From contig JBEKTQ010000002.1 of NCBI GenBank assembly GCA_049515895.1, positions 123,975-187,974 on the forward strand: a stretch of 64,000 nt of DNA, in the 5' to 3' direction. A program made the translations under genes and the position numbers. Below are positions 1 to 64,000 of this stretch, piece by piece (position 1 is the stretch's first letter; each line of letters begins with the position of its first letter). The notes below the pieces were generated by a model, which ran no database searches, had not been told where the DNA came from, and worked only from the letters and a program-made list of their open reading frames with translations. This DNA comes from Candidatus Bathyarchaeia archaeon (GTDB taxonomy: Archaea; Thermoproteota; Bathyarchaeia; Bathyarchaeales; Bathycorpusculaceae).

Positions 1-110
1 GGAGCTCTGTCTTTGAAGGCTGCTTTTCGGCTAAGTGGCTCGTTAAGTTCGACTTTTTTTACTCCGTTAGCTCGGTAGAAGGTTTTAACGGTTTTTATGC
101 AGCGCTTCAT
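1..110 (-). pseudogene. possible tyrosine-integrase fragment running off the window edge
   Basis: Minus strand reads MKRCIKTVKTFYRANGVKKVELNEPLSRKAAFKDRA, which resembles the middle region of archaeal XerC-like integrases (from memory). An in-frame stop lies just upstream. Confidence 0.35.
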
Positions 111-279
111 TCCGCACGCGTGCGCTCTGGCAATTGATCAAGCGCTGAGAATCTTTATAAGATTGATACAACTCCTAGAAAAGTCGGGAAGAAGTACCTA
201 ACTTCATTCTTGCTTATTCTCGAAATAACAACTATAGTCTAGTGTATTTCTTCACCCAAGAAAAGGAGAAAAAAGAAAA

Positions 280-3048
280 ATGAAAACGCTAAAAAACAAA
301 ATTGCAGCCATGACGATTTCGATATTCTTTATACTTTCAATGACAGCTTCAATGACGCTAATACCAAATGCTAACGCACAAACTCTAGCACCGGGTAAGA
401 TAGATATTCAAACCTACGCTTTCATTCATTGCGGGCCTAATCCAATAGGCGTCGGCCAAACAATCACCGTCGGCTTCTGGATTAACATTCCTCCTCCGAC
501 AGCAAGCGGTCCATACGGCGATAGATTTACCGGCATGAAGGTTACTGTTACAGCGCCTGATGGAACCAACACTACACTAGGACCGTTTACTTCTGATGAC
601 ACAGGAGGAACATCTACTACATACACTCCTACTGCTACTGGTACGTACAACTTCCAAATGAGCTATCCAGGACAATATTTGACAGGGGGTCCGAACGGCC
701 TCATCCCGACGGCCACCGCGACAATCAAAGCGTTCGTCGGTGATTACATGGAGCCAGCCATTAGTAATATTTTCTCAGTTACAGTGCAGCAGGCACCAGT
801 AGGAGGAGTCTCAGTAGCTCCTCTTCCGACATCTTACTGGCAGACACCAATAAATGCAATGAACGTCAATAACTGGTACGTTCTTGGCGGTGCATCCCTT
901 GATGCTGGTGGATACACCACGATTTCAGGTTCAGCCTATAACGCTTCCTCAAACTATAACCCTTACACTACAGCGCCTCTAACTTCTCACATACTTTGGA
1001 CAAAACCCGTCGCGTTTGGAGGGGTACTCGGAGGGCAATTCGGCGGTACAACAACCTACGGCAATTATTACTCCACATCACAGTACGAAAAAAGATTTGA
1101 GCCTATAATAATTAACGGATATCTATACTACACACAACACCCAGGAAGCTCAACCAATCCGACGGCCAACGTTTGCTTAGACTTGTACACTGGACAAACA
1201 GTATGGACTGACGATTCCTCCAACTACGGCGGCGGTTCTCCAGCGCAAACAGCCCTAACCTCAGCGGGCGTGGTAACGCCTCTATACTTCGGCCAAATAC
1301 TTGATTTCGTCTCGCCTAACCAGTTCGGTGGCCTCGCATATCTATGGACTGAAGGAACACTAGCCGGAATGGTCTCGACTGGAACCACATACAACATGTT
1401 TGATGCTATGACGGGCAAATACATTCTGAGCATTGTAAACGGTACTACCATGGGGGCTTCAGGTGCGCCAGGTCCTAACCCTGATAGTGCTGGCAACATG
1501 ATTGGCTACTATGTTAATAATACCGCCGGCACACAAGCAGTCATGGGCATAATCAATGACAACATCGGACCATCACCGACAGCGGTTACTATTAGCGGTC
1601 CCGCGTTGGAGATGTGGAACTCAACAGAATGCATTCTGGCAGGAGCATGGGCTACCCAAGCATCGGGCTGGCAATGGAGACCTCCACAAGATGGCGTAAT
1701 TCCGTTTTCGGGTGGTATAGTGTGGGCAGTGGCACTTCCTACTAGCATTTCAGGTAACGCAGTGCAGAGTCCGTGGGGGATAGTAGCTGATAGCGATGCA
1801 ATTGTTCTGAGCTCCTACTCTAGCACAAGCGTATCCTCGTACTACATCCCAGGATGGATCCTTTACGCAGGCTACAGCATGACGACAGGGCAACGGCTAT
1901 GGATAGAAAATGTAACAATTGCACCGTGGGCTGGAAACGTTAATACTGGATACGCTAGTGGTGACGGCGTTTTTACACTAGCTCTAAAAAGTGTTTACGC
2001 AGTAAACGGCTACAGTCAGACTACGGGAGCGCTGCTTTGGACAACTCAACTCACTGGCGCCAATGGAGCGACCCCTGACAGTTACGACACCGTTGGCGGC
2101 TACACTGACGTCATCGCCAACAACACTCTTTACTATGCAGGCTTTGGCGGAGACATATGGTCAATAAACATGGCAAATGGAAAAATCAACTGGTACACCA
2201 ACACAACAGCGCTTCAAGGTCACTCTGGCACTAACAGTCCCTATGACGTGTGGCCAATATGGGTCTTCGCTGAAGGAGGCGTTGCTGACGGCGTTCTATT
2301 CTTGGCAGAGGGACATGAATACAGTCCGCCGCTATTCCTCGGAGCACAGCAGCTGGCTATCAACTGCACCAACGGGAAACTAGTATGGAGCATAGATGCC
2401 TTCGACGTTGACGGCAATCCAACCACCGCGTATGGCGTCATGATGGCCCTAAATGCATACGATAACCAAATTTACGCGTATAGCATGGGACCCAGCAAAA
2501 CTACTATCAGTGCGCCTCAAGTAGGCATAACAACTGCAACACCAATAACAATTACAGGTTCAGTCATGGATATTTCGGCAGGCTCATCACAGCAGGCAGT
2601 CGCAAAAGCCTTCCCCAACGGATTGCCATGCGTATCTGACGCTAGCATGTCCGCGTTCATGGAAGCAGTCTATATGCAGCAGCCGATGCCAACTAGCATA
2701 ACCGGAGTCCCAGTTACAGTATACGTCTTAGACAGCAACCACAATTACCGTTCAATTGGCACAACCACGACTAACGCAAACGGTTTCTACAGCCTTGCAT
2801 GGACGCCTGACATCACGGGTAACTATACTGTCACCGCCGTCTTTGCGGGCACAGACGCATACTATGGGTCTTCCGCCAATGCAGCCTTCTACGCCACTTT
2901 ACCAGCGGCAACAACCGCACCGACAGCAACACCAGCGACAGGGTTAGCATCCAACACAACCGTCATATACGGCATCGTAGCAATCGCCATCATCATAGTC
3001 GTCATCGGCGCAGTACTCGCAATACTCGTCACAAGAAAACACCCATAA
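280..3048 (+). CDS. secreted PQQ-binding-like beta-propeller surface protein with Ig-like domains and C-terminal membrane anchor
   Basis: 922-aa ORF with signal peptide, repeated TG-x-x-x-W propeller motifs, Thr/Pro linker, and a C-terminal TM helix plus basic tail. GGAG SD upstream. Confidence 0.85.
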   Translation: MKTLKNKIAAMTISIFFILSMTASMTLIPNANAQTLAPGKIDIQTYAFIHCGPNPIGVGQTITVGFWINIPPPTASGPYGDRFTGMKVTVTAPDGTNTTLGPFTSDDTGGTSTTYTPTATGTYNFQMSYPGQYLTGGPNGLIPTATATIKAFVGDYMEPAISNIFSVTVQQAPVGGVSVAPLPTSYWQTPINAMNVNNWYVLGGASLDAGGYTTISGSAYNASSNYNPYTTAPLTSHILWTKPVAFGGVLGGQFGGTTTYGNYYSTSQYEKRFEPIIINGYLYYTQHPGSSTNPTANVCLDLYTGQTVWTDDSSNYGGGSPAQTALTSAGVVTPLYFGQILDFVSPNQFGGLAYLWTEGTLAGMVSTGTTYNMFDAMTGKYILSIVNGTTMGASGAPGPNPDSAGNMIGYYVNNTAGTQAVMGIINDNIGPSPTAVTISGPALEMWNSTECILAGAWATQASGWQWRPPQDGVIPFSGGIVWAVALPTSISGNAVQSPWGIVADSDAIVLSSYSSTSVSSYYIPGWILYAGYSMTTGQRLWIENVTIAPWAGNVNTGYASGDGVFTLALKSVYAVNGYSQTTGALLWTTQLTGANGATPDSYDTVGGYTDVIANNTLYYAGFGGDIWSINMANGKINWYTNTTALQGHSGTNSPYDVWPIWVFAEGGVADGVLFLAEGHEYSPPLFLGAQQLAINCTNGKLVWSIDAFDVDGNPTTAYGVMMALNAYDNQIYAYSMGPSKTTISAPQVGITTATPITITGSVMDISAGSSQQAVAKAFPNGLPCVSDASMSAFMEAVYMQQPMPTSITGVPVTVYVLDSNHNYRSIGTTTTNANGFYSLAWTPDITGNYTVTAVFAGTDAYYGSSANAAFYATLPAATTAPTATPATGLASNTTVIYGIVAIAIIIVVIGAVLAILVTRKHP

Positions 3049-3316
3049 ACGGCAAAACCAAACAAAAACATCAACTTCCCCTTTTTTAGTCCTTCAAAAA
3101 TAATGGAGAGAAAATGGGGCTGAATAGGCTCTGGTTAAATCTAACAATCAAAGGCAAAAGCTGCAGTTGAACAATTTGCATTTAATCTTTTCTTCTTAAA
3201 ATTCGGGTCCAGAGCCCCAGCAAACCCATTTTTACTTAATTGAAGATCTTTTTAATTAGCATAATTTTGGCAATTTTTTGAAATTAAAAATAGTTTTTAC
3301 ACAGTCTCAGGCAGGT

Positions 3317-4006
3317 TCAAGCCGCAAAGATTATCGGGTATATTTCTTTAGTGATGTATTCGGTGTATTTGTTTTTGTCTGCGGTGTTGAATATGGTGAC
3401 CGATGCGTCTCGGGTGATGCCAACGACATATCCAGTTTCTTTGGATTTGGCGACGATGTACCAGAGTTTGCCATGTTTAGTGTAGTCGTCGAAGAGCTGG
3501 GTGTTTGAAAGGTCTGGTCCGTACAGTGACAGTTTGTCCACGTTGGGTATGTCTACATCGTCAAAGAAGGTTATCTTTGTGCCTTCGGGGTTCTTGAGGT
3601 GGAACTCTTTTATGGTTTCAGGCGTGATGCAAGCTTCGACTATAATGCCGACTTTTTCAAAGAGGACTTCTCCGAGTTTGTTGGCGACGAAGTTGGCGAT
3701 GCGTTTCCTTTCGACCACCGTTAGAAATGTTGTACCCTGAATTTTGGAGAAACTGAACATGGCTTCGATAGTTTGAGGCAAGGGTGCTCGTGTCCCTCGG
3801 TGGAAAGCGTATGTTACGTAGTCATTCGAGTAGACGCCATTGAGCATGTTCGCTTTCTGCTGAAGACCTACTACTTCACTTATGAGCGTAAAATTATTGT
3901 TGCCTTCCTCAAATGGCGTTTCAACGTGGTAACCGTTAAGATTCGAGGCAATATCAGCTATCGACATAGGTTGGGAGACCGTAAAAATTTTCCCAGCAAC
4001 AACCAT
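3317..4006 (-). CDS. conserved archaeal hypothetical protein
   Basis: 229-aa ORF with protein-like composition, immediately downstream of tRNA-Val. Confidence 0.75.
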   Translation of the reverse strand: MVVAGKIFTVSQPMSIADIASNLNGYHVETPFEEGNNNFTLISEVVGLQQKANMLNGVYSNDYVTYAFHRGTRAPLPQTIEAMFSFSKIQGTTFLTVVERKRIANFVANKLGEVLFEKVGIIVEACITPETIKEFHLKNPEGTKITFFDDVDIPNVDKLSLYGPDLSNTQLFDDYTKHGKLWYIVAKSKETGYVVGITRDASVTIFNTADKNKYTEYITKEIYPIIFAA

Positions 4007-4076
4007 AACCGTTTCCCGCGAATATAATGGTAATTGCGGATGCTTAAATATTGTTTCGGCTTGAACCTATTGAGAG

Positions 4077-4151
4077 TGGGCCGAGCCGGACTTGAACCGG
4101 CGACCTTTGGCTCGTAAAGCCAACGTCCTAACCAAGCTAGACGACCGGCCC
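4077..4151 (-). tRNA. tRNA-Val(TAC)
   Basis: Reverse complement GGGCCGG...TTGGC-TT-TAC-GA-GCCAA...GGTTCAAGTCC...TCGGCCCA folds into a cloverleaf. Confidence 0.97.
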
Positions 4152-4243
4152 GCACAATTTGCTTATTCAAGGCTTGATTGAAGCTGTGTGTATTATGAAA
4201 CTAAGTTGGTTCCATATTAGAATTTTCGTTGGGCTAAAGCCAA

Positions 4244-5173
4244 CTACGCTTTAGATTTTGCTTTTGCAGTGTTGAACGTTACCATGAAGACGCCTATGAA
4301 GATCAGGATTGCGCCCGCGATGACTGAAGGGTAGAGGACTTCGTTGATAAACATCACGGCGAAAACCGCAGTTATTAAGGGCTCGGCGAACAGAAATGTG
4401 CTTGCTGTTGCTCCCGCTTTCTTGAGCACGTAGAACCAGATGAAGTACCCGAGCAGCGAGCAAGTTGAAGCCAGGTACAATATACTTAACCAATCGTTGA
4501 GGGTCATGCTAAAGAGCTGCATGAAGGAGCCTTCAGCAAGCGAAAACGGCATTAGGCATGCTCCTCCAAGCAGGCTGACGTAGGCGACCACGAGGAAGGC
4601 ATCGTATTTCTGCATGATTTTTTGCCCCAGCAAACTGTAGGTCGCCCACATGATGGGAGTTGAAAGCAAAATCAAGGTGCCGATTAAGAAGTTCATGCTT
4701 CCCTCAAGATTTAGGAGGTCAGCTAAGACAACGAGCAATGTGCCAGCGGCAGCAATTGCGATGCCGATGATCTGCTTTTTTCTCAACTGGTCGCCGAACA
4801 GCCTAGCCGAGAAAATAGTGATCAATATGGGCGACAGAAGGCAAACCATAATTGCGGCTATTGAGGCTCCAGCGAGCTGAATCCCCGTGTACTGTACGGT
4901 GAAAAAAAACGTTACGCCGGTAAGCGCTAGCGCCAGCAAAACCAGCAGGTCTTTCCGCTCGATGCTTAGTCGGTAAGCTGGGCTCACCCGCTTCTTTAAA
5001 GCCAGCGCGACAAGGAAGAGTGCACCTGCTAAAAGAAACCGAAAAGTTGCTACTGCGATGGGCGTCAATCCATCATCCAGAAGCTGCTTGACAACCACGA
5101 AGGAGCTTCCCCAGAAAATAATCAGCAAAACCATTAAGAAAGCCTGAAAAGGACTGATTGAACGGGAAGCCAT
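4244..5173 (-). CDS. DMT/EamA family transporter
   Basis: Ten hydrophobic segments, two EamA repeats (FWGSSF...RF; WATYS...EP). Confidence 0.92.
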   Translation of the reverse strand: MASRSISPFQAFLMVLLIIFWGSSFVVVKQLLDDGLTPIAVATFRFLLAGALFLVALALKKRVSPAYRLSIERKDLLVLLALALTGVTFFFTVQYTGIQLAGASIAAIMVCLLSPILITIFSARLFGDQLRKKQIIGIAIAAAGTLLVVLADLLNLEGSMNFLIGTLILLSTPIMWATYSLLGQKIMQKYDAFLVVAYVSLLGGACLMPFSLAEGSFMQLFSMTLNDWLSILYLASTCSLLGYFIWFYVLKKAGATASTFLFAEPLITAVFAVMFINEVLYPSVIAGAILIFIGVFMVTFNTAKAKSKA

Positions 5174-5312
5174 GCGTCAAAATACGGCCGATTGCCTTTT
5201 AAGCGTTAAACCCGCCTCAATTGATTTTAACATGAAAAGGCAGATGAGCCCTTAGTTTGTTTGAGACGGATTTATATATCAAGCTGAACTTAGCTTTTTT
5301 AGGTGAACAATT

Positions 5313-5771
5313 TTGGTTTCTCAAAAACTTTTAGATTATTTAAACAAAGCCATAGCTCGCGAACTCCAAGTCAGCATTCAGTACATGTGGCAGCACGTAC
5401 AAGTTACAGGGTTGGACGGCGCTATCGTGGAAGACATTTTCCGCAAGATAGCTATCGCTGAAATGAAGCATGCCGAACGCTTAGCTGAACAGCTCGACTA
5501 CCTCAACGGCGTGCCCACAACCCAGCCTGAACCCATTTTTGTCGGCGGCAGCCTCGTCGAAATGCTCAGGCAGGACCAGGTTGAGGAGGAGGTAGCCATC
5601 GAGCTCTATAAGGAGGCAATACAGGTTGCGCATCAAGAGGGCGACTACACCACAAGACGGTTGCTTGAAGAGATTCTGGCGGATGAGGAAACGCACATTA
5701 ACACTTTTGGTAAGCTGCTTGTCGGCATGACGGAACCATTCACACAACCAGGAACATCCCAATTGGGATAA
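5313..5771 (+). CDS. ferritin-like / bacterioferritin family protein
   Basis: E...QY, EMKHAE and DEETH di-iron motifs. Confidence 0.9.
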   Translation: MVSQKLLDYLNKAIARELQVSIQYMWQHVQVTGLDGAIVEDIFRKIAIAEMKHAERLAEQLDYLNGVPTTQPEPIFVGGSLVEMLRQDQVEEEVAIELYKEAIQVAHQEGDYTTRRLLEEILADEETHINTFGKLLVGMTEPFTQPGTSQLG

Positions 5772-5959
5772 CAAAACAAATGTCTATGGTCAGCCAAACT
5801 TAAGCTTAGAAGTACGACAAGCATTTTTTGTTTGTTGTTGTTCTACTTTTAATAATCCAAATTAATAGCTATCAATATGTCTCTCGTTTCGCCAATTCTA
5901 ATGTTCCATAAGGCTCAAGCAATACACATATATCAACGCGGGCAGATGGGTGTTGTTCA

Positions 5960-7774
5960 TTGGTGCCAAGCTTGGATGATTCTGTTTTTTTGAGATGCCC
6001 AGTTTGTGGAATCCAGATAGATACGGAGAACTTGGCATCAAGAATCGAAGCGGCGTGCGAAAGTTTCGGGGGCAAAAAACACTGTTTCTGCAGCGAAAAC
6101 TGTCGACGACACTTTCTAGAAGACCCCCGAATTGCGTACTTCTCAATGGAAATCGGTATTTCAAGTAAAATGCCGACGTACAGCGGCGGATTAGGAGTCT
6201 TAGCGGGGGACATAGTGAAATCCAGCGCGGACCTGCGACTGCAGATGGTGGCCATCACACTTGCAAGTAGAAAAGGTTACTTCAGACAAAAACTCACTGA
6301 GCATGGGGACCAGCTTGAGTTTCCTGACGAGTGGGACCCAGCGAAAACCTTAACTCGTATGCCCAATGTTGTCACCGTAACCATTGAAGGTCGCCCCGTC
6401 AAAGTGCAAGCTTGGCTTCATGAGTACCAGAGCCCTACGGGGGGTATGGTGCCAATTCTCTTTCTGGACACCGATATGGAAGAGAACTTTCCTGAAGACA
6501 GAAGGATCACAGATTCATTGTACGGCGGCGACAAAAGCTACAGGCTAAAACAAGAGATCGTTCTTGGCATTGGCGGCACTAAACTCCTAAGGAACTTGCC
6601 CTTCAAAATCCGAAAGTACCACATGAACGAAGGTCACTCCAGCCTACTGACACTTGAACTGCTGAAAGAGAATGACATGGACGCCGAAAAAGTGCAAAAC
6701 CTATGCGTTTTCACAACGCACAGCCCGGTGGAAGCCGCATTCGATCAGTTCTCATATGAACTTGTCCAGCAAATGCTTGACAAAGAATACCCATTGGCTG
6801 AAATGAAGCAGTATGCGGGAACAGAAAACCTCAACATGGCTTTCCTATCATTAAACTTAAGTAAATACATAAACGGCGTTTCCATGGCGCACGTGGATTA
6901 TTCTAGAAAACTTTTTCCAGGTCGTTACATTCGAGCGGTTACAAACGGAGTCCATTCTGCCACATGGACGAGCCTTTACTTCAGGCAGCTTTTCGACAAA
7001 TACATTCCGGGCTGGACTAACGAACCCATACTTCTTGCTAGAGCCAGCGAGATTCCGAACCGAGAAGTTTGGGACGCCCACTATAAAGCGAAAACGGACC
7101 TACTGACTTTTGTTGAAAAAACCAATGGGGTAACATTGGATCCTCAAGCTTTGACAATTGGCTTTGCTAGAAGAGCCACAGGATATAAACGTGCAACTCT
7201 CATTTTCACCGACCTGCATAGGCTAACAGACATCAATCGGAAAGAAAAAATCCAAATGATATTCGCTGGAAAAGCACACCCAAAAGACATTGACGGAAAG
7301 AAGCTCATAAGGCAAATCCACGATTACGCTCGTACACTGAAAGACCAAGTAAAGATAGTTTACTTGGAGAATTATGACATGGACATCGCGGCGAAACTGA
7401 CTTCAGGCGTTGACGTCTGGCTGAACACGCCTTTACCGCCTTTTGAGGCTTCCGGAACCAGCGGTATGAAAGCTGCCCACAACGGTGTCGTAAACTTCAG
7501 TGTCCTCGATGGTTGGTGGATGGAAGGCTGCATCGAAGGTGTGACTGGCTGGGCAATAGGTCCACACCCAAGAGAATTGTTTGCTGAAAGTGAGAGAAGA
7601 GAACTAGAACTCCAAGATCTCTACAGCAAACTCGAATACCTAATAGTTCCAACATTCTACACGCAGAAAGATGCTTGGATAAATCTTATGAAAAACTCTA
7701 TCGCAAAAATAGCCTACTACTTCGAGACCCAATGGGTTGTGCGAAGATACATCACGGAAGCCTACCTCATCTAA
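5960..7774 (+). CDS. glgP: alpha-glucan phosphorylase with N-terminal YHS/TRASH domain
   Basis: AYFSME, YSGGLGVLAGD, HMNEGH and EASGTSGMK (PLP lysine) motifs. N-terminal CPVCG...FCSENC. Confidence 0.93.
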   Translation: MVPSLDDSVFLRCPVCGIQIDTENLASRIEAACESFGGKKHCFCSENCRRHFLEDPRIAYFSMEIGISSKMPTYSGGLGVLAGDIVKSSADLRLQMVAITLASRKGYFRQKLTEHGDQLEFPDEWDPAKTLTRMPNVVTVTIEGRPVKVQAWLHEYQSPTGGMVPILFLDTDMEENFPEDRRITDSLYGGDKSYRLKQEIVLGIGGTKLLRNLPFKIRKYHMNEGHSSLLTLELLKENDMDAEKVQNLCVFTTHSPVEAAFDQFSYELVQQMLDKEYPLAEMKQYAGTENLNMAFLSLNLSKYINGVSMAHVDYSRKLFPGRYIRAVTNGVHSATWTSLYFRQLFDKYIPGWTNEPILLARASEIPNREVWDAHYKAKTDLLTFVEKTNGVTLDPQALTIGFARRATGYKRATLIFTDLHRLTDINRKEKIQMIFAGKAHPKDIDGKKLIRQIHDYARTLKDQVKIVYLENYDMDIAAKLTSGVDVWLNTPLPPFEASGTSGMKAAHNGVVNFSVLDGWWMEGCIEGVTGWAIGPHPRELFAESERRELELQDLYSKLEYLIVPTFYTQKDAWINLMKNSIAKIAYYFETQWVVRRYITEAYLI

Positions 7775-7839
7775 AACCCAACGCCAAATCGAGCTACTTA
7801 CAAATCGAAAGAACCAAACAAAAATAAAAGGAAAACTGC

Positions 7840-9186
7840 TTAGCGCAGTTTCATTATCACCAGTTCTGCGGCTAAAACCATGGGTTCCCATGTTTCGCAT
7901 AGTGGCGGTGCATAGGCTGTGTCGGCTTTCGCCAATTCCCTAACGGTCATTTGCTTTTGTATAGCGAATGATAGCGCGTTTATGCGTTGGGTGACTTCTT
8001 CTCCTCCGACTATTTGGGCTCCGATTATTCGCTCTGATTCTTTCTCAACGATAAGTTTTACTTTGATGGGCTTAGCCGATGGGTAGTAATCAGCTTTTGT
8101 CTTGCTACTGATCGTGCCCGTGACCACCTCGAGTCTGTTACGTGCAGCCGCCGTTTCGCTTATGCCTGTTGAGCCCGCCTCAACTTCGAAGAGCCTGGTC
8201 ACAGCCGATGCAAGGACACCTGAGAACTGCGAGTAGCCGCCGCCTGCGTTCGATCCCGCGACTTTGCCTTCCCGAACCGCAATCGTGCCAAGTTGAGCGC
8301 AAGTTGGCCTGTGCGTAATGATGTTGGGAGCTTCAGCGCAGTCGCCTACTGCGTAAACGTCTTTCACGTCTGTTTCCATGCGTGCGTTTGTCTTGATCGC
8401 TCTTGTTTCCCCTAAAGGTATGCCTGCGTCAGAGGCGAGTTTCGTGTTGGCCCTTACGCCAAAGGAGCTAACGAAAAGGTCAGCTTCAATTTTTTCGCCT
8501 CCAGCTATGATAGCTGTGACTTTGTTTTCGCCGAGAAATTCTTCAACGGGTTTGCTGAGGAGAATAACCATGCCTTTCTCTTGCAGGTGAACTGCAACCT
8601 GTTGCGCCATGTCCGCGTCAAGCAGCTGAGGAAGAATTTGAGGCAACATCTCAACGACCGTGACTTTTAGTCCACGTTCGATCAATGCGACGCCTAGTTC
8701 CAGCCCTATTAAGCCTGCGCCCATAATAACCGCTGACTTCGCGCCTGCTTTTACGGCCGCATCAATTTTCTCGCCGTCCTCGATGCCCCGGAGGCTTAGC
8801 ACCCCAGGTTTTTCCCTGCCCTTAATCGGGGGAGTGAAAGAGTCGGCGCCGGTGGAAATAACCAGGCTGTCATACTGGAGAACCTCGGTGGATCCTTCTT
8901 TAGTTACGACGGTCACAGTTTTTTCTTTGGTGTTAATGGCTGTGGCTTTTGTTTCATTACGCAGGTTTAGCTTTAGCATCTGAAAGTAAGCTGGTGGATA
9001 AACAACCAAATCGTAGAAGCCCGGTATTTGTCCACCAATTACAAAAGGCAATCCGCAGCGTGAGTATCCAGCGGTTTTTTCCTGCGTTATTAGCGTGATT
9101 TCGGCGGCACGGTCTTTTTTGCGTGCGGCTGAAGCTGCTTCCACTCCTGCAGCGTTGGCGCCGATGACTATTACGCGCTTTGCCAT
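7840..9186 (-). CDS. FAD-dependent pyridine nucleotide-disulfide oxidoreductase (NADH oxidase/CoA-disulfide reductase family)
   Basis: GANAAG, single redox Cys in YSRCGLP, GAGLIG, YAVGD and YAPP motifs. Confidence 0.9.
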   Translation of the reverse strand: MAKRVIVIGANAAGVEAASAARKKDRAAEITLITQEKTAGYSRCGLPFVIGGQIPGFYDLVVYPPAYFQMLKLNLRNETKATAINTKEKTVTVVTKEGSTEVLQYDSLVISTGADSFTPPIKGREKPGVLSLRGIEDGEKIDAAVKAGAKSAVIMGAGLIGLELGVALIERGLKVTVVEMLPQILPQLLDADMAQQVAVHLQEKGMVILLSKPVEEFLGENKVTAIIAGGEKIEADLFVSSFGVRANTKLASDAGIPLGETRAIKTNARMETDVKDVYAVGDCAEAPNIITHRPTCAQLGTIAVREGKVAGSNAGGGYSQFSGVLASAVTRLFEVEAGSTGISETAAARNRLEVVTGTISSKTKADYYPSAKPIKVKLIVEKESERIIGAQIVGGEEVTQRINALSFAIQKQMTVRELAKADTAYAPPLCETWEPMVLAAELVIMKLR

Positions 9187-9200
9187 ACTGATGCCTTCAA

Positions 9201-9617
9201 CTATTTGGATTGAACCTGACTCTTATGCCATTCGACGGCTTTGTCAAAGTCCATTAAATTTGCGAGGTCCGCCTGCAAGTTGGAGGGTCTAACAACAATT
9301 AACCAGGCTTTCCCGTATGGGTCCTCATTGAGTGTTTCAGGTTTCGACTGGACTTCATCGTTGACCTCCACGATTGTACCGCTTGCTGCGGCAACAAGGT
9401 CTGACACGGCTTTAACGGATTCCAGTGTTCCATAAGGATCGCCCTGCTTGACTTCTGTCCCAACGCTTGGCAACTCGGCGTAAACGATTTCCCTAAGAGC
9501 TTTTTGTGCGTAGTCAGTGATGCCCATGCGAATCATGTCGCCTTCAATTTTTATCCATTCAAAATCTTTGGAGAAATAGAGCCCTTCGGGCACTTCATAT
9601 GATTCAACTTTAACCAT
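9201..9617 (-). CDS. gcvH: glycine cleavage system H protein (lipoyl carrier)
   Basis: GITDYAQ, ESVKAVSD lipoyl-Lys motif, NEDPYG. Confidence 0.95.
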   Translation of the reverse strand: MVKVESYEVPEGLYFSKDFEWIKIEGDMIRMGITDYAQKALREIVYAELPSVGTEVKQGDPYGTLESVKAVSDLVAAASGTIVEVNDEVQSKPETLNEDPYGKAWLIVVRPSNLQADLANLMDFDKAVEWHKSQVQSK

Positions 9618-9696
9618 GCATTTCGAACCTTCTAAATACTAATCAGTATCAATTTTGGTTTTCAAGCTATAAAAGGTTTCACAAAAGGAAAAGGGC

Positions 9697-10800
9697 TTAG
9701 CGGTCGCGTTTGCCAGCTATCCAATCTTCCGTCCATTGCCTCGCTTGTGGGTCAGGCACCTGAATCGGCGGATGCTTAAACGCGTAGGACGGCATGCTTA
9801 GCAGGGCACCGGCGATTTTGCGGTCTAAAGCGATTTTTGCAGCGCGAATCAAGTCAATCACTACTCCGGCGCTGTTTGGTGAATCTTCTACTTCAAGTTT
9901 AACGCTGATGTTGATGGGTCGGTCGCCGAACTTGCGTCCCTTAAGCGAGATGTAGCAGATTTTCTTATTCTTGAGGAAAGGAACGAAATCTGACGGCCCG
10001 ATTCTTGTGGGCAAAGCGTAAGGAACTAGGCTGGTGACGGCTTCGGTTTTGCTAATTCGCTTCGATGTGAGACGGTTCTCAACGGTCATGTTCTGGAAGT
10101 CGGTGTCGCCTCCGAGGTTTAACTGGTAAGTTTCATCGACGATGACGCCACGGTCCAGGCATAGACGAACAAGGTTACGATGCAAAATTGTGGCGCCAAC
10201 TTGGCTTTTTATGTCGTCACCCAAAACAGGCAAGCCTGCTTTCTCGAATTTTTTTGGCCACTCTTTGGTTTGGTCTGAGGCGATGAATTCAGGCATGCAG
10301 TTCACAAAGGCGCATCCCGCATCAATTGCGCATTGGGCGTAAAATCGGACTGCGTCATGGCTACCGACTGGAAGATAATTTACTAGGACCTGCGTTTTGG
10401 CGTCCTTGAGAACTTTGACGACGCTTTCCTTATCCGTTTTACTGTCATCGTAGACGTTGAAGATCTGCCTCATGTGCGGCGCGACGCCGTCAAGAATTGG
10501 CGCTGGAGAAACCTTCACTCCTAAGTTGGGAACCTCAGCGAATTTTTCGCAGCAGTTTGGCTTGGTGAAAATTGCTTCGGAGAGGTCTTTTCCAATCTTG
10601 TCTTTGTTAACTTCGAAGGCGGCGACAAAACGTATGTCACTAATGTGGTAGCCGCCGTAATTCACATGCATTAATCCGGGAACAGTGGTGTTCTCTTTTG
10701 CGTCTTTATAGTATTGTGTTCCTTGAACAAGGGCTGATGCGCTGTTGCCAACGCCGACTAATGCGACACGTATTTCAGGCATCGAATGGTAACCATCCAA
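9697..10800 (-). CDS. ino1: myo-inositol-1-phosphate synthase
   Basis: GVGNSAS, NYLPVGS, GDDIKSQVGAT and DSPNSAG motifs. True start is probably the Met of MPEIRV. Confidence 0.95.
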   Translation of the reverse strand: MDGYHSMPEIRVALVGVGNSASALVQGTQYYKDAKENTTVPGLMHVNYGGYHISDIRFVAAFEVNKDKIGKDLSEAIFTKPNCCEKFAEVPNLGVKVSPAPILDGVAPHMRQIFNVYDDSKTDKESVVKVLKDAKTQVLVNYLPVGSHDAVRFYAQCAIDAGCAFVNCMPEFIASDQTKEWPKKFEKAGLPVLGDDIKSQVGATILHRNLVRLCLDRGVIVDETYQLNLGGDTDFQNMTVENRLTSKRISKTEAVTSLVPYALPTRIGPSDFVPFLKNKKICYISLKGRKFGDRPINISVKLEVEDSPNSAGVVIDLIRAAKIALDRKIAGALLSMPSYAFKHPPIQVPDPQARQWTEDWIAGKRDR

Positions 10801-10903
10801 GTTTATGTTATGTTAGTGAAGGCTTAATGTTCACCTACGCTATAACTTTTTCTAAACGGCAAAATTAAAAGGGAACGCTCGCACACTAACTAGCCAACCG
10901 AAG

Positions 10904-11281
10904 ATGAAGGTTATGAGCACACCTGAAGTTAGCATTTCTTATTCGCCGTTCAAAGAAATCGTTGTCATGGAGAAAACACTCTTCAACACGCCTGAAGACA
11001 TAGCAAGATTTACTTCTGTGATAGCAGGCGGCAAATTAGCAGGCCTCTACTGGGTTGAAGGCGTAGTCTTTTTGTATTTTCCCCTTCCAGCCTCAACAAC
11101 CGCAGTGGCTAGAGAACTGCTGGAGAACCGCAAGGTTTACTGGACCTTCGTTGGTTATGCACTCATGCCAAAATACGCGCAGACGATTGAAACGAAAGAG
11201 AAAATGATTGTCCCTGTAGTCGATATTTCATCGGATCCGGTTCTAAAACAGGTTGCTCAATGGCTGAAACTGCAGAAGTAA
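10904..11281 (+). CDS. conserved hypothetical protein (TACK-type)
   Basis: 125-aa ORF, co-oriented upstream of ribK. Confidence 0.75.
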   Translation: MKVMSTPEVSISYSPFKEIVVMEKTLFNTPEDIARFTSVIAGGKLAGLYWVEGVVFLYFPLPASTTAVARELLENRKVYWTFVGYALMPKYAQTIETKEKMIVPVVDISSDPVLKQVAQWLKLQK

Positions 11282-11302
11282 GCCTCGACTGAAGGCTGAT
11301 CT

Positions 11303-11689
11303 TTGCCGCAGATAACCTTCCAGGGCACGATTTTTTCTGGGAACGGCGAAGGACGAAAATTTATTGGTTTGCCATGGGTTAAGCGGCAGATACATGAAAA
11401 ACTCGGTTTTACCCCTTACGCTGGAACACTAAATATCCGCCTAACAAAAGAAAGCGTTCTGCAGAAAGAGATGCTTAGAAAAGCTGAAAAATTCGAGATT
11501 TCCCCAGAGAAAGGTTACTGCACAGGAATTCTAATTGTGGCGTGCATTGAAGAGTTGAATTGCGCGATAGTGCAGCCCCAAGTACCCAGCTACCCTAAAG
11601 ACGTGTTAGAGGTTGTTGCCACTTGGAATCTGCGGAAACGGTTCAAACTGGTGGACGGCAGTGAAGTTTGCGTTGTTGTTACGTTGTAG
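11303..11689 (+). CDS. ribK: CTP-dependent riboflavin kinase
   Basis: SGNGEG...LGFTPYAGTLN and LEVVA..NLR motifs (DUF120). Confidence 0.9.
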   Translation: MPQITFQGTIFSGNGEGRKFIGLPWVKRQIHEKLGFTPYAGTLNIRLTKESVLQKEMLRKAEKFEISPEKGYCTGILIVACIEELNCAIVQPQVPSYPKDVLEVVATWNLRKRFKLVDGSEVCVVVTL

Positions 11690-13190
11690 TGCCGCATGAT
11701 TTTTTTATAAAAGCGATGCGTTCGTTTACAGCGCCGTTTCTCTCAAGGTATTCGCCGTAAGTTACCAGAGCTTTCATTGCTCGGGCAGCGTCCTCAGGTG
11801 AAGAATACGAGGGCACGCAAAGTCTGTCGAATCTTGAGCGTGTGTAGAGCGCCATTTCTGTCTCGCCGATGTCGCACATCACAATGGGCTTGGTGTACTT
11901 TGATGAGATGTTGACAATGCCGTCAATGTACTTTTCCCGCAGTCCAGGCATGTGGTGGAGCCCAAGCAGAATAATGCCGTCGATTTCTGAGTCTTGAAAC
12001 ATCAGGTCAGCTGAAGTCACAAACTGGTCATCGGTGACTGAGCCGGTGAGATCAACTGGGTTTGATGTTGCAGCAATCTTAAGGATGAGATTTTGGTCTT
12101 TAAGCTCCTGGAACTTCTTTAATGTGTCATCAGAAAAGGGGTTGACCGTTAAGCCTAAAAATTCGCATTCGTCAACGGTCATGACTCCAGGTCCGCCTGC
12201 ATCAGTGAGGATGCCGATGTTTCGGCCTGTAGCTGGAGGCTGCATTGCAAGGGCTTTGCCCATGCCGAAAAACTCGTCCATGTCTCTAGCCCTGATGATT
12301 CCTCCCTGCTCGAAGGCAGCATCATAAATCTTATCTGACCCCGCGATGGCACCTGTGTGCGAGGCTGCAGCTCGGGCGCCTGCGGAGCTTCTGCCAGTTT
12401 TGAGGACGACAACAGGTTTTTTGAGTGTCACTCTTTTTGATATTTCCAAGAACTCTCGCCCATTCTTAACGTCTTCTAAGTAAACCAGCATCACGTGAGT
12501 TTCTTTGTCATAAAGAAGGTAATGAAAAATGTCTGTTTCGTCTACGTCACATTTGTTGCCGAAGCTTACGAATTTGCTTACGCCCATCTGCCGACCTGTC
12601 AAGAAGTCAAGAGCAGCAGATCCGAAGGCACCGCTTTGTGTAATCATCGCGATGTTGCCGGGAATCGGCCTCGGAGTTGCTACAACCTCATCTCCGGTGG
12701 TGAGAATTTTGGTTTCTGGAAGGAAAAGAGTGTCGATACCCGTTTTGGAATAGTAAACGCCTAGGCAGTTAGGTCCCAAGACGCGTATTCCGCCTTTCTT
12801 CGCGATAGCGACCACTTGCTCTTCAAGCTCTACGTTCCCAACTTCCTTGAAGCCAGCACTAATTATGACACAGGCTTTGACGTTTTTTGCAGCGGCTTCC
12901 TCCATTACGCTAGGTACAGCCATCGCTGGAACAATGATTACGATTAAATCCACCTGACCTGGAACCTCGCTTAGGCTTCGGTAACATTTGAAGCCCAAGA
13001 TTGAATCTTCATTCGGATTAACAGGATAAAGTTCTCCTTTGAAAACACCACGCAACTTGCTTGTTGAAAAGTTTTTGAAGATAACGTGACCTGCTTTATC
13101 AATTTTTTTCGTGGCGCCGATTACCGCAACTGACTGAGGATTAAAGAAAGCATCTAACTTCCTTAATGCTTCTTCCATATCACTTTTCAC
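11679..13190 (-). CDS. acdA: acetate--CoA ligase (ADP-forming) alpha subunit
   Basis: SVAVIGA, GPNCLG, QSGA, ASHTGA phospho-His, NPVDLTG motifs. Confidence 0.92.
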   Translation of the reverse strand: MKSDMEEALRKLDAFFNPQSVAVIGATKKIDKAGHVIFKNFSTSKLRGVFKGELYPVNPNEDSILGFKCYRSLSEVPGQVDLIVIIVPAMAVPSVMEEAAAKNVKACVIISAGFKEVGNVELEEQVVAIAKKGGIRVLGPNCLGVYYSKTGIDTLFLPETKILTTGDEVVATPRPIPGNIAMITQSGAFGSAALDFLTGRQMGVSKFVSFGNKCDVDETDIFHYLLYDKETHVMLVYLEDVKNGREFLEISKRVTLKKPVVVLKTGRSSAGARAAASHTGAIAGSDKIYDAAFEQGGIIRARDMDEFFGMGKALAMQPPATGRNIGILTDAGGPGVMTVDECEFLGLTVNPFSDDTLKKFQELKDQNLILKIAATSNPVDLTGSVTDDQFVTSADLMFQDSEIDGIILLGLHHMPGLREKYIDGIVNISSKYTKPIVMCDIGETEMALYTRSRFDRLCVPSYSSPEDAARAMKALVTYGEYLERNGAVNERIAFIKKSCGTTT

Positions 13191-13275
13191 CCTGTAACCT
13201 TATGTTGGCTTCAAAGCCTTGTTTTTATCCGTTACTCTTCGAAAACACAGTTTTCTAATACAAGATTATTTGTCC

Positions 13276-14136
13276 TTATCTATTAACCTTCTTTGCCAAG
13301 GTTTTTCTCACAATGACTAATGGTTTATGCTTGATTTTCGACAGCATCTCCCAGCTTACCCCGTTAACCTCCACTTGAAATCTGGATGCCATATCCCAAA
13401 CCGTCGCGCCTGAACCGGCGCCTCTGGCTCTGTCAGCTATATTGGTAATTGTCAATGCTTGGCTTGCGTGAAGACTTAAACCGGCAACGGCCAATGGCGT
13501 TGAGCTTTTTTTAAGCTTAAGAAACCTCCCTATGACATAGGTCGTAACGCCGCCAAAGGAATTTATCCCCTTCATAGGCTTGGGTCTTGGCGTAAAAAAG
13601 AAATTTCTAAATCTGTAAGTTTTATCAGTATCAGCCATTACTACGCAGACATTTCTCTTCAGATTCAGAAGTATCTGCCCTTGGATTTCAGTTGCCATTT
13701 CAAAAGCGTTTTCCAGAGGCAAAGACACATACGAAAATGGAAGGTTAGAGCCATCTATGCCGCCTTCAGATCCAAACATAAGCGCCTGCAAAACACCTGC
13801 CCGCTCCAAAGCCAACTGTTTATGTCGGCTGCCTGATTCAAGCGGATAATTCCTTAGCCTACCCAACAATCGTTGCCCAAAATGACACATGATTCCAACA
13901 GGATAGCCCCACACAATTCGCATCCAAAACCGTGCTAAAACCCTGGCGGCTAAAGTTGGTTTCACGAGGTTTTCATCGGCTATGTTGCCTTTTGCTGTTG
14001 AGACCGCTTTTTCAGAGATGACCACGAAGTCCCCGTTTTCAAGTTTCTTGTCTAAGGCGTTGATTATTTTGGCGATGTAATCATCCTTTGGTTTCCAGTA
14101 ACTGGTACATACTGCCAACGCATTGTACTTAACCAT
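13276..14136 (-). CDS. F420-0:gamma-glutamyl ligase (CofE)-like protein
   Basis: VVISEKAVS, GGIDGSN, V.MADTD motifs of the F420 ligase fold. Confidence 0.7.
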   Translation of the reverse strand: MVKYNALAVCTSYWKPKDDYIAKIINALDKKLENGDFVVISEKAVSTAKGNIADENLVKPTLAARVLARFWMRIVWGYPVGIMCHFGQRLLGRLRNYPLESGSRHKQLALERAGVLQALMFGSEGGIDGSNLPFSYVSLPLENAFEMATEIQGQILLNLKRNVCVVMADTDKTYRFRNFFFTPRPKPMKGINSFGGVTTYVIGRFLKLKKSSTPLAVAGLSLHASQALTITNIADRARGAGSGATVWDMASRFQVEVNGVSWEMLSKIKHKPLVIVRKTLAKKVNR

Positions 14137-14155
14137 CGGTTCGGCACTTTCACAG

Positions 14156-14435
14156 ATGAAGTTTCCGGCTCAATCTTAATAAAATATCTTGTTTAAAACA
14201 GCTAGACAGAAGCTTGGAACAAGCTACGTCTTTGTTGAAAGCTGCTGGGGAGCAGGAGGATGATTCTGAAGTTAAAGCTGAGATAGCGAGAAGACTATAA
14301 CTGCTTGAGCCTAAGAGAGGTAATCGAATAAAGTGCAGCAACTGTGGAAAGCTCTTTCAACCCAGACGAATAAGAAGGTTCAAGAACACTTTTTGTGAAG
14401 AATGCATGAAGAAAAAGTTTGGAAGCCAAGAATAG
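14156..14435 (+). pseudogene. disrupted small zinc-ribbon protein
   Basis: MKF(+1 frameshift)RLNLNKISCLKQ...EIARRL*LLEPKRGNRIKCSNCGKLF...FCEECMKKKFGSQE*. It carries one frameshift and one internal TAA. Confidence 0.6.
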
Positions 14436-14473
14436 AGGAGACATCTAATAGTTTCCTATTGAAAAAACTGGGG

Positions 14474-14956
14474 TCACGGAAAGCCTTCTATCAGGTCGTA
14501 CAAGTAAGCGTCCCATTCGGTGGATTCCTTTTTAAGAATTCCAAGCAAGTCTTTCAGAACTCTGTGGTGCTTCTTTTCATCTTCCAATATACCCAGAATC
14601 AGTTGCTTAATCTTTTTGTCCTTTACCACTTCACTAATTTCCTTTGCCTGCTTCAACATCTTAGCTTCTTCTGCAATATGACTTACAAGCTCCTTTTCTC
14701 CAATAGCTTCGCTTTCTTTGCCTATAAGCGCACTTGAATTCAAGTCTATAAGCATTTGATAAGTGTCTGAGTGTCTCATTGTATCAAGAATTATGTTGTG
14801 AATAAACAGCTTAATGACGGGGTTTTGCGCTGATTCATACAGTGGAGTGAGCTTTTTAGCAGTCTGATCCTCAAAATCTTTCTGCTGCTTGATTTTGCTA
14901 AGTGATTTTTCATCTAATATTTCCCAAGACAAATAAGTTCCCTCACTAAATTCCAC
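14474..14956 (-). CDS. ferritin-like / rubrerythrin-family four-helix protein
   Basis: DTMRH, EE and DEKKHH motifs. Confidence 0.75.
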   Translation of the reverse strand: MEFSEGTYLSWEILDEKSLSKIKQQKDFEDQTAKKLTPLYESAQNPVIKLFIHNIILDTMRHSDTYQMLIDLNSSALIGKESEAIGEKELVSHIAEEAKMLKQAKEISEVVKDKKIKQLILGILEDEKKHHRVLKDLLGILKKESTEWDAYLYDLIEGFP

Positions 14957-15122
14957 AGGACGATTTCCTTATTAACTTTTTGACCAGTTTCGCAATACAA
15001 AGTGGAAACTTTTAGGGTTATGAAACGCAGATATTCAAGGAGAAAGAATCATCTGAACCCCAAACTTCCTTGAAATCCAAGCTGCTTAAAAAAACCGAAT
15101 GACAGATAGTCTACTTTTGTGA

Positions 15123-15816
15123 TTAACCGACCGCCATTCGCTGCATAAATGTCCCGAGCCATGAGCAGTAGAGCACTTGTCCAGTTTGCCCGTTGATGGT
15201 AATCATGCCATAGATGTTTCCATCTTTAAGCGCTTGCATTATGTAGTACCCGTAGAACGTTGTTACTTGCCCAATTGTAGTTCCAGTGTAGTTGGCGTTT
15301 AGATATTGTTGAGCTACAGTTTCAGCTTGCTCCATTTTGATTGCCATGGTTGTGGTCGGTGTTCCTCTGAGCCAAGTCATCATTCCACCTGTACCCATCA
15401 TTCCTCCACTTGCGCCAGTGGTTAAGTAGCCCATCATGCCTTTGCTATTGAGTCCATATTTGGTGTTCCAAAGCATCATTGCACCTTGTTCGGCTGCAAT
15501 TGCTCCTGTTTTATTGTTGATGGTTAGTTCGAATGCTCCTGCACCCGTATTCTTCTCTACTACCATTACATAGAAGCACTGTGAGTATTGGTCAACCTCT
15601 TTAACTGAAAGATTTGAGTTACCCAACTGAGTTACATAGTTTTGAGCCAACGTTGCAGCATCATTAATTGTCAACGCAGTTCCACTAGTTGAAGGCGTGG
15701 ATTGGAGTTGTCGTTGTCGATGTAGGTATAAATATGAATACGAAGGCTGAGGCAGTTACTAAAGCTACTGCCATTACGGCAACCATTACAATAATTACCG
15801 TTTTCTTTGTGTTCAT
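15123..15816 (-). pseudogene. membrane-anchored PepSY-like protein with Gly/Met-rich linker, frameshifted near 15700
   Basis: The signal-anchor ORF from ATG 15816 (MNTKKTVIIVMVAVMAV...) ends early. The 183-aa ORF (two A..xAQxY repeats, GMMG linker) continues in another frame after a 1-nt insertion. Confidence 0.7.
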
Positions 15817-15857
15817 GTTTTTACTTCTCCCTTAATGCCATAAAGGGCTTGGATTGA

Positions 15858-15892
15858 TTTGACAGTTTGTTGATACAGTTTTGAAACAGTTT
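15858..15892. promoter_or_regulatory. tandem TGAAACAGTTT-like direct repeats (putative regulator sites)
   Basis: TGATACAGTTT (15871) and TGAAACAGTTT (15882) plus one degenerate copy, upstream of the gene starting at 15816. Confidence 0.55.
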
Positions 15893-15921
15893 CTTCTGTG
15901 TTTGGCTTCCAAGCAAGGACC

Positions 15922-16113
15922 TTAGGCAGTTCTTTTTGCTCCGCAATTTGGACATATAGACATAGTCTGAGGAAAAAGCGTGGCACAGTATTTGCATGGA
16001 ACCATTACAACTTTGGGGATTGCCTCTTCTTTGTCATGGTCAGATTCTGTACCACAACCGCACCCACAACCACACACTTCAATCACTCCTTGAAGGTAAC
16101 TTTTGAGATTCAT
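15922..16113 (-). CDS. small Cys-rich protein (CGCGCGC plus zinc ribbon)
   Basis: CGCGCGCG...CKYC...CPNCG. Probably starts at the GTG before CGCGCG, following a GGAGTGA SD. Confidence 0.7.
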   Translation of the reverse strand: MNLKSYLQGVIEVCGCGCGCGTESDHDKEEAIPKVVMVPCKYCATLFPQTMSICPNCGAKRTA

Positions 16114-16415
16114 GGAATTCGACTCATCATCCCTCTACAACCTGATCCTCCAATTGGATATGGGTTTGAAATCGTTGTAGTTGAAGGCGTGCTCGATTGT
16201 GGAGGAGCTGTGACGGCTGGAGCAGAATTATAATATCCTCTCATCATTCCACCGTAACCCATCATTCCCCGATATCCGCTATATGACCTTCCTGTGGAAA
16301 CAGAGTTTGCGGACGTGCCGATGCGCCCACCCGTATAGGCATAAGCCGACGCAATCAACAGTGCAGCAGCCAATGCTACAAGGGTTAATACGGCAACTAA
16401 TTTCAAAGTTTTCAT
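16110..16415 (-). CDS. small secreted Gly/Met-rich protein
   Basis: Signal peptide, GMMGYGGMM and GCRGMM motifs, GAGG SD. Confidence 0.75.
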   Translation of the reverse strand: MKTLKLVAVLTLVALAAALLIASAYAYTGGRIGTSANSVSTGRSYSGYRGMMGYGGMMRGYYNSAPAVTAPPQSSTPSTTTISNPYPIGGSGCRGMMSRIP

Positions 16416-16469
16416 TTTTCAATTTACCTCTACAATACATCTAAAGCTGCGTTTGGTATAGAAGTTGGC

Positions 16470-16513
16470 TGAAACAGTCGTGAAACAGTTTCTTGAACAT
16501 ACTGAAACAATTT
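16470..16513. promoter_or_regulatory. tandem TGAAACAGTTT-like direct repeats (putative regulator sites)
   Basis: TGAAACAGTCG (16470), TGAAACAGTTT (16481), TGAAACAATTT (16503): 11- and 22-bp spacing. Confidence 0.55.
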
Positions 16514-16628
16514 AATTTTATCCTTTGAACCATTAACCTATTCTGAGACTGTGACTTCGTGTTGGTCCAGAAACATTGACTTAAATCAGTCAAGGAACGT
16601 TTACGAATAGCCTTTTATCTCCTTTGGC

Positions 16629-17945
16629 TTGTTAATGCTAACTATGGGTAATATAAGCAAGAGTTTCTCATTGCTTCTTATTCTTGTCTTAGCCGTGTCA
16701 AGTCTAACAATTGTAGCCTCTACTATGCCTATTGGATTAGGTCAAAGTGGCACAAACACAAGCACTGTAATTAGTTCAGACACGACTTGGACGCAAGCGA
16801 ATAGCCCCTACAACATTGAAGGAAATGTTCTGATAAATAATGGGACATTAACGCTGGCAACAGGAACCACATTAAATCTAAATGGCTACATGATAGTGAC
16901 TGGCTCACTAATTATTCAGCAAGGCGTTACAATAAATATACAGAACGCAAGTGGCTACATCCAAGTAGATGGTATTTTGCAGGCATTAGGAACAAACAGT
17001 TCTCCAATCCACATAATTGGCAGTGAAGCCACATTACCAATCATGTTCAACACTACTCCATACTATTCAACAATAACTTTTTCCCAAGAGAGCAGGGGTT
17101 GGAACGAACAAACGTTATCAGGGTCAATAATAGAGAACACAATTTTTAGTTCGACAACGTTAACTATTTCAAGCTCAGTAAAATTTACACAAGATTCTTT
17201 TGCAAATGCTTTGTCAATTGAAGGAGGAACACCAGTAATCACTGGTTGCACAATTGAATCGGGGTTAAGTATCTTAGGTGGAACACCAATCATATCGAAC
17301 AATCAAGTGATGGGAGGAATTACTCTTGAAGGTTCAAGTGCTGTCTTTTCTAATGGGCAAATTACCTATATCGATGATAATTCAATTTCTGGTCAAATAC
17401 TTTATCTTGAATCGCCACTCGCTTCTAACGTTGTGATTGAAAGAAACTTAGTAACGAATAGCAAAGATGCGGCAATTGATATCGCCTTTGCAAATAATGT
17501 TGGTTGCTCAATGATCATAAATAATAATACGATTACGAACAGCGCCGTTGGGATTCAGCTTCATTATGGCTATCCACAATTGATATCAAACAACAATATT
17601 TACGATAATACAGTTAATTTCAAAGTTGATAATAATCACTCATTTAATTGTACAAATAACTGGTGGGGAACGACAGACCAACAGGCAACAGGCAACTCAA
17701 TTTATGATTTTAAATATGATTTTACCTTGGGCACAGTGAACTTTGTTCCTTTCTTGACAGCACCTAATCCAGAGGCAGTGCCTAATATTAATGCCTCAAT
17801 AACAATGCTTAATCCTTCTCCAACTCCTACCGTTCCAGAGTTTCCAACTTTGATAATTCTACCACTTGTTGCATTAGCAATACTGTTATCGATTGTATTT
17901 GTAAGAAAGAGAAATAGCGTAGACAGAATGCCAGTGATTGAATGA
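16629..17945 (+). CDS. secreted parallel beta-helix protein with PEF-CTERM sorting signal
   Basis: WTQANSPY, Asn-ladder repeats, NNWWGT, C-terminal VPEF + TM + RKR. Confidence 0.85.
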   Translation: MLMLTMGNISKSFSLLLILVLAVSSLTIVASTMPIGLGQSGTNTSTVISSDTTWTQANSPYNIEGNVLINNGTLTLATGTTLNLNGYMIVTGSLIIQQGVTINIQNASGYIQVDGILQALGTNSSPIHIIGSEATLPIMFNTTPYYSTITFSQESRGWNEQTLSGSIIENTIFSSTTLTISSSVKFTQDSFANALSIEGGTPVITGCTIESGLSILGGTPIISNNQVMGGITLEGSSAVFSNGQITYIDDNSISGQILYLESPLASNVVIERNLVTNSKDAAIDIAFANNVGCSMIINNNTITNSAVGIQLHYGYPQLISNNNIYDNTVNFKVDNNHSFNCTNNWWGTTDQQATGNSIYDFKYDFTLGTVNFVPFLTAPNPEAVPNINASITMLNPSPTPTVPEFPTLIILPLVALAILLSIVFVRKRNSVDRMPVIE

Positions 17946-18613
17946 ATAAAAAAATGGTGGCTATTGCATTAATACCAATAGCTATAGGATTTTTGCTGAT
18001 TATTATTTCAGTATTAGAATTACAGAACACAACAAACCAAGTTGCAAATGCCTATTGGATCCATTTTTACAAATCTATTGTTCCAATTATTTCTATCTGT
18101 CTTGTAGCAGGGGCATTTCTTGTGGTAATTGGAGGAGTGTACCTAAAAAATATTAGAAACAAGTGGAGCTACTCCTCAATAACTGTGGGGTTCAGCTTAA
18201 TCGCCGTTGAAGCAGCTGAACTGGCTATTACTCTAAAAGGAACACAAGGACCAAGCGGAATAGGTTGGGGTGATTTCCAACAGCATTGGGCACTTAGCTT
18301 CTTTTCAGTCTTGATGGCAGCGTGCTTTCTTATAGTTCTTGGTATAATCCTCGGGTTAAAGACAAAAAACAAACTTGGTTACGTTATGGTAACTGGCGGG
18401 TTTGCCGTAATGCTTGTTGGAGCATCCGTGTTAGCTGCGAATTTGGCGACGAGCCTTGATTATTATCCGCCGAATTATTATTTCAGTCTTCAGGCAGCTT
18501 GGAACACAACTATCTCTTATTTTCTGATAATCGGCGCAATAATAGTAGCTACCGGAACTGGATATTTGATGTGGGCAAGAAATAGAAATCGGCGTAATGC
18601 CACTAAACAGTGA
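17942..18613 (+). CDS. multi-pass membrane protein
   Basis: About six hydrophobic segments; ATGA overlap with the previous gene. Confidence 0.75.
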   Translation: MNKKMVAIALIPIAIGFLLIIISVLELQNTTNQVANAYWIHFYKSIVPIISICLVAGAFLVVIGGVYLKNIRNKWSYSSITVGFSLIAVEAAELAITLKGTQGPSGIGWGDFQQHWALSFFSVLMAACFLIVLGIILGLKTKNKLGYVMVTGGFAVMLVGASVLAANLATSLDYYPPNYYFSLQAAWNTTISYFLIIGAIIVATGTGYLMWARNRNRRNATKQ

Positions 18614-18940
18614 GAAACTGACAGACTCACGGCTATTGAATTCTAGTTTGGGCTCACATAAGAATTCATTAACTAATCCCCGTTATTCCTGATTAACATG
18701 GAAAGACACCTGTTAACAGTTTAAGTCAGGTTTAAAATAATATTGGATTTGCAAGATAGCACAGCTTCCTTCAGGCTAACGATTAGTTTTTCTTTGAAAT
18801 ATACTAGATTTAAAGGTGACTTCAACTCAAATAAGAAGCTTAATAGAAACTCAACCTACACTATTATGCAAACAATAAACTGAAAGTTTATCTATACTTT
18901 GCAAAATAGAAAATCATGTTGCTCATAGGGAGGAAAAGAG

Positions 18941-19462
18941 ACGAATATTCGTATCAAAGAGGGAATAGTCATCCTCGCGGTTACGGTTTTATGTTTATCA
19001 CCTTTGATAGCGCTTGGCTTATTCACAAATGCACAAAAAACCAACCATGGCATTTACAGCACGCGCTTTAGCGGTAATGGAGAAAGCTTCCAGACAAGTG
19101 CAGCCGTAGATCCAGCGTTAAGCAGCTACCTCAACCTTACAGCTGCTGGAAAATCAGGCGCAGGTGGACCGGGGTATAGCTGGAACATCGTAACCGGTAA
19201 TGTCACTTGGATAGGTTCAACTCAGGACCCTGTCAAGTCCTTGCAAAACATTCACTTGGTCGTATACACACGGGTGGACGAAAACTCTTCGATAAGCCCA
19301 AAAACATACATGCTCTACGTTGGAATCCACGTTGAAGTTAATCAAACTGAACCAACAATACTCTCAGATGCTATTGACCATAAAGAAATCATTATTCCTA
19401 CATTGGGTTTGGAAATTCCCAATTATTCCTACAGTTTTAACTGCTCAACTTACGTTGCCTGA
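18941..19462 (+). CDS. membrane-anchored hypothetical protein (probable ACG start)
   Basis: The ORF at 19004 extends in frame to ACG 18941, after a GGAGG SD, which completes the hydrophobic anchor. In-frame TAG at 18926. Confidence 0.55.
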   Translation, partial: TNIRIKEGIVILAVTVLCLSPLIALGLFTNAQKTNHGIYSTRFSGNGESFQTSAAVDPALSSYLNLTAAGKSGAGGPGYSWNIVTGNVTWIGSTQDPVKSLQNIHLVVYTRVDENSSISPKTYMLYVGIHVEVNQTEPTILSDAIDHKEIIIPTLGLEIPNYSYSFNCSTYVA

Positions 19463-20147
19463 AATTCACACTTAATTATCCCGAAAAGGTATGGTTGTTT
19501 CAAACTGAAACATTTTGCGTTATCAATTATAGGCTCTCTTTTATCCCTGCTTCATTTATAGCTGATCTACTACGTTCCACGACAAAACGGATTTTATTTA
19601 CCACAATATAATTCTGCTTTGCCTATTATACTCGTGCCACTGCTCCTTTCTCTCTTAAGCATAATTCTTTTTGCAGCCTCCAAAAATCAATTTTCTTAAG
19701 CAAGAAGCAGTTGCAAATATTATTTTAGTGTTAGGAATAATAATGTCTATTTTCTCCGGCATTCCTTAAGTTATTTTTGCTATATGGGTTTCCGAGTAAT
19801 TGAAGAATTTGCAGTAGCTGAAATGTTTGCAGTAAAAGCCGTTGCAAAGGATTCTTTCATTCTTCAGATTTACACGTGTAATTAGCTTGGACTTTTCTTC
19901 AAAGAATCCATCCGTTGAATGATGTGTCAGCAAAGTCCTAAAAGAATTGTACCAAAGCTTTTGTTCGAAGGATCCTGACCAGATTTCTATGTTTTTCAAT
20001 TCTGCCGAGCCGAAATTCAAAACCATCTCGAACGTCGGTTTCAACAATTTATCGCTATCTGTGTAGCCCGCAACGTAGGAAAATCTTAAAACCACATAAA
20101 ACAAGAAATTAATCCTTGAAATGAAAAGGCGCGGCAGATAGGGAACA

Positions 20148-20885
20148 ATGGTACAGTACGGCAAATATGTAATTTATATGATGCATGATTACCCGTTGGT
20201 ATATGAATTTCTAGGGCGAACAGCTGGTTCTGTGCTCGGAAGGAGGGCGCAAGGATGCGTGAAAACTGAGGAGTTAATAAGCGTTATTTCCAATGTTTTC
20301 GCTCCTTTGAAACCGTTAGGCTGGACGATTAGCCTTCAACAAGTTAAGAGAGAAATTGTTACTCTGCTCGCAATAGTTCGAAAGAAAAATGTTCATTCTA
20401 TGATGGAGATTGGTACTCGGAACGGTGGAACCCTCTTCCTTTTCAGTTGGACACTGCCTTCGGATGCAAAAATCATAAGTTTAGATTTGCCGAGTGCAGA
20501 GTCGCTCAAACGTGGGTACGACCGTTTCAAGACATCTTACTTATCCAGCTTCATACAAAAAGGACAACAATTGACTCTTTTGAGAGGTGATTCCCATCGC
20601 CCCTCAAGCCTTGCGAATGCAAAGTCTACTCTGAAGGGTGAAAAAGTGGACTTTCTTTTCATCGACGGTGACCACACTTACGAAGGGGTCAAAAAAGATT
20701 TTGAAATGTACAGCACGCTGGTGCGTAGAGGCGGCTTAATCGCGTTTCACGACATTTGCGGTCACGACGTAGGCATCAGCGAAGTTGATCGATTCTGGTA
20801 CGAAATAAAAACCGGGTATGACCACTCAGAAATAATTGAAGATCAAAAACAGAATTGGGCCGGCATCGGATTACTCTACGTCTAA
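20148..20885 (+). CDS. class I SAM-dependent methyltransferase (Methyltransf_24 type)
   Basis: MEIGTRNGGT, GDSH, FLFIDGDHTYEGV, GGLIAFHD motifs. Confidence 0.9.
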   Translation: MVQYGKYVIYMMHDYPLVYEFLGRTAGSVLGRRAQGCVKTEELISVISNVFAPLKPLGWTISLQQVKREIVTLLAIVRKKNVHSMMEIGTRNGGTLFLFSWTLPSDAKIISLDLPSAESLKRGYDRFKTSYLSSFIQKGQQLTLLRGDSHRPSSLANAKSTLKGEKVDFLFIDGDHTYEGVKKDFEMYSTLVRRGGLIAFHDICGHDVGISEVDRFWYEIKTGYDHSEIIEDQKQNWAGIGLLYV

Positions 20886-20999
20886 ATCGTTCACTTTGAA
20901 GCAACCCTCTGTTCCGATGCTTTGCATTTTGGTTTTTTGCAACCAGCCGATTTCGTTTCACGCTGAATTGAATGTGAAAGCTGTTTACTGGCTGATTTT

Positions 21000-22076
21000 C
21001 TAGAACAGGGAGTAGGGGTATCGCAGGTTAGATTGGTACAGTTTGCCTTTTATGGGGATTTGTTGTCCGCAGACTGGGCATCGCATGTCGCTGGTCAGTT
21101 TCCACTGGATTATGTCGAAGCCGTCGCGCTTGATTATTGCTTCGTTACAATTCGGGCAATAAGTGTTTTCGGACGGGTGCCCAGGAATATTTCCAACATA
21201 AACGTAGTTTAACCCCGCGTGTTTAGCGGTCATGTAAGCTTTCTCCATGTCTTGGATGTTTGTCGCTGGGATTGTAGTTAGCTTGTAGTCAGGGTGGAAA
21301 CGTAGAAGATGGAACGGCGTGTCGGCCCCCAAATAATCCTTAATCCAAGTTGCCATTTCCAGGATTTTACCCATGGAATCACCCATTTTCGGCACAACTA
21401 GATTGGTGATTTCTATGTGGACTCCGCCAAGTTTGAGTTCTTTTAGCGTTTCATAGATGTGCTCGACGTTTGGCACAGACATAACTGATTTGTAGAAGTC
21501 TGGGTCGCCTCCGCCTTTGAAATCAACTGTTGCGGCATCCAAGAATGGGGCGATAGTTTTTACTGCCTCCGGAGTCATGTAGCCGTTGGTGACAAAAGTG
21601 TTGAACAAGCCGGCTTCACGTGCCAACTTCGCGGTGTCGTAGGCGTACTCCATGAAGATGGTTGGCTCCGTGTAGGTGAAGCTTATTCCTTGGCACTGGC
21701 TATCCAATGCGGCTTTAACTACTTCCTCGGGCGGAAACGGTCTTCCAGCGACTTCTTTATCTTGGCTTATCATCCAGTTATCGCAGAATTGGCAACGGAA
21801 ATTGCAGCCTGCAGCAGCAACCGACATTACGAGCGCGCCGGGGTTAAAATGCGACAGCGGCTTTTTGCTAATCGGGTCAACTCCAGCTGACACCGCTTTT
21901 CCATAATTAAGGGTGTAAAGTGTGCCGCCCTGATTTTTTCTTACTAAACAGAAGCCGGTTGAGTCCTGATTTATAAGACAACGTCTGGAACACAGGCAAC
22001 ATTTGACTTTGCCTTCCTCTTGCTTCTCATAAAGCATAGCCTCATGAAGTGACATTTTCTCCCACTTAATCCTCAT
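21000..22076 (-). CDS. amrS: AmmeMemoRadiSam system radical SAM enzyme
   Basis: N-terminal C..C...C, DPISKKPL.HF.PG, GCNFRCQFC, FTYTEP, RFHPDY motifs. Confidence 0.92.
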   Translation of the reverse strand: MRIKWEKMSLHEAMLYEKQEEGKVKCCLCSRRCLINQDSTGFCLVRKNQGGTLYTLNYGKAVSAGVDPISKKPLSHFNPGALVMSVAAAGCNFRCQFCDNWMISQDKEVAGRPFPPEEVVKAALDSQCQGISFTYTEPTIFMEYAYDTAKLAREAGLFNTFVTNGYMTPEAVKTIAPFLDAATVDFKGGGDPDFYKSVMSVPNVEHIYETLKELKLGGVHIEITNLVVPKMGDSMGKILEMATWIKDYLGADTPFHLLRFHPDYKLTTIPATNIQDMEKAYMTAKHAGLNYVYVGNIPGHPSENTYCPNCNEAIIKRDGFDIIQWKLTSDMRCPVCGQQIPIKGKLYQSNLRYPYSLF

Positions 22077-22280
22077 AAAGAATAGAAGGGTCTTTTCTTA
22101 AAAGCATTAACTACAAGGGCTTGCTATGGGGTTTTATGAAACTAAAAATGCCTTTCCTCCACTAAGCGTTATTCTGGAGTTAGTTTCGGGCAAGTAAGTC
22201 GCAATTTCATTTACTGTGAACCTTAAGAATGCACGGACAATTGATTTAGGAAAGAGTTTACCCTTCCTGCAACCCCCATT

Positions 22281-22616
22281 TCATAACATCTTATTATAGA
22301 AGCAGGTCGGTGCGCCCGTATGACATACAACGCCTTTCTGCTCCACCACATACAGGATTGCATCGTAATCGCAGTCAGCTGAAACGGAAACGATTTTTTG
22401 TGTGTTCCCTGAGGTTTCGCCTTTGACCCAAAGTTCGTTTCGGGAGCGGCTCCAGTAAGTGGCTTTACCCGTGTTCAGCGTATTTTCAACGGCTTGCCTG
22501 TTCGCGTAAGCCAGCATGAGCGTTTCTTTAGTTTTCGCATCTTGCACCACGACTGGGATGAGCCCGTTGCCTTTCTTGAAATCCAACTTATCTATCAACT
22601 CAGAATTTGTTGTCAT
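22281..22616 (-). CDS. hisI: phosphoribosyl-AMP cyclohydrolase
   Basis: [26 protein letters not shown]. No HisE domain. Confidence 0.95.
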
Positions 22617-23416
22617 TGTCTAATAATCACCCCCGCCCTGCGCAGGTAGTCCTTCACTACTGGAACAGGGTACTGGTTATAGTGAAAAATCGAAGCTGCT
22701 AACGCGGCGTCCGCCTTTCCTTCAGTGAAAACTTCAAGAAGGTGCTGAGGTGTTCCAGCGCCGCCGCTTGCGATGATTGGAACGTTGACGCGTTCTGAGA
22801 TTGCCCGGGTTAACTCGATGTCATAACCGTCTTTTGTACCGTCTCTGTCCATGGAAGTCACAAGGAACTCGCCTGCACCAAGCTTTTCTGCTTGCAACGC
22901 CCACGCTATAGCGTCGATTCCCGTGGGCTTTCGGCCTCCGTAAGTGACAACTTCAAACCATACCTTGCCTTCGCCTGTGTCAACCAAGATTTTGCCGTCG
23001 CCTGACGTGCGGTTCCTTCTTGCATCTATTGCGGTGACTACGCATTGTCTGCCGAAAACGTCAGCTAACTCGGCGATTAATTTTGGGTTTTCGACGGCGG
23101 CGGTGTTAACTGAAACCTTGTCGGCGCCGCTACACAAGACAAGCCTGGCGTCTGAGACATTGCGTATTCCGCCGCCAACGGTAAATGGGATGCTAATGGC
23201 TTTGGCCACACCTTCGACAACCCCGCGCAAAATATCGCGTTTCTCGGAGGACGCCGTTATGTCAAGGAAAACCAGTTCATCCGCACCGTCATCAGAGTAG
23301 CGTTTTGCCATCTCAACAGGGTCGCCCGCGCGCTTTGGGTTGAGGAAGTTTATGCATTTCACTACTTTTCCGTGGTCAACATCAAGGCAGGGGACGATGC
23401 GTTTGGCTAACGGCAT
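22613..23416 (-). CDS. hisF: imidazole glycerol phosphate synthase cyclase subunit
   Basis: [32 protein letters not shown]. Confidence 0.97.
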
Positions 23417-23419
23417 TTT

Positions 23420-24145
23420 TTAGGCTCCTATTTTGCTTATGGCTTCTCTTAGAGTGAATCTGCCTTCATAAAGGGCTTTCCCGATGACTGCGCCTTCTAC
23501 CCCGATGTCTTTGAGAGCGGCCAAATCGCCTAGGGTGCCGATTCCGCCTGCCGCAATGATTTTGGTGTTGGGGTACTGTGTGGCTTGGCTGAGCGTTTGC
23601 AAGTCCGGACCGTTGAGCATGCCGTCTTGGGCAATTGAAGTTATAAGAAAATGCCAAACACCGATAGAGATGTATTTTTCAAGTGCTTCGTCTACGGTCA
23701 TGGCCGTTGCTGTTTTCCAACCCTCAACCATGATCTGTCCTTCCTTATTGTCTAAGGCAACGATAACTGAATCAGCGCCAAATCGTTTCCGGATTTTGCT
23801 TATGGCCGAAGGGTCACTGAAGGCTAAGGCGCCAAGGATTACTTGGGTTATTCCCGTTTGGAAAAGTTTTTCTGCTGTCTCATAGCTGCGTATTCCGCCG
23901 CCGACTTGAATGGGTAACTTGACATTTTTTGCAACTTCGGCGATAACGTCTTGGTTATTGCCAAGCCCGAAGGCTGCATCCAAATCGATAATATGCAACT
24001 TACTCGCGCCTTCATCCCTCCAACGTTCCGCGGCTTCAACTGGTGTTCCGAATTTGGCTCCATAGAACTTGGCGGTTTTCACTTCGCCTCGTGTAAGACG
24101 GACTATTTTACCATTCATCAAATCTATCGCTGGAATCAATTGCAA
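23420..24145 (-). CDS. hisA: ProFAR isomerase
   Basis: IPAIDL..G.IVRL..G, HIIDLD, QVGGGIR. Confidence 0.96.
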   Translation of the reverse strand: MQLIPAIDLMNGKIVRLTRGEVKTAKFYGAKFGTPVEAAERWRDEGASKLHIIDLDAAFGLGNNQDVIAEVAKNVKLPIQVGGGIRSYETAEKLFQTGITQVILGALAFSDPSAISKIRKRFGADSVIVALDNKEGQIMVEGWKTATAMTVDEALEKYISIGVWHFLITSIAQDGMLNGPDLQTLSQATQYPNTKIIAAGGIGTLGDLAALKDIGVEGAVIGKALYEGRFTLREAISKIGA

Positions 24146-24151
24146 AATTAC

Positions 24152-24757
24152 TCACCTTACCACGGTTTTGGCGAAGTTTTTGAGGATTTTCAAGCCGATG
24201 TCGCCTGATTTTTCTGGATGAAATTGGGTTCCGTAAACGTTTTTGCTGGCTATTGCTGAAGTGAATGTTGTGCCATACTCGGTTTGCGTCACAACTATGT
24301 TTTTGTCCGCTGGCATAGGGTAGAGTGAGTGCACGAAATAGACGTACGAACCCTCTGCTACGCCGTCGAAAAGCTCGTTTTGCTTCACAATGTTCAGTGT
24401 ATTCCAGCCCATGTGCGGCACCTTAACTGTCCGGGGCAATTGAACCGTTTTACCCTTGAAGAGCGCAAGGCCTTTTCCAGGTCCTTCCTCACTTTTATCG
24501 AAGAAAAGCTGCAGGCCTAGGCAGATACCGATTAGCGGAGTCCCATCTTCAACCTTGCCTCTGAGGGTTTCTTTAACCGAGCCTAGTTCCATAGCTGCTG
24601 CTGTGAAGGCTCCGACTCCGGGCAAGGCGATGGCGTCAGCTTTGGCTAATTCTTTCGCTGATGTACCGATTGCTGCTTCTAAGCCTGCTTTTTCCAGCGC
24701 TATTTTTAGGCTGAGTAAGTTGCCGACACCATAGTCGAATATTACTGCTTTCGCCAC
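24152..24757 (-). CDS. hisH: imidazole glycerol phosphate synthase glutaminase subunit
   Basis: DYGVGN, LPGVG, GICLG, PHMGWN, QFHPEKS. Confidence 0.97.
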   Translation of the reverse strand: MAKAVIFDYGVGNLLSLKIALEKAGLEAAIGTSAKELAKADAIALPGVGAFTAAAMELGSVKETLRGKVEDGTPLIGICLGLQLFFDKSEEGPGKGLALFKGKTVQLPRTVKVPHMGWNTLNIVKQNELFDGVAEGSYVYFVHSLYPMPADKNIVVTQTEYGTTFTSAIASKNVYGTQFHPEKSGDIGLKILKNFAKTVVR

Positions 24758-24759
24758 GC

Positions 24760-25338
24760 TTAGATGACTCCTTTTGAGCTTGGCACGCCTTTGCGTCTGG
24801 GGTCCAATGCTATTGCCTGTCGAAGTGATAGGGCGAGAGCTTTGGTGGCTGCCTCTGCCTTGTGGTGATCGTTGCTGCCGTATTCGACGTAGACGTGGAC
24901 GTTTGACCCAAGTGAGGTAGCGAATGATTCGAAGAAGTGGTTAATGTCTTCCGTCGGCATGTTCTCCACTTTTTTGCCTTTCAGTTTTAAGTCAACCTTG
25001 AAGTAGGGTCGCTTTACAAGGTCCACAGCAGCAAACGCCAAGGAGCAATCCATCGGCGCTGCCGCACTACCGAAACGTACGATGCCTTCTCGCGCGCCCA
25101 ACGCTTTGTTTAGAGCTTCGCCGAGGCCTAAAGCTAAGTCTTCAACGCAGTGATGCACCAAATCGCCTTTCACCGACGCAGTTATGTCGATTAAACTGTG
25201 CGTGGCAAGAGAAGTCAAAATGTGATCAAGGAACGGCACGCCGGTGGCTACGCACGCTTTCCCTTCTCCATCAAGATTCACCTTCACTTGAACATCAGTT
25301 TCTTTTGTTTTTCGGTAAACTTCTTCTGTCCTCATCAT
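24760..25338 (-). CDS. hisB: imidazoleglycerol-phosphate dehydratase
   Basis: R.TKET, HH.VED, NDHHKAE, PSSKG. Confidence 0.96.
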   Translation of the reverse strand: MMRTEEVYRKTKETDVQVKVNLDGEGKACVATGVPFLDHILTSLATHSLIDITASVKGDLVHHCVEDLALGLGEALNKALGAREGIVRFGSAAAPMDCSLAFAAVDLVKRPYFKVDLKLKGKKVENMPTEDINHFFESFATSLGSNVHVYVEYGSNDHHKAEAATKALALSLRQAIALDPRRKGVPSSKGVI

Positions 25339-26456
25339 TAATCACTTTGAATCTCCTTTAGGGCTGCAACCAGTCTAGCGTTCATTTCTGGCAAGCCCAC
25401 TGTGACCCTGAAGCAATTCTCGTACTGCAGGATTTTGCCCCATTTCTTGAGCATAATCCCTTTTTTTAACAGCTTCTGGTTAACTTTGTCAGCATCCATT
25501 TGAGTGTTAACCAGCAGGAAGTTGGCTTGCGACTCGAACGCTTGCACCCCTTCTATTTCATTCAGTGACTTTATCAGTTTTTTCCGCTCCCTCAATAGCG
25601 CATCCACGGATTTTTTCATTAAATCCGCGTTATCCAGCATTTTTCCACCCATCCGCAGCGTGAAACCGCTGACTGGGTAAGGCAACGGAGATTTTTCCGT
25701 AAGAATCTTCGCCAACATGGGGTTTGCAACTGCGTAGCCAAGTCGAAGGGCGGCTATCCCAAAGGCTTTGGAGAACGTTCGCAGAATAATCAGATTCTGA
25801 AACTCTTTGATTCGGGGCACGAAAGAGTAACTGGCGAATTCCGCGTAAGCCTCATCTAAGATCACGATTCCTGGAAAGGCTTTAACTAAGGTTTCAACGT
25901 CTCCCATCTTGAACTGGGTCGACGTCGGATTATTAGGTGAGCAAAGGTAAAGCAGCCTTGTTTTATCTGAAAAGCTGTCGAGCATGGCTTTAACGTCGAG
26001 CTGCAGGTCTTTCTTAAGGGGGATTGCTAAGAATTCGGCTTCTTGTCTTTTGATGCACAGCCTCGGAATGCTAAAGGTCGGCGAAAAAGAAACTGCTACT
26101 TCACCTTTTCCTATGAAGAGTCGTACTATTCGGTCGATTAATTCGTCGCTTCCATTACCGACGACGAGGCAGTTTCCCGGCGCTCCAATGTAACCTGTGA
26201 GTTTGGAAAGAAACTTCGGAACCTCATCCTCAGGGTACAAACGCAAATCAAATTCGTCAGCAAGGTTCTTTAGAAGTTCCGTCTGCTTTGCTTTGTTTAC
26301 AAAGAGGTTTTCGTTAAAGTTCAGCTTCACAATATCTTCGGGTTTGACGCCTATCTGCTTCGCTACGGTCTCAGGTGTAGCTCCGGCTGAATAGCAGTCT
26401 ATTGTTTGGAGCCTCGCAAGCTTATCTTTTAACCATCTTCTATATGTCGCGCTCAT
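25338..26456 (-). CDS. hisC: histidinol-phosphate aminotransferase
   Basis: GNGSDE, SPNNPT, DEAY, RTFSKAFG..LRLGY. Confidence 0.95.
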   Translation of the reverse strand: MSATYRRWLKDKLARLQTIDCYSAGATPETVAKQIGVKPEDIVKLNFNENLFVNKAKQTELLKNLADEFDLRLYPEDEVPKFLSKLTGYIGAPGNCLVVGNGSDELIDRIVRLFIGKGEVAVSFSPTFSIPRLCIKRQEAEFLAIPLKKDLQLDVKAMLDSFSDKTRLLYLCSPNNPTSTQFKMGDVETLVKAFPGIVILDEAYAEFASYSFVPRIKEFQNLIILRTFSKAFGIAALRLGYAVANPMLAKILTEKSPLPYPVSGFTLRMGGKMLDNADLMKKSVDALLRERKKLIKSLNEIEGVQAFESQANFLLVNTQMDADKVNQKLLKKGIMLKKWGKILQYENCFRVTVGLPEMNARLVAALKEIQSD

Positions 26457-27754
26457 TTCTCGAACCTTGCCTCTATCGCTTTATAGTGATTCGGAAGGTT
26501 CTCAGCCTCCGCCATAACTTTAACGCTGTCTTTTATTCTTTCTAGACCTGTTCTTGAGCTTTCAACTATGCTCACTCTTCGCATAAAGTCCAAAACGGAT
26601 AAGGCTGAAAATGATTGGGCGAAGCCTCCTGTCGGTAGAACGTGGTTGGTTCCGCTGCCGTAATCGCTCAGTGCGACTGGGCTGTATGGACCCAATAGTA
26701 TCAGGCCAGCGGTCAGTTTCTCTGCAATCTCATTGGGCTTAGTAGTCATGACTTCCAAGTGTTCAGGAGCAAATTGATTGACTAATTTGATTGCCTCTTC
26801 CATGCTTCTGCAGACTATTATGAAGCCGTATTTGGCTAGTGCCTCTGAGACTTTTTCGCCTCTTTCTGCTGAAGCAGAAATGGTTGACAAATTCTCTTGA
26901 ACTTGCAAAGCAACCTTTTCGGAAGTTGTTATGAGTCCAGCGACGCTGTCTCCACCATGTTCAGCCTGTGAAACCATGTCAAAAGCAATTAGCCTTGCAT
27001 CGGCAGACTCATCTGCTAAAACTAGCACTTCACTTGGGCCAGCAGGCATGTCAATCGCGACATCGGTCGAGACCAGAACTTTCGCCGCCGTCACGTATTT
27101 GCTGCCTGGACCAACAATTTTTCGTACAGGCTTTATGGTTTTTGTTCCGTAAGCCAAAGCGGCTATGGCTTGAGCTCCACCAACCTTGTATATCTCATCG
27201 ACTCCGCAAATGTCAGCGGCGACAAGAACGAGAGGGTTAACTTTGCCCCTTGCGTCTGATGGTGTGCAAACGACAATCCTTGGGACGCCTGCTACTTTGG
27301 CTGGAACTGTCGTCATGATAAGCGTGCTTGGGTAGGCGGCTTGTCCTCCTGGAACGTAGCAGCCGACACTTTCAATGGGACGCGTAACAGTGTGAACCAA
27401 AATGCCATCGTTGGAGGTCTTGATTTCGGCTTGGGGAAGCAACTGCTTTTGGAAATCGTTGACTCTTTCTTTTATCAATTTTATGGCGCAGACTTGTTCA
27501 AGGCTAGTTCTGTTGTAAGCTTCCTTGATTTCTTCCCGCTTGACTTTGAGGTCTCGCAGTGTTAGCTCAGCTTTGTCAAATTTAAGTGCAAACTCAACCA
27601 GAGCGTAATTCCCATTTTCTTTAACTTGTTTTATGATAGCTTTAACACTATTTTCGATATCTTGAACTGTTTGTTCGTCCGCTTTCTGGCGTTTAAACCA
27701 GTCTGCTGGCAACGAGTCTGTTTTCCAGATTCTCACTTGGCTTTGCCTTTGCAC
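26453..27754 (-). CDS. hisD: histidinol dehydrogenase
   Basis: GCYVPGG, GGAQAIAALAYG, DMPAGPSE, QAEH, PEHLE, GTNHVLPT. Confidence 0.97.
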   Translation of the reverse strand: MQRQSQVRIWKTDSLPADWFKRQKADEQTVQDIENSVKAIIKQVKENGNYALVEFALKFDKAELTLRDLKVKREEIKEAYNRTSLEQVCAIKLIKERVNDFQKQLLPQAEIKTSNDGILVHTVTRPIESVGCYVPGGQAAYPSTLIMTTVPAKVAGVPRIVVCTPSDARGKVNPLVLVAADICGVDEIYKVGGAQAIAALAYGTKTIKPVRKIVGPGSKYVTAAKVLVSTDVAIDMPAGPSEVLVLADESADARLIAFDMVSQAEHGGDSVAGLITTSEKVALQVQENLSTISASAERGEKVSEALAKYGFIIVCRSMEEAIKLVNQFAPEHLEVMTTKPNEIAEKLTAGLILLGPYSPVALSDYGSGTNHVLPTGGFAQSFSALSVLDFMRRVSIVESSRTGLERIKDSVKVMAEAENLPNHYKAIEARFEK

Positions 27755-28731
27755 GGGGTCTCCTCTCGCTTACCGATCTCATCTAACGCCAACACCTGTC
27801 GCGGTTCGTACACTACTAAACCTTGGGCCAGTTTGCGGATTTTTGGCAAGAGCTCAATTAAACAGTCTCTCTCGATAACAGTGTTGACGCTGACCCAAGC
27901 CTCATCCGCCAACGGGGAGATTGTCGGGTTCTTTAACGCTGGCAGCTCCGTCAGCAGCTTTTGCAGGTTTGCTTTTTTGACGTTAACGAATATGTGAATT
28001 CTCTTTGACCCATCCACTACGCCCTTGAGCAACGCTAATATATCGTGAATTTTTTCTCGTTTCTCGGGGTCTTCCATAGCTTTCTTGTTGGCGATAAGGA
28101 TTGCCGAAGATCGCATGACGGTGTCTATGATTCTCAGGTTGTTCGCTTCCATGGTAGTGCCTGTTTCCGTTACATCCAATATGGCGTCAGAGTTTTCCGG
28201 CGGTTTCGCCTCGGTGGCGCCAAAGGACAGGAAGATTTTGGCTTTTGGGTTGTCGCCTTTTTTCCACCAGGGCGTGACAAGCATTGGGTCGGCGTTGCCG
28301 AAACGTTTCTTGTATTGCGATGTGCTTTTCAGATACTCGGAGGCTATGTTAAGGTATTCTGTGCTGATTCGGAAGTTTTTGCCTTTGCTCCAGATGGACT
28401 CCATGAAGTCGCCCATCGTAGCGTTTTCGCAAGTTTTTGGGACAGCTATTACGAGCCTGATTTTTCCGTATTCCAAGTTCAGTAGAACTTCAACTTCTGC
28501 GCGGTTTTCCTTTACCCAATCTTCTCCCGTTATGCCTAGATCCTGTAATCCTTCTCCGACAAAGACGGGGATTTCTTGGGGTCTGAGAACTTTTAGTTCT
28601 ATTTGGGGGTCGTTTATGCTTGGGCGGTATGTTCGTTCTGTTCCGCCGATTTTAAAGCCTGATTTAGAGAAGAATTCCGCTGTAGCTTTTTCTAGAGAGC
28701 CTTTCGGGATGGCGAATCTTATTTTATCCAT
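27733..28731 (-). CDS. hisG: ATP phosphoribosyltransferase (long form)
   Basis: AIPKGSL, RPQEIP, GATE, DVTETGTT, C-terminal regulatory domain. Confidence 0.96.
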   Translation of the reverse strand: MDKIRFAIPKGSLEKATAEFFSKSGFKIGGTERTYRPSINDPQIELKVLRPQEIPVFVGEGLQDLGITGEDWVKENRAEVEVLLNLEYGKIRLVIAVPKTCENATMGDFMESIWSKGKNFRISTEYLNIASEYLKSTSQYKKRFGNADPMLVTPWWKKGDNPKAKIFLSFGATEAKPPENSDAILDVTETGTTMEANNLRIIDTVMRSSAILIANKKAMEDPEKREKIHDILALLKGVVDGSKRIHIFVNVKKANLQKLLTELPALKNPTISPLADEAWVSVNTVIERDCLIELLPKIRKLAQGLVVYEPRQVLALDEIGKREETPCKGKAK

Positions 28732-28981
28732 AATTTTTCACCTAAATTTTTAGAGAAACCACTAAGGGTTTTTTGCTTTGACAAAACGGTACTTCGAAGG
28801 AGTGCGCCTGGCATCAAGTGGATTTTCGTCTTTGAAGTTACACAGTTTGGATTGCTCTTAATGAACGCAATCGCCTTGAATGAACGCAATCCCTCATCAT
28901 ATACCACTGAGAGACACCTGAATGCCGTGTCTTCCTAATAAATCGTATCCTAATATTTAACTTGTCCAAAAGACAAAGCTA

Positions 28982-29590
28982 CTAAACCAAAGGCTGCTTA
29001 TGCTTTTTTATTTCGAAAACTAGCGGTGGCACAGAGTTTCTTGTTTCCAACTCGACTCGGAGTAGTCCTTCCATTATGCCTCTCCAAATTTCGCATTCGT
29101 TAATGAACGGTGTTTTGAGAAGCAGAAACTTATCCTTCAAATAGAAATCTCCGAAGCCTTGGGCTTTCAGCCGTTCAAAGACTTTTTCCCAATTTGCCTG
29201 TTCACTTGACTCAACACCAAGCGTTGAATCAATTGAAACGTTAAGGGCGTCCCCCATTTTTTTTCCTAAATCATGCCATTGTTCTTTGGGTATCTGCTGG
29301 GTCAGGAGGTTGAACAATTCAACGTTTACAAGGGCCATTCGGCTTATTCCACAGTAATATTCTCCTGGAAAGTGCCAATCGTAAATCGTCAGGCTCCTGT
29401 AGATGTAGAGCATTTTGGAAATTAGCGGTTTAATTCCTGGCTCTTTCCCCTCCGCAATTAATGATTCAATGAATTCACGTTCGCTACTCTCAAGAATAAT
29501 TGTTGTTCTCTTTGCTTCGGTACTTTTCTGTTTGGGCAACGCATGTAGTACTCGACTGCTTTCTTGCATACAGGCTATTTCAACGAGCAT
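28982..29590 (-). CDS. putative regulator (RHH-like N-terminus, V4R-like C-terminus)
   Basis: KRTTIILE..ER N-terminal motif and a GKKMG...GFG helical ligand-binding-like domain. Fold is inferred. Confidence 0.55.
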   Translation of the reverse strand: MLVEIACMQESSRVLHALPKQKSTEAKRTTIILESSEREFIESLIAEGKEPGIKPLISKMLYIYRSLTIYDWHFPGEYYCGISRMALVNVELFNLLTQQIPKEQWHDLGKKMGDALNVSIDSTLGVESSEQANWEKVFERLKAQGFGDFYLKDKFLLLKTPFINECEIWRGIMEGLLRVELETRNSVPPLVFEIKKHKQPLV

Positions 29591-29750
29591 ATTTAATATG
29601 ACTTATGTATTCAAGAAAAGTATTCAAAATCAGTTTGCCCAATAGGGTTCAATGAATAGTTAAATAAAACAGGTGGCAGTCTCTAGAAGCTTGCCGATGA
29701 AGAATCTAAACCGCTGATTGATGATGCACCCTAGGGTATCTGAGGCAAAC

Positions 29751-29981
29751 TTAGACGGTTATGAGTTTCTTTCTGATTAGGAACATCATTAGTCCCAAGC
29801 CTACGATGAAAAGAACAAACCCAGTGCTTATTGACGCGAAATAACCTATCTTTAGTTTAGTCAAGATCAACGTAAAGTAGGTCGGACCGACAAAGATCAG
29901 AAGCATCGAAAAAATAACCAAAGTTATTCTCCAGAACTTACTGTATATACCTGTAACTTTCACGTTTTCATTCTCAATCAT
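29751..29981 (-). CDS. small two-TM membrane protein
   Basis: 76-aa hydrophobic ORF immediately after the PAC2 gene. Confidence 0.7.
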   Translation of the reverse strand: MIENENVKVTGIYSKFWRITLVIFSMLLIFVGPTYFTLILTKLKIGYFASISTGFVLFIVGLGLMMFLIRKKLITV

Positions 29982-29992
29982 TCGACCCCAAC

Positions 29993-30685
29993 CTACGGTT
30001 CTTCTGGTGCATTGTTTTCTACTAAACCTTCTTTTATCTCTTTTCCTAAAGCCTTCATCAAAAACTTGAAAACGAGAAATCCAGCCTCGCGATCCGCCCT
30101 AAAACCCGTCGTTGTCCCAAGCAAACCGACGCCTTCAAGCTTTCGTTCTTTAGCCATCGCCAACGTAAGCCCCGTGCCCCCCACGATTCTGCCTTTACTG
30201 TATATTACAGCGCCTTTTTCCATAAATTCCCTCGCCAGCCTCGGGGACGTTGCAGCGATGTAAACCTGAGCTTTCTCTTCCGTCATCGGTACGCCGCCCA
30301 TTGTCACGATGAAGCGGCAGCCTAAAGACTCAACGAAATCAATCACTTCCTCGCAGACCTCATAGTGAGCAACAACGTCATCGAAGGAAGGCTGAATTTC
30401 ACCAGTCATGATAACCAAATTGTTCTTCTCCATAGGAGCATAATAAAACTCGTACCTCGGCAGATGTGCAATGCCCTTAGACGATATGGAAACGTAATCA
30501 GGAAAACTCGGCGAATACAGCTCTGCAAAAGGCTTGGCGCTGAAGAATTTTATTAGCAAATGAGCCGCAATCCTGCCGACGTTGCCGAAGCCGGGCAGCC
30601 CCTGAACAAAAATGGGGTTCTCCAAAGTTGGCTCAGACAGTTTACGTAAATGCGCCTTATCCATCAGCAAACACCGATGCACCAT
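29993..30685 (-). CDS. PAC2-family proteasome assembly chaperone
   Basis: GLPGFGNVG..A..L, FP.YV, T.GG, G.IVG motifs. Confidence 0.88.
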   Translation of the reverse strand: MVHRCLLMDKAHLRKLSEPTLENPIFVQGLPGFGNVGRIAAHLLIKFFSAKPFAELYSPSFPDYVSISSKGIAHLPRYEFYYAPMEKNNLVIMTGEIQPSFDDVVAHYEVCEEVIDFVESLGCRFIVTMGGVPMTEEKAQVYIAATSPRLAREFMEKGAVIYSKGRIVGGTGLTLAMAKERKLEGVGLLGTTTGFRADREAGFLVFKFLMKALGKEIKEGLVENNAPEEP

Positions 30686-30790
30686 AGAGTAAGAGTCGCC
30701 ACTAAAATGTTTTTGCTGACGCGAAAAGAAACTATTAATATTTGACGAATCACGTAATAGGATGCTAAAACAAAAATTGTCGAATCGTAT

Positions 30791-30892
30791 AGCGGGGTGG
30801 GGTAGCCAGGATTAACCCGCTGGGCTCATAACGGCGCATTGTCGCTGTGAGACACCCAGAGATCACTAGTTCAAATCTAGTCCCCGCTACCA
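30791..30892 (+). tRNA. initiator tRNA-Met(CAT) with 23-nt canonical intron (30831-30853), CCA encoded
   Basis: A1:T72 acceptor pair, CTGGG/CCCAG anticodon stem with three G-C pairs, bulge-helix-bulge CTCA/TGAG flanked by TAA and ACA bulges. Confidence 0.95.
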
Positions 30893-30900
30893 ACAAACTT

Positions 30901-31446
30901 CTATTTTACAAGAACCAACGCAAAGTAGATTGGTTGTTCTTTATGCGATTTCCTTACCTCGATGTTAAACCCGTTCTTTCTTGCCGTTGCGTAAACGTCT
31001 ATTCCGCAGGCTTCCACTGAAGGCCTAGCGAGTTTGGGATGCACGCATTTTTCAAGATTGCATTTTTCGCAACGCTCACACGGACCAGCGGATACTCCGA
31101 ACGCCCGATAGTACCCGTTCAGAAAAATGCTTCTCTCCAAGTTTGCAATCATATCCTGAGTTGCCGTTGACTCGTCCGCGACCTGCATCAGGATCGCCGT
31201 CGAATAGCCGCCCAAAATCTGCTTCATCTGTTGTGGCGTGGGACTGTATGGGGGGCAGGTTAACGATTTCCCGTAGGCGCCGCAGCCGTATTGACATTTC
31301 AGCCGCACCCAATCGCCGACGATGATGTCCTTTGCGTCTATTAGTTTTGCCTCGAGGGCACCCATTTTTAGCGCAAGGCCGACTTGGCTCTTGAGGCTTT
31401 GGTCGATGATTTTTCGGTTAGCTTCAGCTGCTTTCTTCATGCTCAA
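30901..31446 (-). CDS. DUF2284 metal-binding protein
   Basis: LKCQYGC..YG...CPP, GPC..C..C, ARPSVEACGIDV. Confidence 0.88.
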   Translation of the reverse strand: MSMKKAAEANRKIIDQSLKSQVGLALKMGALEAKLIDAKDIIVGDWVRLKCQYGCGAYGKSLTCPPYSPTPQQMKQILGGYSTAILMQVADESTATQDMIANLERSIFLNGYYRAFGVSAGPCERCEKCNLEKCVHPKLARPSVEACGIDVYATARKNGFNIEVRKSHKEQPIYFALVLVK

Positions 31447-31818
31447 GCCCTAAGCAGTACTCTAAGCGAGCTTACGATATAAATTGTAAACCCAAACGCT
31501 TGCCCATCACGCTCCTCTAGATTCACCCATTGAGATCGTGTGAAAACATGAAAGAAGAAGCGCTGGCAAATAAGCCCACAAACAGCTGATGGTCACGGTT
31601 TGGATTGCTGAATAAGTAGAAGAAGAGTGCTACCACCAGCGGTCTTCTTCTTCTTCTTTTGACGGACAAAAAGACGTTTACTCTTTACGCAGTCTCTATT
31701 TGGATCATCTAGCGGACCGGGGGGTCTCTTGTACAAGCAAAAGAGCAGGGACCAACAGGGTACATGTGCTATTTTTGACAAAAAGTCAATACAAAAACAG
31801 CCAGATGAAGCGCGTGGT

Positions 31819-33597
31819 TTAGAATCTTCTCGGGTCTGTTTCTATGTCCACGATCGCTGGCTTGTCAGATGCTAGTGCCTTGTCAACGGCAGCTTCAAGG
31901 TCACTTGGCTCAGCAACCCTGATGCCCAAGCCGCCTGAGTGCTCAGCGAAATCAGCGAAACTAAAATCGAATAGGTCAGTTTGCCAGCTTTCGTAGCCCT
32001 CCACCTTCTGCTCCTGCATAATCATGCCCAAGCGTTTGTTGTTGATAACGAAAACTTTGACGGGTAACTGATACTTCAGAGCCGTCAAGAAGTCTCCTAA
32101 AACCATCGTTAAGCCGCCGTCGCCAGTCAAACAAACAATCTGCCTGCCAGGATAAGCCAACGCCGCAGCCAACGCACCGGGCAACCCGAAGCCCATCGTC
32201 GCCAAAGTACCACTCATCACCATCTTCTGCGACTTATGCATCCTAAAGTTCCTTCCGAACCACCAGCAGTTCTCGCCGACATCCAAAGAAATCACTGCGT
32301 CATCAGCAAGCTTGTCGTTTAAAACTTTGATTATGTACGGGGGTCTAATCGGTTTCATGGTGGGGTTAGCTTCTTTCTCCAGTTGGCTAAGCCATTCCTG
32401 CTTCAAACCGGCAATCTCAGCTAAGTAACTCGGGTTCCTCTTCTCCTGGACCTTGGCAGTCAACTTCGGAATAAGCACGGCACTGTTGCCAAGCAACCCC
32501 GCTTCAACAGGATACCTCCGCGCAATCATAAGGGGGTTAATGTCAATTTGAACAGTGCGTTTGACAGGCACATGTGTCAAATCTGAAAACGAAGAACCGA
32601 TGGCGATGAGCAAATCCGTCTTTGCCATAAGCTCTGCAGAGGCAGTTGATCCAAGGTCGCCGTGGCAACCTACAAGCAGGGGCTCCTGTTCATCCACGAC
32701 GCCTTTCGCCCTAAATGTTGTCATGATAGGTGCTGAAATCTTCGATGCCAGCTTCAAAAGTTTGTTGCCTTGGCCTCTTGCGCCGAAGCCTGCGAGAATC
32801 ACGGGTCGCGTAGCTTGGTCGACAAGTTTCGCTGCTTTCTCAATTAGCCATTCTTCCTGTCCATATGCAAGATTAGGCATTCTGCCCTCAAACGGCAAAA
32901 TTTCAGCTTCGTAAGGCAACTTTTGAACGTCGTTAGGAATCCCTATGTGGGAGACGCCTTGATCCAAAAGCGCATGCTTAATCGCCAGAGTAGCCAGCAT
33001 AGTGGTTTGGTCCTCAGACATCAAAATCTTGTTGAAAACGCATATCGGCTCAAAATAAGCGTACTGATCAATCTCTTGTATCGAACCTGGACCAATCATT
33101 TGCCTAGCCACTAAACCAGTCAACGCTAAAACAGGCGCATGATCTAATTTTGCGTCGTACAAACCGGTTGCGAGATTCGTTGCGCCTGGACCAGAAATAC
33201 CGAGGCAGGCGGCAACGTGCCCTGTTAGTTTTCCGTAGGCTGAAGCCATAAACGCCGCGGTCTGTTCATGCCGAACTTGGATATACTTCACTTTCCCATT
33301 GGTTTTACGTATCGCATCCACAACGCCCAGTGTTGAAGTGCCGGGGATGCCGAAAACGTATTGGACACCCCACTCAGCAATCTGGTTAATCAGAACCTCA
33401 GAGACGGTGTGCTCAGCTTTTTTCTCCTTTTTCTCTTCAACCTGTTCAGCTAACAAAACAAAAGATGACTTGGGCGCCCCGCAAACTGGGCAAACCCACT
33501 CTTTGGGCAAATCACTAAATTTCTTTCCTTCCTTTGCTTCATCATAAATGTAGTTACAGACTGTGCACCTGTACCTTGCCAAAGAACTGCACCTCAA
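31819..33597 (-). CDS. TPP-dependent enzyme (pyruvate oxidase-like) with N-terminal rubredoxin
   Basis: CTVCNYIYD...WVCPVCG rubredoxin, then FGIPG, VRHEQ, GPGATN and GDGG...NN TPP motif. Confidence 0.9.
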
Positions 33598-33713
33598 AAC
33601 ACGCTATCTACAACAAATAAATTGGCCTCGTCCTTATCAGCTTATTGGCAACAGCAAAAGACAATCGAACAATTCATAAACCGCCTTAAACCCTTATCTC
33701 ATTAAAGAGATGC

Positions 33714-34652
33714 ATGGTTATGGAGAACTGGGACGTAATAATAATTGGCGCTGGCTCCGCAGGACTATCAGCAGGAATTTACGCCGTTCGAAGCGGATTA
33801 AAAACCTTGATTTTAGATGAGAAATTGTCAGGCGGAACAATCGCTGACGCATCCACGGTTGTCAATTACCCCGGGTTTGCTGAAATCAGCGGCGGGGAAC
33901 TCGCGGAGAAAATGACTTCACACTGCAGAAAGGTCGGCGCCGCCATTCACGAACTAGAACTCGTCAATGAACTAGAGCTCCATAGCCAAGAAAAGACCGT
34001 AAAAACCTCAGCTTCAACCTACAAAGCTAAAACAATAATCTACTCTACAGGCTCACATTACAGGGAAATCGGCGTTAAAGGCGAAAAAGAATTCAGGGGA
34101 AAAGGGGTAAGCTACTGCGGCGTATGCGACGGACCCTTCTTCAAGAACAAGCGAGTACTGGTCGTCGGAGGCGGAAATACCGCTTGCATTACAACGCTCT
34201 ATCTTTCAGGGTTAGCGTCCCAAGTTATTGTAATTCATAGACGCCAAGCTTTCAGGGCTGAAGAAAGTTTGGTCTCGGATATATCTGCCAAGAACAACGT
34301 TACGGTATTGTGGAACACTGAAGTTCAAGAAATCAAAGGCGACAAGCAAGTCAGAGCGGTAAGCTTACTAAATAACATGACAGGCAAAACAACCGAAATG
34401 GCGGTGGATGCAGTTTTTGTTCAGATCGGCGAAGCCCCAAACAGCCAGCTAGCCAAAGCCGCAGGGGTAGACACAGATGAGCATGGGTACATCAAAGTCG
34501 ACGTAAAACAACAGACAAATCTTTTAGGTGTTTTCGCCGCGGGAGATGTTACGGATCAGCCAATTAAGCAGGTTGGCACGGCTGTGGGTCAAGGCATCAC
34601 TGCAGCCCTAGAAGCATACAGCTTCATTAGGCAACCATACTACAGGAAATAG
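33714..34652 (+). CDS. trxB: thioredoxin-disulfide reductase
   Basis: GAGSAG, GVSYCGVCDG, GGGN, FAAGD. Confidence 0.93.
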   Translation: MVMENWDVIIIGAGSAGLSAGIYAVRSGLKTLILDEKLSGGTIADASTVVNYPGFAEISGGELAEKMTSHCRKVGAAIHELELVNELELHSQEKTVKTSASTYKAKTIIYSTGSHYREIGVKGEKEFRGKGVSYCGVCDGPFFKNKRVLVVGGGNTACITTLYLSGLASQVIVIHRRQAFRAEESLVSDISAKNNVTVLWNTEVQEIKGDKQVRAVSLLNNMTGKTTEMAVDAVFVQIGEAPNSQLAKAAGVDTDEHGYIKVDVKQQTNLLGVFAAGDVTDQPIKQVGTAVGQGITAALEAYSFIRQPYYRK

Positions 34653-34857
34653 AAAAAAACAGGATTTATTATTTCAGCAAGAACGAGCCTGGATAAAAAT
34701 TAAACGCAACTTGCCGAAAAGAAGTTCTGAAGACAAAAATAATGCCTGGGAAAACATATTGAATATTGCCTAAATTCTGGGGAAAGGATTATATCATTCC
34801 AAAACCCTTTCCATGCGTTTAATCAGCTTTAAGCTCGCAGTTTAAAGTAGCAGCGGT

Positions 34858-36099
34858 ATGAAAAGAGGTTTCAAAATGAGTGAAAAATGTCTCGCTGTAG
34901 TAGAAATCGACCAGGACTTGTGCTGCAGATGTTACGTTTGCCAGTCAATTTGCCCCTTTGATGCAATAAAACGCGACTCAGCCGGGAAAGTGGAAGTCAG
35001 CAGCCAAGATTGCCAAGTCTGCGGTATATGCTACAGCGCTTGCCCAAGTTCAGCTATCAAATCGCAATATTACACCTACGATAACCTGTCAAACTACGTT
35101 AAACAGGCACTTGAAAAAACCAAGGATGTTGATACCCTTGTGTTGATGTGCCGAGGAAACTCGCCGTCAACGGGCGAAGTGCAGGATATCTTTAAAGAGC
35201 AAGGATTGAAAGTTGGCAATTACATTGCACTGCGTTTGCCCTGCTCAGGAAGAGTTCCGACTGATTTTGTTTTTGAAGCGCTAAGCTTAGGTGTAAACAA
35301 TATTGTTTCGGTTCAATGCGAGGATCCGTTCTGCCGTTACAAGGAAGGCACGAAATTGAACACTCGCCGGCTCGTTTTAGCCAGAGACGTTCTGAAGCAG
35401 TTAGGCTATGAAGAGAACGCGGTTAAGATCGTGAAGTTTTCTCGCAAAGCGATCTACGATGTGCAGGCTTGCGTCGGCTGTGACAAATGCATCTTCATCT
35501 GCCCCTACAAAGCAATTGAATTTGAACCATTCGCCACTCCCAAAATCAACCTGGAGAAATGTGTTGGCTGCGGTGCATGCCAGCTCGTTTGTCCCCAACA
35601 TGCAATCCAAGTTAAAGGCTTCGAATTTGAAAACGTGCTGAACCGCTATGGCACTACAGCTGAACAGTTGAAAGCCAAAAACAATTGTCCAGCAATTCTT
35701 GCTTTCGTTTGTCAATGGTCAGAGTTCGCGGACTTAGATAACCCGAGCAAAGCGTTTGAAGGCAAAAACGTCTTAGCCCTTGAAGTTCCATGCTTCAAAT
35801 CTTTAGACCCCGTTCACGTTGTTAACGCGTTAAGATGCGGTTTCGACGGGGTTATGGCTGTTGTTTGTCCATCTAAAGACTGCAAACTTCAAGAAGGCAA
35901 AGACACCGCAGAACGCAACCTAGGCGTCATATTGAACGTGCTCAAAAAGAATGGTCTACTGGACAGATTCGAGCTTTTTGAGGAGTCACCCAGATGTGCT
36001 GGCGACTTCAACGAGAAGCTGAATGCTTTCTACAAGAAGATTTCAGCGTTACCCAAAAGGGAAATAGTTGTGGAGGCGACCGCAAAACGTACAAAATAG
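34858..36099 (+). CDS. polyferredoxin with two MvhD/FlpD-like domains
   Basis: Four CxxCxxCxxxCP motifs, plus two MvhD-like segments (RLPCSGRV...C...CRYKEG; FVCQWS...VPC...C..DC..QEG). Confidence 0.8.
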   Translation: MKRGFKMSEKCLAVVEIDQDLCCRCYVCQSICPFDAIKRDSAGKVEVSSQDCQVCGICYSACPSSAIKSQYYTYDNLSNYVKQALEKTKDVDTLVLMCRGNSPSTGEVQDIFKEQGLKVGNYIALRLPCSGRVPTDFVFEALSLGVNNIVSVQCEDPFCRYKEGTKLNTRRLVLARDVLKQLGYEENAVKIVKFSRKAIYDVQACVGCDKCIFICPYKAIEFEPFATPKINLEKCVGCGACQLVCPQHAIQVKGFEFENVLNRYGTTAEQLKAKNNCPAILAFVCQWSEFADLDNPSKAFEGKNVLALEVPCFKSLDPVHVVNALRCGFDGVMAVVCPSKDCKLQEGKDTAERNLGVILNVLKKNGLLDRFELFEESPRCAGDFNEKLNAFYKKISALPKREIVVEATAKRTK

Positions 36100-36932
36100 T
36101 AACTAAAACGGAACTGGTTCCAAAAATAAAACTTTTCGAAGTTGAAGCTCCCGACATTGCGGCTAAGTCGCATGCTGGACAATTCGTAATCGTCATCAAC
36201 GGTAAAGAAGGCGAACGGATACCTCTGACAATCTGCGGGTACGACACGACGAAAGGAACGGTTTCATTTGCCTTCCATGAAGTGGGCAAAACCACAAAAT
36301 CGCTAGGCTTACTTAACGAAGGAGACTGTATCGACAACGTGACGGGTCCGCTTGGGAATCCTTCTGAAGTCAAAAACTTCGGCAAAGTTCTCTGCGTCGG
36401 CGGAAGCGTAATGATTGCTCCATTGCTGTTGCAGGCCAAAGTCATGAAAGAAGCAGGTAACAACGTAACCACGATTCTTGGCGCGCGAACAAAGGAGTTC
36501 ATAATGATGCAGGATGAAGCCAAACGTTTGAGCGACAAGGTTTACATTGCAACTGACGATGGAACCATGGGTTACCAAGGCTTGGATTTCCTTAAAGATT
36601 TGCTTAAGAAGGAAAAGTTCGACCGCTGCGTAGTCATGGGTCCGGTTATCCTTATGAAGGACGTGAGCGAAATAACTAAACCTTACGGGATCCCGACCAT
36701 TGTTACGACTACACCAATAATGATTGACGGCATGGGTATGTGTGGAGTATGCCGAGTCACAGTTGGCGGTAAAATGCAGTTTGGCTGCGTTGACGGACCA
36801 GAATTTGACGGTCACAAAGTTGATTTTGACGGGCTAATCCTTCGGCAACGCACAATGTTGCCAGAAGAAAGGTTAAGCTCTGTGCTGTGGGAAATGAGAG
36901 GAGGTTGTAAGTGTGGCGGAACCAAAGCCTAA
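36087..36932 (+). CDS. nfnA: NfnA/SudB small subunit of bifurcating ferredoxin:NADP+ oxidoreductase
   Basis: GQFVI, ERIPLT, GPLG.P, ATDDG, MIDG.GMCGVCRV, CVDGPEFD. The family N-terminus (M)YKIV begins at ACG 36087. Confidence 0.9.
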   Translation, partial: TYKIVTKTELVPKIKLFEVEAPDIAAKSHAGQFVIVINGKEGERIPLTICGYDTTKGTVSFAFHEVGKTTKSLGLLNEGDCIDNVTGPLGNPSEVKNFGKVLCVGGSVMIAPLLLQAKVMKEAGNNVTTILGARTKEFIMMQDEAKRLSDKVYIATDDGTMGYQGLDFLKDLLKKEKFDRCVVMGPVILMKDVSEITKPYGIPTIVTTTPIMIDGMGMCGVCRVTVGGKMQFGCVDGPEFDGHKVDFDGLILRQRTMLPEERLSSVLWEMRGGCKCGGTKA

Positions 36933-38325
36933 ACCGAAATTGAATAAGAAAGCCGTTGAAATGGCTAAGCAAGAACCTAAGATTAGAGCTAAAAACTTTA
37001 ACGAAGTCGCTTTAGGTTACACTGAAGAGCAAGCGCTTGAAGAAGCAAGTAGATGTTTGCAGTGTGTAAAGCCTCAGTGCATCTCAGGGTGCCCTGTTGA
37101 AGTCCCCATTCCAGCTTTCGTCAAACTGCTTAAAGAAAAGAAGTACGATGAAGCTATCGCTCTGATAAAGTCCAAGAATGCGTTGCCGGCTGTCTGCGGA
37201 AGAGTTTGCCCTCAAGAAGTGCAATGCCAATCTAAATGCATCGTTGGAAAAATCGGCGAACCGCTCAGCATCGGGAGGCTTGAACGTTTCCTCGCAGACT
37301 GGGAACGCGATAACGGTTCCAAGCTTCCACCGAAAGCTGCACCAACAGGCAAGAAAGTCGCCATCGTCGGCGCCGGCCCCGCGGGTTTGACGGCAGCTGC
37401 GGATTTGATAAAGCTCGGTCACGAAGTTACAATGTTTGAAGCACTGCACGTAGGCGGCGGAGTTTTGTCATACGGTATTCCTGAGTTCCGCTTGCCGAAA
37501 GCAATCGTGCAGAACGAAGTTTCATACATCCAGAAACTCGGCGTTGAATTACGCCTCGGCAATCTCGTCGGCAGAATCCACACTATACCGGAACTCATGA
37601 AGGAAGGCGGTTACGATGCAGTCTTCATCGGAAGCGGCGCAGGCTTGCCACAGTTTACCGGTTGCCCAGGAGAAAACCTCGGCGGAATCTACTCAGCCAA
37701 CGAATTTCTCATACGAGTCAACCTCATGAAAGCATTCCAGTTCCCAGATTACGACACACCCATACGCCTCGGCAAAAAGGTGGTAGTCATAGGCGGCGGA
37801 AACGTAGCTATGGACTGTGCAAGAAGCAGCATGCGTCTCGGCTCTGAAGTATGCTTGCTTTACAGGCGTTCACGCACTGAACTGCCAGCAAGGCATGAAG
37901 AAATCGAAAACGCTGAAGAAGAAGGCTTAGTCTGCAAGTTCCTCGCCGCGCCCATCGAGTTCTACGGAGACGAGAAAGGCTGGGTAAAATCAATGAAGGT
38001 CATCGCAATGGAACTCACCGAGCCCGACGCAAAAGGCAGACGCGGAGTAAAAGAGGTCCCAGGCTCAGAATTCACGATGGATGTTGACACAGTCATCGTT
38101 GCCATAGGGCAAACACCAAATCCGATCATACAACGCACAACCGAAGGGTTGCAAAGCGACCCCAGACATGGAACAATATGCGTTAACGAAGTAGGCAAAA
38201 CCAGCCTAGACGGCGTTTACGCAGGCGGAGACGTCGCCACAGGAGCAGCAACAGTCATCAGCGCAATGGGCGCAGGCAAACGCGCAGCAAAAGCAATGAA
38301 CGAATACTTGATGAGCAAGAAATAA
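36913..38325 (+). CDS. nfnB: NfnB/SudA large subunit (GltD-like)
   Basis: EASRCLQC...GCPV, CGRVCPQE.QC, GAGPAG, YGIPEFRLP, GGGNVAMD, AGGD. Confidence 0.92.
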   Translation: MAEPKPKPKLNKKAVEMAKQEPKIRAKNFNEVALGYTEEQALEEASRCLQCVKPQCISGCPVEVPIPAFVKLLKEKKYDEAIALIKSKNALPAVCGRVCPQEVQCQSKCIVGKIGEPLSIGRLERFLADWERDNGSKLPPKAAPTGKKVAIVGAGPAGLTAAADLIKLGHEVTMFEALHVGGGVLSYGIPEFRLPKAIVQNEVSYIQKLGVELRLGNLVGRIHTIPELMKEGGYDAVFIGSGAGLPQFTGCPGENLGGIYSANEFLIRVNLMKAFQFPDYDTPIRLGKKVVVIGGGNVAMDCARSSMRLGSEVCLLYRRSRTELPARHEEIENAEEEGLVCKFLAAPIEFYGDEKGWVKSMKVIAMELTEPDAKGRRGVKEVPGSEFTMDVDTVIVAIGQTPNPIIQRTTEGLQSDPRHGTICVNEVGKTSLDGVYAGGDVATGAATVISAMGAGKRAAKAMNEYLMSKK

Positions 38326-38480
38326 GCCAATGTCTCTTTTTTAAGACACATATCATTGTTTTTCAATTGCTTTTTGACATAAGTCGCGAAAGCTGAATAA
38401 TTTTTTCCTAAAAGCTCCAAGTGAAAGTGCCATTAGAGTAATATAGCATTAAGACGAAAAGGTCATGAAGCGATTGAATT

Positions 38481-39197
38481 ATGAGGAAAATGAACGGGTC
38501 AGGCAGCTACCTTAAGAATCAGGTTAGAAAAAACTTGGCAAAAGCGGTTCTTTGCCTGTTCTTGTTCTGCTTAATCGTTTTCCTCGTAGGCTTAAATGTG
38601 GTCTTTGCTTTGACCTCGGAAGTGTTTGACGCAGCTGGACTGTTTGTTTCTCTGGTGCCGTTGGCAGCGTTTTACTTTTACCTTCGTAAGTACCGAATTT
38701 ACAACGGCGGTTGGGCAGGAGAAAAACAAGTCACTAAACTGTTAAGCAGCAGACTAAACGACGACTATGTCCTCTTAAACGACTTGTATCTGCGTAACGG
38801 CGCCGGAGACATTGACCACATCGTTCTCGGTCCAAGCGGCATCTTTGTCTTAGAAACGAAGAATTGGAGTGGCGAGATAACATGTCGTGGCGATGAATGG
38901 GAAAGATCAGGTAGACACAACTTTAAAGCCAGCCCAAGCCTGCAGGTAAAGCGGAACACCGCCAAAATAAGACTCATAATTGACTCTTCCCCTGTCTTGA
39001 AGTTGCCTGGAGTCTGGGTTGAAGGCATACTGGTCTTCACAAACAACCATTCCACCCTACACTTGAACAACCCAACTGTTCCTGTCCTTAAACTTCCTCA
39101 ACTTGTTAACCACATAACCTCACAAAGAAGCTCTAGCGTCTTAACTCCGCAGCAGCTTGAAACGATTGGAAAAGAAATCCTGAAACAAAAAAACTAA
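38481..39197 (+). CDS. membrane-anchored NERD-domain nuclease
   Basis: Two TM helices, G..GE, DIDHIVLGPSGIFVLETKNWSG, SP..Q. Confidence 0.88.
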   Translation: MRKMNGSGSYLKNQVRKNLAKAVLCLFLFCLIVFLVGLNVVFALTSEVFDAAGLFVSLVPLAAFYFYLRKYRIYNGGWAGEKQVTKLLSSRLNDDYVLLNDLYLRNGAGDIDHIVLGPSGIFVLETKNWSGEITCRGDEWERSGRHNFKASPSLQVKRNTAKIRLIIDSSPVLKLPGVWVEGILVFTNNHSTLHLNNPTVPVLKLPQLVNHITSQRSSSVLTPQQLETIGKEILKQKN

Positions 39198-39892
39198 TGC
39201 TGGCTCGGTTCTGGAGGCGTAATTTTAAGCCACGCTTTTCTTTTTACACAGGCAAACGACGTAATGCTGGTTACCAGCAGAGTGCCCATTGTCAGGTAGT
39301 TTGCGAAGTTTGTGGATGGATGTTGAATTTCAAAGATGACTATGGCGAGAACGATGTAGAAAGTAATTACCCCAGTGAGGAATTGCAGGATATGGAAGGC
39401 ATGTCGTATTCGGAACGCTTGTGATTTTATCTTGTTCAGGGTTGATTCGATTCTTGTTGAAACGTCTGGAAGGTCGTCGAGAACTAGTGTTACTCCAGTT
39501 AAAACGAAGAATCTTCCCGTGTTAACCGCTAAGCTTGAAGAATTTACAAGAAAAAGCATCACTAAAGAAACCGAAGTAAACGCCACTACGTAGATGGCGG
39601 ATGTGAATAGAACAAAGAAGCCGTACACGTAATGGTGGAATAAGAATCGTCCTGTATGAAGTGTTCTTCCTATACTTGCGCTCGGAAAAATGTTGATGAA
39701 TGCGGCTATCGCTGCGATGAGGAAAAGGTTTCCGCTGATTAGGTCGGGGAAATAGGGTCTCCACCATGGCCACGCAACGTAGAAGCCATAGAGGATTCCA
39801 GACAGCGTGGTTATTGTTATGAGTGCGTTCAGAATCAGGGTTAGGCTAAATATTTTCTTAGTCAACACCCAAACGGCTTCACGCTTTGTCAA
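39194..39892 (-). CDS. conserved multi-pass membrane protein
   Basis: Hydrophobic 232-aa ORF with HHYVYG and LDDLPD motifs. Confidence 0.75.
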   Translation of the reverse strand: MTKREAVWVLTKKIFSLTLILNALITITTLSGILYGFYVAWPWWRPYFPDLISGNLFLIAAIAAFINIFPSASIGRTLHTGRFLFHHYVYGFFVLFTSAIYVVAFTSVSLVMLFLVNSSSLAVNTGRFFVLTGVTLVLDDLPDVSTRIESTLNKIKSQAFRIRHAFHILQFLTGVITFYIVLAIVIFEIQHPSTNFANYLTMGTLLVTSITSFACVKRKAWLKITPPEPSQH

Positions 39893-40245
39893 ATCTCAGA
39901 AACTACCCCTTTTTAGCTGCGCTCTGTCTTTGCTTTTAGGATACTTGCAGCATCCCTTTATTATAATTAACGTATGTTAATGGGAAAAAAATACTTAACT
40001 GTTCCTAAAAAATCGACTTTGCCCTTGCTTACACCCAAAGTTCGTCGGTTTCAAGGTCAGTCTGGTTATTGGGTTTCTTTTCCACGATGTCGGTCTTGAC
40101 GCGGTCATAATCTGAGGCTTGATGGAACGAGTAATCAAAAGCAATAATGCTTTCTGAAACAAGTTGTCGCTCATTCGGTGGGTAAAATTTGTTGTTTGTG
40201 TTTCAGGTTGCTTTCAGTTTTTAGGGCTTGAAGTGTTTGCAGGTT

Positions 40246-40329
40246 GCGACCCATAGCGACCCTACGCGACCCATTGCGACTCCTAACGACTCTATTCGAC
40301 TCCCTGCGTCTCTATGCGACTCTCCCGAC
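40246..40329. repeat. 10-bp-period tandem array (CGAC core, 9 units)
   Basis: CGAC ends at 40250, 40260, 40270, 40280, 40290, 40300, (CGTC 40310), 40320 and 40329. Confidence 0.85.
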
Positions 40330-40387
40330 AGCTTCCAACGGCACAGTTTTTCTTCAAATGGCTTTCTGTTCTTAGTAGGTGCCCACG

Positions 40388-41932
40388 TCATCTGTCTAAA
40401 CTGAATGCTTTCTCGTGTGCAAGCTTCTCGGGCACCTGGTCCAGAACCATCTTCCCAGCTGGCTTCTTAGTTAGCACGACTGGTGCCAACTGGTTGGCGA
40501 GCTCAAGCGCCGAGTCTAACTTGCTACTGCGCTCAGCATAAATCTCAAAAAGCACACTATCTTTATGCACTGTTTCCCCAAGCTTCGAATGAAGAACTAT
40601 ACCTGCCCCTTTCTCCTTAGGCGCACCAGCTTCTCTAGCGACCCGCACGATGTCCTCGGTGCTGAGCCAAATGACCTTGCCAGATCTCTTAGACTTTACC
40701 TCAACGCATTCTGGACCGACTTGGATGTCGTCGGGCTGAATCTTCGAGTTTCCTCCTTGTGCAGCGATGATTTCCCGCATCTTGGCCGCCGCTTTGCCAG
40801 AATCTATCATGTCTTCAGCCTTGGCTCGACCGTTCTCTGCTCCAACCATCTCGAAAAGCATTCCCGCAAGGCTAACGGCTTTATCCCGCAAGTCAGATGG
40901 ACCGCCGCCCAGCAGAGTCGCTAAGGCTTCTCTGGCTTCAAGTGCCGGCCCAATTCCGTAGCCAAGCGGCTGGTCACCGAAAGTTAGGGCGCATTGAATG
41001 TTTAAGCCTAGACGTTTTCCTAAATCCACGAAATCTGAAGCCAAAGTGTACGCTTCAGTTCGAGTCTTAATTTTCGCGGCCATACCTGTCGGGATGTCAA
41101 TGGCAACGTGGGTAGCTCCCATGGCTTTCTTCTTGCTGAGAATTGAAGGCAACAGCATGGGATCTATTCCCAATGGGTACTCAACTTGGATAAAGAGGTC
41201 GTCGGCAGGAGCAAGCTCCAAAGCGCCGCCCCAAACCAAGCATCCGCCTGTTTTCGCCACTACATCTTTTATCTCGTCGATGTTCAAGTTAACGGGACAC
41301 AGGGTTTCCACCCTGTCTGCAGTTCCAGCCGGAGAAGTGATCGCCCGCGAAGAAGTCTTAGGAATCGTGAATCCAGCTGCAGCAACAATAGGCACAACCA
41401 GCATAGACGTTTTGTCGCCCGGAATCCCGCCGACACTGTGCTTATCAAGAATTGGCCCATCGCCGAAGCTAAGCGTCTTCCCTGTTGCAACCATAGCCCT
41501 CGACAATGCCTCATTCTCGCTTGAACTTAACCCGTGAATGCTAAGCGCCGTCAAAAAAGCAGCAATTTCAGCGGAGCTTAAGTGCCGCTCAACCACGTCC
41601 TTAACAATAGTCACTATATCTTTCTCGCGTAAACGCTCCCCACGCAGCTTAGCCCTCACGTTGAAGAGCGACTCAGGAAGGGGAGCCAACTGTACCGAAA
41701 CAGTTTCATCTTCCTTCACGCCAAGCGCGGTGGCGGTTTCCTCGTAGAGCCCGATGCGTTTACGCGAAAAAAAAGCAGCAATATTTGCGATTGCAATCAT
41801 TTCTTGGTTGCCATATCTTATTCGTATTCTGTCTGAACTATGTACGCCCAAGGAACTGGCACTTTCTTCGCTGAGAATGGCGATTCTGTTTCCGCCAGTA
41901 AATATGGGTAAGACTTCAACCGTTAACTCCAT
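40388..41932 (-). CDS. deoA: AMP phosphorylase
   Basis: DKHSVGG.PG, PKTSSRAITSPAGTAD, WGG, G.GPALEA, plus the N-terminal extension typical of AMPpase. Confidence 0.95.
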   Translation of the reverse strand: MELTVEVLPIFTGGNRIAILSEESASSLGVHSSDRIRIRYGNQEMIAIANIAAFFSRKRIGLYEETATALGVKEDETVSVQLAPLPESLFNVRAKLRGERLREKDIVTIVKDVVERHLSSAEIAAFLTALSIHGLSSSENEALSRAMVATGKTLSFGDGPILDKHSVGGIPGDKTSMLVVPIVAAAGFTIPKTSSRAITSPAGTADRVETLCPVNLNIDEIKDVVAKTGGCLVWGGALELAPADDLFIQVEYPLGIDPMLLPSILSKKKAMGATHVAIDIPTGMAAKIKTRTEAYTLASDFVDLGKRLGLNIQCALTFGDQPLGYGIGPALEAREALATLLGGGPSDLRDKAVSLAGMLFEMVGAENGRAKAEDMIDSGKAAAKMREIIAAQGGNSKIQPDDIQVGPECVEVKSKRSGKVIWLSTEDIVRVAREAGAPKEKGAGIVLHSKLGETVHKDSVLFEIYAERSSKLDSALELANQLAPVVLTKKPAGKMVLDQVPEKLAHEKAFSLDR

Positions 41933-41994
41933 TCTGAATCACGCCATAACTTGATTAGATTTAGGAATAGTTAAAGATTTTAAGGAAAAACCAG

Positions 41995-43242
41995 TTGAAA
42001 CTAGCCGGTGAGAACAACATGAAGTACCTTGACTTTATTGATCCAACTTACAAACCCAAGGGAACTGATTTGATCTGCACCTTTTACGTTGAACCCGAAG
42101 GCATTAGCATACAAGAAGCCGCCGGAGGAGTGGCCGCAGAAAGCTCAGTCGGCACCTGGACAGAGCTCACAACTGAACAGCCCTACGTGAAGTGCCTAGC
42201 GGCACACGTTTTCAGCATAGAAGGCAATGTAATCAAGATCGCTTATCCCATCGAACTTTTTGAGCCGGCTAACATGCCCAACATTCTTAGCAGCGTAGCA
42301 GGAAACGTCTTCGGGCTTAAAGCTCTAAGAAACCTGCGCCTCCTCGACATTGAAATGCCAAGAGCATTAGTTAGCAGCTTCAAAGGTCCTAACTACGGTA
42401 TAGTAGGAATCCGCAGCCTCCTTAAAGTCCCTCAGCGCCCGCTTGTCGGCACAATAATCAAGCCTAAACTCGGATTAAAAACAAAAGACCACGCAAAAGT
42501 GGCCTACGAAGCTTGGAGCGGCGGATGCGATATCGTAAAAGATGATGAAAACCTCAGTAGTCAATCGTTCAACCCATTTGAAGAACGACTCGCGCAAACA
42601 TTAGAGAGTCGTGATAAAGCGCAACAAGAAACAGGTGAACGCAAAGTCTACATGATTAACGTCACAGCTGAAACCAGTTTGATGATAAAGCGTGCGGAAG
42701 CTGTTGTGGCTCAAGGCGGCGAATATGTGATGGTTGACATTTTAACAACTGGTTGGTCAGCACTGCAAACGCTCAGAGACCAAAACTACAAACTTGTAAT
42801 TCACGCTCACAGAGCTGGACACGCAGCTTTCACGAAGAGTCAGCTGCACGGTATCGCCATGCGTCCTATTGCAACCGTGGCGCGCTTGATCGGAGTCGAC
42901 CAATTGCATGTGGGCACTGTCGTGGGAAAAATGTCTGAAACCAAAGTAGAAGTGTTGGAAAATATTGACGCCTGCAAAACGCCAAGGGTCAAATTGAAAT
43001 CCGTTCTACCTGTGGCTTCAGGCGGATTGCACCCGAGGCTGGTTCCCGCTTTGCTTGAAACGTTCGGCAACGATGTAATCATCCAAGCCGGAGGCGGAAT
43101 CCATGGGCACCCTAATGGAACAATGGCGGGCGCAAAAGCAATGCGACAAGCAGTTGACTCAACATTAAAAGGAGTTACGCTGAATGAGTACGCCAAAACC
43201 CACAAGGAACTCAAAGAGGCATTGGAGCAGTGGAAAGCCTAA
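41995..43242 (+). CDS. rbcL: RuBisCO form III large subunit
   Basis: AAESSVGTW, GTIIKPKLG, DIVKDDE catalytic motif, HAHRAGH, SGGLH, GGGIHGHP. Likely start is ATG 42019. Confidence 0.95.
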   Translation: MKLAGENNMKYLDFIDPTYKPKGTDLICTFYVEPEGISIQEAAGGVAAESSVGTWTELTTEQPYVKCLAAHVFSIEGNVIKIAYPIELFEPANMPNILSSVAGNVFGLKALRNLRLLDIEMPRALVSSFKGPNYGIVGIRSLLKVPQRPLVGTIIKPKLGLKTKDHAKVAYEAWSGGCDIVKDDENLSSQSFNPFEERLAQTLESRDKAQQETGERKVYMINVTAETSLMIKRAEAVVAQGGEYVMVDILTTGWSALQTLRDQNYKLVIHAHRAGHAAFTKSQLHGIAMRPIATVARLIGVDQLHVGTVVGKMSETKVEVLENIDACKTPRVKLKSVLPVASGGLHPRLVPALLETFGNDVIIQAGGGIHGHPNGTMAGAKAMRQAVDSTLKGVTLNEYAKTHKELKEALEQWKA

Positions 43243-44174
43243 AGTTGCTTAAGGATCCACGGGTAACTTCGACTCACAGTTTCTACGATTGATTGAGGCG
43301 CAACTACTCCTTCTTCACAGATTAACCCGGAAATGTAACGGCATGGAGTAACGTCAAAAGCGGGGTTACGCACCGACAGTTTTTGTGGCGCTTCACTCCA
43401 AACTTCTTTGGGATTTCGCTGCTCAATCCGCTCGTAGGCCCCACCAAGGGTTTCAGGGTCGAATTTTAGCAGTTCCGAAACCACGTAAAACGGTTTTCTT
43501 GCTTCATGCGCCAACACGGCGATGCCGCTGGTGCCTACCTTGTTAACCACGTTGCCCTCAGAAGTGATGGCGTCCGCCCCCACAACGACGAGATCAACGT
43601 CTCCCATGTATGAACGCGCAGCCGAGTCAACAATGAACATCGTTTGAACACCAAGCTCAATCATTTTCCTAGCAGTTATCCTCCCCTGGTAGGCGGGTCG
43701 GGTTTCGGTGCAGATTACACTGAAATTTTTGCCGTCAGATTTGGCTTTGGCAATCATTCTGGTTACAGTTGATGAGTGGCAATGCGTGAAAATTAGCATG
43801 CCGTCGCGGATGCGTTTGGCGCCTATTTCCGCGGTTCGTTCCCTTGAAGCTTCAAGATTCTGCAAAAACAACGCTGTGTTAGATGAAATCAGTTCGCTTA
43901 GAACATCGATTTTTTCGGTGCTGCTGTCTTGAGCTTGCATAATTATGTAACGAACGGCATTTCTCATTAGCGGCTCTGTTTCTCGTGATGCGAAAAGCAT
44001 CACTTGAGCTTCTTCGAGTTCGCGCAAAAAGGTATTCTTGTCTTTTGCCTTCGTTGTTTTCGCTAACGTTTGAATCGATTTAAGGGCTGCTATGGCAACA
44101 TTTCGTGCCCCCTGAACTTCCAGTTTCCTTATTCGTTCAGCTGTCGCTTGTACTGTTTCACTCATGATTTTCAA
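43239..44174 (-). CDS. e2b2: ribose-1,5-bisphosphate isomerase (eIF2B-like)
   Basis: THCHSSTV, ETRP..QG, VGADAI...NKVGT, NPAFDVTP; adjacent to deoA and rbcL. Confidence 0.88.
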   Translation of the reverse strand: MKIMSETVQATAERIRKLEVQGARNVAIAALKSIQTLAKTTKAKDKNTFLRELEEAQVMLFASRETEPLMRNAVRYIIMQAQDSSTEKIDVLSELISSNTALFLQNLEASRERTAEIGAKRIRDGMLIFTHCHSSTVTRMIAKAKSDGKNFSVICTETRPAYQGRITARKMIELGVQTMFIVDSAARSYMGDVDLVVVGADAITSEGNVVNKVGTSGIAVLAHEARKPFYVVSELLKFDPETLGGAYERIEQRNPKEVWSEAPQKLSVRNPAFDVTPCRYISGLICEEGVVAPQSIVETVSRSYPWILKQL

Positions 44175-44311
44175 ACCCTTGGTAAATGTCGGTTTGTGCT
44201 TGATTTATTACTTAGAAGAGAAGCATATAAGCAGATTTGTGGCAAATATGCTGCAAATCGCAATTCTGACACTATCTTGTCGCGGATAGTCTGTGGCAAA
44301 TTCTTTGATGC

Positions 44312-44755
44312 CTACGCCACAGGTTGTGCCGGCTTCTTAGATGGCTCATCTATTGGGACGGAAGATTCGTGTTTCCTTCCCGAGAGAGCATAGTAAACAG
44401 AGCCGAGTATCACGATTAAGCCTATCGTGAGCAACATGATTGCCAAAAGTGTGCCCGAAGCTATTGCGGGGTTGGTTAGTTCAAGTATCGCTGAAACGCC
44501 CACCGTAATCAGTATTAGTCCGCTGACCAAATATCTGATAAAGCCATGTTCAGCTTTCTCCTGCCTCTTGCCCTTATCTGAACTCGCGGGCTTCTGTTGT
44601 TTTACAGTCTCTTCTGCTTTTTCTTGTTTCTGCGAAGGTTCAGGTTCAGGTGCCGTTGCTGTGCTTGGTGTGTCGCCTTTGAGTTGTGTTCCGCAGTTGG
44701 GACAGAAAGTCATTGACTCCTCAACTTTAGTGCCGCATTTCAGACAGTATGGCAT
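44312..44755 (-). CDS. zinc-ribbon domain membrane protein
   Basis: YCLKCG...FCPNCG followed by two TM helices. Confidence 0.85.
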   Translation of the reverse strand: MPYCLKCGTKVEESMTFCPNCGTQLKGDTPSTATAPEPEPSQKQEKAEETVKQQKPASSDKGKRQEKAEHGFIRYLVSGLILITVGVSAILELTNPAIASGTLLAIMLLTIGLIVILGSVYYALSGRKHESSVPIDEPSKKPAQPVA

Positions 44756-44856
44756 GCAAATTCTCCATTGCCATCGTATTTTACCCGCTGTAACTATTTA
44801 AAAACATGCATTAAATACTCGAAGAGAAAGATATATGTTACAAGAGTACATAGTCG

Positions 44857-45396
44857 ATGGGGAAACAAATGGGCTTCAAAAGCAAGTTTAACACGCTAGC
44901 ACATAACATGCAAGCGCTGCCTGACAAGAAAAAAGAAAACTTGATTTCAGCCCTATACATAGGTCTCATTTTTGTCCTGCTTGCAGTACTCTACCTTATC
45001 AACGTCCACACAAACCTCTGGAACAGCTTCAATCATTTCCTCAACAATTTTATTCTAGCCACTGTTCCAGGTACAGGCCTACAATTACCTGCTCCAGAAA
45101 ACCCCGCAGCCTATATTGTCCTCTACAACGCTGCATTCCAGTTTTGCCTAGGCTTAGGCACAATTGAAATCTTCGTTTTAGTGCTCAGAGTATGGCTTAA
45201 CTCGCCTCTTCCCAGAAAGGCGGAAACAATCGAAAACCTTGTTTTCTGGCTTGGAACAAGCTACTTGGTAGCAACCTACTTGATTAATGTTACAATAATC
45301 AGTGAGTGGTTTGTATTTTGGGCTGGCGTAATTTTGATTGGCGGTTTATCCTTAGTGGCAAGATCGTTTGTTCTTATTGCAAGCCGACAGGCTTAG
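44857..45396 (+). CDS. conserved membrane protein
   Basis: 179-aa ORF with four hydrophobic segments. Confidence 0.75.
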   Translation: MGKQMGFKSKFNTLAHNMQALPDKKKENLISALYIGLIFVLLAVLYLINVHTNLWNSFNHFLNNFILATVPGTGLQLPAPENPAAYIVLYNAAFQFCLGLGTIEIFVLVLRVWLNSPLPRKAETIENLVFWLGTSYLVATYLINVTIISEWFVFWAGVILIGGLSLVARSFVLIASRQA

Positions 45397-46163
45397 CCCT
45401 TGATCTTTAGTTTCCACCAGAGCCGTGTTACTTGCCAGAACATGTTCCAAGAATCCTTGGCTAAATTGACCTTCGTGCCCTTGCCGCTCGTCCACTCCAC
45501 AGGAATCTCTTTAACCCTAAGTCCGTGACGCTGCGCCCTTACAAGGATTTCCGTATCCCAAAACCAATGAGTCGCCTCCACCTCGCTCAGCAAAACCAAG
45601 ACTGATTCTTTTTTGAAAGCTTTAAAACCGCATTGGTGGTCCCTCACCTTGGAGTTTAACATATGCCTGACCAAAAAGTTGTAGCTTTTGGAGCTTATGC
45701 TCCTGCGGATTGTCCGTTCAACCTTGCTTTCTGGAAGCATCCTCGAACCCGTCGAAACATCATACCCTTCAATCGTGATGGCGTCAACCAAGAGTTTAAG
45801 CGATTTAAGGTCGGTCGCTAAGTCCAAATCCATGTAAACCAAAACTTGACCATTACTTTCTCTAAACGCATTGTTAAGGGCAGCTCCCCTTCCTTGACGT
45901 TTTTCACGATGAATATGCCTAACGTACGAATATTTCTGCGCCAACTCTTCGGCCTTTTCTGCGGTGCCATCAATGCTGCCGTCTTCAGCAATGATAATCT
46001 CACAAGGGATTCCATCTTCTTTGAGGGTTTGACCAATTTTCGCCACGGCGTTTTCCAGTTTATCTGCTTCATTGTAAGCTGGAAGAACCACTGAAACCGT
46101 GACTGCCGACACGCCGAAAAAATTCCGTTCCGTCATGGCGCGAAGAACCAGCCTTGGACCCAC
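45393..46163 (-). CDS. GT2 dolichol-phosphate glycosyltransferase (DPM/DPG synthase-like)
   Basis: VVLPAYNE, EDGS.DGT, YMD.D, DHQCGFKAF, WFWDTE. Confidence 0.9.
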   Translation of the reverse strand: MGPRLVLRAMTERNFFGVSAVTVSVVLPAYNEADKLENAVAKIGQTLKEDGIPCEIIIAEDGSIDGTAEKAEELAQKYSYVRHIHREKRQGRGAALNNAFRESNGQVLVYMDLDLATDLKSLKLLVDAITIEGYDVSTGSRMLPESKVERTIRRSISSKSYNFLVRHMLNSKVRDHQCGFKAFKKESVLVLLSEVEATHWFWDTEILVRAQRHGLRVKEIPVEWTSGKGTKVNLAKDSWNMFWQVTRLWWKLKIKG

Positions 46164-47974
46164 TTCAGTTTATGGACATAAGAGTCAGAAACGGGCATCC
46201 CTGAAATTACTGGGTAAAAAACCACAAATAGAATTACAACCGAAGCAAAAAAGGCTATGGTAGCGACTTTCCCTAGACGTGTGTTCCAGGTCTTATTAAT
46301 GAAATAAGTTGTTGCTAAGCAGAGAAGTGGCACACTCAAATAGAAATGATAAATGTAAGTTGCCCTGGAAATTATGATGTAAGGAAGCCATGAGAAAAGG
46401 AATACAACAATAATGTATACTGCGGGCAACTCCAACTTGAAGTTCTTTTGCTTTCCTAATTTTTGTCCAGACAATCGCTTGCCCAACTTTTGAACCAACC
46501 CACTCTCATACAACACAATTCCAGTCAACGTGAGGACGCAGGCAAAGCCAACCCACCAAACCGCTGGATTACCCATCGCTGTGATTGTAGAAACCACATT
46601 ATTAGGCAAGTAAGTGATGTCAAACCATTTCGGAACAGAACCATTTATGCCATACATAAAAGGCCAAGACCACCAAGGAGACGAAGACGAGTCTTTTATG
46701 GTGCCTGACTGAAAACCAAGCATTGCATTTTGCAATGTCAAAATCTTCGAAAAAGAATCACCCGCCAACATCTCAGGAATGAATGTCAAAAAGTAAATCA
46801 CAACCGCTAAGCCGATGAAGCCTAGCAACAGCATGAAAGGGTAGTCGAAGAAGGCAACGTACTTGTCACCCCAGCCACCTTTAAGTTTTATGACACCTTT
46901 GAGCCGGTAAGCCGCAAGTAGAATGAGCAAGCCACCTGCACTAAAAATTGTAAACCACTTCGTAGAGAATCCCAACGCGAAGAAAATTACTGCCAAAAAC
47001 AATGGCAAAGCAGAAGTCTTCCACCCGTCCTTAACAACATTCATGAAATAAATTATGAAGAACAACTGTGACAGCAAAGAAAAGAAAACGACGTAGGTAT
47101 CTACAGTGCCAATCCTAGCCATAGTGAAATGCATAAAATCAAACGCGAATAGGAAGGCTGCAGAAAAACCTGCGATCCATGTTTGGAATAGTTTCTTTCC
47201 AATAAGATACATCAAAGGCACCATCAGAGTTCCAAATATCACACCCATAATTCGCCAGCCAAACGGAATTTCACCAAAAATTGCTATGCCGGAGGCTTGA
47301 ATCAATTTTCCAAGTGGAGGGTGAGTCCTCTCATTAGGTATCTGACCGTGCAGGTAGTTTTCAGCAGATCTGGCAAAATAGATCTCATCAAAATACATTT
47401 TAGACATATAATCAGGGGGGATCTGCAGCTTGTTCTGCTCATCAATCAACTTGGCTAACGTTGGGTCTGTGGTGTTTTCGCCTGTAATTGTTGGGATCGG
47501 AATTTGCCGGTTGTTCTGGCTTTGCAGGCCGATTTCAGAGATTTGGATGAAAGGACTTGGTAGTTGGTCCGAAGGATTGGGGACATTCCAATAGAAGTCG
47601 GGGCGAGAATCATAATTGGTTGGCTGAACATCAAAGCTCAAGAATTGTGTATTCGCGTTAATGCTGCATGATTGAAAAACTGAATAGTCGGTGCCTGCCG
47701 GTTGAAGAATTAATGTTCCAACGGAAGTCCAGTTTTCAGGAGACCCCGAATATATCGTCACGCTTGCGTTGCCGCTTTTAACCCAGAAGTAAACGGTTTG
47801 AATGTGTTGCATCCCGCCGAGGTTGACATAGAAACTTTCTGGTTGAGTTGCTTGCCAATTTGTTACTGGATATTGAATTGAACCCACATTCCAAGCAGCT
47901 ATTCCGAAGAAAACCAGCGAAACTAAAATGATGGTTATTACGTCTTTCTTGTCGATGTTTAATCCGAAGTTCAA
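46133..47974 (-). CDS. dolichyl-phosphate-mannose--protein mannosyltransferase-like (GT39/PMT)
   Basis: YFDE.YF, E.THPPLGK, FGWR, S.WWSWP, GNPAVWW, YIYHF motifs. Confidence 0.88.
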   Translation of the reverse strand: MNFGLNIDKKDVITIILVSLVFFGIAAWNVGSIQYPVTNWQATQPESFYVNLGGMQHIQTVYFWVKSGNASVTIYSGSPENWTSVGTLILQPAGTDYSVFQSCSINANTQFLSFDVQPTNYDSRPDFYWNVPNPSDQLPSPFIQISEIGLQSQNNRQIPIPTITGENTTDPTLAKLIDEQNKLQIPPDYMSKMYFDEIYFARSAENYLHGQIPNERTHPPLGKLIQASGIAIFGEIPFGWRIMGVIFGTLMVPLMYLIGKKLFQTWIAGFSAAFLFAFDFMHFTMARIGTVDTYVVFFSLLSQLFFIIYFMNVVKDGWKTSALPLFLAVIFFALGFSTKWFTIFSAGGLLILLAAYRLKGVIKLKGGWGDKYVAFFDYPFMLLLGFIGLAVVIYFLTFIPEMLAGDSFSKILTLQNAMLGFQSGTIKDSSSSPWWSWPFMYGINGSVPKWFDITYLPNNVVSTITAMGNPAVWWVGFACVLTLTGIVLYESGLVQKLGKRLSGQKLGKQKNFKLELPAVYIIVVFLFSWLPYIIISRATYIYHFYLSVPLLCLATTYFINKTWNTRLGKVATIAFFASVVILFVVFYPVISGMPVSDSYVHKLKWVQGWFFAP

Positions 47975-49215
47975 GTTGGCTCACCTCTCTCGACAGGCGG
48001 CAAAGGTGGCGGCGATTCAGTTTTAAGCCATGTCCGCTTATCCCACATGATTATTGAAGCATATATGAGCATTAATAAGTTAATCGCGCTCACTGCCCAA
48101 ACCACCGGATCACCAGTTAAGTTCGGAGCATAAGGATAAGCTGCGTTCAGCTTGTTCAGAACGTAGGCTTCGTTGATGAGAAAAGTCACCGTTAAAACTG
48201 CATAAATTGCAGTTGCTTTCTTGATGAAAGGAACCATCAACGCCATGGCGCTCATTGCTGGAAACAGGTACCGTTCATGGATCCTTGTTGGGAGCATGAA
48301 AAACGCAAAGAGCAGCATGAAAGCTGCGTAGACCGCCAGAAACTCGCTTGAGGTTTTGAAACGTTTGTTCAGCAGGTACAGGGTGAAAACGGTGAAGCCT
48401 CCGAATAGGACCCAGCCTAAGATGTAGAGGTTTCCGTCGGGGACCCACATGCCTGAAATCAAGCCCCATAGGTTGAAGGCGTTAATTGAAGTGTACGCGT
48501 ACCCCTTGTAAGCTACAAAGTAGATGTTGGTTAGGAAAGAGATCGGACTCCCGCCCCAGTTGAACGGAACAATAACCACAAAAACTGTCACCGCAAAGGA
48601 GACGACTGAAAGAAGCATCTGTTTTAATCCATTTTTCTTGTAAATCAGAAACGCAACCAGCGGCACCAAGGCTATTCCCTGCGGCTTAGTCAAAATGCTG
48701 AGAGCGAAGGCGGCTGCAGAAAGTTTGGGTTTGCTTCTTAAAGCAAGCATAAGAGAGAGAACAAGGAAGAAAGTGTAGATTGCGTCATACTGACCCCAGA
48801 CAGCCGCGTCATAGATAACGGCGGGGTTGAAAGTGTACAGTGCCGTCGCCAAGATTGCAAGCTTGAAACTTGACTGTCTACGAACAAAAACGAAAATCAA
48901 AATCGCCGTGCCCAGGTCAAAGATGTTGGGCGCTAACTTTACAATGTTAACTGCGTTGATGCCGACTTTTGATGCTGCGTTTGCAATGGAGCCGAAAAAC
49001 CAGAAAATGTATACGTTAAAGGGCGGATAATCTGTCCATCCGGTGTCACTGTAAAATGGTCTTATTCCATGTGTTGCCGCCGTGTTGAACCAAGAGAGAA
49101 AGTCGTTTGTGTCAATAGTGTATCCTTTGAGCGGGAACAGGGCAAGCCTGATTAGGAAGGAAACGGCAAGGGTGGCGGCTAAAATGGAGATTTCCTTTTT
49201 TGCAGTGAAGTTAAT
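47971..49215 (-). CDS. GT-C fold membrane glycosyltransferase (probable ATT start)
   Basis: WGQYD, KPQG and HERY motifs. The open frame continues 105 codons upstream of 48900, including D...F..W and DYPP, to ATT 49215 after a GGAGG SD. Confidence 0.8.
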   Translation of the reverse strand: MNFTAKKEISILAATLAVSFLIRLALFPLKGYTIDTNDFLSWFNTAATHGIRPFYSDTGWTDYPPFNVYIFWFFGSIANAASKVGINAVNIVKLAPNIFDLGTAILIFVFVRRQSSFKLAILATALYTFNPAVIYDAAVWGQYDAIYTFFLVLSLMLALRSKPKLSAAAFALSILTKPQGIALVPLVAFLIYKKNGLKQMLLSVVSFAVTVFVVIVPFNWGGSPISFLTNIYFVAYKGYAYTSINAFNLWGLISGMWVPDGNLYILGWVLFGGFTVFTLYLLNKRFKTSSEFLAVYAAFMLLFAFFMLPTRIHERYLFPAMSAMALMVPFIKKATAIYAVLTVTFLINEAYVLNKLNAAYPYAPNLTGDPVVWAVSAINLLMLIYASIIMWDKRTWLKTESPPPLPPVERGEPT

Positions 49216-49522
49216 CGCGTTTCCCCTCCGCCTTGTTGAAAATATTTGTGTTCATGGGATAAGAAGGTTTTTCAAGATTGCATTTTTGATTTTTTTTATG
49301 AATGGGGCAAACTAGAATTAAAATACTTTTTAAGTAAGGCGCAATGGACTCATCTTGGAAGGCAGAAAAACTGCTACGGGAATTGCTGCTCAGTGACCGA
49401 ATTATTATATTTGGATAATGTAAAAAAGTTTAAGGGAATATGGTAACAAATCCTTTTCCCCAGCAATTAGGTTGCCTTGACTCTGTGAGCCTTTTATGGA
49501 TTTGACTTTGCCATGAGGATAG

Positions 49523-49729
49523 CTACGTTACATATTCAACTTTTCGTTTGTGGTACCTTTTGCATTCCTTAATTATTTTTCTTGCGAATTGCGGCGGAGA
49601 GAAAAGACCTGTACCTGAAAGCCACGCAATCTCCGCTGTTCGATCATGGCGGACCTCTGTGTATTCGGGGCATCCGATGCACTGATCGGGGAACTCTTTG
49701 AAGCACAAATGTTGTACCTCCGACACCAT
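49523..49729 (-). CDS. small Cys-containing hypothetical protein
   Basis: ATG 49729 follows a GGAGG SD; C...CIGC...C pattern. Confidence 0.6.
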   Translation of the reverse strand: MVSEVQHLCFKEFPDQCIGCPEYTEVRHDRTAEIAWLSGTGLFSPPQFARKIIKECKRYHKRKVEYVT

Positions 49730-49910
49730 TCCTCCCCAATAACAACTAAGGCGGTTTAGATATTTAAGATAGCGTTCTCCGTCCTTTTGCACCATTTTTT
49801 TTGAGGTAACGAAGGAATTCAGAATGATTTTGGCGCAGAAATTTTTCTTTGTGTTTTGGGTTGCTTTCTTGGTTTGGGGTTGGGTTTGGTTGCAGGTTGC
49901 GGTTTAAAAA

Positions 49911-50010
49911 GTCTAAATTCGTCGTAAAAAGTCTACTAAAGTCTACTAACGTCAATAGAAGTCAATAGTCGTCTGCCAAAGTCAATAGTCGTCTAAAAAA
50001 GTCAACACTG
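49911..50010. repeat. 10-bp-period tandem array (GTC core, 10 units)
   Basis: GTC begins at exactly 49911, 49921, ... 50001, with divergent spacers. Confidence 0.88.
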
Positions 50011-50220
50011 ATGAGGGATTAACGACATAAGACGATGGAAAATTTTCAAATTCTCCCTAAATCTACTTAAATCTCCTCATAGCGTAACATGGAAAAGAAT
50101 TGAGGCAGCGGCCACATTTTAAGCGATAAAACTTCACCTTGAATTATGACGTCAGAATCTTCGGGAAAGTCTAATGCGTGCTGAGGAATCTATATTTAGA
50201 CTTGTTTTAGAGATTATTCG

Positions 50221-50613
50221 CTAATGACTCTGGCAGTTTTCCTTAACTCTAAACTTGACCATTTCCTTTATCAAGTCAAGCGGAACCGGTTTGTCCAATG
50301 GAAATTTGACGGTGCCCTTGACTTTGCTTACTTCATAGCCTGACAGTTTCTCTTTGAATTCCTCGATGGCCGACTCCCGCGGATAGAAACCTATGTGATT
50401 CTTGAATGCTCCAAACCAGACCAAGTTGCCATTCAGTTTGAACGCTGGCATGTTATAACTAATTGCTTCTTCTGCTTTGGGTGCGGCGTCCTTGATTGCT
50501 TGCCTTATTTGTTCTAAAACAGTTTGAACGCTCTTGGGAAAAGAAGAAATGTAATCGTCGACTGTCTCAAAATGCTTCTGCATCACTAACAAACTCCATA
50601 AGAAAATATCCAT
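50221..50613 (-). CDS. DUF1801/YdhG-like protein
   Basis: TVDDYI, EEAISYNMPAF, F.AFKNHIGFYP, KGTV.FP. Confidence 0.9.
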   Translation of the reverse strand: MDIFLWSLLVMQKHFETVDDYISSFPKSVQTVLEQIRQAIKDAAPKAEEAISYNMPAFKLNGNLVWFGAFKNHIGFYPRESAIEEFKEKLSGYEVSKVKGTVKFPLDKPVPLDLIKEMVKFRVKENCQSH

Positions 50614-50733
50614 TCTAATTATTTCGCTCAGATTTTAAATACTTATCTTGAAGCTGAGTAATGAAGTTCCCAGTCAAAGCGGTGTTTTGTATGATTAAGC
50701 CAGTTTTAGCGATGCTTATGAATTGACCCTTGG

Positions 50734-50765
50734 GGGATTTGGACCCGCGACCATTACCTTACCAA
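50734..50765 (-). repeat. partial att copy of tRNA-Thr 3' half
   Basis: GGGATTTGGACCCGCGACCATTACCTTACCAA is identical to the tRNA-Thr sequence at 57463-57494. Confidence 0.9.
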
Positions 50766-51019
50766 TGGATAAGAAAATTGGCCAAACCTCAGATAATTAA
50801 GAAAGCTCCCAATGCCATAGTTAATATTCCAGTGAAAATCACTAGCGGATTGTTAGAAACCAAGAAAAGTTGCGACCTCACTTAACGAAAGATATATTGT
50901 AACTTGTAAAATAATATTCTATACAAAGCAGTTTACATAGGCCATTCAGGCGCCATAACCGCGTGCGGTGGAGGATCAATTGAAAGTGACAATAACGGTC
51001 AATAAGTTGTAGTGATAGG

Positions 51020-51529
51020 TCACTTTGGGAGAACTGTCACGAATCCGCCCATAAATCCGATTTGATCAGGTTGTCCATCGCTGCCAGTTGTCATTGCCCA
51101 ACCCCCTGAATCGGTGTCACATGGTACAGTGCACCACCAACGGTAAACGCCAGATTGTGTTTCTGTAAACTGAAAGTGTGAAACCGCCGGAACCCCATTT
51201 ATCTGGCATCCCGGTATCTGGAAATCCACGTTCAAAGTTGGGCTCGTAAAGCTATGTTCCCCATTATCGTAGTTCACGACTGTGAGATTGACTACTTGAC
51301 CTGCATATACAGTAAAGTTACATGGAACAAAAGTATCATGAGTCTGGTTATCTGGACCAAGAGTCAAGTCACTTTGAACCAACAAGGTTATGTCTGCGTA
51401 TTTTGCAGTGTTAGAAACTGTGGTTGTGGCAGGTTTCAAATCGTACCCTATTATCGCTCCCAAAACAATAGCAGCGAGAACAACTACTATAAAACCGGCT
51501 ATTACCACACTCGTTAAGTCATTGCTCAT
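51020..51529 (-). CDS. membrane-anchored cupredoxin-domain protein
   Basis: N-terminal TM helix, PCNFTV..GQ.V.L.V.N.D..HSF, GVY.WWC..PC...M. Confidence 0.8.
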   Translation of the reverse strand: MSNDLTSVVIAGFIVVVLAAIVLGAIIGYDLKPATTTVSNTAKYADITLLVQSDLTLGPDNQTHDTFVPCNFTVYAGQVVNLTVVNYDNGEHSFTSPTLNVDFQIPGCQINGVPAVSHFQFTETQSGVYRWWCTVPCDTDSGGWAMTTGSDGQPDQIGFMGGFVTVLPK

Positions 51530-51825
51530 TAATACTATCTGCTAAAATCATATTGTATGTTAAGTTAATGACTGATCCATCTTAAAGGTCTTATGAATTT
51601 TCCAGTTTCTTGTCACACCACAAGCAACTTGCAGTTCATAATAAAAAAAGCCATCTGACCTCGGGTTGTAACATCCGAACAGCCACACAGCTTTAAGAAG
51701 TAACACCCTACATGAAATTGTTCTTAGTGTTTTCGAGTTATAGGCTTGACAATTAAGCGTGCACCAAAAAAAGAAGGAAAGCAAGAAAAATGTTTTGGGT
51801 GAGTGAATGAGTCCTAGATGAAAAG

Positions 51826-52773
51826 ATGTTGCTTTTGGTCACTCCAATTCTAACTCTATTTCTAAATTGGAGCCTTCGGCGGGATTTGGACCCGCGACCA
51901 TTACCTTACCAAGAAGCCCGATTCATTGAACCAATGAGTTTTCGAGCTTTTGATTGGGTTGAATTCAAAAAATTCGTCCAGGGAAAATACCGCAAAACCA
52001 CCGCTAAAAGAGTCATGTGCTACGCTAACCGCTACTACCATGTACTTGAATCTGGCAACATCGGGCAACTCAATGCTGTCCCATCAACCGTCAGATCGGA
52101 AGTAATCAAAAGTCTCATCGTAATCTCGAAGTATATCGGGTGCTACGAGCAATTCAAGGCTTCTCTGAAAAGCTACGGAATCAAGGCTAGCAGGCCAGAC
52201 GCGCTTGCCGCCTTCGTCAGAATATACAACAATAACAATAGCAATTTGGACGAGTGGTTCGCCAAAGTCAAGCCAGTACTCACGCCACAGGAGAATTTGC
52301 TGCTGAAATTCTTGCGCCTGACAGGGCTACGATGCAGCGAGGGCATTGAAAGCTTCAACCTGATAATCGAGCTTTCGGAGAAGGGAAGATTATATGAGTA
52401 CCTCAGCGCTGAAACTGGGATCCTAGAGCATTTTCGTTACAAAGACAAATTCCTGCGCGGCACAAAGAATGCCTTCATCAGTATAGTGCCTGAAAGCTTG
52501 ATTGGCGAAATTACGGGGAGCCGGCCTGTAACTTATGCGGCCATCACAAAGAAACTTCAAAGACGAAAGATTCCGACTCGAATCAGCGAGCTACGGGATT
52601 ACTATGGCACCTTCATGATCAGGCATGGGCTCGTTGCACAGGAGGCAGACTTGCTTTGCGGGAGGATTCCGCCCAGTATATTTGTCAGACATTACTTTTC
52701 TCCAGCGATAAAGGAACTTAGAGAACGAACGTTGAAGGCTCTTGAAGAAATAAGCGTCAAAGGCCTTCAATAA
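51826..52773 (+). CDS. SSV1-like tyrosine integrase, C-terminal (intC) part
   Basis: TGLRCSE (catalytic R), GTK, ELR, LCGR, RHYF (catalytic Y). The att sequence encodes WSLRRDLDPRPLPYQ in frame. Confidence 0.88.
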   Translation: MLLLVTPILTLFLNWSLRRDLDPRPLPYQEARFIEPMSFRAFDWVEFKKFVQGKYRKTTAKRVMCYANRYYHVLESGNIGQLNAVPSTVRSEVIKSLIVISKYIGCYEQFKASLKSYGIKASRPDALAAFVRIYNNNNSNLDEWFAKVKPVLTPQENLLLKFLRLTGLRCSEGIESFNLIIELSEKGRLYEYLSAETGILEHFRYKDKFLRGTKNAFISIVPESLIGEITGSRPVTYAAITKKLQRRKIPTRISELRDYYGTFMIRHGLVAQEADLLCGRIPPSIFVRHYFSPAIKELRERTLKALEEISVKGLQ

Positions 52774-52897
52774 ATTGGGGGGTATAGAGGGAGGTCGAAA
52801 GGTCTTCAGTAAATTATCTAATCATCAGAACCTATAAAAATAAACAAAATAATTCGAAGTAGTCCCTTCCTATACCTCCCAAATCGTAGAAGGCCTT
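52760..52897 (+). repeat. family-A ~135-bp repeat, copy 1
   Basis: AAGGCCTTC...GAAGGCCTT terminal inverted repeat, inner GGGTATAGAGGGA / TCCCTTCCTATACC arms, core ATCATCAGAAC at 52821. Confidence 0.88.
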
Positions 52898-53203
52898 AGT
52901 CCCATTGCGGCAGCCAAGAACGGAACGGGGCAGATCCAGACTTACATACGCCGCGACTGCTGCCACCGATTTTCGTGACGGGGCAGGGAGAGATTTGGTC
53001 CTCATCCCATTGTCTGATCCTTTTATGGCGCAAAGTGCGCGACTATTTTTATTTAACAGCCTGCATTAGAGCATGTTGCCTGTGAAGAAAAACACGTTAG
53101 TCGGAGAAAGGATTAGTTGTCCTATTGATGATGTCGGGAACAAATTCTGAGGCACCTGAACCGGGCAAATGCAGACTTACATATGCCGCGACTGCGGCCT
53201 GCT

Positions 53204-53232
53204 GGAGAAGTCACCTGCATTTCCCTTTATTT
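53204..53232 (-). repeat. family-B element, truncated copy
   Basis: Reverse complement AAATAAAGGGAAATGCAGGTGACTTCTCC matches the copies at 61992 and 62782. Confidence 0.7.
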
Positions 53233-53263
53233 AGGCAGCGCATGAAAAGCAAGATCCTGAGTC

Positions 53264-54181
53264 CTAAATTATTCTGGCGCCCGTCAGGTTTCCCCATTGT
53301 AAATCAGCCGGCAAAGAGCGGCGATAGTTAATTTCTACAGAAAAGAAAAGCAGTGGAAAACTCTCGGAGAACACTTTGTAGTTTAATTTGCATAATCCCT
53401 CAATCTTTAGAATTGGTTGTCGCGGAATAAGATCCAACGCACTATGCAAGTATACCCCCTCTTCGTCAGCATGTATGGAAAAAATATCAACGGCTCCGAA
53501 ATCTCTTGGCAGAATTGTTCCTTGATATCCTTCTTTCTGACCCGCCCACTTCAGATAGCTTCTATCACTGCATTCAATCTTAGTTCCATCAGGGTATTCA
53601 ATGGTTTCCAGAATGCACACACTGTTGACCGCAGCAGCATCAGGTCTTCGATTTTCGATCTTCGCGTGCCAAATAAACTCCATATGTCGTCCCGTGTGAT
53701 CTCCATAAAGCATGGGTTTGGGAGTCACTTTGATTTCTGCAAGAACAAGGTTTCTAGAATAATCCTTAGTCCATTTTCGCCCTCTAACCGAACTCTCAAT
53801 TTTCTTGAGTAAATCCTCTTCGTCTTCAAAAATCTCGGGATTCGCCTGGACATACTTAAGAAAGCCTTCCAGCGGAGCCCCCTTTTCTTGAAATGCAATG
53901 ATCTCTTTGAACCCAAGATGATGCGCAAGAGCCAATTCTTGATGTGTAAACAATGAACAAGGCAATGTGTTTCCATTCTCTCTACGAAAATCAACGAACA
54001 GGTAATAGTCAGAAGATCTCAGTTCGTCTGTTATTTTCATGATGTCATTCAAACCTTGAATCTTAAAAGCCAAATAGTACTCAAGATCGAACTTCTCCTT
54101 CAACAGTTTACCTATTTTTTCCGCGATATTTTTCTCTCTTGGCGGTCTTTGACCGCAACTTATGAAAACTCTTCCAACCAT
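53264..54181 (-). CDS. TIR/DUF4062-like nucleotide-processing domain protein with beta-rich C-terminal domain
   Basis: RVFISCG...SDYYLF...S.FTHQELALA resembles the TIR/NDT flavodoxin-like fold with a catalytic Glu. Confidence 0.7.
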   Translation of the reverse strand: MVGRVFISCGQRPPREKNIAEKIGKLLKEKFDLEYYLAFKIQGLNDIMKITDELRSSDYYLFVDFRRENGNTLPCSLFTHQELALAHHLGFKEIIAFQEKGAPLEGFLKYVQANPEIFEDEEDLLKKIESSVRGRKWTKDYSRNLVLAEIKVTPKPMLYGDHTGRHMEFIWHAKIENRRPDAAAVNSVCILETIEYPDGTKIECSDRSYLKWAGQKEGYQGTILPRDFGAVDIFSIHADEEGVYLHSALDLIPRQPILKIEGLCKLNYKVFSESFPLLFFSVEINYRRSLPADLQWGNLTGARII

Positions 54182-54277
54182 AGGTTTTCATCTTCCTAAG
54201 TTGACTCGTGCTATTTCTCTTTGACTCTTATATTCTATAGGACTTGATTGAGGATAAAAAGTGCTCCTCAAAAAAAA

Positions 54278-54336
54278 GCGGAGCAGAATTTGAACCCATC
54301 CCCCGAGGAGATTTCACTTGTACAGTCCCTCTTTTT
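54278..54336 (-). repeat. family-B element
   Basis: Reverse complement AAAAAGAGGGACTGTACAAGTGAAATCTCCTCGGGGGATGGGTTCAAATTCTGCTCCGC. Confidence 0.65.
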
Positions 54337-54477
54337 CTTTACAGACAAAGAAAGAGGAAGTTTTGTTTTCAGGATCAGAAGTTTACTCAGAAAGACCAAA
54401 TAACTTGCTAAGTTCCTCCTGTTTCTCTTTTAACCTTATTTCATACCGTTCTTTATTCTGAACTTTTAGGGCAACTT

Positions 54478-55530
54478 CTAATTTGATGAGCCTGCCTCCT
54501 CTCCAAATTTGTTCTTAATTATTATAATTCTGTCTTCAAATTCAGTCGAAGCGCATTTCCCCAGATTAATAAGGGCTTTTTCAGGCTCTCCGTTTAACAC
54601 AATCAAATTTGATTTTTTGCATCTACAGAGATTCTCAATGATTGCAGCATTTATCGGGTAGTCTCTGAAAGAATATCCTATGACAATTAGTTTTTCCCAT
54701 TCTTGCGCTTTAAAAATGCTGTAGAAATTATGATACGGGTATTTTAGCATAGATTTTTCTTGAGTGGGGTAAATCATCATATTCTCTTGTATCATTGTTT
54801 TTGTTGAAAGTTTTTCAGGAGCTTCTAAAGTTTTGAAAATTGAATTTTCAAATTTGTATTCATAAAGAGATCCATGCAACTTAATTAGCCATCTGTTGTG
54901 TGCTTTTTCAGGAAAAATTGAGAAGTCCAAAATGCTTTGAGCAGGATCTTCCGATTGCCTAAAGCCATCAGTAAAACTTCGCTTTTTTGCTCGATGATAA
55001 ATCTCCAGAATATGATCATAATTTGTAGTTACAACCGTGTTCCCTACATCAACCTCAGTCTGGAAAGTATTACCCGCTTCTACCAAGGAGCTCATTTGGG
55101 GCTCGCGGTTCGGCACATATCGCACGTCTCTGAATTGTGATTCTTTTGCTATTCTAAAAAGTCTGTCATACACATTTACTATCTTAGTTTCATAAAATTT
55201 CTTTAGTGTGCATTCCTTCCAGACAAATTTTCGTAGCGACTGCAGCATTTCATTCAAGTCTTTTTTATAATAATCCTTTAGGTCCTTACCAACGTAGGCA
55301 GTAAATGGCCCACTTTGTTTCACTGAATCCTCAAGATTTGTTAGCCCTTCTACTATGCTATAAGCGGCTTCAAAATCGAGCGTCATTCCGTACTTAGTTA
55401 AGCCTAACTCAAGCTGTTTCGCCAATTCGCCATGACCATTTTGTTCAAACATTTTTACTATGTCTTGGCCCATTTCTTTTAATGTCTTGATTCCAAAAGG
55501 TCTTGATGCCCCTGCCCCTAAGAAAATCAT
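54478..55530 (-). CDS. SIR2-family (SIR2_2) protein
   Basis: FLGAGAS, VTTNYD, KLHGS, IGYSFRD motifs. The C-terminus probably extended to 54383 before a 1-nt deletion. Confidence 0.9.
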   Translation of the reverse strand: MIFLGAGASRPFGIKTLKEMGQDIVKMFEQNGHGELAKQLELGLTKYGMTLDFEAAYSIVEGLTNLEDSVKQSGPFTAYVGKDLKDYYKKDLNEMLQSLRKFVWKECTLKKFYETKIVNVYDRLFRIAKESQFRDVRYVPNREPQMSSLVEAGNTFQTEVDVGNTVVTTNYDHILEIYHRAKKRSFTDGFRQSEDPAQSILDFSIFPEKAHNRWLIKLHGSLYEYKFENSIFKTLEAPEKLSTKTMIQENMMIYPTQEKSMLKYPYHNFYSIFKAQEWEKLIVIGYSFRDYPINAAIIENLCRCKKSNLIVLNGEPEKALINLGKCASTEFEDRIIIIKNKFGEEAGSSN

Positions 55531-55877
55531 TTCATTCGCCTCCGTTAAATTGGCGTAATTGACTAATAATTCTTACCGAGCTGGTTCGACTGTCTTAAGG
55601 ATCATTCCCGCTGCGGATTTCATCGTGCGAACCCTTGGGAGACCGACGACAACAACCCCCGAAGTGATCCGCAGGAAATTTTTTTCTAATCCTGAAGATT
55701 TCATCTGCACAATTTTTTTTACTATTCTTGAAATTAAGCAATGCAATTTTGAAAGACTATTTTTGAAACCAGGTTAAGATTTTGGGTCGCTTTCTTAGCT
55801 TTTCTATTTAAGTGAGAAATCTTATATTTCCGCTACAACAATGAACGATACAGCGAGCAGATAAAAGATGGCGGACG

Positions 55878-56000
55878 AAATCTGGGGGGTATAGAGGAAG
55901 AAAGGCTTGTCTGATTTTACCTTATCATCAGAACATATAAAATACAATAAATAATTTTGAGGGTGTCTTATCCTATGGCAGCTAATCCGTGGAAGGCCTT
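55878..56000 (+). repeat. family-A repeat, copy 2 (left outer arm lost)
   Basis: GGGGGGTATAGAGGAAG...ATCATCAGAACATATAAAA (55924)...CTTATCCTAT...GGAAGGCCTT. Confidence 0.85.
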
Positions 56001-56034
56001 ATCTAAAGGCAGACGATAAGCCTGTCGAAGAACA

Positions 56035-56640
56035 ATGGCTGTCTTGTACCCAATTCAAGCCGACGTAGAGCAAACTTACGCCGGCTGGTCTGAGGAGTCA
56101 CCTCCCCTTTACAGGTACTATCTGTTCCGAGCCTGGGACGTGTCTAAGCCGTTGTTCGCTTTTATCGGAATGAATCCTTCCAAAGCCGATGAGCATTTCG
56201 ATGATCCGACGGTTCGCCGATGCATCAATTTTGCAAGGCGCGAAGGAGCTGGCCGATTCATCATGCTCAACGTGTATGGGTATCGAAGTACCGATGCTTC
56301 CGCCATTCGCAAGGTTGCAGACCCGAACGGACCCGAAAATGACTACTGGCTCAGAACTCATGTCAAAGAAGCCGACGTTGTAGTTGCGGCATGGGGCAGA
56401 AACGTTACCGACAGAGGCGGGAAAGTTCTGAAGATGATCAAAGGCTTGAATACTGTACATTGCTTGGGCATTAATGCAGACGGCAGCCCGAAGCATCCGT
56501 TATATCTGAAAGCCGACACCGCATTGCAGGTTTTACAAGAGAAATGGGGCACCAAGGCCCTCCAAAAACTTACCCCCCCTAGAGGGAAAGAGGTCATGAG
56601 TTTTATCTCATCATCAGAACATATAAAAAATATAAAATAA
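56035..56640 (+). CDS. DUF1643 domain protein
   Basis: YRY.L.R.W, FIGMNPSKAD, DDPTVRRC, VVAAWG, HPLY. The last ~28 codons are supplied by repeat copy 3. Confidence 0.88.
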   Translation: MAVLYPIQADVEQTYAGWSEESPPLYRYYLFRAWDVSKPLFAFIGMNPSKADEHFDDPTVRRCINFARREGAGRFIMLNVYGYRSTDASAIRKVADPNGPENDYWLRTHVKEADVVVAAWGRNVTDRGGKVLKMIKGLNTVHCLGINADGSPKHPLYLKADTALQVLQEKWGTKALQKLTPPRGKEVMSFISSSEHIKNIK

Positions 56641-56687
56641 TTTTTGATTTGATTTATCCTATCCCTGCCCATTTCTCGAAAGGCCTT
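56554..56687 (+). repeat. family-A repeat, copy 3
   Basis: AAGGCCCTCC...TAGAGGGAAAG...ATCATCAGAACATATAAAA (56610)...TTATCCTAT...GAAAGGCCTT. Confidence 0.85.
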
Positions 56688-56839
56688 TGCCCGACACAGT
56701 GTACGTTGTATAAGGTTAGCGTCGTAGATTGGCACTTTTCTAAAAAGGGACTTTCAGTTAGATTGCCCATAATCCTCATGCGAGGAGTTCCAGGCTAACT
56801 GGCTTCCCTGGCCTTTTACCTAGGCTTCTTATAAGATAG

Positions 56840-56952
56840 TTATTGGGATTTGAAGAGGGACGGCTTCATTGTTTTGGCCGCTTTGGATAAGTCGCCTTTT
56901 TGCGTCCGAATCTTTCTAGTTTTTCTGAGATGTCAATGTGGATGCGGCCCAA
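56840..56952 (-). pseudogene. degenerate ribbon-helix-helix protein
   Basis: (TTG)GRIHIDISEKLERFGRK/frameshift/GDLSKAAK resembles small archaeal RHH repressors. Confidence 0.45.
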
Positions 56953-57160
56953 TTTTAGTCACTTGTGTTTGCTGGTTACATTTTTTTGAAGGAAGTGAGC
57001 AGCCAATTCTTGTATTCAGTTTTTGTTTGTTTCATGTTTTGTCCCTTCGATTTCACTTATTCACACAAATGTATATATGCATACACACTTATAAGTGTAT
57101 GTGTTTAAGCGCGTAAAATACATGGGAATATTGCAGCGAACCAGAGGCATACGACCGTTC

Positions 57161-57294
57161 AAAGGTCTTCCAAAATCTTACCCCCATAGGAAGGAAGGCT
57201 TTTCTGGTTTAAGCTAATCATCAGAACACATAAGAATCAAATAAATAAATTCAAACTTATCTTCTCTCTACCCTCCAGTTTTCGGAAGACCTTT
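57161..57294 (+). repeat. family-A repeat, copy 4
   Basis: Perfect 11-bp terminal inverted repeat AAAGGTCTTCC / GGAAGACCTTT, core ATCATCAGAAC at 57217. Confidence 0.88.
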
Positions 57295-57335
57295 GCCACC
57301 GCATCAATAGCAAGACACGAGACCTCGGGGAAGAA

Positions 57336-57516
57336 ATGCGCCTGCTGGCAAATGCTGGATTAATAGCGGAAAACTGTAATCAAGTTACAGAATTCAGTAA
57401 CCAAAAAAGAGGCGCAAATCAAGTCTTTTCAATGAATCAGGGGGAAGAGTGGAGCCTTCGGCGGGATTTGGACCCGCGACCATTACCTTACCAAGGTAAC
57501 GCCCCACCGGGCTAGG
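57336..57516 (+). CDS. integrase N-terminal (intN) fragment
   Basis: ATG 57336 opens MRLLANAG...MNQGEEWSLRRDLDPRPLPYQ, in the same frame across att as intC. It stops inside the antisense tRNA. Confidence 0.65.
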
Positions 57517-57526
57517 CTACGAAGGC
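57450..57526 (-). tRNA. tRNA-Thr(GGT), CCA encoded; integration target
   Basis: Reverse complement GCCTTCG...TTACC-TT-GGT-AA-GGTAA...CGAAGGC-T-CCA. Confidence 0.96.
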
Positions 57527-57687
57527 GCGTGATGCCGTTACCGTGAAAGAACTGCTTCTTGGCAATAAAATGCTTACGGTTAATCAACTCCACAAATGGC
57601 AACAGTCCACACGATTCAGGTAGCCTAACGGGAAAAACTTCATATTAATTAGGTACAACAGAGTTTACCTCGTCTTGCATCACAGTT

Positions 57688-57772
57688 GCAGGGGTCTCCA
57701 AGTCTGGTCAAAGGAGTAGGGCTTAGGACCCTATCGCGCAGGCGTTCGTGGGTTCAAATCCCACCCCCTGCA
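57688..57772 (+). tRNA. tRNA-Leu(TAG)
   Basis: GCAGGGG acceptor stem, TAGGG-CT-TAG-GA-CCCTA, long variable arm, GGTTCAAATCC. Confidence 0.96.
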
Positions 57773-58119
57773 CTTTTTTGATTATTTTCTTGCTAATTTC
57801 TTGCTTTTTCGCAAAGAAAGAGCAAGGTATATTCACTTTAGTTGGGGTTCAAACCTCCAAGTCAATAAGGCACTTCGAATTCTGCAGGGTTCAAATCCCG
57901 CGGGTTCGCCATTGCTTAGACATTTACTCATTATTGTTTGATTGGGAACTGAATACTCAGTGGAGTATAGCTGTGCCTCGGTCTTTGGTTAAGAATAAAT
58001 TTACCGCCTTTGAGTCTGGCCTTATACTCGGTAAGAGGAGGTACAGAATTGAGCTGTTATTTCAGCTTGACTCGTTTCAAGCCTCCTTTTACATTTTTTC
58101 ATAGATGTTGATGTTTTCA

Positions 58120-58890
58120 CTAAATCATAATTGGCAGTATGCCAGGGATGAAAATTACTAATGTTCCATAGATTATCAAAATTATGGCTGCGATTTTCGC
58201 GATCTGCTTGCCAACATAGAGCGACTTTTCAGCAAAGATCAGTAGTGTGATAGCAGCCATAGCTGCCACGTTCATGACACCAAGTGGAAAGAGGATTATG
58301 AAGAGCAGCCAGCAGCAACCGAGACAGTAAAGGCTGTGTTCGAGTCCCATGCGAAATGAGCCCCAATAGCCTTCGCGCCAGGAGTGGAGAATAAAGTTCA
58401 CAGGTGTCCTGCACTTGGAAAGACAGGAGTTTTTGAGTGGTGAGAGTTGGTAGAGACCTGCCAGAATTATAACGCCTCCTCCTAAGCGAGCGGCGTTATC
58501 CATGAGCCACATGTACTGCTTTCCCAACTCCTGCGCCACCAATGCAGCTCCATAAGCAGGTACACCGACTATCGTCCAGACGAGAAGGTAAGAGCTGACA
58601 AAAATCCAGGTTGGCACGAAGGGGTGTCCGTGTTCACGCTTAGCAGCGTAAACCTTTGCGAATATCAAGATCATCGGTGCTGCAGTGGGGAACATAACCG
58701 CTACCATCATAACCATCCATATAGCAATAAACAGAGGAGCATCCATCCCCATCGTGACGCCCATTGCTTGCTTGTCTGACATAGTAGACTGCCAGACAAG
58801 AATCGCCCATGAGACAGCAGCTAAAATGAGCAGCAAAGCCAGTATCAGATTTCTCTCATTAGGCATGGGGTAAGTTTTTTTCGCTGCCAT
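58120..58890 (-). CDS. DUF2182 metal-binding integral membrane protein
   Basis: WMVMMVAVMFP, YQLSPLK..CL.KCR.P, YCLGCCW.L motifs. Confidence 0.9.
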   Translation of the reverse strand: MAAKKTYPMPNERNLILALLLILAAVSWAILVWQSTMSDKQAMGVTMGMDAPLFIAIWMVMMVAVMFPTAAPMILIFAKVYAAKREHGHPFVPTWIFVSSYLLVWTIVGVPAYGAALVAQELGKQYMWLMDNAARLGGGVIILAGLYQLSPLKNSCLSKCRTPVNFILHSWREGYWGSFRMGLEHSLYCLGCCWLLFIILFPLGVMNVAAMAAITLLIFAEKSLYVGKQIAKIAAIILIIYGTLVIFIPGILPIMI

Positions 58891-59024
58891 TGTTGTATGT
58901 TCCTTGTTAGGTGCTGCTAAAACAAACGTTCTGCGATTCTTAAGACCGCTGTGGAAAAATTCGCGGTGTTATCATTGCGCCGATAAATTACATTGTCCCT
59001 AAGCACGCCCGATGACGACCTTTA

Positions 59025-59639
59025 CTACGGAGCGTAAGCGAAACGAGAGTAGAAACCGTTCTTGCCAGTATTATCCCACTTTAGTCCGTGATCATGGTAT
59101 GTATTCTTGGTTGAACGTGAAATCACGGGATCGAAACCTGCACCAGCATAAAGCGAAGGATTTGTCACTGTTGCATCGCGCTTGGAATCGCCTCCCGTGA
59201 CACCTTCGACTTCAAGTTCCAAAACTTCTGGAGTGCTCATCCAGCGCCGCTTTCCTTCGAGCCCGAATTGAATTGGAGTAGTGCGAACGCCCATTATTTC
59301 GCCGATAAGGGCCGCAACGTTTTCTAAGAAGCCGCCAGCCTGCCCCGAGAAAATCTTGCTTAGCGCTTCTGCTTGCTCTTTAGTGGCGCGGTAGTCTATG
59401 TAGAGCGCTGCCCGCCATTTGGGTCCAGTGACCATATTTCCGGGTGTGTGGAAGATGCCCGCTACATTAAGCCCATCCAATTGGGTTGGGCCGTAGTGAC
59501 CATTTTGAATGTGCCAGCCGATGGTTAGTTTGCAGTCGCCCTCAGATGGATCGCCCAGAAAGATACATGGACAGATGGATTGACAGTTACATCCTTCGAA
59601 ATAGTCGCCTTCGACTTTCCAAGAAATTGCTTGGTTTAT
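59025..59639 (-). CDS. DUF1326 domain protein (probable ATA start)
   Basis: The upstream in-frame extension encodes WKVEGDYFEGCNCQSICPC...GDC, the family N-terminus. It is typically paired with DUF2182. Confidence 0.85.
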   Translation of the reverse strand: MNQAISWKVEGDYFEGCNCQSICPCIFLGDPSEGDCKLTIGWHIQNGHYGPTQLDGLNVAGIFHTPGNMVTGPKWRAALYIDYRATKEQAEALSKIFSGQAGGFLENVAALIGEIMGVRTTPIQFGLEGKRRWMSTPEVLELEVEGVTGGDSKRDATVTNPSLYAGAGFDPVISRSTKNTYHDHGLKWDNTGKNGFYSRFAYAP

Positions 59640-60241
59640 TGCTTATTTCTCCTTATTGATTCAGAATAAATTCTACTATCGATACTATTTCGTTTTCCAT
59701 ATCTTCATCCAGTTTATTAATGATAAGTTTTTCAAAATTCATCTACAAATACGTTTAACTTGAATTACTAATAAAGTTTTGTGGAAACAAGTATCTGCTG
59801 AAGGCTGTTTGGTTTCTAGTTTTATGTAATTGTTGTGCCTTCATTCAGTTGAAGATGATAACTTGGTCTTCTATTTTTGGCAGAGTTGTTTTGGGTTGCT
59901 CTTTTGAATTTTGGCTTGAATCATTTGCAGGTTAGGTAAGAGTCATGGGCCATTAAAAAATGGATTTGCCTTCCTCAGAGAATGCGTTGTCAGAAGTTTT
60001 GCGGCTTGAACCCGTTCAGGTATGCAACTCGGCGGGTTTGCCTTCAAAAAGATTTGGTGAACCTCTATCGTAGTTAAAGTGATTAGGTTTTGCGCGTTAA
60101 ATTTAGACGTGGGTTTAGATCTACCCCCCTGCACCATTATAAGCAAAACTATAGGGGGTGCCACCTGATGCAATAAAATACAGCGTGTGGGTTTAACAAA
60201 TTATAAATACAAATTACTGACATATTTAAAATCCCGAGGTT

Positions 60242-60301
60242 ATGTCAGTGGCTAAGAAACCAGTTAAGAAAGAGAAGAAAGCTCCGGCAAAGAAAAAGTA
60301 A
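60242..60301 (+). CDS. 19-aa Lys-rich micropeptide MSVAKKPVKKEKKAPAKKK
   Basis: TATA-like boxes at ~60201 and ~60223, GAGG SD, T-rich terminator at 60326-60350. Confidence 0.55.
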   Translation: MSVAKKPVKKEKKAPAKKK

Positions 60302-60719
60302 AACCCTCGGTATGAGAACATTTACTTCTCTATTTTTTCTTTTTTTTCTTCTTCAAAACGAGGGCTTTCTCGAAAATTCTCGATTGATGTTTGTCACACG
60401 TGTAATAAATTTGGAGCAACCAGTAACCAAAAGCAGGCTTGGCGGATCGCCCCATGTTAACCCAAGACGCGAATCAAAAGAGCCTTGAATTGTCAGGCTT
60501 TGGCAATCCGCGCCTCGTTTAGCTGCTGACCCGCCAAGCATGGGTGTATCTCTTTGTATTGTCTCGCAAAATAACAACTATTTTCTAAGTATAAATGATA
60601 TTGTGATTGTGTGGCACCAACAACAAGCAGGCAAGCCCTGATAGTCAATTTAGGTTTAAAGTAACGCGAGCTAAACTGCTCATTGGCAGAGTGGAGTGTT
60701 TGCTGAAAGCGACTGTTGC

Positions 60720-61127
60720 TTAGCTTGGATTAGTTTTGCGGTCTGATGTGTAAGGTTTAGTTAGTTTTGCTATTACTTCTGGTTTTGTTTCGCAGAAAAT
60801 CTTTGTGGTGATACCTCTCTGTTCAGTTTGATAAGTACAGAGAAAAAGACCAAAGGCAGAAGGACAAACTTCAAAGTGTTTCATTCCTACCACTGCCGCC
60901 ATCTTTACCAGCTTTTGGTTGCAGTATACACAATGGTTGGGTTTAACTTTTGGAAGGGGTGCTTTGGATCCGTTTGAAGGGCCGCAGTAGATTTCGCTTC
61001 CGTTAGTAATGAAGTTAGCCCAAAGGCATTGGTAAAGGCTGGGGCACATGCGATAATTGCCGTATGATTGAAGATTAAGGATGTGAACAAACTGTTTCCG
61101 GCATTTTCTGCAATTTTCCTCAAACAA
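60720..61127 (-). CDS. Cys-rich hypothetical protein
   Basis: 135-aa ORF with CxxC pairs; no recognised family. Confidence 0.45.
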   Translation of the reverse strand: MFEENCRKCRKQFVHILNLQSYGNYRMCPSLYQCLWANFITNGSEIYCGPSNGSKAPLPKVKPNHCVYCNQKLVKMAAVVGMKHFEVCPSAFGLFLCTYQTEQRGITTKIFCETKPEVIAKLTKPYTSDRKTNPS

Positions 61128-61295
61128 TTTCTGAATCCTCGGTTATTGTAGCTCTTTTCCAGTCAACCACCCATGTAATCAAAGGCTATTTAAAACTTGG
61201 CAATCGTGGCATTCTCAGTCAAGAAACCTTGACTAAGCGCAGTTAAGAAACTTTGACTGAAACCTTCTTAAAGATAAGAGGAACAGGGCTAGTCG

Positions 61296-61952
61296 ATGGT
61301 TCAGTTGAATATCAAAGCTTTAGTCGTCTTAACCCTATTAACAATTCTCGGCATCTCAACAGGAGTCTATGCATACAGCAACTATGTGTCAGTCCAAGAT
61401 TCTTATGTTCAGATTAATGGCTCTAATGTTACAATAAGTGACTCAAATGTAACAATAACTAATAGTACAATCACTTTAGGGGAAGGAAATACAATCATTT
61501 ATCCTACCCAAACTCCAACCACTAGTCCCGTAAATTCTTCGACTACGAATTCGCCTGAAATTACATCTGTTAGTCTAATTTGTGCAGCACAATCGCAAAC
61601 GATAACCATTCAAGGAAATGGCTTTGGAGACATTCAACCTCAGCTTATGAGTTTAGGTGATGGGTCAGTTGATACTGTTTGGGGTGGTTCTACGCCCAGT
61701 ATTGTTGTGTTAGATGAACGTAATTTGCTCTCGGCTGGTGCGGCAGGTGCATGGTCTGGTTTTACCAATGGACCTCCTGACCTTATCGGTGTTATTCTTG
61801 TTAGCTGGAATGATACTCGAATAGTTTTAGGTGGCTTTGGCTCTGGTCTTGGTTCACAGTTCTCATGGAGTGAAGTTTTGAAAGGGGATGCTTTACAAAT
61901 ACAAATTCAGACTTCCAGCGGATTTACAGCATACAATACTGCAGCTTCTTAA
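61296..61952 (+). CDS. secreted protein with IPT/TIG-like domain
   Basis: Signal anchor, Thr/Ser linker, PEITSVS...ITIQGNGFG...SWNDTRI. Confidence 0.8.
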   Translation: MVQLNIKALVVLTLLTILGISTGVYAYSNYVSVQDSYVQINGSNVTISDSNVTITNSTITLGEGNTIIYPTQTPTTSPVNSSTTNSPEITSVSLICAAQSQTITIQGNGFGDIQPQLMSLGDGSVDTVWGGSTPSIVVLDERNLLSAGAAGAWSGFTNGPPDLIGVILVSWNDTRIVLGGFGSGLGSQFSWSEVLKGDALQIQIQTSSGFTAYNTAAS

Positions 61953-61991
61953 TGACTAAAAATCCGAGGCTAAATTTACTTAATTACTTTT

Positions 61992-62053
61992 AAAAAAAGG
62001 GAAATGCGGGTGATGTCTCCATTGGAGGGAGCGTCCAATCCAGCCCCCTGCCA
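61992..62053 (+). repeat. family-B element
   Basis: AAAAAAAGGGAAATGCGGGTGATGTCTCCATTGGAGGGAGCGTCCAATCCAGCCCCCTGCCA. Confidence 0.7.
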
Positions 62054-62198
62054 GATTTGCCAGAGGGTGGAAATTCAACCAAGCCGGCAGTTCTATTATC
62101 AATTTTGTTCCTTTTCCTTCTTTACCTTCATTTTAACAAATTGGTTATTAATGTTCAGCATAAGGAACAAATTTTAGGAACGTTAACTAAATGTTGAG

Positions 62199-62708
62199 TT
62201 GGTAAAGTCGATGTCTTTGCTTGATGTGATTCTAAGCCGTAGGAGCATTCGAAGCTATGAAAATAAAGAAATACCCCAAGAAATATTACGCCAAGTTCTC
62301 GAAGCTGGCAGGCAAGCACCATCCGCAGCTAACAGACAGCCGATTCGATTTGTGGTAGTAACAGATTCCGAACCTAAAAATGAATTATCCAAAAGTTTGT
62401 TTGGTAAACATATTAAGAATGCGCCTATGGTTATCGTTGGATGCGCAGATGAAAAATCGCTTTTGACTGGAAAATGGGCAGCCGTTGATACTACAATTGC
62501 CCTGCAGAACATAGTTATTGCCGCTTGGACTTTTGGTATAGGCTCATGTTGGATAGGGTCTTTTAGTGAAGAAAAAGTCAAAGAACTCTTTAAAATTCCA
62601 GATAAGTGGAAAGTTGTTGCATTGTTAACCCTTGGCTATCCTGCGGAGCAGCCAAAAGCAAAAAACAGAAAGCCCTTTGAGGAATTGTTTGGCTTCAACA
62701 AGTTCTAA
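62199..62708 (+). CDS. nitroreductase family protein
   Basis: RRSIRSY, APSAANRQP, GIGSCWIG, LGYP. Confidence 0.93.
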   Translation: MVKSMSLLDVILSRRSIRSYENKEIPQEILRQVLEAGRQAPSAANRQPIRFVVVTDSEPKNELSKSLFGKHIKNAPMVIVGCADEKSLLTGKWAAVDTTIALQNIVIAAWTFGIGSCWIGSFSEEKVKELFKIPDKWKVVALLTLGYPAEQPKAKNRKPFEELFGFNKF

Positions 62709-62781
62709 TACCAACTCGAATAAGATTTGCCCGCTTAAGGGCGCCGCAAGGTTTTGCAAGATTTATTAATTAACTAATAGG

Positions 62782-62841
62782 AAAAAAGGATTTGCAGGTG
62801 ACATCTCCGCCAGACTGGGGGTTCAAATCCCTGCTTCCGCA
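62782..62841 (+). repeat. family-B element
   Basis: AAAAAAGGATTTGCAGGTGACATCTCCGCCAGACTGGGGGTTCAAATCCCTGCTTCCGCA. Confidence 0.7.
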
Positions 62842-63049
62842 AGAGGGTAGATAACAATAACTATCCAAATTCCATAAGACAAACCAAAACTAGCCAACAG
62901 GTTCAAGACAACGGATGCTGAGAGGTGCTGAGCGCGGAATATAATAAATAATTAAAATTCAAACATGCGGCTGCTCAAAAACATATTAGCCAAATATGTG
63001 TCCGCATAGCAGAAAGTATTATAAACAATTCTAAGCGTAAAACGAACCA

Positions 63050-63244
63050 ATGCACAGACGAAACAGAGTGGCAGTATTTTTGGTAATGCCAATAGTTGTT
63101 TTCATCTGGCTTATCGGATGGACCCTGATTTATTTAGGCTCAAAACAAAAACCAGCCAAACCAAAAGTTACTAAACACGAAGAACTAACTTTCGCAGTGT
63201 TGCCCCAAATAATCCCAAAATTAAAAACACACTCAAAATCCTAA
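63050..63244 (+). CDS. small single-TM protein
   Basis: Hydrophobic segment with W.IGW; TATA-like box at ~63019. Confidence 0.65.
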   Translation: MHRRNRVAVFLVMPIVVFIWLIGWTLIYLGSKQKPAKPKVTKHEELTFAVLPQIIPKLKTHSKS

Positions 63245-63513
63245 AAAAAGCAACTGCTACTAAAACACAAAACAATATCACAACGAGAACTAAGATGACT
63301 TCCCCAGCAAACATATAATCGCACACTGAAGACTTTCTTAAAATTCAAGAAATGTATAAACCCAAACGAAGCACCCGCGGCGTAGTTTGTGTATACATTG
63401 GATTTTGATCCAAACCAACCAGTTTTTGGCAGTCTACCCTCACTCGCCAACAGAAGACTTCAAAGAGCCACGCAACGCAATATTTAGATAACCCCAACAA
63501 TTCTATTACAATA

Positions 63514-64000
63514 ATGTCACCCGCAAAATTTCCCCAAAGGAAATTCGTCTACGTCGACCCATCCAAATGCACTGGATGCGGAATCTGCGAATACGCATGC
63601 ATCCAAGAAAAAGGCGAATCCACCCCACTGCTGTCCAGAATCCGCATTGTCCGCATGAAACCTCTCTTCAACTTTGCCTTATCATGCAGAGCATGCGAAG
63701 ACGCCAAATGCGTCATAGCCTGCCCCGAAAAAGCACTCTCCCAAGAAGAAGCTACAGGCATCATAATGCGAAGCGAAGGGAAGTGCAAAGGCTGCGACTG
63801 GTGTGTCCAAGCCTGCGAACACGGCGGCATCTCAATTCACCCAGACACAGGCTTTTCAGTAGCATGCGACCTCTGCGGCGGGGAACCTCAATGTGTAGAA
63901 TTCTGCCCCGAAGAAGCCCTAGAGACCATAACAACTGATGAAGAAGCCGATAAACGCATGAGCGAAACCTTAGAGAAGCTGCCCGCAGAAACTGAACGAA
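63514..64000 (+). CDS. 4Fe-4S dicluster protein (DmsB/HydN-like), runs off the window
   Basis: MSPAKF...CTGCGICEYAC...CRACEDAKCVIACP...CKGCDWCVQAC...CDLCGGEPQCVEFCP. Missing from the ORF track because it has no stop in the window. Confidence 0.9.
   Translation, partial: MSPAKFPQRKFVYVDPSKCTGCGICEYACIQEKGESTPLLSRIRIVRMKPLFNFALSCRACEDAKCVIACPEKALSQEEATGIIMRSEGKCKGCDWCVQACEHGGISIHPDTGFSVACDLCGGEPQCVEFCPEEALETITTDEEADKRMSETLEKLPAETER

Follow-up and report, generated by a model that had tools for sequence, protein, structure and literature searches.

Integrons are the textbook device by which genes are stockpiled and reshuffled, and all depend on a single family of recombinases, IntI. Their attC sites are imperfect palindromes with conserved terminal R''/L'' and L'/R' boxes and a crossover in the R box, and their cassettes are mostly single promoterless ORFs, all in the same direction and read from Pc. 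Palindromic sequences of about 130 nt are also known as Correia, REP/BIME and ERIC repeats and as MITEs, which have inverted arms and an asymmetric promoter-like centre and lie between converging genes. SSV-type integrases have already been studied in vitro. The 'suicidal' (type I) elements of SSV type and the 'gene capture' at tRNA genes treated in PMC8371274 resemble the locus described here in that the att site lies in the int gene, which is split into intN and intC at the 3' part of a tRNA gene, and in that a degenerate third copy of att marks an older event. In the part of that source considered here, no internal repeat family partitioning such an element into exchangeable modules is described.

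The window (the whole 64,000-nt stretch of Bathyarchaeia DNA that was analysed) contains a 5.6-kb element with an SSV-type split integrase, for which the gene of tRNA-Thr(GGT) is the integration target. Its body is filled by four co-oriented imperfect palindromes of about 132 nt and by modules. It consists throughout of a chain of self-contained gene modules with one repeat, always in the same orientation, between neighbours. The initial annotation had proposed that the repeats divide a tRNA-integrated, integrase-bearing island into units, and the following features bear this out.

50721..50766: degenerate third att copy, matching the 3' segment of tRNA-Thr at 76% over 46 nt, with 32 nt exact (repeat search, blastn)
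51826..52773, + strand: intC, C-terminal, catalytic part of the split SSV-type tyrosine integrase (Pfam, PHROG)
51868..51913: attL, inside the intC reading frame, 100% identical to 57450-57495 (tRNA-Thr 3' part)
52760-52897, + strand: repeat copy 1, integrase-proximal, best-folding palindrome of the four (ssDNA fold z = -5.1)
52898..55866: module 1, a non-coding stretch with a pair of 42-nt direct repeats, a 305-aa ORF and a SIR2-like gene
53264-54181, - strand: 305-aa ORF of module 1, unassigned family
54478-55530, - strand: SIR2-like gene of module 1 (Pfam, PADLOC)
55867-56000, + strand: repeat copy 2, outer left arm missing, recognisable from about 55883
56001..56553, + strand: module 2, DUF1643 gene (ORF 56035-56640, running into copy 3)
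56554-56687, + strand: repeat copy 3
56688..57161, - strand: module 3 ('M2'), a degenerate small gene
57162-57293, + strand: repeat copy 4, followed after 43 nt by the start of intN
57336..57515, + strand: intN, encoding the N-terminal part of the integrase; its frame crosses attR and continues into the tRNA gene
57450-57495: attR, within the 3' part of the tRNA-Thr(GGT) gene, a 46-bp exact direct repeat
57450..57526, - strand: tRNA-Thr(GGT) gene, the target (ARAGORN; Rfam tRNA, 62 bits)

The best Pfam family for intC was PF16795, Archaeal phage integrase (E 1.3e-7; 32.1 bits for a cut-off of 27), and the PHROG match was also to integrase (E 7.9e-10). No NCBIfam model matched intC at E ≤0.01, and no PDB sequence match was found for the integrase. 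Residues 15-29 of intC are the same as residues 39-53 of intN and are encoded by the 46-bp att repeat. The att site lies inside the int ORF, intN and intC flank the element and integration is into the 3' part of a tRNA gene, which identifies a split integrase of the SSV type; the element docks in tRNA-Thr(GGT) by this 'suicidal' integrase, whose gene is thereby split into intC and intN. Copies of att are found in the window only at 50721, 51868 and 57450, with none between the four repeats. The first of these, which lies upstream of the element, was probably left behind by an earlier integration there.

The four co-oriented palindromic repeats reported in the initial annotation are real, and their family is larger than had been claimed: this genome alone contains 13 copies, 61 of the 120 genomes examined from one Bathyarchaeia genus carry the family, and none was found in 24 genomes that represent 11 sister families. 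Four matches to the core pattern ATCATCAGAACNYATAA occur in the window, for a shuffle expectation of 0.10, and none of 100 shuffles reached this number. As previously reported, the cores (starting at 52821, 55924, 56610 and 57217) lie 76-77 nt from the right ends in all four copies. The core is asymmetric and reads TTAnCTwATCATCAGAAC followed by ATATAAAA; its positions are 85-97% conserved, so that the best-conserved block of the repeat is central. Outside this core of about 25 nt, the copies are about 57% identical, with values of 0.577 within and 0.572 between genomes. The ends of the repeat read AAGGYCTTCC and GGAAGRCCTT. The outer inverted arms described earlier were found, 28 nt long and matching at 82% in copy 1 and 19 nt long and matching at 89% in copy 4, as were the loss of the left arm in copy 2 and the T/A change in copy 4. 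Pairing of the arms in the 13 copies of this genome was not above that in shuffles, 162 of 500 scoring as high. In 85 copies, pairing and covariation were above shuffles by five measures (0, 9, 0, 1 and 0 of 500 reached the observed value), in an alignment that was fitted to the model and therefore leans towards the structure. The repeat is a real, selected element.

Repeats also have a polarity. Neighbours within 5 kb were co-oriented 43:1 among the first 97 copies and 80:1 among 155. Of the first 97, 66 were clustered and 31 solitary. Some solitary copies sit among housekeeping genes, for example next to DnaJ. The 3' end of an integrase gene, or of its remnant, is abutted by a repeat at eight loci in seven genomes. 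In the window, the intC stop codon (52771-52773) lies 12-14 nt into copy 1 and the DUF1643 stop (56638-56640) inside copy 3, as had been noticed initially. Integrase homologues with at least 65% identity were found in seven relatives, every one of them repeat-bearing, and in none of the 22 repeat-less relatives of the sample; homologues with at most 57% identity are not adjacent to repeats. The repeats thus cluster beside this integrase subclade, which answers a check that the initial annotation had suggested. A close homologue is absent from 6 of the 14 repeat-bearing relatives of the first sample, and no integrase was found in a further array of this genome, C23.

The labels SIR2 (Pfam and PADLOC) and DUF1643 (PF07799, E 7.4e-42) given to genes of modules 1 and 2 hold. 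The 305-aa ORF had been called 'TIR-like', a label for which we found no match in Pfam, PADLOC, PHROGs or NCBIfam. Similarly, the 'RHH remnant' of module 3 had no Pfam match, either in the 88-aa ORF on the + strand (56850-57116) or in the ORFs of the homologous segment in C23 (91 and 73 aa), the degenerate frame on the - strand having been read by eye. A module has one to several genes, which may face either way and come with regulatory regions of their own. Among those scanned, most carried small regulators (wHTH, AsnC, Alba) or DUF proteins, or had no recognisable content, and only the SIR2 module was defence-like, so that the proposed 'stockpiling of defence cassettes' is too narrow a description.

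Module 3, designated M2, recurs between repeats at C23:17725-18255 in this genome (77% over 761 nt, flanking repeats included) and is present in at least three other genomes. The order of modules was M4-M2-M5-M1-M8 in C23 (G000), M1-M8-M1-M5-M4 in G016, M1-M2-M6-x-M4 in G002 and M2-M1 in G020, and all shuffled modules kept one orientation relative to the repeats. At the same tRNA-Thr/tRNA-Leu site, G016 has an intC that is 90% identical and seven repeats, and shares no module with the window. The content between copies therefore varies and is shuffled among genomes, which was another of the checks suggested initially. The finding of the same modules in different orders across related genomes makes the repeats look like the joints of a gene-shuffling system. 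All genomes compared are metagenome bins, and some joins at repeats may therefore be chimeras made by assemblers.

The repeats themselves are mosaic: their left part goes together with the module upstream, their right part with the module downstream. Pairs that share only the upstream flank (43 usable of 59) had an identity of 0.685 on the left and 0.583 on the right, and pairs that share only the downstream flank (24 of 26) one of 0.636 and 0.686, for backgrounds of 0.590 (left) and 0.560 (right). One copy in G088 matches one neighbour at 43/44 positions (columns 1-50) and another at 57/58 (columns 75-132), and integrase-proximal copies match at 46-48 of 50 positions on the left and 27-38 of 58 on the right. 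Half-copies retain the core: six left halves within contigs end at columns 63-74 and four right halves start at columns 43-51, and module M4 in G002:C9 lies between a right half that spans columns 51-132 and a left half that spans columns 1-69. In the cleanest recent chimeras and in the half-copies, the switch is thus at the conserved core. Among 38 flank-sharing pairs with flanks of at least 85% identity, the support intervals lay over the core in about 12, in the arms in about 16 and at the outer edge in about 10, the last meaning no extra homology within the repeat; two 97%-identical pairs break, by a first estimate, at column 37-38. Since the breakpoints do not fall at one nucleotide and many arrays have no integrase, site-specific and homology-guided exchange look the same in these data.

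We propose that the repeats of about 132 nt are the joints of a modular integrative element, whose modules are exchanged by recombination inside the repeats, and we give this reading an even chance of being correct. Gain, loss and reordering of modules would then all result from recombination within repeats. A circular module carrying one repeat would recombine with a resident repeat in a Campbell-type insertion, which necessarily leaves two co-oriented hybrid repeats, and recombination between two repeats would excise the intervening segment. The exchange would be centred on the conserved asymmetric core, with the consequence that a module would carry the right part of the upstream repeat and the left part of the downstream one. 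The best candidate for the enzyme is the integrase that abuts the first repeat, which may act on a second kind of site, although we hold this assignment to be doubtful. A point against it is that this integrase already has an att site of its own. The proposal as a whole is weakened by the scattered breakpoints, the solitary copies, the repeat-bearing relatives and the C23 array in which no close integrase was found, the promoter-like look of the core and the chance of assembler-made joins.

More tentatively, the locus might represent an archaeal counterpart of the integron that is built on a different enzyme, an SSV-type integrase using two kinds of site, the intragenic att for docking and the core of the palindrome for the capture, excision and reordering of modules, anti-virus genes included. 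The core would in that case have the layout of an anticodon stem-loop, with a 7-nt overlap between two arms, and the integrase gene would be, in the excised circle, one more module between two repeats. The core bears a weak likeness to the anticodon stem-loop of the att site, which ranks second of 42 tRNAs; 158 of 3000 random windows score as well. We found no description of this repeat-joined module system in the literature.

We considered the possibility that the repeats are simply portable homology, conserved 'linkers' between the transcription units of a mobile-element family, and that modules are swapped by the general recombination of the host or by a low-specificity integrase of the pTN3 kind, with no dedicated crossover site. 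This would fit with breakpoints scattered across the whole repeat and its edges and with the many arrays that lack an integrase. It also draws support from PMC8371274, in the part considered here, where the pTN3 integrase recombines identical segments down to 104 bp and where module exchange among tandem integrated archaeal elements is ascribed to homologous recombination. Yet, copies with so little identity outside the core offer homology-driven exchange little to work on, the breaks lie at the core in the half-copies and in the cleanest recent chimeras, and the conservation of an asymmetric core and palindromic arms is left unexplained. We regard this explanation as rather unlikely. If the repeat were instead the transcription punctuation of each module, with the core as a BRE/TATA promoter, the arms and T-runs as a stabiliser of RNA or a terminator for both directions where genes converge, and shuffling as a by-product, one would understand why the arms covary in the 85 copies and why, around repeats flanked by genes of mixed orientation, 3' ends tend to converge (38 + versus 18 - among upstream ORFs, 40 - versus 20 + among downstream ones). 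The core also resembles, by eye, the purine-rich BRE and TTAAATA-type boxes upstream of the tRNA genes of this genome. Against this, the repeats keep a uniform orientation in arrays regardless of gene direction, and in just 20 of 83 copies does an ORF on the same strand follow within 250 nt. We regard this reading as improbable; the core by itself may be a promoter.

We consider it quite improbable that a non-autonomous transposon of MITE or PATE type has accumulated here in tolerant island DNA, inter-copy recombination doing the rest, even though the size of the repeat, the terminal inverted arms of copies 1 and 4, its intergenic position at gene ends and the solitary copies in chromosomal contexts all recall such elements. 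Target-site duplications and a fixed gene content had been named beforehand, in the initial annotation, as outcomes speaking against recombination sites. No such duplication was seen at the flanks of the 13 copies that were read, where CA...TG or CC...GG extend the palindrome, and the gene content is not fixed. Moreover, neighbouring copies are co-oriented, the two halves of a repeat have different histories, and the copies of one genome do not resemble one another more closely than those of different genomes do, which indicates that there were no recent bursts. A longer element with these arms was not found: of the 13 occurrences of the arm motif in the genome, 9 are in the repeats. A search for the Y1 transposase family alone (PF01797) gave no match, the control having matched in 6 of 14 genomes. 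At the C10 locus, we obtained no clean comparison of filled and empty sites for the 132-nt unit.

If the exchange of modules at the repeats by an SSV-type integrase is correct, an unrelated integrase and a differently built site do the same job as the integron, and cassette platforms arose more than once. It would also explain by a concrete mechanism how archaeal mobile elements evolve in modules, which has hitherto been put down to general recombination, and would give SSV-type integrases a second, testable substrate. The covariance model of the repeat would be a simple marker for the flexible gene pool of these abundant, uncultured peat archaea.

Among known systems, the Correia, REP/BIME and ERIC repeats and MITEs differ from the present repeat by its low copy number (13) and clustering in integrated elements, and by its strict co-orientation with neither target-site duplication nor burst-like similarity. 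The tycheposon islands of Prochlorococcus (10.1101/2020.12.28.424599, in the part considered here) are closer, being elements with a tRNA-targeting tyrosine recombinase, cargo, variable islands and interchangeable modules; there, serial integrations have left partial copies of the tRNA between the units, whereas here a separate palindrome of 132 nt stands at the boundaries and the four repeats have no tRNA fragment between them. Integrons, including sedentary chromosomal ones, CALINs and those of archaea, share with the present locus, as far as the sections of Ghaly et al. considered here go (10.1101/2022.02.06.479319), a tyrosine recombinase gene beside the first site, an array of co-oriented imperfect palindromes of similar length, a variable and reordered content between sites, and many arrays without a recombinase. 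To this extent, the integron-like character put forward in the initial annotation stands, for the co-oriented array beside an integrase and the reordered content; membership of the integron family does not. The enzyme is an SSV-type archaeal integrase instead of IntI. The ends AAGGYCTTCC and GGAAGRCCTT are not the R and L boxes of attC, and exchange points and conserved block are central here, in contrast with the crossover at the edge of attC. The one-way rule of cassettes does not apply, ORFs being on both strands (module 1 of the window has two genes on the - strand) and modules having one to several genes with regulatory regions of their own. Finally, and unlike in integrons, the entire array is part of a mobile element that has a tRNA gene as its integration site. 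The system is therefore integron-like in its outcome, but not a member of the integron family.

The 5.6-kb island lies in tRNA-Thr(GGT) and consists of the following features (window coordinates).

50721-50766: third, degenerate att copy, 1.1 kb upstream of attL
51868-51913 and 57450-57495: exact direct repeat of 46 bp, equal to the 3' part of tRNA-Thr(GGT)
51826-52773, + strand: intC, a 315-aa ORF matching Pfam PF16795 'Archaeal phage integrase' and a PHROG integrase family
52760-52897, + strand: repeat copy 1
between copies 1 and 2: segment with a SIR2-like gene and a 305-aa ORF of unassigned family
55867-56000, + strand: repeat copy 2
between copies 2 and 3: segment with a DUF1643 gene
56554-56687, + strand: repeat copy 3
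between copies 3 and 4: segment with a degenerate small gene
57162-57293, + strand: repeat copy 4
57336-57515, + strand: intN, a 59-aa ORF
57450-57526, - strand: tRNA-Thr(GGT), called by ARAGORN and Rfam

The 46-bp repeat falls inside both ORFs, and the 15 residues that it encodes are common to intC and intN. Together with the integrase match, this layout is the signature of an SSV-type integrase, whose own gene is split on integration. Joined through the shared att-encoded segment, intN residues 1-53 and intC residues 30-315 would give an integrase of 339 aa. The 315-aa ORF matched no NCBIfam model, and a comparison of the integrase with PDB sequences gave 0 matches. Between intC and intN there are four repeats and three segments, and nothing else; once the element is excised as a circle, copies 4 and 1 would flank the integrase gene itself. 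Most of the island was present in assembled contigs from three metagenome DNA runs, and no RNA run was among the carriers listed. Repeat-repeat joints in metagenome contigs were considered as excision products, but their sides were only 22-35 nt long, with foreign letters between them and 90% likeness; as they could derive from other repeat copies or strains, they were not counted. The third att copy looks like the remnant of an older integration. The interval between it and attL (50767-51867) contains an ORF of 169 aa whose cupredoxin-like match stays below threshold. The 366-nt non-coding stretch directly after copy 1 holds two direct repeats of 42 nt with 88% identity (52923-52964 and 53158-53199), and a weak Rfam match to the C/D-box family snoU61 between them (53077-53154; 28.8 bits vs a gathering score of 55). 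A small RNA or a regulatory site may lie here. Elsewhere in the window, ARAGORN called a tRNA-like gene of 102 nt, whose anticodon has four bases (ataa), at 30791-30892 (+).

The four co-oriented copies described in the initial annotation proved to be real: the core pattern has 4 occurrences in the 64-kb window, where shuffles predict 0.10, and the distance of 76-77 nt from the core to the right end was found in all four. The inverted arms are long in copies 1 (28 nt, 82%) and 4 (19 nt, 89%); copy 2 is without the outer left arm. The stop codons of the integrase and of the DUF1643 ORF do lie inside copies 1 and 3, respectively. Folded as single strands, only copy 1 was much more stable than its shuffles (z = -5.1); copies 2-4 were not. 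Arm covariation exceeded that of shuffles among 85 copies, in an alignment fitted to the model, so that complementarity of the arms seems to be kept across copies. A folded single strand, an RNA hairpin and a symmetric protein site would each fit this. An Rfam scan of 50000-60000 returned two tRNAs and nothing else. The best Rfam match on a repeat, a plant microRNA family (23 bits, E 0.47), was put down to chance, and a C/D-box sRNA was rejected because the C-box-like word on the reverse strand of the core is, by eye, not followed by a conserved D box. The 12-nt palindrome CAATGTACATTG, or a near variant, lies about 10 nt past the right end of copy 3 (56697-56708). It accompanies 9 of 83 copies at an offset of 82-95 nt from the core start (eight at 82-87) and stands upstream of 6 further copies; it may be an operator for a small regulator encoded in the modules.

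A profile and a covariance model recovered 13 copies in the 3.18-Mb genome, four of them in the window and the others on four further contigs.

C23:13824-18387: five co-oriented copies
C23:13604-13668 and 19786-19849 (6605-6669 and 12787-12850 of DNA stretch L009): 65-bp direct repeats bracketing this array
C23 (72.5 kb), C10, C24 and C40: single copies

The 65-bp repeats start like a tRNA 3' end (acceptor and T arm); ARAGORN called no tRNA there, and no integrase was found on looking for one at the five-repeat array. Within the genus, 14 of 36 genomes had copies, as against 0 of 24 genomes that represented 11 further families of the same order, and a wider draw gave 61 carriers among 120 genomes of the genus. 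The exact 20-base core word occurred in 46 stretches of a public genome collection; 36 of these, mostly from peat and bog, were titled Bathyarchaeota or Bathyarchaeia. When seven stretches with other titles were compared with the model, full copies were found in one only ('uncultured archaeon'). Two short contigs with the exact core word (L100 and L116), from a bin with an Acidobacteriota title, are probably mis-binned. A search of IMG/VR for a viral carrier gave a single exact 20-mer match (L137), which the covariance model did not confirm, leaving no sign of such a carrier.

The arrays have a marked polarity. The 97 copies from 15 genomes comprised 66 copies in 22 clusters and 31 solitary ones, and the ratio of co-oriented to opposed neighbours, counted up to 5 kb apart, was 43:1. 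A further 20 regions of four additional genomes, which were picked for holding clusters and thus bias cluster sizes but not orientation, brought the set to 155 copies from 19 genomes and the ratio to 80:1, with a median spacing between neighbours of 675 nt (range 37-4261). The sole oppositely oriented pair of neighbours in the data set (3367-3438, -, and 4175-4243, +, of stretch L055) is made of two left-half copies ending just past the core.

We considered the possibility that the repeat is a promoter or terminator. Its core looks promoter-like, and genes, though found near it in both orientations, tend to converge on it with their 3' ends (upstream ORFs, 38 + and 18 -; downstream ORFs, 40 - and 20 +). 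Yet a transcription-linked signal is expected to track gene direction, which the polarity of the repeats does not; their uniform orientation being left unexplained, this reading is quite unlikely. Uniform orientation also argues against a transposon of the MITE type, as do the absence of target-site duplications at the copies and of any burst-like similarity among them. No partner element and no Y1 transposase was found, and we regard a MITE as very unlikely. An empty-site comparison at the solitary copy on C10 yielded no clean filled/empty pair, its flanks being mosaic and multi-copy across the genus. Beside this copy lies a 139-aa ORF (L010 7422-7841) that is present in up to 3 copies per genome across the genus, and 274 nt on its opposite side (L010 8117-8390) recur on contig C11 with 97% identity. 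By this sequence evidence, even the solitary 'chromosomal' copy is at a mosaic junction.

Module shuffling was apparent within and between genomes, all of which are metagenome bins, so that joins at repeats may be assembler-made. The stretch that separates copy 3 from copy 4 recurs with both flanking repeats at C23:17638-18389 (77% identity over 761 nt). Clustering of all inter-repeat segments gave the array orders M4-M2-M5-M1-M8, M1-M8-M1-M5-M4, M1-M2-M6-x-M4 and M2-M1, in which placements of M1, a loose single-linkage cluster, are to be read cautiously; every module kept a constant orientation relative to the repeats. At the same tRNA-Thr/tRNA-Leu locus of a relative (G016), intC is 90% identical and now has two stops, and the seven repeats enclose zero modules in common with the window. 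Gene content between copies is therefore not fixed; fixed content was one of the outcomes that, by the initial annotation, would have spoken against its reading.

Comparison of the repeats themselves bears on the place of exchange. Pairs sharing only the upstream flank had repeat identities of 0.685 (left) and 0.583 (right), and those sharing only the downstream flank 0.636 and 0.686, against a background of 0.590 and 0.560 in unrelated pairs. One copy in G088, another relative, agreed with one neighbour at 43/44 positions (columns 1-50 of the repeat alignment) and with a different one at 57/58 (columns 75-132), and integrase-proximal copies from three genomes agreed at 46-48/50 positions on the left vs 27-38/58 on the right. 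In these clearest cases, the mosaic copies appear to switch at the core. Half-copies point the same way: six left halves lying inside their contigs end at columns 63-74, four right halves begin at columns 43-51, and on contig C9 of the relative G002 one module is flanked by two halves, a right one and a left one, each with the core preserved. A single crossover point was sought and rejected, since change-point runs with a fixed 92% model and with pair-specific rates both gave scattered positions. Among 38 pairs with flank identity of at least 85%, about 12 support intervals fell over the core, about 16 in the arms and about 10 at the outer edge. No one crossover nucleotide can thus be named, and site-specific and homology-guided exchange both fit. 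Exchange by homology alone would account for this scatter, and the pTN3 integrase is described in a review (PMC8371274) as able to recombine identical stretches from 104 bp upwards. The copies here are, however, too unlike each other outside the core, which makes this explanation rather unlikely.

The repeats are associated with one integrase family by position. In 8 loci of 7 genomes, the gene for this integrase, or what remains of it, has a repeat directly at its 3' end. Homologues with at least 65% identity were found in 7 relatives, every one repeat-bearing, and in none of the 22 repeat-less relatives of the sample; homologues of at most 57% identity, three of them in this genome, have no adjoining repeat. 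Against the link counts that 6 of the 14 repeat-bearing relatives are without a close integrase homologue. The link is an association, not a test, because kin are not independent. The same review (PMC8371274) places the IntSSV1 cuts at the borders of the anticodon loop, and the att anticodon stem-loop (TTACC-TTACCAA-GGTAA) can be set beside the repeat core (TTAyC-TTATCAT-CAGAA). This likeness ranked 2 of 42 tRNAs, and 12 of 42 with a longer 26-column profile. Mimicry of the att site was rejected, as 158 of 3000 random windows (5%) were as good, and was kept only as a weak hint.

In its outcome, the repeat system resembles an integron, as initially proposed. Membership of that class was given up, since the two differ in enzyme, site boxes, cassette layout and position of exchange. 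A literature search, with most subscription journals and supplements outside its reach, found no description of these repeats. Tycheposon-type islands (10.1101/2020.12.28.424599) have units separated by partial tRNA copies; here, unlike in those islands, the joints are formed by a separate palindrome.
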